NCBI GenBank assembly: GCA_001724265.1
Contig: MEDY01000704.1
Location: 1 to 43,239 of the forward strand
Direction of reading: 5' to 3'
DNA: 43,239 bases
From: Rhizaria sp. SCN 62-66
Taxonomy: Eukaryota
Shown: piece by piece, positions 1 through 43,239 of the stretch
Layout: every line of letters begins with the position of its first letter
Numbering within the stretch: position 1 is the stretch's first letter
Translations under genes and position numbers: made by a program
Notes under the pieces: model-generated
Database searches by the model: none
What the model saw: the letters and a program-made list of their open reading frames with translations, nothing else
Told to the model about the DNA's origin: nothing

Positions 1-3000
1 CGAGCTCGCCCGTAATAAGCCGGAAGCCACACGAAGGGTTCGGGCCAGTCGCGTTGTTCGGCAGCACGTCGATCGCCAGCGTCGTGATCTCAGCAGCGAC
101 GGGGTCTAAGCTGACAGTGAAGCGCCAGTCGCGGTTGGCGACAAGGTCACCGTTGAAGGCCATGCGCGGTTCAACACCATCAGTCGTAAATTTGATGCTA
201 CCGCGGACCTTAAGTGGCAGGGAGATCGCCGGAAGAAGATAGTTGCCGGCAGCAAGCTCCGCGTGTAAGTACACTGGCTCACTATTGGTGACAGAGCATG
301 AGACATAGATATCTTTTTGTGCGTCACCAACGGCATACGTGAGCTGTGCAGTGTAGGCAAATGTAACAATGCCTGAATCAGAATAGGTCGTGAAGCCGCA
401 GAGACCGTTCGTCTTGGTGAAAGTGACATAAACGATGGTCATCGCTAGGACAGATGGAATGACTCGCACGCGCACCTGAGTCGTGTTTGTAGCTGGAGCG
501 CGCAAAATGTAAGGAGCAGGCAGCTCATCGGCCCCAGACGCCACAGCCTCAGTACTGAAGAGTTCACGCGATGTCAGATCAGTGATCTCTCGGTTGGCAC
601 CAACAATGTTTGTAGGCACGAAAAAGTCCATCCCAATCAAACCCCACACGGGTGTCGGGCCAATCGTCTCGCCTGTGTATACGTCACTCGTAATCGAGAA
701 AATAGAGCCCACACCATGCGTACGGCGACAAATCATCCGCGCGTAGAACGGTTCTGTGAGCGACGTCTGCTTGAAGACAGGCTCGCTAGTATACAGCGTT
801 GCGCCGTTGTTAAGCAGGAATACACAGTCAGCAGGCGTTGTGATTTGCGTGATCGACACCGACTGCAAGACTGTCGGTGTTGGCACAAATTGACCGATAA
901 TTGTGTACGTCTCACGCACAACAAAGCTCAAATATGACGCAGTGGTCTTGTTGTTGATCATCAGCTGTAGTTCACCTTTGGTCTGCAGTCCGCTCGACTC
1001 AAAACGGTCATAGTAGACCTTAGAGTCCTCTGTAAACAAGGCGCTAATGCGGGGCGGGTCGGAAGCGGGTTGTGCACATGTAATCGAGAATGTCACCTGT
1101 TCGACACCGACCGCGAGACTGAAGTCTTTTGTGTCTGTATCAGCTGCACTTGTCGAAGAAGCCTTGAACACGCAGTTCGCAGAAGGATTTGTAAAGCTGA
1201 GCCCAAAGACGCCACTATCAACAAGTGCTGGCCGGAATGTCAAAGTCATCGGGACTGTGACCGCGCGAGGGAATTCAACGACTGATGTGCTCTCAGTCAA
1301 GTCGATCGTGCTTGCGTCAGCTGTGTCTAAGGCAGGCAGCGCAGCGGTAAGTGTAATGCGCCCCGTGATCCGCACCTGTAGCGCCGTCCACTGCGCAATC
1401 ACTGCGCCTGTACTATCATCAGTGATGCGCGTGGCGAATTGCTCCGAGTAACGCATCACTGTACAGACCACAGTGAAAACAAGCGATCCGGACTCTGCAT
1501 CTTCCGGCAGAAGAGTAGTGCTCACACTCGTAGCGTTAATGTTGTCATTGAAATAGCAGGGTGCGCTGTCAAGCATGTACACGGAAACAGTCACCGAGTT
1601 GGCGCGCTCAGTAGGCAGAACCCACTCTAGCGTGAGAGACAACGGCAACGTATCAATAAAATATTCATGTGGCGCAACTTCAGACATCGGAGTCTCTCCG
1701 AGCGTGTTGGGCGTGCGAGCGGCGTCATATACGGCAGCCTTGGGCGTGAAGAGCACCTGAACAACACTTGCGTGGTGTGAGAGTCGCGCGGGATAGATGT
1801 ACGAGTCGCCGACGCGAGTGAGCGTGAAGTCAATACTTGTGCCCACAGCCACCGCTGCGGTGCTGCAAATTGCAAGCAATGCATGGCGTTGTGTGTTAGT
1901 CGAGATAAGGTTGACGCGGTCTGTCATTTGCTCCGACAAGACACCCTCCGTGATTAACGCACGGTATTCGTCATCATTCTTGATGTGCAACAACTTGGTC
2001 AGACTCGAAACTGGCGCAAAGGCGCAAGCGTCGCCGCCTGCCGAGTGCTGAAAAATGTTTGTGGTGTAACGCTCGACCCGAACCTCAGTGTCAAACTCGA
2101 TATAAAAGGGTGTGAATATAGGAAGTGAAGTAGGAGTTTCAACACCAGTAGGCATGACGGTGAGCATGCGAACAGTGGAGATTAGCCAAGCAGTAATGTA
2201 ATTTGTCGTAATGACATCGTAAGAACCATCGTTGTTGGGGTATGTGACCGACAATGCGATATTGTCAGTCGGCGCCACGCTCTCGTAGCAGTTGATTGCA
2301 GCATAAGTTGTCGAAGTAAGCTGAACAGTCAGAGTTCGAACTTTCGCAGCCGTGCTACTAGACGAAGCCAGAAGAGAACAAGGCACAGAGAGCGGCAAAC
2401 CATTGCGTAGCAGTTCCATCTTCACCGCTGATCGCGTCGAAAATGCGGGCTGTGCCAGCACAGCAAGCTCAATGGGAGGGTTGTTAGCGCCAATGCTAAA
2501 CTCAAGCGCGTAAGTCATCGTTGGCCGAACGAACACCGTGCCGACAATTGGACGCACTGGCATCGTGTCCCCCACAAAGCCTTTGTCTGAAGGAATGACC
2601 ATGTTGATCGTGACACCAGGACTGTACGGCACCGAGCACCGCATGCGGCCAATAACGATACCATTGTCATCAATGCGCTCTAAATCACCGGGAAGCGCGA
2701 TCGAGCCAATCAGCTTTGTTGTGGGGCCATCGCCAGTGACGGCGTTATAGAAACGACAGGTGCCGCTGGTGGTAGAGAATGACAGCGTGTACGACGTATC
2801 CTCAGTCATGGGCACGTTAAAATGCAGAATCACGTCCGTATCAGCACCAGCGGGGTACGATTCAGGCTCAGTGTTGACGGTAGAACCAACGCGAACAGTA
2901 GCGGTCAGATAGTAGGTTGGTGTCACGCGAACAGGTTTCGTCAAAGTAGTGGATAGTGCTGCAGCGTAGCCAGAGGCCAGAGTGCCAACCCAAGGAGTAA

Positions 3001-6000
3001 GCTCTACAACAATCGGGTTGTCATACGTCGTTGCTGCGGAACAACTAAGCATGAAAGTTGTAGAGATCCCTGTGCGGCTTGCAATGGTCACAACAGCTGC
3101 GTTGCCCTCGCCAACAACACACGGTGCGGCACTGCCATCTTGAAACCTGACACGCACGCGATAGACTTGCGATTTGCCAATCTTAACTGCATCTTGCAGC
3201 GCAAGGGGTGAACGTGAAAAGGGCGGGAGGTACGTCAGCGACACAGGACTGCCAGAAGCGAGTGTCATAAGCGTCAACGACCAAGGATATGAATCCGCCG
3301 TAATAGGCGTTGGCACAGATGTGACGGCAACAGTCTGAAGCCCTGTTGGTAGAACAGGCCCATTCCATACGGGAGCCATATTATCAGCAGACCAGAGTGT
3401 GTTTCCTGGATCCTGCGGTGTGACCTGATGCGAGCAAGCAATACTGGCTTGGAACTCCTGTGTCACGTTCATGATCGGGTTGATTACATTTAGGACAATG
3501 ACTTCCCACGTACCTGACGTGGCTGTCATTGCAGCTGTGCCAACAAAGGTCAGCTTATGAGCCAGCTGAGTGATTGCCGTCACAGTACGGGTCGTCGTGG
3601 CAGGAGTCGTTGTGATCGTCACGCTCGTAACATTTGCAAACGATGTTGACTGCGGGCCCCATACGGTGCATACAGGAAGCGTTGGATATGCAAAGCTCTC
3701 AAACGCAAAAGTGAAAGTCCAGTTGGCCAGCACACCACCCCCAAGCTTACTCGGAGAGAACGTAGTCGTCATCTCTTCAGCCATGCGCAGGAACTGCACT
3801 GTGTTACTGGTAGACACACTGGTCGTGCCCATGACAGCAAGGTGTGTGCCATGCGGTGCGTACGCCATGGAGACGACTGAACGCAGCCCAGCGTCATACG
3901 TAAAGTAGCGATACGCGTCAATGCTTTCAGAGTGCAAGTTAATCCGGTCCGCTTGGGTAAGATCGCGAGAGGGTTCGGCTGACACGTGGACCATGCAACC
4001 CGCAGTCTGGTTTGCGCGCAGAATGTAGCGGGTAAGATCTTCGCCGTGCAGCACACGAACGTTCACAAGCGTACCCGAGTCCGCACAGGCCAAAGAAATC
4101 ACGCGCCCTGATGGGTGGACTGCAAGCGCGGCAATGGGACAGACAGTTGATAAACTGGGCACGTGGTTGACGGTGATGGTAACGACACCAGTTGAAGACG
4201 ACAGTTTTACAGCAACAATCACATTCTGTTCAGTGCCGATGTATGCAACACCGTCGGAAACAGCAAAAGCCGCAGAAGTTGGCGTAAGCACGGTGCCATC
4301 GCTGTTTGTGACCCAGTATGTTGAGGCGCCATCAGCCTGCGCGCATGAAAAGCGCACGGTGTCTGCGGTGAACGAAGCAGTGGCGCGATTGGCAGCCGCG
4401 GAGCTCTCGCGGATGTTGGCAACGCACGCACGCATCAGGCCGGACGCATAGACAAACACAACACGCGTCGTGGGCTGAGACGTATTGGTGAGTGACGTCG
4501 GTGCCGTCCAGTCAAACGTAGCGACAATACGGTCACCGACAGCGTTGCCAGAAAACTGAATAGGCGTATCCATGCGCTTGTAGAGCTCACTTGTGAGAAC
4601 GTTGTCTGTGCCCGAAGCACGCATTGTGCGAGGGTTCATGCGCACAAGCATCACAACTTCGTAGGCGTCGTTGTAGACAATAACAAGTCCGCCTGTGAGC
4701 TCAGCGGACGACACAACGTACATGTGCGCAACACCACTAGCACCAAGGCGGAAATAGAACATATTGCTGTCAAATGGGAGGTCAACAAAACTCTGGAGCA
4801 CGTTGGCTGCAAGCGGACCCGTAGTGGGGTCCGGCGCCGTAAAGCGCATGGCGCTGACCTTGCTGCCCGTGCGAGTCGCGGTGACAAGGCTGACAAGGGT
4901 TCCTTGGGGCCCATAGGCTGAAGCCATTGCCGGATCAGGTGCAGCGGCAGTGTTGCGCGTAGCAATCCAGTCGCCTGTGATGACGTTGCTGCGGTGTGTA
5001 AAGCGGTAGCAACCAGAGAAATCACGAGCAAATGTGTAGCACAAAGCATCTTCGGAGTTCGCATACCAGCTTACCTGACCAGGTCCGCGGCTGGGCAAGT
5101 GCGCACCAAGCGGAGCGCGATGTGAGTAGCCGAAATAACCCGCAGGGTTCACAGCAGGGCGCACGTAACTGTAAGGTTGTGTGGGCACAGTCAATGCACC
5201 ACGCGTCATAGTCATTAGGCTGTATGGGTTACTGCCAGTTGATGACGTCGTTAGAAGATCTGCAGAGGCGATCAGAGTCACTTCAAGATCAAGCCGCAAC
5301 AGCAGAGGCGTACCGGTGGCGACATTAGTCACCGCGGATGCACTCGCAGCACACGAGACTTTGCCAACAAATCCAGGCGTGCATGTGACAGAGAGAGTCC
5401 AGTTTGCGTTGGTAGCACGAATAACAGCAGTTTGCTGCGCGACAGTGGCGTACCGCAGTGCAAGAGTCCAGGTCGCGGCAGTGTGCAGCGCGTCGGGCGA
5501 TGTAAACCACACGCGCCACGTCGTAGTCTTACCGCGACCAAACATGGGGTCCGCAATGTAGCTGCCAACAAGCGTCGGTACCACGCCGCCAAACCACGTC
5601 TTCTCAGGAAGCATCACGTCCGACGTTGCGATAAAGCCGGCAATATTTGGAAGCATTGTCACCATGCGCAAGTGCGAAGATAGCTCAACGTCCTTAACGC
5701 CAGTACTTGCGGGGTGAACACCAAAGGCGAGCGCAGCTGAGTACGGTGACAATGAGTCAGCTACGTACCACGGTGCTGCGGTGGTCAGTGGCAGCGATAC
5801 ACTGACATCGTTGACACCTGACGACGAGCGCAATGTTTGAATCAGCGTAGAACCGTTGTACAACGAGCCTGTAAGGGTGAGTGTCAATGTGAATGTGTTA
5901 CTCGCAAATAAAACCTTGTGAGAGGTTGATGCACGTGAAAACTGAACAGTGATTGCAGACGACGTTGGCGACAATGCAACAACGTTGTTGAGAACAGGTA

Positions 6001-9000
6001 ACGCCTTGAACGAGCGCCACTGTGCGGCATTGCCGGCAGCAACGATAAACGACTCGCGATCGGCAGAGGCAACAAGCATTGGAAGATTGCGTTGTGACGG
6101 GACTGTACTCGTAGAAGGAAGAGTGAGGAAAATGCTGCTAAGATCCCCACCAGCTTCATACATCCAGCTGTCGCTGATGCGAGACAAGACAGCAATCGCA
6201 ACCGAACTAAGTGGAATTAAGTTCGGGTTGTTGCGCAGAAGAATAATTTGATTTGCAAACGAAGTGAGTTTGAGGTCAACAACCTGAATGCCTGGGACAA
6301 CGGCAGCGCGCGTGACAGCAATAGTCGAGCCAAGCGAGATGCGATAGATTGTGCTTGCAGGAGCTTCTGCGTCAGTGTTTTGGACAGCAGCAAAGAAACA
6401 AGCGTCCAGCGCTAGTCCATTGTATCCAGCTGGGCACAGGTCGGCGGCAGTGACTACAACGCCCACACGGGAGTCGATGGTGATGCGTGCAGATGTAGTG
6501 AAAGTCACAGCACCAAGTGCCTGCTTGACGGTGACACACTGAGCTCCGGCTGCGTTGGGGATGGAACCACAGACGACAAAAGCAAGCGCGGTAGCACTGG
6601 ACGCCACAGCCGTAATAGTGCTATTCTCGCCAATCGGGTACTCGGTACGCAAAAACTTGGACTGGCCCTCGGCAGTGAAACTAAACACGTGCAACGCACC
6701 ACCCACAGGAAGCACCACAGTTGCCGTCGCTGCACTTGCTGCGAAACTTGTGCGCTCTTGCCAACCAAGAATGATGGGGGTGAACAGCGGTGCCTGATGC
6801 GCGTTTCTATACGGGTATAACGGCTGTTTGTCAATCGATGAAAAAGGAATCGTCGCTGTACTGATCGTGTCGTCGTAAGACGTTTCGATAATTGTCAACT
6901 GCTTGTTGTCGCTGTTCAGAACAACTGTAGTGTCGTCTGGCGCAACGGCAAGCGATACGCGACCACTAGCCACGGACGCGATCTTTTTCCAGGCAGCAAG
7001 CGTGCTAATCTGTGGAGACACATACGGAGTCGGTGTAGTCGCCGATACAGACACGGTGGGCTCGGCAACGTACAGTCCGTCTGAGGCCACGGCGTACATA
7101 AGAGACATGCTCGGTGCAGCCGCTGCGGCGGTGACCTGTGCAAGGTCAGTGAATGGCGTCAGTGGATTACCAATGTGGAACCCGCGAGGGAAAATGCGGT
7201 TGCGCGGGGGAATAGCGCCTATAGTCATCGCAGGCGCAACAACAGCCTCCATCGTGCCTTCAACGTTGGCAACAGGCGCAATCATTGTGAGCGGAGACAT
7301 ACGTAGCGACTCAATAGCTTCGGCAGGTAACGAAGGCATGAAAGAAACACCAGGGATCACAATAGTCATCACGGAGTCAGCCTGTTTCAATGTCGTAGGC
7401 AACGCTGCAGTGTTGGTACACACACATTGCGTGGGCAATACTGCACGCTGTGCATCACTGCGCGCCGCGGTGTTAGCCGTAAACGAAATCGCGTCAAAGG
7501 ACGCCAGCACGTCGCGAAGTCCGGAGGGGCAGACAGTAGCGTTGGCAGCAATGCTAGTTGGTGATGAAGTGGATTGGCCCTCAATGTACAGCGTAATGGT
7601 AGTTGCGCTCGAGTTAGTTCCAACAGGCAGAGAGAAACACATTGCAGTGGCTGACGTCGGCACTGTCTTAATCTGAAGGCGTGACGCAAGTGAGAAAACG
7701 TCACCAAGGCCAGCAAAGCCGGGATCATTAGACACGGTAGTTGAGGCCGTGTAGAAGAAAGCTTGCGGCCCCATGACTGAGAGTTCATTACCAGCAGATA
7801 AAAAACGCAGCGAAGATGTTGAGTTCATTGACAATGGGGCTAACGGCAAGATCTGCGCCCATGGTGTTGGTAAATCATTTGTTTTCAGAAGCCCCGTTGT
7901 CGTGACTGCGGCAGTCGCCGTGCTGTAATAAAAGTTATTCAGAACGGTTGCGCTCGCACCAGAAAGCAAAGTAACAGTGGCCGTCGTGACTAAAGTTAAC
8001 GCATCGCGGTAGTACACATTGCTCGCATGCAAATGTGTAACGGTAAGAACGCAGTTATCATTGACAGCAGCAGCCTGATACTCAAGCTCAATACGGAAGC
8101 CAGGAGCGTAGGTAACAGTCGTGCCATCGGCAGACAACGCGCTTGCGTACCGCTCAAACTTACGCGACGTCGCGAGCGTCTTTACAGCAAGTGTGCCGCA
8201 CTGCAGCGTAGTGCTACCGGCGTTAGAGAAGAAAAACTTGGCGCTTTCATGCACAGGGTCAGAAGCAACCGTGATAGTCGGGAACAGCACGAGCAATACC
8301 GACAGTGGATTTGGCGACACCGCAATGAAGGTTGCAGCGGGAGCGCGGAAGTTAACCGTAAGAGACACGCCGCGTGCGTATCCACTGCCAAGAGCAGTCG
8401 GTACGACAGTGACGCTTGAGGTTAGCGCCTGATACCAGTCAGAACGTAGAGGCACTATACTGGTACCCTGCTCAAGGATGTTGTTCGTCATACTATCAAG
8501 ATTCATCGTGATCTTGGCAGTGACTTCGCGCGATGTGACAGTCGAGTCGACAGAAGAGCCACTGCGCACAATGATCATTTGTGAGTTCGCAGGCCAACCC
8601 TTGGTGAACTGCAGTGACACGCGTCGCTCTGCTGGGACCAAAGTCTGAACGACGTTGGTGATTGTGGTATGAGCAGAATCAAGAACAGACACGCTAAACG
8701 TGGCAGTAGTGACCCACGGCACTATGAGTGAAAGATAGTAACCTGCAGGAATGCCAAGCGAAGAAATAATAGCAAATGAAATGTCGAACTTATCGCTAAA
8801 TGCATATCCAGCAATTCCCTCGACTGGTGGCCGCATAGCACCGGCCACTGTGGCAAACTTGCCATTCAGGTGCATCGCATACAATGCGATCTGTGTCGCG
8901 GGGATGGGAGCCGCCACGGGCAGTGTTGCCGTCTTGCTCATCACAACTGCTGCACTTGTGCCGAAGTGCGTCGCGAGAGTCACAGCAGTGTCCGCCGATG

Positions 9001-12000
9001 AGGAGCAGTACACTCCAGGAACGTACGCCACAACTGGGATCGCGGTAGCCGTGATGGAAAACTCAAGTGCATCAACAACGGGTGTCTTGTACAGGGACGC
9101 GCTGCTCGGGTTGCTTACCAATACAACATTGTCGGAAAACCCCAGCGTCTTTGTGCCAACAGCTGGGAAGTAGTTGCACGCAGAACCCATGGTAAGCGAG
9201 AAACGCGCCTCATTGACCTGCGCAACAGTGAGATCAGTGATATTGATCTTAACGTAGCCCACTGCGGAGTAGTCCCCTTGCGCGCGCGTGCTCAACGTGA
9301 GTACAGCGGGCAGCTCGGTGTCGGGCAGCGATGACAAACGCGCCAGGTGTCTGTAGCGAACGAGTCCGCCTCGAGAGAGAATTTCTACGATGAAACTCTC
9401 CGACGCCATCACGGGGATGACGATGGGTAATGTGGCAATTAGATTCGGTTGACGCGCACCAAAGCAGTACGCGCGTCCTTCAGTTTGAGGGCGCAAAATG
9501 ATCCACCGCTGCTTGCTCGAGACAGTGGCTGTCAACGACACTGCAGTCGTGCCACTGGCCGCGAGGTCAGGCGAGCTCCAAGTGTACTGCGCGGCGGCCA
9601 GTGCTTCCCAGGCCATGTTGGTGCGCGCAGATAGTGGCGGTGTAAGGCGGAAGTACTCCCCCGAGTCAAGCACAATGTCGCCTCCGCTGCACAGCGTTGG
9701 CGCAGGAGTCAACGTGTGCACGGCAGTGCGTGCGACCGTGCCTGCAGTAACGGTGTCAGTGCCAGTGGATGTGTCACCACCAGTAAGTGTGCCACGCGGG
9801 GCAGTAAAAAGTCCGCTATAAAGCACACGGCGGTCTCCAGGGCCCACCACGGTTGCTGTGATCGACAAACGCAGCATAGCGCGCTCCTCTGTTGTCGGTC
9901 CAGGCACAAAGCCGCTTGTGACAGAAACAGTCAGCTGGCCGGATGCAGGTAGAGAGCAGCTTGATATCGGACAAAGCAAAGAAGTCGAGATGTTGGGGAA
10001 AATAACGTTGTTTAGCTCACACTCTACTGCACAGCTATTGAATGTGACTGAAGTTGTGGTCTTACTCGCACCAGCAACAAAACGCGTCCCGAAACGACCC
10101 CCAAGGATTTCAACTTCAGCATACAACGCACTCGAGATCGTGTTTGCATAATACGACAACACAGGCTTCATCACTAGAAGCCCGTTATGCGAAGTCGGGG
10201 ACGCAAAAGTGAATACAGGGTCAACACCGGTTAGCTCGATCACCCCTAACGGAGGACGAACTTGGGCAACAGCACGACGCGCAGTACCAGAGCGCAGCTC
10301 AATCTCGAGTTGCTGTTCCACTAAGAAGCTGACTGCAGAGATGATAACCTCTAGTGTAAGCGCGGAGTAGCCGTTGGCAAGACAGTTGGTCAGTGCAATC
10401 GCGGCGCCCGTCGTCGCTGGCGTGCAAGGCGTAGAGCCTAGTGTCGGGCTGGTGCGCGTCGCACTCTCGAGCCGCACGCCAGTGGGCGTAGTGTGAGGCG
10501 AGGCGTCGCGCGTGACGAGCGCGAGGGTCATGCTGGGCGTGATATCGACGAGTCCCGTCCACGCCACACTGCACTTCATCCGGTAGCGCGTCTCGGTAAG
10601 AACCATGGCGCAATCCGCGGTGGCATACACGGGTCGAAGTCCTGCAGCAAATGTGTTGCTTGAGATCGTGTACGTTGCGCGTGTGTCCTGCTGTAAAGCG
10701 CCGTATCCGAGTGAGACAGCACGGTTCAGTCGCGTTGCGTTAGCTGTTAGGGTGTTGCGCATTGAGTAGTGCTCTAGCGCGACTGTGACAAGCTCTGGGG
10801 TCTCCACCAGCGTGACTGTCACGCTGGTGACGGTCATAACAACACTAACGTTGACCATAGTGCTGATTTTGGGAATGGTGATTTCGCCCTCAGCGGGCAC
10901 GGACACAGCAGTCGAGGCAGAGCCGGCACCGACTTTAAGCGTGTATTTCGCGCTGGCGTACGTGAAACCGGTCAAAGGAAGCTGCACCACCCAGTATTGC
11001 AGCGCCGCAGTATTGAGAGTCGTAGTATCAAACAGAGTGATCGAAAAAGTGCGCAGTAAAGGTGAAGCAGCAGTTGCAGTAACTGTGAACGCCGTTGCAC
11101 TGAATGGCATCGCGGGTGGAGCCAGCTGCTGCTGGATAATGCCCGCAGGCATGCGCACAGGAGCCGTGGCGTAAGGCCGTGTCAAACCCGTTGAAGTTTC
11201 CTTGACATACACGCTCACTGACGTAAACAGCGGGACTGTGCCCGCGAATGTGGCAGTGACAGGAATGCGCACAGTGCAAGGCGCGGTCGGTAGACACACA
11301 CCAACGGCGGATGTGGGTGCACTGGGGCCAAACTCAACAGCGCCGGAGGCCGGGGAAGCCACCTTCCAGTCAATCTTACTAGTGGTCACAAAGCCAGTAT
11401 GACTGTAGAATGTAAGCCCGCTAAAGTCGCGCAGCAAAGCAATGAAAGAAAAGTCGTTGGTTGTCGCCACAAACTTTTCGTCGCCCAAGTCAAGACTAAG
11501 GTGGTGAGTCGCGCCCTGAGTCGCATCTGAGCTGAGTGTACGTTCGAGCTCAGCAGTCAAAAGCGGGCGTGACCAGACGGGAGTCATAGGAATGCCTGTG
11601 AGCGTAAAAGCGTCGTATGCCATCTTGACTGAGATACAGCCAGGACCTAAGTAAGGTGTTTCTTCGATGTTGTTGACAGTCGTGGGAAAGTTAATGTAGT
11701 CGAATCCAAACGCAAAAACGTCCTTGTTGCCCCAAGGACCGCCGGTGCAGGTGGCAACAAGCTCAGATCCCGAGGCCGAGGTGCGCGTACAGCTGGAGCC
11801 AAGTGTGTAAAATGTGGTCGAGGTGACTGTGAGCCCAGCAGGGCAGTTGCCAGCCGTCGAGTTAGAGACAGTCACAATAACTTTAACTGAGGTTGCAGAA
11901 ATTGGAACCATAAGCACGGTGCGGATGTCAGCGCGGGCATGCTGCAGTGACGAAGAGGAGCTGCGTACCATTGATAAATCGTACATGAACGCGTTGGGTG

Positions 12001-15000
12001 GCGGGATAGGCCCGATGTCAACACTATGCAGCGTTGTCAGCGCCGTGGAAGTTGATGCGTCAACCAGCGTAAAGCATGATGCAGGGACCAAACTTGTAGC
12101 CGCGTATGCTGTCTTGTGAACGGCACTCATAGTGTACGCCGCCTCGATTTGGAAGCCAACGAACTTGGGCTGCGCAGGCATGCACGTCGCAGGCATCGAC
12201 ATCTGGTCAAAGCCGCTGCTGTAGCGACTCGCACAAGTCCCCGTTGCGAGACTGTTGACCAGTGTTACGGTTTTGCCCGTCGTGAAAACACCACAGTTGC
12301 TCTGTAGCACAACGTTATACGCGCTTAGCACGCTTGTGTGCGGGAACAAGTAAAAGTGAATCTTGGCAGTCAGGTCCGTACTGGCCCATGCAATCTCGGT
12401 CAAGACAGTGGTGAACTCAAAAGGTGGGCTATACGTGAGAGGCGCACCAAGTGATGAGCCAGCAAACGCGGACACCGTCGTAGAGACAGTTGCGGCGGTG
12501 GCATACGTAGTTGCGATGGTGAAACTAAACTCCGACGCCGTGAACGAGGTCTTCTCATACGCGATGGTAAAAAGGCCAGTATAAAAAGAGACGTACATCG
12601 CAGGTGTCAAAGAAGACGAACACTTTACGCTTCCCTTAGCAAAGCTGGAGCAACTGCTCGACAAACCCACTGAACTTGATGAAGTCATTTCAGACGATGC
12701 ACTATACGAATATGTGACAGTTACAGACGAAATGCGTTTAAAGAAAAACACGCGCACAAAGTAGTTCTGCACCGAAGAGCCTGTGACAGCAGGCGCAGTT
12801 GTGTTGGCGCCGGTGACTGTCGCAGTCGTAACGCGCGTCAGGTAGAGCGCCGCCACAGCACTCGGCGGCGAGTCAGAGGCGGAGATCGTGTCGTCGGACA
12901 TGTCTGTGTTTTGCTGCGGCACACTGACGCCAGAGACTGTACCAAGCGCACCTTGTGCTGTGCTGTAAGTCTTGAACATCGCCAGATAGTATGCGTACGT
13001 TGTGGTCACAGGGCCAAAACGGAACACGCGCGGCGCGTAGTAGTTACCCGAGCCACTCACCGTTCCGCAGCCGCTTACGGTCACCGTGGTTGGGTTGGTG
13101 TAGCTGACCGTGCATGTGACTTTTGTGAGCCCGGTACCGGCCGTGTAGGATGTGATAGCGAATGTGCTACTCGTCATGACAGCGCTCGGCGCGATACCAC
13201 TTTGCATTGTCAGCGTGAATCCCCAGCCGTTCGAAAGCGCTGAGTGGGCGTAAACGATTACTTCGTATTCAAGTTTAACAGGAGCCGCGGTGTGTGGCAT
13301 ATCGCTGAGACTAATGTCAGAACCAAGACTCGCACGCACAGGATAGAACACAAAATCGACCTGGCGCGTGTAGGCAGACACGGGTTGCGCTATGCTGACA
13401 GCACGGGGATACGTTCCGACGCTAAAACATGCTAGATCGAGTGAATACCGAGCTGTGTTGGTCACGTCAAATGTGATCGACGTCGCCGTGCCAGTCGTAA
13501 CACGATAATCGCCCGATGCGGTGATAGAACTCGAGGCTGTAACAAGCGAAATATCAGTACATGATGACAAAACGGTGTACGCGATGACGTTGGCGATAGG
13601 ATTTGTAGCGTAAAAGTAGATGCGCATGTTAACTTGAAGCGTGCGTGATGTTGCCAGCACAGAGCCCTGGATTAGCACACGGCTGATCGGCGTCATATGC
13701 CAGAAGTACGCCGCAGTGCCAGAGGCACGGATAACAAGGTGGTCGGTCGCAGAAACGCCCGTGGTGATGGACGGCGAGGTCAGCTTAAGCGCATCTTTGT
13801 TGATCCAATAAGGATCGTTTGCAATCACACGCGAAGCTGCGTTGGAAAAAACAACACGCATGTTGGTCACAGTACAGTAAATCATTGAACCGGCAAGCGT
13901 GTACGCCGATGCAGCAATGATAAGCTGGGTACTAGAAGAACTGGAGAAGTAACACGAACCGCCTGTGACCACAGAGGCTGATGAGAAGTCAAACGAAGTC
14001 AACGCTGTGGTGAAGGTGAGCAGAGCGCCCGCATTAAGCACTTCGCCGACTTCGATGTTGAATGTGCCGCTGAAGGTTGAGACGACCATGTCATAGTTGC
14101 TCGGCTCTGGTGTGAGCACAAGCGAAATCGGTGAATATGAGTACGTCATCGTGCGCATGATGGCGACAATGGGCGCCGACAGCGACGTCGCAAGAGTGAC
14201 TGGCACGCCTGACGTCGCCTGGGATGTGAGGTGGATCATCAGGCAGTAGCCCTGGATTGTGGGCGTAGGAGAGCTCATCGGCGACTGCACGTTCGTGATG
14301 TTAACCTGAAACGCGCTGGATCCTAGACTTGCACCTGCGGCGCAAGAAAAGACGAAACGCGTTGTGGCAGCCGAGACTGTGTAGCAGCCCGAGTTGGTGA
14401 TCGCGGAGGTCGCAGAAAAGAGGACGGGCGAGCTGTCGCAGAATCGAATGGTGCCACGAACACCCTCGACATAATCAAATAGCGACGCGACGCCAGCGCC
14501 ATACCACGTTGTAAATGAGGTTGTGAGGAGACTGTTTGATCCCGAAGTGCCGGTGCGCAAGCTGCCAACAACGTCAAACTGCAACTGTGCGGGCGTGTAC
14601 ACGCGAGAAGCCGCGCGGTAATTGCCGCATCCAAAGAAGTCGTTGTAGGTATAAACATCGTACGTATAGTAGGTCGAAGGCCTGGCCGAGACAATCAGTG
14701 TTGATGAGGAAAAAGTTGGTAGGGTGCTGGTCGCTGAGGCGAGAAACCGGAGCGTGAGCGAGTTCGAAGGATCATGATTGAAGAACGAATAGCCGAGATT
14801 GAGCCTAAATACATACTCTGTGTTGCTGCGCTTCTCGAGCAGTGATATCGAGTAAATTGGTGCCTCGTTGTACTCGGTGAGAGGACTACTAAATGGGATA
14901 AACCCATTCCCCACGGCAAGATAAGAAAGGGCAGTAACGATTGCGCCAGATGATGTTGTAATATCAATTTCAACGTCAACGATGCTTGGATAGTACGTGT

Positions 15001-16177
15001 AGGTACCGGAAGAACTGATGTGCCCGCTCTTAATCGTTGCCAGCGAGCGCGCGTTCATGTTGCGCATGCTGACTTCGAGAACGAACGAAGTTTCAGAGCC
15101 TGTGCGCGGCGATCCGATACTCATTATAGCAACAGAAAGCTGGAAAGGATCATACATCGGGAGCGGATTTGCAGCAACGCTTGCGTATGAGACTCCGAAT
15201 TTGTACAGCGAAGTAACTGATGCAGTGTGGTAGGCGGCGAACCGTGAGTCGAAGGTGCAGCCTGCTTTGGTGAAATTATCGGTCGTTCCATAGCCCCCAC
15301 CAACGAAGGAAGTCCACATTGTGTCTGAGTGTGAGAGCGAATATGGGCAATTACCGATGCTCAGGCCAGTGGGGAAGCAGATATAATCGCAAGAGCCCAT
15401 GTAGACTGTGGCTGTTAAGCAGGGCTCAGTCACCCAGTAGTATGTGCTGCCCGAGAACAGCGCCCATGTGCCCTCAAAGGTGAAGTAGACGCAGTTCGTA
15501 CACGAAACAGAGATCAAGTGCTCAGCAGCGTAATAGTTGTAGGAATCCACGACGCCGTTGTACCTATACACAACTTGAGACACGACGCGGGAACCATGTA
15601 CGTAGCCGCCGTTCACAGCTTGTAGCTGCGCATCAAAGGAAGAGGCACCCTGCTGATGCGGCAAGGCCGCGGGGGTGAACGCACCGGCGTGAGGGCTGCG
15701 GCCGCTGACACGGGCGTGATGATGAGTACTGTCACCGCTGGTGCTTTTGTTGCTGTGGTGCTGCTGCACGCGGAGGCGTGCAAAGCGCTCGCCATCAGCG
15801 GCATGCACGCGTTCCACATGGAGAGCGACCGCCTGCTCGGGGGTCTCGAACGGCATGCCAGGGGTACGGGGCGGCGGAAGACCATTGAGCGGGTCGCCGA
15901 GCGCAAGTGCCAGCGCTTGCCAAAGGCTCGGCGGCAAGTAAGCTGGGTTCTTGTACAAGAGGCCTCGCGTCGTTACGTTTTGCGTCAGACGGTTGACAAA
16001 GGCCAGGTACATGTAGATACGCGGCAAGGAGCTCAGGTTGAACGGGAAAGTTGTTGACAGCGCAGATGGCGGCTGAAGGGCTGCGGTCGCGGCGACAGCT
16101 TCGAGGGCAACAATGAAGATCAGAAGCACTGCTGCGGACGCGATGAACGCACGCATGGCGCGTCCGGCCACGCGCAT
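1..16177 (-). CDS. Giant intronless secreted/cell-surface beta-rich multidomain protein, at least 5,392 aa, 3'-partial (runs off the left edge)
   Basis: First ATG after an in-frame TAA (16220-16222) is at 16177 (alternative ATG 16156): MRVAGRAMRAFIASAAVLLIFIVALEAVAATAALQPP..., a hydrophobic signal-peptide-like start. Long stretches translated by hand read as a Thr/Ser/Val/Ala-rich protein, and the frame at the edge (...DWRFTVSLDPVAAEITTLAIDVLPNNATGPNPSCGFRLITGEL) is the same as at the ATG. The ORF track lists no closed minus-strand ORF in this frame anywhere in 1-16177, which implies no stop before the edge. Confidence 0.93.
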   Translation of the reverse strand, partial: MRVAGRAMRAFIASAAVLLIFIVALEAVAATAALQPPSALSTTFPFNLSSLPRIYMYLAFVNRLTQNVTTRGLLYKNPAYLPPSLWQALALALGDPLNGLPPPRTPGMPFETPEQAVALHVERVHAADGERFARLRVQQHHSNKSTSGDSTHHHARVSGRSPHAGAFTPAALPHQQGASSFDAQLQAVNGGYVHGSRVVSQVVYRYNGVVDSYNYYAAEHLISVSCTNCVYFTFEGTWALFSGSTYYWVTEPCLTATVYMGSCDYICFPTGLSIGNCPYSLSHSDTMWTSFVGGGYGTTDNFTKAGCTFDSRFAAYHTASVTSLYKFGVSYASVAANPLPMYDPFQLSVAIMSIGSPRTGSETSFVLEVSMRNMNARSLATIKSGHISSSGTYTYYPSIVDVEIDITTSSGAIVTALSYLAVGNGFIPFSSPLTEYNEAPIYSISLLEKRSNTEYVFRLNLGYSFFNHDPSNSLTLRFLASATSTLPTFSSSTLIVSARPSTYYTYDVYTYNDFFGCGNYRAASRVYTPAQLQFDVVGSLRTGTSGSNSLLTTSFTTWYGAGVASLFDYVEGVRGTIRFCDSSPVLFSATSAITNSGCYTVSAATTRFVFSCAAGASLGSSAFQVNITNVQSPMSSPTPTIQGYCLMIHLTSQATSGVPVTLATSLSAPIVAIMRTMTYSYSPISLVLTPEPSNYDMVVSTFSGTFNIEVGEVLNAGALLTFTTALTSFDFSSASVVTGGSCYFSSSSSTQLIIAASAYTLAGSMIYCTVTNMRVVFSNAASRVIANDPYWINKDALKLTSPSITTGVSATDHLVIRASGTAAYFWHMTPISRVLIQGSVLATSRTLQVNMRIYFYATNPIANVIAYTVLSSCTDISLVTASSSITASGDYRVTTGTATSITFDVTNTARYSLDLACFSVGTYPRAVSIAQPVSAYTRQVDFVFYPVRASLGSDISLSDMPHTAAPVKLEYEVIVYAHSALSNGWGFTLTMQSGIAPSAVMTSSTFAITSYTAGTGLTKVTCTVSYTNPTTVTVSGCGTVSGSGNYYAPRVFRFGPVTTTYAYYLAMFKTYSTAQGALGTVSGVSVPQQNTDMSDDTISASDSPPSAVAALYLTRVTTATVTGANTTAPAVTGSSVQNYFVRVFFFKRISSVTVTYSYSASSEMTSSSSVGLSSSCSSFAKGSVKCSSSLTPAMYVSFYTGLFTIAYEKTSFTASEFSFTIATTYATAATVSTTVSAFAGSSLGAPLTYSPPFEFTTVLTEIAWASTDLTAKIHFYLFPHTSVLSAYNVVLQSNCGVFTTGKTVTLVNSLATGTCASRYSSGFDQMSMPATCMPAQPKFVGFQIEAAYTMSAVHKTAYAATSLVPASCFTLVDASTSTALTTLHSVDIGPIPPPNAFMYDLSMVRSSSSSLQHARADIRTVLMVPISATSVKVIVTVSNSTAGNCPAGLTVTSTTFYTLGSSCTRTSASGSELVATCTGGPWGNKDVFAFGFDYINFPTTVNNIEETPYLGPGCISVKMAYDAFTLTGIPMTPVWSRPLLTAELERTLSSDATQGATHHLSLDLGDEKFVATTNDFSFIALLRDFSGLTFYSHTGFVTTSKIDWKVASPASGAVEFGPSAPTSAVGVCLPTAPCTVRIPVTATFAGTVPLFTSVSVYVKETSTGLTRPYATAPVRMPAGIIQQQLAPPAMPFSATAFTVTATAASPLLRTFSITLFDTTTLNTAALQYWVVQLPLTGFTYASAKYTLKVGAGSASTAVSVPAEGEITIPKISTMVNVSVVMTVTSVTVTLVETPELVTVALEHYSMRNTLTANATRLNRAVSLGYGALQQDTRATYTISSNTFAAGLRPVYATADCAMVLTETRYRMKCSVAWTGLVDITPSMTLALVTRDASPHTTPTGVRLESATRTSPTLGSTPCTPATTGAAIALTNCLANGYSALTLEVIISAVSFLVEQQLEIELRSGTARRAVAQVRPPLGVIELTGVDPVFTFASPTSHNGLLVMKPVLSYYANTISSALYAEVEILGGRFGTRFVAGASKTTTSVTFNSCAVECELNNVIFPNISTSLLCPISSCSLPASGQLTVSVTSGFVPGPTTEERAMLRLSITATVVGPGDRRVLYSGLFTAPRGTLTGGDTSTGTDTVTAGTVARTAVHTLTPAPTLCSGGDIVLDSGEYFRLTPPLSARTNMAWEALAAAQYTWSSPDLAASGTTAVSLTATVSSKQRWIILRPQTEGRAYCFGARQPNLIATLPIVIPVMASESFIVEILSRGGLVRYRHLARLSSLPDTELPAVLTLSTRAQGDYSAVGYVKINITDLTVAQVNEARFSLTMGSACNYFPAVGTKTLGFSDNVVLVSNPSSASLYKTPVVDALEFSITATAIPVVAYVPGVYCSSSADTAVTLATHFGTSAAVVMSKTATLPVAAPIPATQIALYAMHLNGKFATVAGAMRPPVEGIAGYAFSDKFDISFAIISSLGIPAGYYLSLIVPWVTTATFSVSVLDSAHTTITNVVQTLVPAERRVSLQFTKGWPANSQMIIVRSGSSVDSTVTSREVTAKITMNLDSMTNNILEQGTSIVPLRSDWYQALTSSVTVVPTALGSGYARGVSLTVNFRAPAATFIAVSPNPLSVLLVLFPTITVASDPVHESAKFFFSNAGSTTLQCGTLAVKTLATSRKFERYASALSADGTTVTYAPGFRIELEYQAAAVNDNCVLTVTHLHASNVYYRDALTLVTTATVTLLSGASATVLNNFYYSTATAAVTTTGLLKTNDLPTPWAQILPLAPLSMNSTSSLRFLSAGNELSVMGPQAFFYTASTTVSNDPGFAGLGDVFSLASRLQIKTVPTSATAMCFSLPVGTNSSATTITLYIEGQSTSSPTSIAANATVCPSGLRDVLASFDAISFTANTAARSDAQRAVLPTQCVCTNTAALPTTLKQADSVMTIVIPGVSFMPSLPAEAIESLRMSPLTMIAPVANVEGTMEAVVAPAMTIGAIPPRNRIFPRGFHIGNPLTPFTDLAQVTAAAAAPSMSLMYAVASDGLYVAEPTVSVSATTPTPYVSPQISTLAAWKKIASVASGRVSLAVAPDDTTVVLNSDNKQLTIIETSYDDTISTATIPFSSIDKQPLYPYRNAHQAPLFTPIILGWQERTSFAASAATATVVLPVGGALHVFSFTAEGQSKFLRTEYPIGENSTITAVASSATALAFVVCGSIPNAAGAQCVTVKQALGAVTFTTSARITIDSRVGVVVTAADLCPAGYNGLALDACFFAAVQNTDAEAPASTIYRISLGSTIAVTRAAVVPGIQVVDLKLTSFANQIILLRNNPNLIPLSSVAIAVLSRISDSWMYEAGGDLSSIFLTLPSTSTVPSQRNLPMLVASADRESFIVAAGNAAQWRSFKALPVLNNVVALSPTSSAITVQFSRASTSHKVLFASNTFTLTLTLTGSLYNGSTLIQTLRSSSGVNDVSVSLPLTTAAPWYVADSLSPYSAALAFGVHPASTGVKDVELSSHLRMVTMLPNIAGFIATSDVMLPEKTWFGGVVPTLVGSYIADPMFGRGKTTTWRVWFTSPDALHTAATWTLALRYATVAQQTAVIRATNANWTLSVTCTPGFVGKVSCAASASAVTNVATGTPLLLRLDLEVTLIASADLLTTSSTGSNPYSLMTMTRGALTVPTQPYSYVRPAVNPAGYFGYSHRAPLGAHLPSRGPGQVSWYANSEDALCYTFARDFSGCYRFTHRSNVITGDWIATRNTAAAPDPAMASAYGPQGTLVSLVTATRTGSKVSAMRFTAPDPTTGPLAANVLQSFVDLPFDSNMFYFRLGASGVAHMYVVSSAELTGGLVIVYNDAYEVVMLVRMNPRTMRASGTDNVLTSELYKRMDTPIQFSGNAVGDRIVATFDWTAPTSLTNTSQPTTRVVFVYASGLMRACVANIRESSAAANRATASFTADTVRFSCAQADGASTYWVTNSDGTVLTPTSAAFAVSDGVAYIGTEQNVIVAVKLSSSTGVVTITVNHVPSLSTVCPIAALAVHPSGRVISLACADSGTLVNVRVLHGEDLTRYILRANQTAGCMVHVSAEPSRDLTQADRINLHSESIDAYRYFTYDAGLRSVVSMAYAPHGTHLAVMGTTSVSTSNTVQFLRMAEEMTTTFSPSKLGGGVLANWTFTFAFESFAYPTLPVCTVWGPQSTSFANVTSVTITTTPATTTRTVTAITQLAHKLTFVGTAAMTATSGTWEVIVLNVINPIMNVTQEFQASIACSHQVTPQDPGNTLWSADNMAPVWNGPVLPTGLQTVAVTSVPTPITADSYPWSLTLMTLASGSPVSLTYLPPFSRSPLALQDAVKIGKSQVYRVRVRFQDGSAAPCVVGEGNAAVVTIASRTGISTTFMLSCSAATTYDNPIVVELTPWVGTLASGYAAALSTTLTKPVRVTPTYYLTATVRVGSTVNTEPESYPAGADTDVILHFNVPMTEDTSYTLSFSTTSGTCRFYNAVTGDGPTTKLIGSIALPGDLERIDDNGIVIGRMRCSVPYSPGVTINMVIPSDKGFVGDTMPVRPIVGTVFVRPTMTYALEFSIGANNPPIELAVLAQPAFSTRSAVKMELLRNGLPLSVPCSLLASSSSTAAKVRTLTVQLTSTTYAAINCYESVAPTDNIALSVTYPNNDGSYDVITTNYITAWLISTVRMLTVMPTGVETPTSLPIFTPFYIEFDTEVRVERYTTNIFQHSAGGDACAFAPVSSLTKLLHIKNDDEYRALITEGVLSEQMTDRVNLISTNTQRHALLAICSTAAVAVGTSIDFTLTRVGDSYIYPARLSHHASVVQVLFTPKAAVYDAARTPNTLGETPMSEVAPHEYFIDTLPLSLTLEWVLPTERANSVTVSVYMLDSAPCYFNDNINATSVSTTLLPEDAESGSLVFTVVCTVMRYSEQFATRITDDSTGAVIAQWTALQVRITGRITLTAALPALDTADASTIDLTESTSVVEFPRAVTVPMTLTFRPALVDSGVFGLSFTNPSANCVFKASSTSAADTDTKDFSLAVGVEQVTFSITCAQPASDPPRISALFTEDSKVYYDRFESSGLQTKGELQLMINNKTTASYLSFVVRETYTIIGQFVPTPTVLQSVSITQITTPADCVFLLNNGATLYTSEPVFKQTSLTEPFYARMICRRTHGVGSIFSITSDVYTGETIGPTPVWGLIGMDFFVPTNIVGANREITDLTSRELFSTEAVASGADELPAPYILRAPATNTTQVRVRVIPSVLAMTIVYVTFTKTNGLCGFTTYSDSGIVTFAYTAQLTYAVGDAQKDIYVSCSVTNSEPVYLHAELAAGNYLLPAISLPLKVRGSIKFTTDGVEPRMAFNGDLVANRDWRFTVSLDPVAAEITTLAIDVLPNNATGPNPSCGFRLITGEL

Positions 16178-16873
16178 ACAATTGATAGGCGATACTAAAG
16201 TGGCGGACAGTGTGGATTTTTAAGGGCACGCTGGGTGTGTGCCTTGTCAAGAGTTTAACAACAACAAGCTAGCGGAGGCGGGACCAGGTGAGGGAGCAGC
16301 GAGCTAAACGACGCCTTAAATGGGGTAAATGAATATTCCAAGAAACAAATGGGATAAAAATGTGAAATTAATAGCAGATAAAGTGGCCTTCGGTCTACAC
16401 AAATGCTGAAAAGTGAATATTCATGCTGTTAATATCGCGACAAAGCGACACTTGAGTGAGAACTGGCTGGTCTGCCCCATGGTAATTTCTTATCGAAGAT
16501 AAAATCGCCTGATGATTTGCAAGCACAATAAAGCATCATAACATAATGTAACTCGGACTGTTTCATCCACTTTGAGTGCAGTTATGAAGCGCAAATTGCG
16601 TTTTGTGGGGAAAACGAGTGCCGCAATAATTCTCCTCGATCGACGTCCTCCTTTCGGTTAAGACGATCTCACAGCTGATGCAGTGAAGTCCACAGTTAAG
16701 CTGCGCAACTGCAATGAACATTATATGTTGGTATGTTAGAAATTCTGAACATCCCAAGCCTCAAATCGAGATGACATTGATATCCTGGCTCGATCTCAAC
16801 ATAATCACTCTCTCGTCCCAACCCCAGGACCAAGCCGACCACTATGACCGCAAACTCTTTCCGTGGGCCGCCG

Positions 16874-16909
<36 letters not shown>
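16874..16909. repeat. Poly-C/poly-G homopolymer (~36 nt)
   Basis: Directly visible C run ~700 bp upstream of the giant ORF start. Confidence 0.95.
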
Positions 16910-17022
16910 AGTCAACTTGAAAAACAACTCGGCCCGCACAGAACGAATGATTTTTCTTTAAAACTCAGTAAAACACCCGTTATATATGCTATTGTCACAT
17001 TAAAACACTTGAATTAAACAGT

Positions 17023-18690
17023 TTATTCCTCGTATGGAATGGTTTCTTTCTTCTGAATTGTGTTATTAGGCGCCGCAGCACGAGCTTGGACTATCACCCT
17101 GCGTTCGAAGCGGTGGGTTCTTTCGTTCCTCCAAAAGGTCGTCATCGTAGCGGAATAAATCACGGTATGCTCGCTCGCTGAACGCTCCAATTTAATGCGG
17201 CGCTGTACAATAGCAAAGGATGCGTTACAGAGGTCGTGGGGCAATCCTGACATCACGTTTTGATCAACAAAACGAGAGGACCAACGATGCAAAAGAATGC
17301 CGGTGTTTTGAGCGTTCGGCGCTCGCATAGGGAAGCCAATGTCCTGGATAAGGTTTGACATAAGAGCAAAGCCAGCAGTGTAGAAGCAGAGGGGCCACTG
17401 GACAGGGGTTCGGCCATCGTGAGTCTAAGCTTGGCGAAAGAAGAGCCGCCAGTGGTGGGGATGTGATTACTGGTTGCCAGGTTGAGAGTGGCATTTACCA
17501 ATGTCATCACGCTCGCATCGCGCTATTCAGGCAGGCAAGCTCGATATCAATGCCACCACAAAGAGCATATCGAGATGCGCGCGAGATGCTTTGAGCACAG
17601 GTTGATTCAAGAGAGATGAACAAGATGATCGTGGGAGAAATTGGGCAAGCTGTACACCAGCAGCGGAGTAAGCAACTGTGACGCACGACATTTTACATTT
17701 AAAAAAGCATGTGAGACGGTGACTAAGACGGCCCGCGGTGTATTCCCCTCGCTGTGTCCAAAGGTGGTGTTTCTGTTTCTGTGTTCAAAAGTGGTGTTTC
17801 TTGTGTAAATGATCAGCATTTTAATGCATATAATTCGAATTATATGCTGATAACAATACTTTAAACACAGAAAACACTACACTTTAAACACAGAATCCTT
17901 CTGTGTGTGTTCACAGAAAACACCACCCTTGTATCCGGAGCTTGGTAGGTCGTTGGGTGCCGTTTCTCTGTGGTTCCTGTGAGAGAGTCCCTTTATGTAA
18001 AATGTCGCGCGTAACAGCAACCTCATTTGGCACGCTTCTTGAAGACTTTGCCGCATCGCTGTGGTTCGATAGTTCCGAGTGTAAGTGTAAACCGCGGATG
18101 AAAACCCGATGAAGGTCGCCCCAACAAAGGTTGCGTTCATGATAGAGATAGGGCTTACAAGCAGTGAGAGGGAATCGATATTCTGCAGCTCTGCGATATG
18201 CTGTTGTGATCAGTCTGGAGAGCGGGACCCGAACACCCGAAGAAAGATCTGATGCAAAATCTTGAGTACAGTACTGCATGTATGACTCCTTGTACTAGGA
18301 GCGGTGGATGCTTTCTTGCTTGTTCGGGCTAAGTGCGAGAGCAAAAAGAGCTGGTAGAGCTTCAAGCAGGCTCTTCAAACGACTAAATAGCAAACGGGAA
18401 CAACTGGCGCGTTCAAGTAACAAAAAAGCGCATGTGTACTCAAGAAGGCGTTGATAACGCTCTCAGAGGTGGGAGCTATCGCGTTCATGCAAACGTCTTC
18501 GCTGAGTCAAGCGGTCAGAATAAAAGAAGTGATATCTCTTGCAAAACATGCTTGATGACGAGACATGTTGTAATAACTGATAAAACCTATATGGTAAAAT
18601 CCAAGAAAATGAATACAGCTCGTTTGACGGTGAATTCATGGACCAAGGTTCGTGGCAAAAACGGAAGAGACTAGAGACCCCAGCTACTGC
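17023..18690 (-). pseudogene. Possible decayed coding sequence of unknown family, interrupted by the 17677-18016 element
   Basis: Several overlapping short minus-strand ORFs in a moderately GC-rich block. The frame ...SRSVPNEV continues as EVAYSAAGVQLAQF when the element and one TSD copy are removed. No recognisable motif. Confidence 0.25.
17677..18016. mobile_element. 340-bp palindromic non-autonomous element (MITE-like), subfamily A, TGT...ACA ends, 5-bp TSD GCAAC
   Basis: Left end TGTGACGCACGACATTTTACAT vs reverse complement of right end TGTTACGCGCGACATTTTACAT. GCAAC at 17672-17676 and 18017-18021. Internal inverted GGTGGTGTTTC/GAAAACACCACC motifs and a central perfect palindrome GCATATAATTCGAATTATATGC (17826-17847). 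Confidence 0.9.
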
Positions 18691-19133
18691 CACATCGGCC
18701 CAGCAACTGCGTAACCAAAAGGCAAATCACGCGAGCCACCTTATGACAAATGAAGCCATCAAATTCCTTATTGCATTATATGCTATGCCAACTGTGCTCC
18801 AAGCTTAAAAATTGATTTTTTTTTATGGGTGTGTTGACTGTCACGACAATATCCTTAGTTTTGTTCAAGTTCATATCTGAAACTGACTTATAAAAAGCTA
18901 ATAGACGATGGCAAAGGAACTATAAATACAATATATAAAAGCAACTAACATGTTTAAATCCCTGAATAAGATTAACAAAGACAGGAAATAACTTAAGATC
19001 TTCGAAAACGACTTTCCTCCTTCACATTGCCAAAACTAGCTATAGATCTCTATACGTACATTAAATTTTGCAGTTTCAAAATCAGAAGCGCTCTAGCAGT
19101 GTTTTCTTTTTCATATCGTCAGTTGACTAAGTA

Positions 19134-19206
19134 GTGGCTTTAGCTCAGATGGTAGAGTATGCGCTTAGCATGCGCGGGGCAGGGGGATCAATGCCCCCAA
19201 GCTACA
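19134..19206 (+). tRNA. tRNA-Ala (AGC)
   Basis: Cloverleaf folded by hand: acceptor GTGGCTT/AAGCTAC with G3:U70, anticodon arm TGCGC-TTAGCAT-GCGCG, T-arm GGGGG-ATCAATG-CCCCC. T-run (Pol III terminator) just downstream. Confidence 0.93.
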
Positions 19207-19294
19207 CACACTTTTTTTTGTTACTCTTTGCCTTCCTCTTATTCTTTGCCTCCCTCAAGTAGTAGTTTATGAAGTAAGTACTGTAACGACGTCC

Positions 19295-19366
19295 GTGCTA
19301 GTGGCTCAGTGGTAGAGTGTTCCGTTCGCAACGGAAAGGCCCCGGGTTCAAACCCCGGCTAGTACA
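19295..19366 (+). tRNA. tRNA-Ala (CGC)
   Basis: Acceptor GTGCTAG/CTAGTAC with G3:U70, anticodon arm TTCCG-TTCGCAA-CGGAA, T-arm CCGGG-TTCAAAC-CCCGG. T-run downstream. Confidence 0.95.
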
Positions 19367-20503
19367 TACTCTTTTTGTCCTGGCACGCAGCGGGCACTTT
19401 ATTTTTTTGCGCGCACGGATGGCGTGCGCATGATCGACTGCGACGGAGCTTGATGCGTGATTCGTTGATGTCATTTTTGCAAGACTAAACGGCTCGTACC
19501 GAATGGGAGTTGTATGACCCGGAAGACGCGCCTGGGCCTTGTGATGAGGCTGCAGACGATAACGCCGAATAAATTCAAGTCTCAACGTCTCTAAAGACGT
19601 GTCCAAGGCCTCGATTGCAAGAGGTGGGGGAGTTCCTGCCGGAGCCAGTGCGTCACTTCGAACCGCTCGAGCTTAATGAGCTTGAAGAGCAGGGTTAGGA
19701 GGCATATAACGGTTTTAGTGGGTTATAGATCCCCACACTGTTCCAGTCTCCCCAAGAGCCTCATTCGCGTCATTCGCACGTTTCGCCACAATGGGTTCGC
19801 GATATGTATTAATAGTATGGCGGGGTTTCCGGTGTTAGGTCTCCTTCGGCAGGGATTGCGACATAAAATAGCATCTTCACAAAGTATTACAAAGGGTTAA
19901 AGTACAAGAGCAGGTATGAGTTATCATATCAAAAGATTGAATACTTTGACCATTATTTTGTTTAGATCTACAGTATTTTAGGAAGGCCATCCAGGGATCT
20001 CACATTGGTGAACGGCGGAGTAACCATGGTTAAGTATTGAAAACATGCCGCGCCACTTGCTCAGTTCGCGCGAACCGTTGTTCCTCCCACTCGATTTCTT
20101 TGACTTCACCGCCTGACTGCGCTTCGCTGCTCGCAGCGCCAAACAAAAACTGCGCGAACGTACTCGTATTGCTGAGCTTGCCGAAGCCAACGCTCGAAAA
20201 GCTCGTAGACTCGAGGCGCTCATTAAACAACCCCACCAATGAACCACATTGCACAATGTTCAGCGGCTTCAGCAAGCGCGAGCTTTTCGAACGATGTCGT
20301 TGAGTTGCGTGACCATCACTGCCCCGCCAACGACACGACCGTCCATCGAGAAAAATTTACGTGTTTATTAAAAATAGTCCCTCTGAACACACAACACTGG
20401 TCGAATGTGCTGCTGACGCGCGTTGAGTGGCGGAGCATGGAGGGTGAAAAATAAAAGCTGCACCCCGGGTTGGAGCAGCGCGTGGACAGACAAAAAAAAA
20501 ATA

Positions 20504-20586
20504 TCCGTCAGGAGTGAATCGAACACCCAACCCGTCGATTTCTATAACTACTACAGTCGACTGCTATACCATTTAGCTACTAACGG
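20504..20586 (-). tRNA. tRNA-Tyr (GTA) with 11-nt intron, copy 1
   Basis: Reverse complement of 21255-21337. C1-G72 and A73 Tyr identity elements, intron TAGTTATAGAA after position 37, long T-run downstream. Confidence 0.95.
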
Positions 20587-21254
20587 AGAAACCAACTCAT
20601 TTTTGGGAACTGATGGTCCGCGAAATAAAATTTTTGATATAATTCTTTGAATGCAATCGCATCAAAAACGCTACAGTAAGATCAAGCACATCATTAAGTG
20701 GGTGACAGTGGGGAATGTTCAAATATACTGGGAAAAAAAATATCTTAAAGGTATCTGGGGATTGATATATACTAATAAATTCGCTAACATGTGTATACGT
20801 GTCTGAATCCCACTTCATTGGGATTGAGCACTGTTGACCCATACTAGTAACTTCTCTATTTCAATGACGATACTTACTATACTAGTACTATTGGGTCTCA
20901 AGTATTGACAATTCTGAAAGGCGCATCAGAGCTCCTCTGACATGATAAATCAGAAACTGGACTGACATGCTCATCATGCCAGACTTCATCGAGAAAGACT
21001 TGATCTGCATCTTGGAGCTCACCCGTGGGCTGTACTAGTATTCAGTAGTACTAGACTAGTGTAACTACTATTAACCCTCGTGTTAAACGCATTTGTGCAT
21101 GGGAACGTTCAGTTGACAAATTTAATTAGCGCCATGCAGTATTGGAATTCTGAAAATGTGGCCAGGTTACAAGGAGATTTCCTGCTGTGCCAGTATAAGA
21201 ATATAAAATTTTTCATTTACTGCACGTGAAGTCACATGTGTATTCTCATTTTCA

Positions 21255-21337
21255 CCGTTAGTAGCTAAATGGTATAGCAGTCGACTGTAGTAGTTATAGA
21301 AATCGACGGGTTGGGTGTTCGATTCACTCCTGACGGA
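21255..21337 (+). tRNA. tRNA-Tyr (GTA) with 11-nt intron (21291-21301), copy 2
   Basis: CCGTTAG/CTGACGG acceptor, GCTA/TAGC D-stem, GTCGA-CTGTAG[TAGTTATAGAA]A-TCGAC anticodon arm, GGGTG-TTCGATT-CACTC T-arm. TATTCTTTTTT downstream. Confidence 0.95.
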
Positions 21338-21424
21338 TATTCTTTTTTCGCACAGCCTTAATTTTTGGTTCAACGCGCCATGCAGATCCCCATCCATCCG
21401 TTCAACGGCAGTACTTTGTACAAA

Positions 21425-21460
21425 TACATGTAGTACTTAGTACTAGTACGAGTACGCGTA
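21425..21460. repeat. TA-punctuated array TA-CATG-TA-G-TA-CTTAG-TA-CTAG-TA-CGAG-TA-CGCG-TA
   Basis: Read directly from the sequence. Confidence 0.8.
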
Positions 21461-21698
21461 CTCAGAATGTTTTGTGTTCTTTTTTTCGACAAGAACTCGG
21501 ACGAACAGAGGCATTTACTAGTATTAATACTGTACGCAACAGTGTCACGTCGCCAAGGCACGGCAGCAACATTCAGTGAGGCCACAGCGCCAAACCTGTT
21601 GTACGGTTGTGTGTACTGTTGTGTGTACTAGTACTAGTAGTAGAGCCTGTGCGCTAACGTGTTGTCGAAGCAACATGCAGAGCAAGCTCGTCACAGCA

Positions 21699-21744
21699 TA
21701 CTTAGTACTTAGTAGTACTAGTACTAGTACTAGTAATACTAGTA
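21699..21744. repeat. (TACTAG)n-type palindromic tandem array
   Basis: TACTTAGTACTTAGTAGTACTAGTACTAGTACTAGTAATACTAGTA. A shorter array is at 21626-21642. Confidence 0.85.
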
Positions 21745-21874
21745 TTATCAATGATCGGTTTAAAAAAACTCGATTAGCACGTGGTAGTCTTTACTTACTG
21801 TCTTCTGCCTGCTTAGCCTTGGCTTTGTCAATTGCGGCTGACACCAGCTGCAAGTGCTTGTGCAGCGACAGGCT

Positions 21875-22187
21875 CTACTCGTTGAAAATATCATCCCCTG
21901 CAGCTGCCTTAGCAATGAACTTCTGGCTGTGCTGATAGAAGTTGACAAAATGTCATTTTTGAGCTCTTCGATAATGAAGCGCAGCGCCGCAGCGCCCTCA
22001 ATGACCTCTTGACATGTAGGCGGTGACGAATCGCGTTAAAAACGGGCTCATTGGGGTTGAAAGCAGGGGCATACGGTGGGAGGTACTTCCACTGAATATT
22101 ATTTTGCTTCATCACCTTGGTCACCTCTCGTACGAGGGCCGTCTTGTGAAAAGCTACGTTGTCCACCCAAGAAGGCTCATGACGCAA
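21875..22187 (-). pseudogene. Decayed IS630/Tc1-mariner superfamily transposase, C-terminal DDE fragment
   Basis: VDNVAFHK...WKYLPPYAPAFNPNE matches the DN-x3-H...LPPYSPDLNPIE signature of IS630/Tc1 (DDE_3) transposases. After frameshifts it continues as FVNFYQHSQKFIAKAAAGDDIFNE* (stop 21875-21877). No N-terminal HTH region or TIRs found. Confidence 0.85.
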
Positions 22188-22554
22188 GCCACTTATCTAT
22201 TAATCCAAGGTCACGGCATTATGTGTGAGCATGCGATCTACACAGATTTGATGGCGTTTAGCTTGTGAGACAGCGTGCAATGATCACTCACAACAAAGAT
22301 GTGAGGCTTGAGTAATCTGCTTTGCTGGACGTGCTGTCTGTTACTGTACGAATACTTACGGTGGGAAGAAGAGTAACGCGCGAGTGACGCGACGGTATTA
22401 GTAACGAGTGACAAGTGGTACTAGTATTGTTATTAAGCTTATAAGTGATACATGCCCGTTGGTGGCAATGCGGTCGCCGCGACGAAGCTGACGGGACCAA
22501 AAAAGGAGCGCGCCCGAGTGTAGAGAAGCGCCCAAACTAACAAAAAAAAGAATA

Positions 22555-22637
22555 TCCGTCAGGAGTGAATCGAACACCCAACCCGTCGATTTCTATAACT
22601 ACTACAGTCGACTGCTATACCATTTAGCTACTAACGG
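22555..22637 (-). tRNA. tRNA-Tyr (GTA) with 11-nt intron, copy 3
   Basis: Reverse complement of 21255-21337, with the same TATTCTTTTTT 3' flank. Confidence 0.95.
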
Positions 22638-22837
22638 TATTTGAAGTGAAATATACTTGCAAATTACGATGATTATGTGGAAAAAACCTAAATTTCAGCT
22701 ATTAGACTCATCATTCAGATATGTATTATTAGTCAGTACGAGGACATGTACACTTACTGTATAATAGTAGTTCTTCAATAGTATATTAATACTTGTGACA
22801 CCCATAACCCCATCACAATTACACCGCGGTTTCTTCG

Positions 22838-23172
22838 TGTTACAATCGACATTCTGCATAAAATCTCCTTCGGACAGCAAACCATTGTGAAAATCGCCAC
22901 CAAACAATCATGGCCGCCGTAATACTAGTACCAGTATAAAGGTGGTGTTTTCCTGTGTAATATTACACAGATTTCTCTTTTCTGTGAAAATAACAATAAC
23001 AATTCATAATATCAGAGACTCAGTAAATAATTCGAATTATGTACGTACTTGGTTCTTATTGTTTTCATAGAAAAAGAGAGTCTGTCAGTGTTCACACAAT
23101 GAACACCACTTTTATATCGCGGCCGGAAATTGTTGTGTGAAGGAGATTTTATGCAGAATGTCGGCTGTAACA
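22838..23172. mobile_element. 335-bp palindromic MITE-like element, subfamily B, TGT...ACA ends, 5-bp TSD CTTCG
   Basis: TGTTACAATCGACATTCTGCATAAAATCTCCTTC vs reverse complement of right end TGTTACAGCCGACATTCTGCATAAAATCTCCTTC. CTTCG at 22833-22837 and 23173-23177. Arms stay complementary inward to the central ATAATTCGAATTAT (23027-23040). Confidence 0.92.
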
Positions 23173-23661
23173 CTTCGCCTCGCGCTGGTGGTTCTACTAG
23201 TACTTTGATTCTGATAAAATTTGGACGAGTTTCACAGTTTCCCAGGTCACTCTCTCAAGGCAAGCCATGTCGACGACTAAGGCGCGGACCTGTACGTACA
23301 TCATGCGGTGGCCTATCTGTGTAAGCTTACCTACATAAAAAGCAATGTATTAATATTTAAATTTTATGTCATAATGTCCATCAAATCGCCATGTAAACCA
23401 ACTATGAACCTGTCTAAATTGATGAAATATGAATAAATTTAAACTGTGTCACTCAAACTTCATTGGCGGTGACGACGTGATTTCGCGTTTAAAACAGGAT
23501 TTTGTATTGAAATGTGCACACACATGGATAGTTGCATAGGTTGAATTAAGAATTGAGTGTAGTACGAATTTAGCTTAGGTTCTCGCGATATGTTAGTTCC
23601 AAATGCATCTCATTTGGTTACTCTGCTGATTACAGGTTCACTTAATATTACGTACACCCAC

Positions 23662-26106
23662 TTATGCGTTAGTGGAAGCAGCAAGCGCGGCGGCGTTCTC
23701 GGTGTAGATCTCGCGCATCTCCTTGGCGGCCTGGACCATGCGTGCAAGAGCGGGCTCAACCTCGGCCCACTGGCGCGTCTTGAGACCGCAGTCAGGGTTG
23801 GCCCAGATGAGCTCAGGACCAAGCTCGCGTGCGGCGCGCTCCAGAATGGCGCGCATAGCAGCAACGGTGGGCACGTTGGGCGAGTGGATATCGTACACGC
23901 CGGGGCCGATGTGGTTGGGGTAGTGGAAGGTCTCGAAGGCCTCGAGCAGCTCGCCCTGCGAGCGAGACGTCTCGATCGTGATCACGTCGGCGTCGAGCGC
24001 AGCAATAGCTTCGATGATGTCGTTGAACTCGGAGTAGCACATGTGGGTGTGGATCTGGGTCTCGTCGCGGACACCAGCAGCGGCAACGCGGAAGGCGCGC
24101 ACAGCCCACTTCAGGTAGGCCGCACGGTCCGCAGCACGCAGAGGCAGGCCCTCGCGCAGAGTGGGCTCGTCGATCTGGATCACGCTGATCTTGGCGGCCT
24201 CAAGGTCGACGACCTCGTCGCGGACGGCAAGCGCAATCTGCAGGGCCGTCGCGCTACGGGGCTGGTCGTCACGGACAAAGGACCAGGACAAGATGGTGAG
24301 CGGACCTGTGAGCATGCCCTTGACAGGCTTGGTGCTACGGGACTGCGCGTAGCGCGCCCACTCGACGGTCATCGGTGCAGGGCGCGAGACGTCGCCAAAG
24401 ATCACGGGCGGCTTAACGCAGCGGGAGCCGTAGGACTGCACCCAGCCCTGCTGCGTAAAGAGGAAACCGCTGAGAAGCTCACCAAAGTACTCAACCATGT
24501 CGTTGCGCTCGGGCTCGCCGTGAACAAGCACGTCAATACCGGCCTTCTCCTGGCGTGCAATCGCGTCGTCAATCTCGGCGCGCATGCGCGCGTTGTATTC
24601 CTCGGCGCTAAGCGTGCCACGCTTGGCCTGGAGACGCGCGGCGCGGATGGCGGGCGTCTGAGGGAAAGAGCCGATCGTAGTGGTGGGGAAGAGCGGCAGC
24701 TTGAGCACAGCCTGCTGCTTGCGGATGCGCTCGGGGAACGCCGACGCGCGGTTGGCCATAGCCTCAGTTACAGCCGCGGCGCGGGCCTGGACAGCCGCGC
24801 TGTGGATGCGGGGGGACGTCGCGCGGGAGGTGACGGCGGCGGTGCTGGCGGCAATCGCGGCAACGACGGCGGCGTCCTCGGGGCGCGTAATGGTGTCGCG
24901 GAGGAGAGCAACCTCTTCGAGCTTCTGGCGCGCAAACGCGAGCCAGGGGCGCGCCTCAGTGTCGAGCGCGGTCTCGCGGCCGAGGTCAACAGGCGAGTGA
25001 AGCAGCGAGCACGAAGGAGCAACCCACACGCGCGCAGCGCCGAGCTTGGCCACGGCAGCGGCAAGGACCTTGCTCGCGGCGGCGGTGTCGTTGCGCCAGA
25101 TGTTGCGGCCGTCGACGAGACCAAGGGAGAGAATCTTGTCGGTCTGCGCGGCGAACGCGGCGACGACGGAGTCGACCTCGGCAGCGCCACGCACGGCGTC
25201 AAAGTGCACGCCGGCGACGGGCAGCGCGGCAACGAGCTCGAGGTTCTCACGAAGCTCACCAAAGTAGGTAGCCAGAAGCACGCGCGCGTTGGTCGCGGCG
25301 GCAGCGGCAACAATGCGCTCGTAGGTGGGCTTGTAGGCAGCGCGCCAGGCCTCTGGGAGGTCAAGCACGAGAGCGGGCTCGTCGACCTGGATCCACTTGG
25401 CGCCAGCGGCAGCGAGCTCGCTGATCAGCGCCTCGTAGACGGGCAGCAGGCGCGGGAGCAGAGAGAGGCGGTCGAAAGCGGCGCCCTTCTCCTTGCCGAG
25501 CCAGAGGTAGGTGAGCGGGCCCACGACGACAGGCTTGGGCGCGAGGCCCTGCTTGACGGCCTCGGCGGTCTCAGCAACGATCTGGCGCCACGACAGCGCG
25601 AACTCCTGCGTGACGTGGAACTCGGGCACGATGTAGTGGTAGTTGGTGTCGAACCACTTGGTCATGTCACTTGCGGCAGTGGCGCGGCCGGTGGGCGCAC
25701 GGCCACGGGCGACGCGGAAGAGAGTATCCAGGTCGACGTCAGTGCACGGCGCAGCCTCAAACGAGTCGACGTCAGCGCTCGCGCTCTCGCAGCCGGTGCA
25801 GGCCTCGGCCTCGGCAGCGGGCTTCTCAGCGGTGGCGGAGTCGACGGTCTTGCGGTGGCGAAGGGGGATGGCGCCGACAGTGGCGGACATGGTCAGAACC
25901 TGGTCGTACCAGGCGAAGTCACCGGTGGGGACAAAGTCGTGGCCGGCGGTCTTCTGCCACTGCCAATGGCGGGCGCGCAGAGTGGCACCGACCTCATCGA
26001 GCGCGGCAGCGGTGATTTCGCCCTTCCAGTAGGCCTCCTGCGCCTTCTTGAGCTCGCGGTCGCCGCCGATACGGGGGAAACCGAGTGCGTGAGCAGTGAC
26101 GGACAT
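23662..26106 (-). CDS. metE: Cobalamin-independent methionine synthase (5-methyltetrahydropteroyltriglutamate--homocysteine methyltransferase), 814 aa
   Basis: LGFPRIG..RELKKA N-terminus, MTKWFDTNYHY, TTTIGSFPQ, HGEPERNDMV, WVQSYGSRCVKPP, and Zn ligands in HMCYSEF, ITIETSRS and NPDCGLKTR. Uninterrupted ORF. Confidence 0.98.
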   Translation of the reverse strand: MSVTAHALGFPRIGGDRELKKAQEAYWKGEITAAALDEVGATLRARHWQWQKTAGHDFVPTGDFAWYDQVLTMSATVGAIPLRHRKTVDSATAEKPAAEAEACTGCESASADVDSFEAAPCTDVDLDTLFRVARGRAPTGRATAASDMTKWFDTNYHYIVPEFHVTQEFALSWRQIVAETAEAVKQGLAPKPVVVGPLTYLWLGKEKGAAFDRLSLLPRLLPVYEALISELAAAGAKWIQVDEPALVLDLPEAWRAAYKPTYERIVAAAAATNARVLLATYFGELRENLELVAALPVAGVHFDAVRGAAEVDSVVAAFAAQTDKILSLGLVDGRNIWRNDTAAASKVLAAAVAKLGAARVWVAPSCSLLHSPVDLGRETALDTEARPWLAFARQKLEEVALLRDTITRPEDAAVVAAIAASTAAVTSRATSPRIHSAAVQARAAAVTEAMANRASAFPERIRKQQAVLKLPLFPTTTIGSFPQTPAIRAARLQAKRGTLSAEEYNARMRAEIDDAIARQEKAGIDVLVHGEPERNDMVEYFGELLSGFLFTQQGWVQSYGSRCVKPPVIFGDVSRPAPMTVEWARYAQSRSTKPVKGMLTGPLTILSWSFVRDDQPRSATALQIALAVRDEVVDLEAAKISVIQIDEPTLREGLPLRAADRAAYLKWAVRAFRVAAAGVRDETQIHTHMCYSEFNDIIEAIAALDADVITIETSRSQGELLEAFETFHYPNHIGPGVYDIHSPNVPTVAAMRAILERAARELGPELIWANPDCGLKTRQWAEVEPALARMVQAAKEMREIYTENAAALAASTNA

Positions 26107-26123
26107 AGGTTCGCGAGGTGGTG

Positions 26124-26655
26124 CTAGAGAGGATCAAAAGTAAGAGAAGACAAAGGAGTATTGGGGGCGACAGGTAGGTTGGCAGAATGGAAGACGAAAA
26201 AAACGAGGCAAAAGAGACGCGTATCAGGGAGCAAAACGTAACACAAAGGAAGAAGGAGACGCAAGAATAGTGTGGGAGTGTGAGAAAAGGGCGACATGTG
26301 GTTATAACGAAAAGATAAAGAGAGAACTAAGAGGACTAAGTTGGATATAGGAGATAGCGGGTGCCACGTGCAAGCTCGTCGCAAGGGTATGGTTGGATGC
26401 GATTATGTGAGAGTGAAGAATCCAGTCTAGAAACGAACGCAAACTGGAAAACAGAAAATAAACACGATAATAACAGAGCATTACAGTAATAATAACCAAA
26501 CCCCAATGAAATGCCAGAGCTTAATCACTGAAATCTTGTTTTGAAACGTTGAGACCCAACGGTGAGATGTGTCTGCAGAAAGTGCACCGTCGCTCGCAGC
26601 AGTGCCACAAACGCCACGGCCAGCCACGGTGCGCCAGTCGCTGACAGTCGCTCAC
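26124..26655 (-). other. Putative intron upstream of the metE ATG (acceptor better supported than donor)
   Basis: About 200 nt of pyrimidine-rich, AG-free sequence ends in TCCTCTAG, 17 nt before the ATG. A candidate donor G|GTGAGC at 26655 follows GCC-ATG-TTG-GCG-CGT-G (26668-26656), which would splice in frame with metE. Confidence 0.4.
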
Positions 26656-27098
26656 CACGCGCCAACATGGCCCAGCGGCGTTCCTGGGCGGGACGCGCAG
26701 ATATCTGCGGTTTCGCATAATAAGCATATCGATCACAAATATGACTTTATTATCCACGCATTTTTGTCTGCGGCAAATGCTATTAAAACGTTCGTTTCAG
26801 TGGCGGTAAAGTAAAAAACGTTTGATGGGCACGTCACCAAGAAAGTAAATAAACGTTATTTTGTGTATGATATATGAACAAGTAGTGTGAAGTAATAGTG
26901 AAAATACAGAATTTATCTGTCGTTCTTAATAACATATAATAGAAAACTTGCTTTTACGCTGCATATTCAAGCTAAATAGGTATTGATATCTTTCAACGGC
27001 AAAAATGCCATGGGCAGCATCAAACAAAAGACTTGAATTGGCGCATACACCGCGACAGCCGCGTAAGTCGCGCTCACACGCTCGCGCGCTTTCGCGAC

Positions 27099-30000
27099 TT
27101 ACGCCGCGGCGTGGAGATCGAGCAGCGCGGCGAGCTTGCGCAGCATCCTGTGCGCGAAACCCGTTGCAACCGCGGCGCCGGGCACACCGGGCACAGCGAC
27201 GCGGGCGTCAAGCGCAGCCAGCTCCTGCTCCTCGCCCCACGTGCCCGCGCCCGTGGCCGCGGCGGCGGCGGCGGCGGCGGCGGCCTCGCGGCCAAACAGC
27301 CCCACCACGGCCGACACGCCCGACGGCACGAACGAGAGCTCACCGCGCAGAAGCAGTCCATCACCAGCAGCAGCGACGCCGATCATCTCGCGCGCGCGGC
27401 CCGAGCCGTCGCCCGCCGCCGCCACGGCCGCGGGCAGCAGCTCCAGCACGCGCCGCACAACCACCAGCGGCGCCGCGACCGCACCGGCACTCGCGCCCGC
27501 GGCCGCAGCGGCGTCAGAGTCGCTGCGGGCGGCGCCGCGCGAGGGGCTGCCGCGGCCGGAATCGAGCATGGCCAAGGGGGTGAAGGCGTAGTCCGCGCCG
27601 CCGCGCACGCCCGCACCCGCGGCGGGGGCCTCGAGCAGCGCCGCGCGCGCACGCAGCAGCACGTCGCGGGTCTGCGCGGGCGACGACGGCGAGGCTGACG
27701 GGGCGACGGCCGCGGCAGAGGCTACGAAAGCAGACCCCCAGTGGCTCGCGGAGAAGCTGTTGGGGTGCATCACGCTCATCTCCGCCCCCAGCGCGCCGCC
27801 CGCGCCAGAGGCGAGCGCGGCGGCTGCGGCGGCTGCAGCGGCGGCGGCCTCGGCGTCGCCCCCGTCGGCGGAGTCGGCGTTGGCGACCGCGGCGAGCGAG
27901 GCGTATAACAGCCAGAGCGCGAGCTCGAGCGTGGCAAAAGCCGTCACCAGCCTCGCGGCCGCGATGCGCCGGCACAGCAGCAGCGCGGCAACAGCGTCGG
28001 CAACAACCGAGGAGGACGACATCGCGGCCAGTTGCGCGCGGCGCATGCCGACGCCGCCATCGAGCCACCCCGCGGCAGCGCCGTCCGCGGCCGCAGCGGC
28101 CGAGGCAGACGCCTGCGCGGCGGCCGTCGCGGCGGCGCTGCTGGCGCCCGCGCGCGAGAGCACAAAGCGGAACAGATCCGCCTCGGCCGCCGACGCGCCG
28201 CGGTGCTTAAATGAGGCGAGGACCGAAAAAAGCATCCCGCCGCGCGCCACCGCGGCAGCCGTCTCTGCGCAGAGGTCGACTGTGAGCGCGCAACGCGCCG
28301 TGCGCGCGGCCGCGGCGGCCACGGCGGCGGTCAGTGTCTCGAGCGGCGGCGCCAGCGCCTCCGGTTGCGCCGCAGCCGAGACGCAGGGCCGCCAGCGCGG
28401 GACGCGTTGGGCGGCGACGCAGCACGACAGCGCGTGGCGCAAGATAGAGCCGCAGAGGTCGGCGGCGCGCGCGCCGGGGGCGGCATCCTCGCTCAGTGCG
28501 CGCGCCGTCACGCCCTCGATCACAGCGCCAAACTGGCCAGCCGCGGCGGCCGCGGCGGCCGCGGCGGCCGCGGCAGCGGCGGCCGCGGCAGTGCCCGACG
28601 CAGACCCACCAGCAGCAAGCGCGGATGCCGACGCCGACGCGGAGGCAGACGCGGAGGCATTGGGCGCGGCAGAGCTGGAGTCGAGTGCGAGCAGCGCGCG
28701 CAGAGCGGGGGAGCCAGTGCGCGCAGGATCCTGGTACCGGCTGACGAGGCGCACGGCGAGGCGCGCGTACTGCGTCAGCGTCGCCATGGCGTCGAACTCA
28801 TCGCTGCCGTTGTTGTTGTTATTGCTGTTAAGACTAGGAGTAGCGGCGCGCGCGGCGGCAAAGAGCGGGCCCCGCAGCAGCTGCGCAACGAGCGCGAGCG
28901 TCGTGTCAAGCGTGGTGAGCGTCGACGTGAACACCAGCGGCGCGCCCAGCTCCTCGCGCAACAGCGCAGTCAGCGGCGCGGCGTGCGCGGCGAGAAACCG
29001 AGCCGCCGCGGTGTGCAGCCCCACGTGGCGCGGGCCCTGCGCAGTGAGCGTGACGACGAGCTGCAGCGCGGGGGAGAGCATCCGCAGCAGACGCTGCACG
29101 GGCAACGGGCTCTCAACAGAACTACCGCCGTTGTTGCCGGTCAGACCGATGCCCGCGCTGGCGCCGGCGACGACGGCGGGCGCGGAGAGCGGGGTGAACC
29201 GCGCGAGCGCGTCGACGGCGCCCGCTTCGACCAGCAGCCGCGCGCCGGCGGGGAGCGCGGCGACGGTGCCGAGCAGACCCAGCAGCGCCTCCACGGCGGT
29301 GACGGCGGCGTACTCGTCGAGTCCCGGCGCCACCGCCGCGCGCACCGTGGCGGCCTGCAGCTCTGCCTTGTCGAGCTCGGCCAAGAGAACGCTCAGCGCG
29401 CCGCGCGCCGTGAGCAGCGAGGCCCAGTCGGCGCCGGGAAGCCGTGCCGCGAGCGCGCCGAGACACTGCAACGCGAGCGTGCGCACCGAGTGGTGGCCGT
29501 CGGTGGCGTCCGACAGCAGCACCGCGATTACGCGCTCGGCGCGGCGCGACAGCACGGCGGTGTTGGCGCGCGCAAGAGCCTCGGCGGCCGCGGCGCATGC
29601 GCGCGTGCCCGCGTCGCTCATGGCGCCCAGAGCGCTGGAACTGACGCCGGCGACTGCGAGCGTGGTCGTGTCGCAGTCAGCGGCGCCGTTAGCACCGGCA
29701 CTTGGGGGGGCGGTGTACGTGAGATAGTGCGAGAGCGCAGTGTAGAGGCGTGCGCGCGCCGTCTGCGTGGGGCAGCACGAGATGGCGTCGACGAACGCGG
29801 TGAACAGCCCCGACGACTGGTATCGTGCGCCCCCCGCCGCGGCCGCCGCGGCGGCGTCCCCGGTGGCGTCTCCCGAGGCGCCGCCGGACGCAGCGAGCAG
29901 CGGCGAGGCGCGAAGCGCCGCGGCGAGCACAACGGCCGTGGTGGTGAGCGTCTGGATGTGCCTGCGCCAGAGTGGCGTCGCGTCTTGCACACGGCCCAGC

Positions 30001-33000
30001 ACCGTCAGCAGCAGCGCAGTCAGGTGGCGGTCCACCCACCCCGCGACCGCGGCGTCCCCGGCGCGGCAGCCGGCGAGTTTGACGGCGACCACGGCGACAA
30101 GCCGGCTCCACGAGCCGACGGCCTCAGCCACGGCGGCCAGAGTCGCGGCGTCTTGCGCCGCAGCCTCGGCGGCGCGCTCCTGGACCAGTCCTTGCCACGC
30201 CGCGAGCAGCGACCCGGGAACGGAGCCCGCGGGCGCGGCCAGAGGCGCGGAGAACTCGGACGGCAGCGGCACCACAGTCGCGGTCAGCAGCGCGCCGAGA
30301 CGCGACATCGCACTCGCCTCGGCGTCCGCCGCAGCCGCAGTCGCGATTGTGGCGTTCGAGTGAGCAGCGGCGTCGTTAGCCGAAGACGCCGCGTTGCTGC
30401 TGGAGCTGGAGAAGTCGCCCCACGCGGCGGCGGCGTCGAGCACGAGCTGCTCCAGCGCGTCCGCATCAGCGCGCGGCAGGTGATGCAGATAGCGAGCGGC
30501 GACGGCGGTCGCGGCGGCCGCGGACGAGGCCGGAGCGCCCGCGGCGGCTGCGGCGGCGGCGGCACTGCTGCTGCTGCTGCCGCTGCTACTGCTGGCGACG
30601 AGCGCGGAGGAAGAGGACGTGACGGCGCGCGTGAGAGCGGCGCTGGACGGCGGGAGCGCCCCCAAAAGCACGAGAAAGTCGCTCAGGACCGGGCTCTCCA
30701 ACGGCAAGTGCGGCGCCGAGGGCTGTGCCAGGAGCGAGGCCAACGACGGCGACGCGTACGGCACTGTGGGCGGCGCAGCGGCGGCGAGCGCGGACCCGGG
30801 GGCCGCGAGCGCCGCACCGGAGCCAGAGGCCGCCGACCCGGAGCCGCCGCCGACTGCGGTTGAGACGCCCCCCAGTAGCGCTGCAACAGTGCGCGGCAGA
30901 ACCGTCGCCGATGACGACGACGACGACGACGACGATGATGAAGATGAGTTGGCGGAGGCCGACACGGGCAGCGGCAGCGCAAGCGCGGGGAGGAGCGACG
31001 ACGCGTGCAGCACTCGCGCCGTGAGCTGAGTGACGATAGCGCGCTGCTGCAAGAGCGCGTTCATCACGCCCGTGCGCACTGGGCACACGGAGCGTAGACT
31101 GGGCACGTCGCGCGCGGCGGCGGCGACCGCGGCGGCGGGGTCCCGCGGCAGCCGCGCGAGCACCGTCGGCAGATACAGCGGGTACGCAGCCGTGAGATAG
31201 CGTGCGAACGGCCGCGCGGTGCCCGGGGAGGTGAGCAGCGTGCGCAGGAGCGCGAAGACGGCAAGCGCGAGCACAGGGAACGTCTCAGCGAAGCCGGGCG
31301 CGAGGCCGAGCCGCAGCACGGCGTCAAGGCAGCCGCGCGCGCGGGACGCGCGGAGATCGGAGGACTGCACAGACCGCCACGCGGGGGCTGCGCTCGTGTC
31401 GAAGCCCAGGATGCGGTGCGCCAATGAGGGGGTGTCAGAGCACAGTTCTTGTTGCAGAGAGCGCAGCAGCGCAAGGCGGCCGCGGTTGGCGTAGTCGGCC
31501 AAGCACAGTCCGGCCTCTGCGGCGGCCCACGGCGACGGACCGACGACGGCGAGTGCGGCGCGCTCAGCCTCAGCGTTGAGGCGTGCGCGGGTGAACGGAA
31601 AGCAAGCCGCCTCCTCCGCCTCGCTGTCTTCGTCGTCGTCGTTCGCGGCGTGAGAGTTCGCGGCGGAGTTCGCGGCATCGGCGGCGCCGCCGGAAGCAGA
31701 GCCGCTGTTGGCCGCGGAGTCGCTGTCGGCGCCGTTGCCCGCGTTGTTCGAGCCGCGGAGCAGCGCGGTGACCGCGTTGGCCGCGGCGGCGAAGGCCGGA
31801 TCGTCGCGCGGCGACAGCGGCTGCTGCGGGGCGGCAATCAGCGCAGTCGCGGCCTCGGCGAGCTGGCAGAAGTCGCGCGGCGAGGCAACCCAGCCCAGCA
31901 GCAGCGCGGGCGCGCGGACGCCTGCGCTGAGGTGGCGCGCCAGCTCGGCCGCCGCGTGCGACACGGCCGCGGGGTCCACGGCGGCGCGCTCGGCGGCGAG
32001 GGTCGCCAGCACGTCTTGCGTCTCGCGCGCGGCGGGCGAGTCGAGCGCGTCCGACACCAGCGCGGGTGCCGGGACGACGCCGCGCTCGACCAGGGCGTGT
32101 GTGTAGACGCGTCGGCGGAGCGCGGACTCGGCCGCGAGGCGCGCCGCGGCGTCGGCGGACAGGGACAGCCGCTGCACCGCGGTGGGGGCGGCGGCGGAGC
32201 CCAGGCGGAAGCCCGCGAGCGTCCAGAGCACGAGGACGTCCTCGTGCGCGCACCGCAGCAGCTGCTCTGTGAGAGTCGTGAGCCGGAAGCGTGGCCGCAC
32301 GCGGTGCAGTGTCGCCATCAGAGAGGTTTCACAGCGCGCCACCTGCAGCAGCACTTGGAGCGCGCCGAGCAAGCACGCCTCGGTCAGGGGCCGCGGAACA
32401 AACAACGCGCGCGCGGCGCGCTCGAGGGGGGACAGAGCTGCGCACTCGGCGTCGGCCGCGTCGCTCTCGCGCTCGCCGTCGACGCCCGTCGCGGCGCCGC
32501 TACTGCCGGAGCCGGAGAGGCCGCTGCCGCTGGAGGCGCCGGAGCCCGTCGTCAAGGAGGAGGAGGCCGCGGCGGCGGCTGCGGCGGCGGTCGCGGCAGC
32601 TGCGGCTGCTGCGGCGGAGTCGGCGGCCGCTGCTATGGCGGCGATGGTCTGGAGCTCACGGCGTAGCGCATCGGAGTATGACGACAGCGCGGCGGTCGAC
32701 GTGGCGAGGTACGCGCGGGCAGCGGCTTCAGTACCCGTGAGTACCACGGGGGGCGCCTCGGTCGCCGCGGCTTCGGCGGCGGCGGCGGCAGCGGCCGCGG
32801 CCGTGGCGGCGGCGGCAGCCGCGGCGGCTGCAGGAGTCAGGGCGGCGGGCGCGGCGGCGGCGGGGGTGCCGAAGGAGAACGCAGTGCGAGCCGGTGCGGC
32901 TGCGGCAGTGGGGGCAGCAGCAGCAGCGCCGCCGCCGAAGGAAAAGCCGCCGAACGCGCGCGGGGCTGCCGCAGCCGCAGGCGCAGCAGCCCCGGCGGCG

Positions 33001-36000
33001 GCGGCTCCGAAGCCGAGCGCGGGCGCGGCGGCAACGGGGGGCGCTGCGAGCCTTGCGGCCTCACGGATCTTGGCGGAGAGAGTCGCGACGTCGGGCTCCT
33101 CAATGAGCGCAGAGCCCAAGTGTGCGTGCGCGCGCGCGACGAGGCGCATAAGCAGCGCGGGCAAAGTGAGCGAGCCGAGCGCGTGCAGCATGGTATCAAC
33201 CGCGGGGGCTGCGGCGGGCGCGATGAAACCGGCGGCCGAGCCCGCGGTCGCGGCCGCGGCGCCGGGGGCCGTGGCCGCAGGCAGCAGCGGCAGCGCCGCG
33301 GGGTCAAGTGACTGCAGCAGCCGCGCAAGCACGGCCAGCGAGGCCTCGATCACCGCCCAGCGCTCAGTCGCGGATGCGTACGCGGCGTCGAGCGAGGGCA
33401 GCAAGATCGAGTTGCGCAGGAGGTCAACGTACGGGGTGATGCCGGGCACGCGCGCGCCCGCGCCGAGCGCGACGGGAACGGGCGCGGTGCTAAGCAGCGT
33501 GAGCAGCAGCTTGACGAAGGCCAGGGTGAGCGGGTAACGCGCGCGCTTAGGCTCCACCGCGGTGATGTCGTACAGGAGCCCCGACGCGGGGACGGAGCCC
33601 GGCAGAGTCGCCGTCTGCCACGGCAGTAGCGCCGACGCCTGCGCGCTGCTCGCACTGGAGCCCGTTACGCTCCTAGCCTCGCCCGCACCACCAGCAGCGC
33701 CGGCGTTGTTGGGGCCGGCGAGAGTGCCAGCGGCGTTCGAGCTCGAGCTAGCGGCGCCGGCGCCGTCCACGCTGCCGTCACCGGCCTTGCCCACGCCGGC
33801 GCCCGCGCCGCCAGAGCTGACGACGACGCCCCCGGCCGCGGCGCTCGCGCGCTCGGTCTTGGCGACGTCGACGTCGACGACGGCGAAGGTGAACGCGCCC
33901 GCGGTAGCGACGGCGCGGCGGCGCTCGGCGGCGACGTCGATACAGCAGTCGTCGAGCACACGCCAAACCGCGAGCGCGGCCTCGGGGCTGCCGCGGGCGA
34001 GCGCTGCGAGCGTGTCGACGGCGGCGGCCTTGAGCTGCGGCGCGGCGCGGCACAGCAGCAGTTCGTGCAGGATCGGCAGCGCGCGGAGCTCCGCGCTCGA
34101 GACCAGCGCGTGACGCACCCAGGCAGAGCGCGCGACGGCTTGCACGAGCCGCAGCAACGCCATCACCACGGCGGCAGACGCGGGGTCGATCGGCAGAGCG
34201 GCGTACGCGGTCGCCGCGGAGGCCGACAGGGCGCCAGCGCCGGGATAAGAGACGCCGCCTGCATTAGCAGCGGCGGCCGCGGCCGCAGCGGCGGCCGCGG
34301 CGGAGGCGGCGGCGGCGACAGGGCCACGGGCAGGGGAAAACTGCGCCAAAACGCGGTCTAGCACGCGGAAAACGATCTCCCAGGAGAGGCGCGACGAGTG
34401 CTGGATCAGCGAGAAAATGTCCTCGGCGGCCGCAGCGTCGCCACCGGCGCAGAGCGCCTCGAGCAAGTCGACGAACGTGGGGAACAGAGGCGATTGCAGA
34501 GGGATCGGCAGACCGAGCCGGGGGCCGCCGCCGACGCCAGCGGAGCCGGCGCCCGCGCCCGCGGCGGCAGCGGCAGCAGCGGCAGCGGCGGCAGCGGCGG
34601 CGGCGCCGGGGGCCGAGCCCGCAGCGGCCGTCGCCGCGGCGGCCGAGGCCGAGGCCAGTGACAGCGACAAATGCAGAGACGACGCCTGCGGGTCAGCAAC
34701 GCCCGCGGCGAGGATCTGCGCGATTTCGGGGCAAGACCGAAAAAAGGCGACCGTCTGCGGCGCCGCGCGGGCGACGCTGGCGGTGAATCGCAGCAACCAG
34801 TGCGTTTGCAGCGCCGCCGCGGGCGCATCGGGGCCAGCGCCGTGGAGAAACGTCTCGTCAGCGGAGAAAACGCGCGCGAACTCACCGGGGAACGCGTTCA
34901 GCAGCGCGGCGAGCAGGACAGCAAAGGTTTCACCGAGAGCTGAGGCGCCGGCGGCCGAGGCGCCCGCGCCCGCGGCGGCGGCGGAAGCAGCGGAGGCGGC
35001 GGCAGGCGCGAGCAGCGGCGACGCGAAGCCCGTGGTGACCCATGACCGCAGCACGGGGCCCGCGATACACGCGAGGCACATGTTACTGCTCGCGGCGTCG
35101 GCGTCGATCGAGAGCCCGGCGCCAAGCACGGGCGCAGTGCGGCGCAAAAACAGCGCGGCGGGGAGGAGAAAGCCGTCTTGGTGGGCACGGCCAGCGCCAG
35201 GCCAGTCGCCGCCGCGAAGCGCAGTGACTAACGCCTCGGCAAAGGCAACATGCGGCCGCGCCCAATCACCACCGGCAGCGCCAGCGCCAGCCGCACCGCC
35301 AGCGGAGGAAGAAAGAGAATGTGTGTATGTGGGGTGGGCGCGCGCGAGGTCGGCGGCGTCGGCGGCGGCGTCCGCTGCGGCGGCGACGGCGGCGGCCTTG
35401 GACTCGAGCGCGGCGGTGACGCACGCGTGGAGCTGGAAGATCACGAGCACGGTCGCTGGGTCGGGTTTCACGGCCACCGAGGAGGAGGCCGACGACGCCG
35501 TCGAGCTGGAGACCGAGCCGGCCGCGGAAGGGCCGAGGAGGGACAACGGAGCGACTGCACCGGGGGCAGCAGCACCGGCGCCAGCGGCGGCGGCGGAGCC
35601 GGTGGCGGCCGAGGCGGCGAGCGAGGCCGAAAGCGCCTGTGCAAGCTTCATGAGCGCAGTGAGGTCGGCCGCGGCGACGTCAAGCCCGGGGCGGGAGAAC
35701 AGCGTGAAGAGGATATCAGCGATGGCGAGGGCTTCGTCGGCGCACTTGCGGCGCTGCACGGGGGAAGTACGCGTGAGTAACGCTTGCGCGGACGCGCACA
35801 GGTTACCCACGAGTCCCCCGCGCAGGCACTCGTCCAGCGCAGTGGCGATGACGTCGGCGAGGCCCGCACCGAGCGACGCGGCGCCTGCGGGCGTGGACAC
35901 AGTGTGGCGCAGCGCTGCCAAGTCGGCGAGCGCGGACAGTAAGTTGAGCCGCTGACGGAAGTAGAGCTCGTAGACGCGGCGGGTGCAGGCCGTCATGAAC

Positions 36001-36344
36001 GCGTCGGTCATGTGCGGCTTGATCGCGGTCTCGCGCTTGACCAAGTCAGCGGCCGCAGTGAAGAGGCGTGCTGTAGTCAGTTCGTTGAGCGAGACAGCGT
36101 CTGATATGGCGAGAATAAAGGGCGCCCAATCGCGCGGGAATGCGACTGTGGCGCCGTCAACAACAACCTTGCCGGCCTCAATCATCGTCTTGTCCTGCGG
36201 CGACGTGGCGCGCTGCGAGCAAGGGTTCGACAGCAGCGGCGCGTTGAGACGCAGCACTTGGCGCAGGTGGTCGAGGTTAATGTGCGATTGGCCACGCCAA
36301 GCGTCTTGCAACAGCTTGGCGAGGTCCTCGTGGAGAACGAGCAT
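27099..36344 (-). CDS. NUP205: Nuclear pore scaffold nucleoporin Nup205/Nup192-like, ~3,081 aa, with poly-Ala/Ser expansions
   Basis: Blocks resembling Nup205 as recalled: LAISDAVSLNELTTARL, LKAAAVDTLAALARGSPEAALAVWRVLD, YPLTLAFVKLLLTLL...LGAGARVPGITPYVDLLRNSILL...AYASATERWAV, PSLAHRILGFD. The ORF-track start (36536) is a TTG; the first ATG is 36344 (MLVLHEDLAK). Confidence 0.88.
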   Translation of the reverse strand: MLVLHEDLAKLLQDAWRGQSHINLDHLRQVLRLNAPLLSNPCSQRATSPQDKTMIEAGKVVVDGATVAFPRDWAPFILAISDAVSLNELTTARLFTAAADLVKRETAIKPHMTDAFMTACTRRVYELYFRQRLNLLSALADLAALRHTVSTPAGAASLGAGLADVIATALDECLRGGLVGNLCASAQALLTRTSPVQRRKCADEALAIADILFTLFSRPGLDVAAADLTALMKLAQALSASLAASAATGSAAAAGAGAAAPGAVAPLSLLGPSAAGSVSSSTASSASSSVAVKPDPATVLVIFQLHACVTAALESKAAAVAAAADAAADAADLARAHPTYTHSLSSSAGGAAGAGAAGGDWARPHVAFAEALVTALRGGDWPGAGRAHQDGFLLPAALFLRRTAPVLGAGLSIDADAASSNMCLACIAGPVLRSWVTTGFASPLLAPAAASAASAAAAGAGASAAGASALGETFAVLLAALLNAFPGEFARVFSADETFLHGAGPDAPAAALQTHWLLRFTASVARAAPQTVAFFRSCPEIAQILAAGVADPQASSLHLSLSLASASAAAATAAAGSAPGAAAAAAAAAAAAAAAGAGAGSAGVGGGPRLGLPIPLQSPLFPTFVDLLEALCAGGDAAAAEDIFSLIQHSSRLSWEIVFRVLDRVLAQFSPARGPVAAAASAAAAAAAAAAAANAGGVSYPGAGALSASAATAYAALPIDPASAAVVMALLRLVQAVARSAWVRHALVSSAELRALPILHELLLCRAAPQLKAAAVDTLAALARGSPEAALAVWRVLDDCCIDVAAERRRAVATAGAFTFAVVDVDVAKTERASAAAGGVVVSSGGAGAGVGKAGDGSVDGAGAASSSSNAAGTLAGPNNAGAAGGAGEARSVTGSSASSAQASALLPWQTATLPGSVPASGLLYDITAVEPKRARYPLTLAFVKLLLTLLSTAPVPVALGAGARVPGITPYVDLLRNSILLPSLDAAYASATERWAVIEASLAVLARLLQSLDPAALPLLPAATAPGAAAATAGSAAGFIAPAAAPAVDTMLHALGSLTLPALLMRLVARAHAHLGSALIEEPDVATLSAKIREAARLAAPPVAAAPALGFGAAAAGAAAPAAAAAPRAFGGFSFGGGAAAAAPTAAAAPARTAFSFGTPAAAAPAALTPAAAAAAAAATAAAAAAAAAEAAATEAPPVVLTGTEAAARAYLATSTAALSSYSDALRRELQTIAAIAAAADSAAAAAAAATAAAAAAAASSSLTTGSGASSGSGLSGSGSSGAATGVDGERESDAADAECAALSPLERAARALFVPRPLTEACLLGALQVLLQVARCETSLMATLHRVRPRFRLTTLTEQLLRCAHEDVLVLWTLAGFRLGSAAAPTAVQRLSLSADAAARLAAESALRRRVYTHALVERGVVPAPALVSDALDSPAARETQDVLATLAAERAAVDPAAVSHAAAELARHLSAGVRAPALLLGWVASPRDFCQLAEAATALIAAPQQPLSPRDDPAFAAAANAVTALLRGSNNAGNGADSDSAANSGSASGGAADAANSAANSHAANDDDEDSEAEEAACFPFTRARLNAEAERAALAVVGPSPWAAAEAGLCLADYANRGRLALLRSLQQELCSDTPSLAHRILGFDTSAAPAWRSVQSSDLRASRARGCLDAVLRLGLAPGFAETFPVLALAVFALLRTLLTSPGTARPFARYLTAAYPLYLPTVLARLPRDPAAAVAAAARDVPSLRSVCPVRTGVMNALLQQRAIVTQLTARVLHASSLLPALALPLPVSASANSSSSSSSSSSSSSATVLPRTVAALLGGVSTAVGGGSGSAASGSGAALAAPGSALAAAAPPTVPYASPSLASLLAQPSAPHLPLESPVLSDFLVLLGALPPSSAALTRAVTSSSSALVASSSSGSSSSSAAAAAAAAGAPASSAAAATAVAARYLHHLPRADADALEQLVLDAAAAWGDFSSSSSNAASSANDAAAHSNATIATAAAADAEASAMSRLGALLTATVVPLPSEFSAPLAAPAGSVPGSLLAAWQGLVQERAAEAAAQDAATLAAVAEAVGSWSRLVAVVAVKLAGCRAGDAAVAGWVDRHLTALLLTVLGRVQDATPLWRRHIQTLTTTAVVLAAALRASPLLAASGGASGDATGDAAAAAAAGGARYQSSGLFTAFVDAISCCPTQTARARLYTALSHYLTYTAPPSAGANGAADCDTTTLAVAGVSSSALGAMSDAGTRACAAAAEALARANTAVLSRRAERVIAVLLSDATDGHHSVRTLALQCLGALAARLPGADWASLLTARGALSVLLAELDKAELQAATVRAAVAPGLDEYAAVTAVEALLGLLGTVAALPAGARLLVEAGAVDALARFTPLSAPAVVAGASAGIGLTGNNGGSSVESPLPVQRLLRMLSPALQLVVTLTAQGPRHVGLHTAAARFLAAHAAPLTALLREELGAPLVFTSTLTTLDTTLALVAQLLRGPLFAAARAATPSLNSNNNNNGSDEFDAMATLTQYARLAVRLVSRYQDPARTGSPALRALLALDSSSAAPNASASASASASASALAAGGSASGTAAAAAAAAAAAAAAAAAGQFGAVIEGVTARALSEDAAPGARAADLCGSILRHALSCCVAAQRVPRWRPCVSAAAQPEALAPPLETLTAAVAAAAARTARCALTVDLCAETAAAVARGGMLFSVLASFKHRGASAAEADLFRFVLSRAGASSAAATAAAQASASAAAAADGAAAGWLDGGVGMRRAQLAAMSSSSVVADAVAALLLCRRIAAARLVTAFATLELALWLLYASLAAVANADSADGGDAEAAAAAAAAAAALASGAGGALGAEMSVMHPNSFSASHWGSAFVASAAAVAPSASPSSPAQTRDVLLRARAALLEAPAAGAGVRGGADYAFTPLAMLDSGRGSPSRGAARSDSDAAAAAGASAGAVAAPLVVVRRVLELLPAAVAAAGDGSGRAREMIGVAAAGDGLLLRGELSFVPSGVSAVVGLFGREAAAAAAAAAATGAGTWGEEQELAALDARVAVPGVPGAAVATGFAHRMLRKLAALLDLHAAA

Positions 36345-36370
36345 GCTGACTCGAGATGAAACGGGCGGGG

Positions 36371-36502
36371 CTGCCGGTGAGTCAAGTGTTAGAACTGCTG
36401 TTGTTGTGTGCACGGAGTGTGCTGGGGTGTTGGAATCAGAGACAGCGCTGGGGTCGAAGCGAAGTGGACGGCCAGCGGGGCTGCTGAGAAGGGGAGACTC
36501 AC
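36371..36502 (-). other. Putative 132-nt 5'-UTR intron of NUP205
   Basis: GTGAGT donor at 36502, CTAAC branch-like motif (36392-36388) and GGCAG acceptor at 36371, 26 nt before the ATG. Confidence 0.55.
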
Positions 36503-37008
36503 GCGCGGGCGGCGGAGCGGGCAAGGCGGGAGCCAAAGGGAGCGGAAGACGCCAGATTCAAGCGCAACTCGCTGCAGAGAAGTTGGGACAGACAGGGAAC
36601 TTCGGGGAAAGCTGGGCGCGAAGGGCGGACCGTTGGGACGCAGCGGAGTTAGGGTTCGTTAAACGTGAGTGATCAGCAGGAAATACATCGTGTGAGCAAG
36701 TATAATAGAAATGCAAGATAGAATAATGCGTTTTCTTTCTAAATCAATTTGATATCTATTTACCACATGACGACCTGTCGCTATACACTCTGCGAAAGCG
36801 TGGCGCCCAGCCAGACAGCGCCGGCCGGCCAGCGGCGGTTGGCCACAGCTCGACTTTTTTCGGCCCCTGCTGCAGTCGGTCTCGTTGAAGAACGCCGTCA
36901 CGGAGAGACGAAGAGTGTTCTGGTGGGGGCGAGAGTGTGAACCGTGAGTATTGCTGTATCTCGACACCTGAACCGTCAGCGAACTTTGCGAAAGAGTTTC
37001 TAATCACA
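36503..37008. promoter_or_regulatory. Probable bidirectional promoter region between divergent NUP205 and DDX10
   Basis: Head-to-head genes with start codons ~660 bp apart and a GC-rich core at ~36800-36930. Inferred from geometry only. Confidence 0.5.
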
Positions 37009-40000
37009 ATGTCTTCTAGGTACGTCAAATATATTGTTCAATCGCGCTCATGCAGCATTTAAGTTCCTTTCCTAGCCCTTTTGCGAAGACGCTTTTCTTA
37101 CCCTCGACTCACCTTCTCCCTGCCCCTCGCTCTCGTTCCCTCGCTCCTTCTTGCAACAACGCCCGGCTCTGCCGCTTGCCGTTTACTTGCAGCACTGAGA
37201 AGCCTATCGTTGTGGGCGCGTCCAAGGCGCGTATGACGAAGCACGAGCGCCGCAAGGCCGACAAGCGCGCGCAGGCCGAGGCCCTCAAGGAGATTGGTCT
37301 GCTGCGCCAGCGTCTGCGCATCGAGACCCCGCCCGCGGGCTCCAACCCCTGGCTCAACGAGGACGCCGCCACGCAGGCCGCCGAGCCCCGCTTTGTAACC
37401 ATCGACGGCGCTGCCGAAGACGAGCTCATGCGCGATACCAAGCGTAACCAGCGTCTTGCCAAATCCGCTAACCGCACTCCTCTGACCACGGCGCTGCTGT
37501 CGTCGCTCAAGACGTTCGCCGCGCTGCCGATCTCGTCGCTCACGCTCAAGGGGCTCGCAGCCGCGAACTACACGCACCTTACCCGCGTCCAGCGCGGCGC
37601 ACTGCCGCACGCGCTCGCCGGGCGCGACGTGCTCGCCTCCGCGCGCACAGGCAGCGGCAAGACGCTGGCATATCTGATCCCCGTGCTGGAGCGGCTGTAC
37701 GTAGAGCAGTGGGACCGTGAGCACGGCGGACTGGGCGCGCTGATCATCTCGCCGACGCGCGAGCTGGCGGTGCAGATCTTCACTGTGATGCGCAAGATCG
37801 GCCGCCACCACACCTTCTCCGCGGGGCTCGTTATCGGCGGGAAAGACGCGGAGCAAGAGAAGAAGATGATCGGCCGCATCAACATCCTCGTCGCCACCCC
37901 GGGCCGGCTGCTGCATCATATGGACGAGACGTACGACTTCGACACCCACGCGTTACGCGTACTTGTGCTTGACGAGGCGGACCGCCTGCTCGAGATGGGC
38001 TTTGCGGACGTGATCGACGGCATTCTTGACAACTTACCCAAGTACCCGCAGCGGCAGACGCTGCTGTTCAGCGCCACGCAGACTTCGGAGGCGATGCGCA
38101 ACCTCGTCAAGCTCAGCCTGCATAAGGCCGAGGTGATCGGCGTGCACGATAAGGACGATCAGGCCACTCCCGTGAACCTGTACCACCACTACCTCGTCTG
38201 CAACGCCGGTGACAAGGTCAACATGCTCTACGGCTTCATCAAGACCCACCAGTGGCAGAAGACGCTTGTGTTCCTCTCTTCCACCAAGCAAGTCCGCTTC
38301 TTCTTTGAAGCCATGTGCCGTCTGCGTCCTGGTGTTCCTATTATGCACATCCACGGCGGCATGAAGCTCCACAACCGTCTCAACGTCTTCACCGAGTTCT
38401 GCAACCAGGTACGACGCTTTCTTTCAATCAAAAAAACAAATAGTTGACTTGTTGATTCCACTTTGAATGTATCTTGTTTTGTAAACGAATGTATTTTTAT
38501 CTGCAAATACTCACTCTTGAATCTTTTTCGTTTGTTTTCTCGTCAACAGGAGCGTGCGGTGCTGTTCGCGACTGACGTCACTGCGCGCGGCCTGGACTTC
38601 ACCAACGTCAACTGGGTTCTCCAGCTCGACTGCCCCGAGACTGTGGCGGACTACATCCACCGTGTCGGCCGCACTGCGCGGTTCAACAACCGCGGCAACG
38701 CGATGTTGCTGCTGCAGGAGCACGAGCTGCCGTTCATCGAGAAGCTTGCCGCGGCCAAGGTGTTCCCGCGCAAGGTCGGCGTGCAACAGCAGCAGACGTG
38801 GAACGTGACGCAGATGCTCGCCGCGCTGTGTGCCGAAGACACCGAACTTAAGTACCTCGCTCAGCGCGCCTTCGTGTCGTACATCCGCCAGGTCCACTTG
38901 GCCGCTGATAAAGACGTCTTCTCGGTCCGCGAAGTCGACGGCCCCGCGCTGGCGCTGTCGATGGGTCTCCCCGGTGTGCCGACGATCAAGTCGCTCCGCG
39001 GGAGCCGCAGCGCGCTGAAAAACATGCCGCACCAGCTGCGCGCGATGCAGGATAAGGAGCGCGAGAAAGCCAAGGCCAAGGCCAAGGAGGAGAAGAAGCG
39101 TCTCCGCGACCTCGAGGCCGGCGCGGTGCAGCAGGCTGGCGATATGGAGCGCATGGTGCGCCGCAAGAACGCGACGGTGCTCGACGAGTCGCGTCTGCGG
39201 ATGCGCGCTGACCAGGGCGACGACGAGGACGACGATTTCCTCACCATCGGCAAGCGCAATCTGAGCTACGATGAGGATGTCGCCGGGGCGGCTGAGGAAG
39301 GTTACGCGCGCGCACAAGCCCGCAAGCTGAGCACGATGCGTGAGCTCATGATCTCGGAGGCTGATTTGGCCGCTGCGGAGGCCGAGGCCGCTGCTGCGCT
39401 TGAGAATGACGAGGAGACTGACCTGATCAAGCTCATTGAGGCCGATATCTCCGCTGATGACGACGAGAGCGACGACGATGAGGGCGAGGCTGATGCTGAG
39501 GAGCGCAAGAGCAGCAAGTCTGGCAAGAAGTCTGGCAAGAAGGGCGGCGCTGACGACGATGACGATGCGCATGAGTCTGACGAAGAAGGCGCCGCCGCCA
39601 TCGCCCGTCTCAAGGCCAAGAAGGCCGCCGGCGCAAAGACCGGTGATGAGAGCAAGAGCAAGGACTCTAAGAGTCTCGACGAGCGCGTGCTCAAGGCTGA
39701 CCGTGAGCGCACTGAGCGCAAGGCGGCCAAGCGCGCGGCGCGCCAGCGCGAGCTCGACGCGCGTCTCCGCGCCGCCATGGTGACGGAAAACATGGAAGTC
39801 AAGTCGCTCGACGAGGCGCTCAAAGAAGGCATCGACGGCAGCTTCGTTAAGGAACTGCGTGGGCGCGTCAAGTCCAACGACGCGCAGGACCGTGAGCGTC
39901 ACCGTGAGCGCGTGCATCAGAAGTACGCCAAGGCCAAGGCTGAGCGTCTCGCGGCGCTGCGTGCGGAGCAGGCGATGGACGGGGACTACTACCAGCTGCC

Positions 40001-40262
40001 GGGCACGGATGATGATGAGAGTGGCAGTGATGGGGATGACCTCAGCGAGCTCCGCACTGTTGGCAGTGGGCGTCGCGTCGGCGGCAGCGGCAGTGACAGC
40101 AGCGAGAGCGATAGTGATGCTGAGGTTGCGCCCAAGAACAAGCGCTCGCGCGCTGCGCCGGCTGCCAAGAAGGGCAAGAAGGCTGTCAGCAGCGATGACG
40201 ATGACAGCGACAGCGACACTGGCAGTGGCATGGAGATCAACCTGAACGAGGATAGTGATTGA
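37009..40262 (+). CDS. DDX10: DEAD-box RNA helicase DDX10/DBP4 (40S biogenesis), join(37009-37019,37193-38408,38550-40262), ~979 aa
   Basis: ARTGSGKT, PTRELA, TPGRLL, DEAD, SAT, ARGLDF and HRVGRTAR motifs, plus subfamily-typical LGALIISPTRELA, FSAGLVIGGKD and ELKYLAQRAFVSY...MGLPGVP, and an acidic/basic tail. Two same-frame ORFs are joined by a GT-AG intron. An 11-nt first exon ATGTCTTCTAG splices in frame (MSSSTEKP...); alternative start is ATG 37233. Confidence 0.93.
37020..37192 (+). other. Spliceosomal intron 1 of DDX10 (173 nt)
   Basis: AG|GTACGT donor, long pyrimidine tract, TTGCAG| acceptor. Restores frame to the upstream ATG. Confidence 0.7.
38409..38549 (+). other. Spliceosomal intron 2 of DDX10 (141 nt)
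   Basis: CAG|GTACGA ... T-rich tract ... CAACAG|GAG. AT-rich and contains an in-frame stop; removal joins FTEFCNQ to ERAVLFATDV. Confidence 0.92.
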
Positions 40263-40877
40263 ACAACACACGACGCAAAAGAAAGATATATTTTAACAAA
40301 CCCAAACTAACTTTTATTTCAGTACCGTACATAGAACAATACAAACCTCCTTTTATCGTGTTCTTAGCTTGTATTGAATTGTGTGTGTGACACTGTGACG
40401 ATGGGTCAAGTGAGTTACTGCGTTGCGCACAGCAACATACTCGTAAAATGGCATGAAAAACAGCTGACACAAAGCTGGTCAATGTGTAGCAACACACCTT
40501 TCCTCACGCTAGGTAACGTGAGCTTTATGCAACCCCCCACGCTGCAGAAGAAGTAACTACACAAACAGCTCTGTCTGGATGTAAACAGCGTAGCGCTCTG
40601 AGTGCAACACACTTGATCCTTACTCAGCGGTAAGCACAAAGCGGACAGTGGAGCAAAAGTTGAACGTTCAAATAACCTAGACATGCGGATGATCTGACTT
40701 GCGCGCGTGTCAGGGAGGCTAAGAGAGTACGAAGTGAGTCAGCGAAGACCAATAACTAAGGCAGTGCGCGCCGGAACAAAAAGCTAAATGGACAAGCTAC
40801 CCAAAGCAAGCGATCCACACGTTGCGCGTTGTGCGGGCATGTGCGGACGGGGCAAGGGAGGCCGAAACCAAAAAAAA

Positions 40878-40950
40878 TTCCCACTACGGGACTTGAACCC
40901 GTGTCTCAGCAGTGAGAGTGCCGTATACTAACCACCTATACTAAATGGGA
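40878..40950 (-). tRNA. tRNA-Glu (CTC)
   Basis: TCCCATT/AGTGGGA acceptor, CGGCA-CTCTCAC-TGCTG anticodon arm, ACGGG-TTCAAGT-CCCGT T-arm. T-run follows. Confidence 0.93.
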
Positions 40951-41021
40951 TGTTTGTTGTACACGAGCTCGCTGAAGCTTGTTACTGGATAATATAAGGT
41001 CAAAGAGGAGCAAAAAAAAGG

Positions 41022-41093
41022 TGCGCTATCCGTGAATCGAACACGGCTCTAATCGTTGGCAACGATCAATCATAACCACTAGACCAATAGCGC
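41022..41093 (-). tRNA. tRNA-Gly (GCC)
   Basis: GCGCTAT/ATAGCGC acceptor, GATCG-TTGCCAA-CGATT anticodon arm, CCGTG-TTCGATT-CACGG T-arm. T-run follows. Confidence 0.94.
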
Positions 41094-41481
41094 AAATCGG
41101 ATCTACTCGATTTGATGACTAAAGGAACAAAATTTTAGTTACATAAACTATAGATTTAACTTTAATTTCACCAGATATATCTTTATAGATTTTGCCCTTA
41201 TTAACAATTCGACAATGAAATAAAAAGTGTCCGCAGTTTCTTTGTTTTCAAGTCATGATACCTTGTCAAATCAAGAGACCCGATGATGTCTAATATATTA
41301 ATTATAACCAGCGAGTGATCGATGAGTGAACGTTGTGACGGCACGTTCAACCATCAAAAGCAACTTGGCGACTGCAAGAACATATGTCACATTAAAGCCA
41401 CCCGTCTACTATTATAGTAGTAGTGTTCCGCGGACAGACAATCACAACAACAATGCATGCATTGCATTCTCGCACCACTTG

Positions 41482-41515
41482 TACTAGTACTAGTACTAGT
41501 ACTAAAAGTACTAGT
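41482..41515. repeat. (TACTAG)n palindromic tandem array
   Basis: TACTAGTACTAGTACTAGTACTAAAAGTACTAGT. Confidence 0.85.
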
Positions 41516-41708
41516 CGAACATTGTCACCCATCACTGTTGTGAAGAATTCAGTGCTGTCTATTTGCTAACGCGCTGCTGACGCAAAGCGGTAGCGCTTAG
41601 AGGTAAGAGGTGGGTGCCGAGCAAAAAGAAGGATTCTAGGACCCGGAGAAGCGTTGCAGCGCGCGGGCGGGGGTGATTGCATGAGTCAGCAAAAATACAA
41701 AAAAGAAG

Positions 41709-41789
41709 TGTGCTAGACGGGGATCGAACCCGCGCGTCCGGAGACACTACGGCCTTAACGTAGCACATTAACCACTTTGTTACCAGCAC
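41709..41789 (-). tRNA. tRNA-Leu (AAG)
   Basis: GTGCTGG/CTAGCAC acceptor, CTACG-TTAAGGC-CGTAG anticodon arm, long variable arm GTC-TCCG-GAC, GCGGG-TTCGATC-CCCGT T-arm. Confidence 0.94.
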
Positions 41790-42954
41790 AGACAAGTTAA
41801 GCTGCGTCGTAAATATCTCACGAAACAGACGTTTTTCTTGACAACTGGCCTGATTTTAGGTTATAAGTACCATTATTTTTATAAACTTTCAGTTGATATA
41901 TCTCGCCCAATAGTTCGTTATCAGATCTATTTCTGATAAAATATTATACAGTTACAAATATTCTATTTTATACTAATATGAGAAGCTCATATTTTAAGGA
42001 AAAGACGTTTTAATGTGCGCTAGTAAAAACGGAGCCTTCGTCGTAGTACAAGTTGTTTTGATACTCTTATAATTGATACAAACGTATGAGGAAATAGCTT
42101 ATAACGCCGAGTTTATGGCTGAATTAAATTTAAAGCGCGCTCAATGAGAAGTTGTCTTGGTCCAACACGGTTTTGTCGTGCTTTTTAGGGCAAAAAACTT
42201 GTCACATCAGGTCACTAAAATATGAACTTTTGTTGCATATCCTCGGAGTATATGCTGTTTATCAACAATCAAATATAAAAACTTGATAAACAAAGCTACA
42301 CGTATATTATACTACGTTTTTTTTATTGAAAGACTACGAAAATAGCTGATTTTAACTTAAAACAGTTCGCGATTTTGATGATGCGTTGGGCTGTAGGCGA
42401 ATCAAGAGGGCGCGCGATATGCCAGGACCAGAGCAAGTTGTCACACACACGACATCACGCGCCGCTGTTCCGACATATTTACAGGAGCGCAGCTTTATGA
42501 ACACGCATGAGGCTAAGACGTGAACGATTGATTCTCTGATACACTAGGGTGAGCACTACAGCACACGACAAACTGCGTGATGCGTTCGAGAGACTGCGGG
42601 ACGTAACTGCAAAGTGCCAACAACATAGAAGCAGGTTCTGACTGACTTTGAGTATTATATAAGCTCGAACTTAACGACAACAGCATCCGAGACACTGTTA
42701 CTGCGCGTCACTTGTTGCTGCTGCGGTCACGATCAGAGGCGAGGGCAGAGTGCCCAGCAGATCGGGAGCAGTGCGCGGGCGACTTCGTCAGTGACGGTGT
42801 CGAGGAAAGGCGCTGCGCTCAATGCGGTACCCAGTGGGGCGAGGGGAGTTGCATAGCGGCGTGCAGGCGCGGGACATGGGGCTGACGAAGGAGGCTTCGA
42901 ACGACAACAGCAACGACACGTGATAGTCTGTACTAGTACATCTCGCGCGTAACA

Positions 42955-43140
42955 CTCTTTTCTGTGAAAACAACAATAACAATTTATAATATCAGAGACA
43001 CAGTATATAATTCGAATTATATACTTGGTTCTTATTGTTTTCATAGAAATTGAGAGTCTGTGTTCACAGGAAAACGAAGTGTGTATACACAAGAAATGCC
43101 ACCTTTAAATCGCGGCCGGCAAAAGCTGTCGACTGGAATT
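42955..43140. mobile_element. Truncated/interrupted subfamily-B palindromic MITE (core and right arm)
   Basis: Closely similar to 22975-23150 (CTCTTTTCTGTGAAAA.AACAATAACAATT.ATAATATCAGAGAC.CAGTA...TTGGTTCTTATTGTTTTCATAGAAA...CGCGGCCGG). Central perfect palindrome AGTATATAATTCGAATTATATACT (43002-43025). Confidence 0.85.
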
Positions 43141-43239
43141 TGTTACGCACGAAATTTTACATAAAGGGACTCTCTCACAGGAAATCCACAGAGAAACGGC
43201 ACCCAACGACCTCCTAAGCTCCCTTTATCAGGGTGGTGT
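43141..43239. mobile_element. Start of a subfamily-A palindromic MITE, running off the right edge
   Basis: TGTTACGCACGAAATTTTACATAAAGGGACTCTCTCACAGGAA.TCCACAGAGAAACGGCACCCAACGACCT... closely matches the reverse complement of 17920-18016. Confidence 0.88.

Follow-up and report, generated by a model that had tools for sequence, protein, structure and literature searches.

The 43,239-nucleotide stretch analysed here (the window), which is the whole of contig C704 in the Rhizaria sp. SCN 62-66 assembly (G000; 34.9 Mb, 714 contigs), contains short fold-back repeats, and the question it raises is where these repeats come from. A first-pass annotation attributed them to one family of palindromic miniature elements derived from a Ginger2/Tdd-like or related integrase-type transposon. 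We find that the repeat family is real and well supported. It likely stems from the terminal junction of an undescribed telomere-resolvase virophage, not from a Ginger transposon.

Two complete elements lie on the forward strand of the window. E1 (17677..18016, 340 bp) has 22-bp terminal inverted repeats and is flanked by GCAAC (17672..17676 and 18017..18021); E2 (22838..23172, 335 bp) has 43-bp terminal inverted repeats and is flanked by CTTCG (22833..22837 and 23173..23177). Both start with TGT and finish with ACA, and both 5-bp target duplications are exact, as initially reported. The centre of E1 is a perfect 22-bp palindrome with the core TTCGAA (17826..17847), a candidate telomere-resolvase site, and that of E2 is a perfect 14-bp palindrome (23027..23040). 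The fold-back ascribed to the elements was recovered, with z-scores of -7.6 (E1) and -10.8 (E2) against shuffles, and extends inward, more weakly, past the terminal inverted repeats detected by blastn; proper inverted repeats are limited to the 22 and 43 bp given above.

The end of the window had been described as two partial copies at 42955-43239 and is actually a nest. A 15-bp remnant of an E1-type right end (42940..42954, forward strand) is followed by an E3 body (42955..43140, forward strand), which has a 24-bp perfect palindrome at 43002-43025, and an E1-type copy (43141..43239, reverse strand), cut by the contig end, is inserted at 43141 within the E3 end. The target duplication of this nested copy, GAATT, is at 43136..43140; contig C40 starts with the other E1 end, followed after base 97 by the second GAATT and then by the remainder of the E3 end.

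E1 and E2 gave no match to each other by blastn, and their longest exact common blocks are 14 bp (the central palindrome) and 13 bp (a subterminal motif). Judged on these comparisons they are different subfamilies, and three subfamilies were distinguished: E1 (window 17677), E2 (window 22838) and the abundant E3 (body in the window tail). E2 and E3 are 81% identical, and the E1-E3 alignment contains about 200 identities in 368 columns. They are dispersed non-coding repeats, as first proposed.

DNA nearly identical to the window occurs in wastewater and bioreactor metagenome runs (at least 0.79 of sampled words in 4 of the 14 runs listed), and three metagenome runs showed almost no letters differing from the window in unique DNA. 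In runs X1, X3 and X4, contigs pass from unique flank into E1 at both ends, and summed depth over the elements was about 25-150 times flank depth per bin, a ratio that varies between runs and is not a copy number. Metagenome contigs of four runs over 16500-24000 contained no joint skipping E1 or E2 alone; contigs cannot show that such empty sites are absent.

Genome-wide, exact E2/E3-type ends were found 101 times, compared with once for a reversed control, and exact E1-type ends 59 times, compared with none. The total of at least 160 ends of E1, E2 and E3 type bears out the high copy number that had been suggested. The terminal sequences of the family are TGTTA, TGTCA and TGTGA (TGTNR type). 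Many ends are within 100 bp of a contig end, and the assembly therefore breaks at these repeats.

Target duplications were tabulated across the genome, as the annotation had proposed. An exact 5-bp duplication flanked 17 of the 29 paired copies fetched, where 0.03 were expected from shuffled flanks; five copies had one mismatch and seven had two or more. No exact 4- or 6-bp duplication was found among the 29 copies, duplications up to 10 bp being checked. One of the seven pairs lacking a duplication (L093) is a mis-pairing, the real unit being a 38-bp copy with a GGCCT duplication. Four more short copies (33, 38, 209 and 230 bp), outside the 29-pair count, also have exact 5-bp duplications, and in the 230-bp copy an internal TGTCAC serves as the second end. 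Among 134 unique ends, complementary 5-mers formed 39 pairs versus 12 expected (maximum 22 in 200 shuffles), with no enrichment of 4-mers (28 versus 38.6) or 6-mers (1 versus 3.2). Among paired metagenome copies, 2 of 13 lacked both a duplication and a viral link (L101, L115), and both look chimeric. The combination of TGTNR-type ends and 5-bp duplications points to an integrase-type DDE enzyme, in agreement with the original proposal. The target sites (178 flanks) had no RTATAY preference; their only bias was weak and symmetric, with A/T in the middle. Targeting of tRNA genes was rejected, as a tRNA gene was nearby at only 2 of 57 non-window loci among L001-L060.

Ginger2/Tdd elements are defined by TGTNR termini, a 4-bp target duplication (5 bp in TDD-4/5), terminal inverted repeats of about 50-300 bp and an RTATAY target (PMC2836005, available part). 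The repeats studied here resemble the MITEs of this group (TDD-4, TDD-5, Ginger2-1N1_NV) in their TGTNR termini, inverted repeats, 5-bp duplications and short non-autonomous copies. They differ from them, as far as the available part of that source describes, in their shorter inverted repeats (22-43 bp compared with 50-297 bp), in showing no RTATAY bias and no H2C2-DDE transposase partner in our searches, in having a conserved central palindrome and in sitting within a virophage. Membership of IS481EU (duplications of about 4, 15 or 25 bp) or IS3EU-GingerRoot (6 bp, mostly TA..TA ends) was rejected, since the 5-bp duplication fits neither (PMC10045372, available part).

The Ginger2/Tdd-like parent that had been postulated was not recovered: no long element combining these ends with a transposase was found in the genome or among 52 metagenome loci, and isolated ends at C283, C333, C267 and C5 had no distant partner end. 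Because these searches rank just the top candidates, and no contig encountered was below about 5 kb, a small autonomous element is possible. The rve family occurs at four places in the genome. Two are retrotransposon pol genes (gypsy on C700, copia on C540), and the other two, on C420 and C478, are copies of a decayed integrase. Profile searches of the genome with H2C2 and rve_3 added only retrotransposons, the H2C2 match being confined to the gypsy contig. The decayed integrase family has eight loci, mostly behind a kinase-like, host-type ORF, and was broken in every inspected copy. It was rejected as a partner: a word search gave no relatives, HMMER gave three short fragments, and viral contigs gave none. 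It had no PDB match, and the Atlas result was uninformative. A 68-bp E2 end, pointing away from the integrase, truncates it in C420 and C292, and C292 is the family's sole contact with virus DNA.

The kinase-like ORF and the decayed integrase, which lacks an HHCC motif, form a repeated unit truncated at varying points (C420, C292, C478, C27, C581, C683; L070-L077). A kinase relative (43%) is located close to an E1 end on C645.

Scanning metagenome contigs with the element end pattern gave the 52 loci, six of which (L105, L110, L111, L116, L122, L128) were left out as having one look-alike end and a different interior. Clustering of flanks revealed a recurrent arm, starting GAGGC, that adjoins E2/E3 ends, and tblastn detected virus genes in 6 of the 52 loci (L120, L121, L123, L126, L147, L149). 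L121 carries, in order, a capsid gene (+), arm, E3, arm, and then penton, ATPase, protease and telomere-resolvase genes (all -). The arms mirror each other as inverted copies, and the inverted repeat runs about 145 bp past the TGT and ACA ends, extending the fold-back of the element itself; E3 is therefore the inner 330 bp, about half, of a 640-bp imperfect palindrome. A 661-nt stretch of L121 folds into a single hairpin (z -27), at whose apex lies the central palindrome. The flanks of E3 in L121, GCCTC and GAGGC, are an inverted pair and not a duplication.

The junction has a fixed polarity. End 'a' is capsid-side in L121, L123, L126 and L147; end 'b' is penton-side in L121, L120 and genome contig C561, and in C89 it adjoins a short stretch of this same arm. 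All eight aligned arm/element junctions, including those of C561, C89 and L147, are in register, and the arm/TGT junction itself terminates contigs L123 and L126. The capsids of L147 and L121 are only 67% identical, yet their E3 copies are close. That the two arms meet different ends implies either a single module, in a circular or head-to-tail arrangement, or a pair of modules in direct repeat; a module present as a terminal inverted repeat would not fit. Selection of the loci by the element end pattern means that they are no evidence for an arm that always carries an element, and in L121 and L120 the assembly may have joined separate pieces through the repeat; an unbiased genome search gave one arm-start match (C561). 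Taking this into account, the element is very probably a regular part of the virophage junction. The window copies are related to the virus-borne ones: the E3 body in the tail is 97.3% identical to the copy in L121, E2 is 81% identical to the same copy, and E1 is 94% identical to the E1 copy of L149, which borders penton-side DNA of a virophage.

The virus was characterized from its genes, among which only the L147 capsid and the resolvase exceed Pfam cut-offs. The capsid matches MCP_V20_C (PF22031) with E 2.3e-7 in L147 (above cut-off) and E 1.1e-4 in L123 (below cut-off), and has an Atlas match of 0.97 to Sputnik-type virophage clusters. Below cut-off are the penton V18-19 match (PF21507, E 5e-4), which lies in the expected gene block, and the Peptidase_C48 match of the protease (E 9e-4) beside the penton; the ATPase is a P-loop ORF, also beside the penton, with weak AAA matches (E 0.02). 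The longest virus piece is 4,961 bp of L121, compared with the 15-45 kb of dsDNA by which virophages are recognized, and the contigs examined included neither a complete virophage genome nor an integrase on a virus contig. Criteria for virophages (Maveriviricetes) include a virophage-like major capsid protein, a packaging ATPase and a cysteine protease (PMC9952930, available part), and the linked virus has such a capsid by both the L147 Pfam match and the Atlas match. Eight clusters are related to the capsid gene, all of metagenome-type sources. IMG/VR and prokaryote genomes contained no virophage relatives with capsid, ATPase, capsid alignments or resolvase, and no match to the end pattern; six database matches to the central palindrome were unrelated phage-like contigs and were rejected.

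In L099 and L120, the E3 'a' end is joined to what appears by eye to be the C-terminal part of another virophage's capsid gene, with the same junction in two assemblies; this is possibly one virophage inserted in another.

The resolvase gene product matches PF16684 (ResT-TelK catalytic domain) with E 1.8e-16 over positions 2-179 of the 181 in the model. Four related clusters, 58-99% identical and of metagenome-type sources, all have PF16684, and its profile matched only protelomerase chains in the PDB, weakly (E 0.7). We found no report of a telomere-resolvase virophage, or polinton, in the literature searched, which covered few subscription papers. The words 'resolvase' and 'telomer' are absent from the main text and one supplement each of two virophage surveys (PMC9952930, PMC6905037); a cluster-numbered gene is possible in their other supplements.

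The resolvases of phage N15 and of a phaeovirus work on a 6-bp palindromic core that is embedded in a longer inverted repeat (PMC13236599, available part). Because the architecture of the elements matches such a site, the centre would, by analogy, rather probably be the resolvase site. The 18-bp palindrome ATATAATTC-GAATTATAT is the longest exact block common to E1 and E3, the next being 11 bp, and a centre was recognizable in 29 of 32 paired copies of 280-360 bp. The half-length of the perfect palindrome is 12 (24 bp) in the virus-borne L120, L121 and L147 and 0-11 in the other 27; a half-length of 12 also occurs in two host copies, the window tail E3 and a 538-bp composite in C283. Inside each subfamily, conservation of the centre is no higher than that of the remaining element, and the centre is lost or damaged in 13 of 16 short host copies. 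Three short copies have a common left breakpoint near position 99-100 with different right breakpoints; no deletion with both breakpoints common to two sites was found among the 16. No a-a or b-b copy, which hairpin replication would be expected to produce, was present among 42 paired elements, all being a-b or l-r, and no opposite-strand joint at the element centre was seen among 14 joints (contigs only).

Searching the genome with virus sequence identified seven relic loci of the L121-type lineage, three of which abut an element end or remnant (C561, C199, C292) and four of which do not (C240, C504, C681, C64). C561 has the order penton-arm-element-host and C199 the order protease region-element-host. 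C292 contains the integrase relic, a 68-bp 'a' end and then the resolvase gene, oriented as it is in L121, an arrangement that would be expected if the intervening DNA had been deleted. C89, found from the element side, has the order host-element-arm fragment. Five of the seven paired genome copies without a target duplication abut virus or virus-linked DNA (C561, C89, C199, C457 and C531, two E1 copies before spacer X included), compared with none of the 22 copies with a duplication or one mismatch. In a control of 212 pieces there was no independent virus match, the two matches being X flanks of E1 copies. The start of spacer X is included in 2 of 6 rows, and at both of these genome places it follows the E1 right end directly. 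Spacer X has 38-48 bp in common with the spacer on the capsid side of L147, and in C675 it is continued by 104 bp matching the DNA after the capsid gene in C681. Together with the penton-side junction in L149, where 385 bp separate the other E1 end from the penton gene, these links suggest that E1 probably belongs to another virus variant, the evidence being thinner than for E3. A complete provirus with two modules and a matching target duplication was not seen among these loci. In C681, other genes follow the capsid gene.

Two contigs, C344 and C649, carry a more distant virophage lineage, with a capsid 21-22% identical and no abutting element found. This second endogenous lineage lies at C344:32775-35600 and C649:4902-7634 (MCP_V20_C, E 4e-10), and in C344 a phospholipase A2-like ORF neighbours the capsid. 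Beside the capsid relic of C681 (L212:391-897), an ORF joins a ubiquitin domain to a Peptidase_S74 chaperone domain.

The target duplications, junctions, polarity and gene content described above are direct observations on the contigs. As the repeats form the centre of an inverted-repeat junction in a virophage with a predicted hairpin-telomere enzyme, they are likely to be a combined telomere and insertion module and not ordinary mini-transposons. In full, our preferred reading is that the 330-bp module is a virophage telomere junction with integrase-type ends and that the host repeats are its solo insertions or provirus remnants, which we hold to be about evenly balanced; that the host copies derive from the virus module, and not from a host transposon, is on its own slightly favoured. 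A circular or head-to-tail form of the virus would carry the intact module, like telRL in phage N15 and phaeoviruses, and the predicted resolvase would cut the central palindrome to give a linear, hairpin-ended genome. An rve-like integrase would join the CA-3' ends to host DNA. Use of both ends of one module would leave a solo copy; if instead a head-to-tail dimer were inserted by the outer ends of its two modules, the provirus would have a module at each end, in direct repeat, and might collapse to a solo copy by recombination. Solo LTRs are similarly short TG...CA units with a target duplication, which may remain when a direct-repeat provirus collapses.

An LTR-like life cycle of the DNA itself is an unlikely extension, according to which the resolvase would cut the two palindromes of a direct-repeat provirus with a 5-bp duplication, freeing a hairpin-ended genome and leaving the rejoined halves as a solo module. 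If this were true, the host would carry more than 100 viral telomere sites, recording past integrations and cuttable by the viral enzyme on infection. The exit of virophage proviruses from the chromosome would become testable in this system. More generally, one cis module acting as viral junction centre and dispersed host repeat would tie MITE-like repeats to a viral origin, and solo modules would give a countable record of virophage integration. Such a module would also lend itself to a simple biochemical test with one enzyme and one 24-bp palindrome.

Virophages integrate either via terminal inverted repeats and an rve integrase or via tyrosine recombinases. The virus described here shares virophage morphogenesis genes and endogenous copies in a protist with EMALEs, the endogenous mavirus-like virophages, which have an rve integrase and short target duplications (3-5 bp; 5-6 bp in mavirus) (PMC8547959, available part). 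It differs from them, according to the same part, in its Sputnik-type capsid (Pfam/Atlas), its telomere resolvase and its ends: those of EMALEs are terminal inverted repeats pointing into the virus, whereas here TGT...ACA encloses only a 330-bp module. With the endogenous Ectocarpus phaeoviruses and phage N15, it has in common a telomere resolvase, an inverted-repeat site with a palindromic core and a virus that also integrates (PMC13236599, available part). Unlike here, the phaeovirus is a giant virus integrated by a tyrosine recombinase at CC without a target duplication; its telRL is internal and apart from the attachment site, and the available part of that source describes no dispersed telRL copies.

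A possible but doubtful alternative is that a host MITE was captured: the elements would be non-autonomous Ginger2/Tdd-like transposons, one copy of which entered a virophage long ago. The duplication would have been erased as the arms homogenized, and the host-virus junctions would result from transposase action at the ends of the element, with or without co-option of the central palindrome as a telomere site. TGTNR ends with 5-bp duplications do match TDD-4 and TDD-5 (PMC2836005, available part), and the absence of target preference, the nested insertions, the 33-38-bp copies with intact duplications and the existence of three subfamilies fit a transposon, as does the closeness of E3 in L147 and L121 despite their 67% capsid identity. 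Autonomous copies below about 5 kb may be absent from an assembly that breaks at repeats. Against capture, no autonomous partner was found, the junction register is the same on both arms and across divergent lineages, the centre is conserved between subfamilies that otherwise align poorly, and the 16 short copies include no amplified deletion derivative. If capture were nevertheless correct, this would still be a transposon built into the terminal structure of a virus.

It is improbable that the elements are ordinary MITEs whose contact with virophage DNA is incidental, repeats piling up and short-read assemblies joining unrelated flanks. Most ends are indeed at contig breaks, L103, C649, C89 and C656 are mixtures of several repeats, and L101 and L115 appear chimeric. 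However, chimeras join real junctions, and contigs L123 and L126 stop at the arm/TGT junction itself; the junction is in register in 8 of 8 cases with fixed polarity, and the 212 control pieces gave no independent virus match.

In Tn3 and Tn5053, a cointegrate is resolved at a res site. A resolution-site transposon of this kind is very unlikely here: the module would transpose replicatively from a circular virus, giving a host-module-virus-module-host cointegrate, and a tyrosine-recombinase-like 'resolvase' would recombine the two central palindromes to leave a solo copy, with no hairpin ends. This predicts the direct-repeat polarity, the virus junctions without duplications, the adjacent rearrangements (C199, C292) and the occurrence of only a-b copies, and telomere resolvases do act Cre-like as recombinases under some conditions (PMC13221069, available part). 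On the other hand, the match of the protein to the telomere-resolvase family spans the whole model, and the long inverted arms suit terminal repeats better than a res site.

Finally, solo LTRs of a retrotransposon, suggested by the TG...CA ends, the length of about 330 bp, the 5-bp duplications and the gypsy and copia pol genes in the genome, are hardly credible, as no paired direct copies were found flanking gag-pol, the gypsy contig C700 yielded no element end, the copy on the copia contig C540 is about 4 kb from pol with its own duplication, copies without a duplication abut virophage DNA instead of gag-pol, and here the unit is itself an imperfect palindrome linked to a DNA virus and not to a reverse transcriptase. 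The palindromic structure, first used as an argument against solo LTRs, also fits the solo terminal module of a DNA virus. The gag-pol of the Ty3/gypsy element on C700 has long open frames, and the copia element at C540:1007-4306 is decayed.

Outside the elements, the window contains metE, Nup192/205 and DEAD-box genes. On the reverse strand, an ORF of at least 5,406 codons runs uninterrupted through 2-16219. Its product is rich in T, A, S and V, carries a hydrophobic stretch at the N terminus, has no Pfam match and has the appearance of a giant surface protein. Eight tRNA genes lie at 19134-22637 and 40878-41789; three of them, near-identical and left unassigned by ARAGORN (anticodon region 'gt'), are probably copies of an intron-containing tRNA-Tyr. 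At 21744-22346 there is a decayed multi-copy repeat with a peptide that is DDE_3-like by eye, related copies of which are found beside several element loci. Elsewhere in the genome, a tRNA-like sequence of 85-99 bp is present at C675:740-2995 in five near-identical copies that alternate in orientation.
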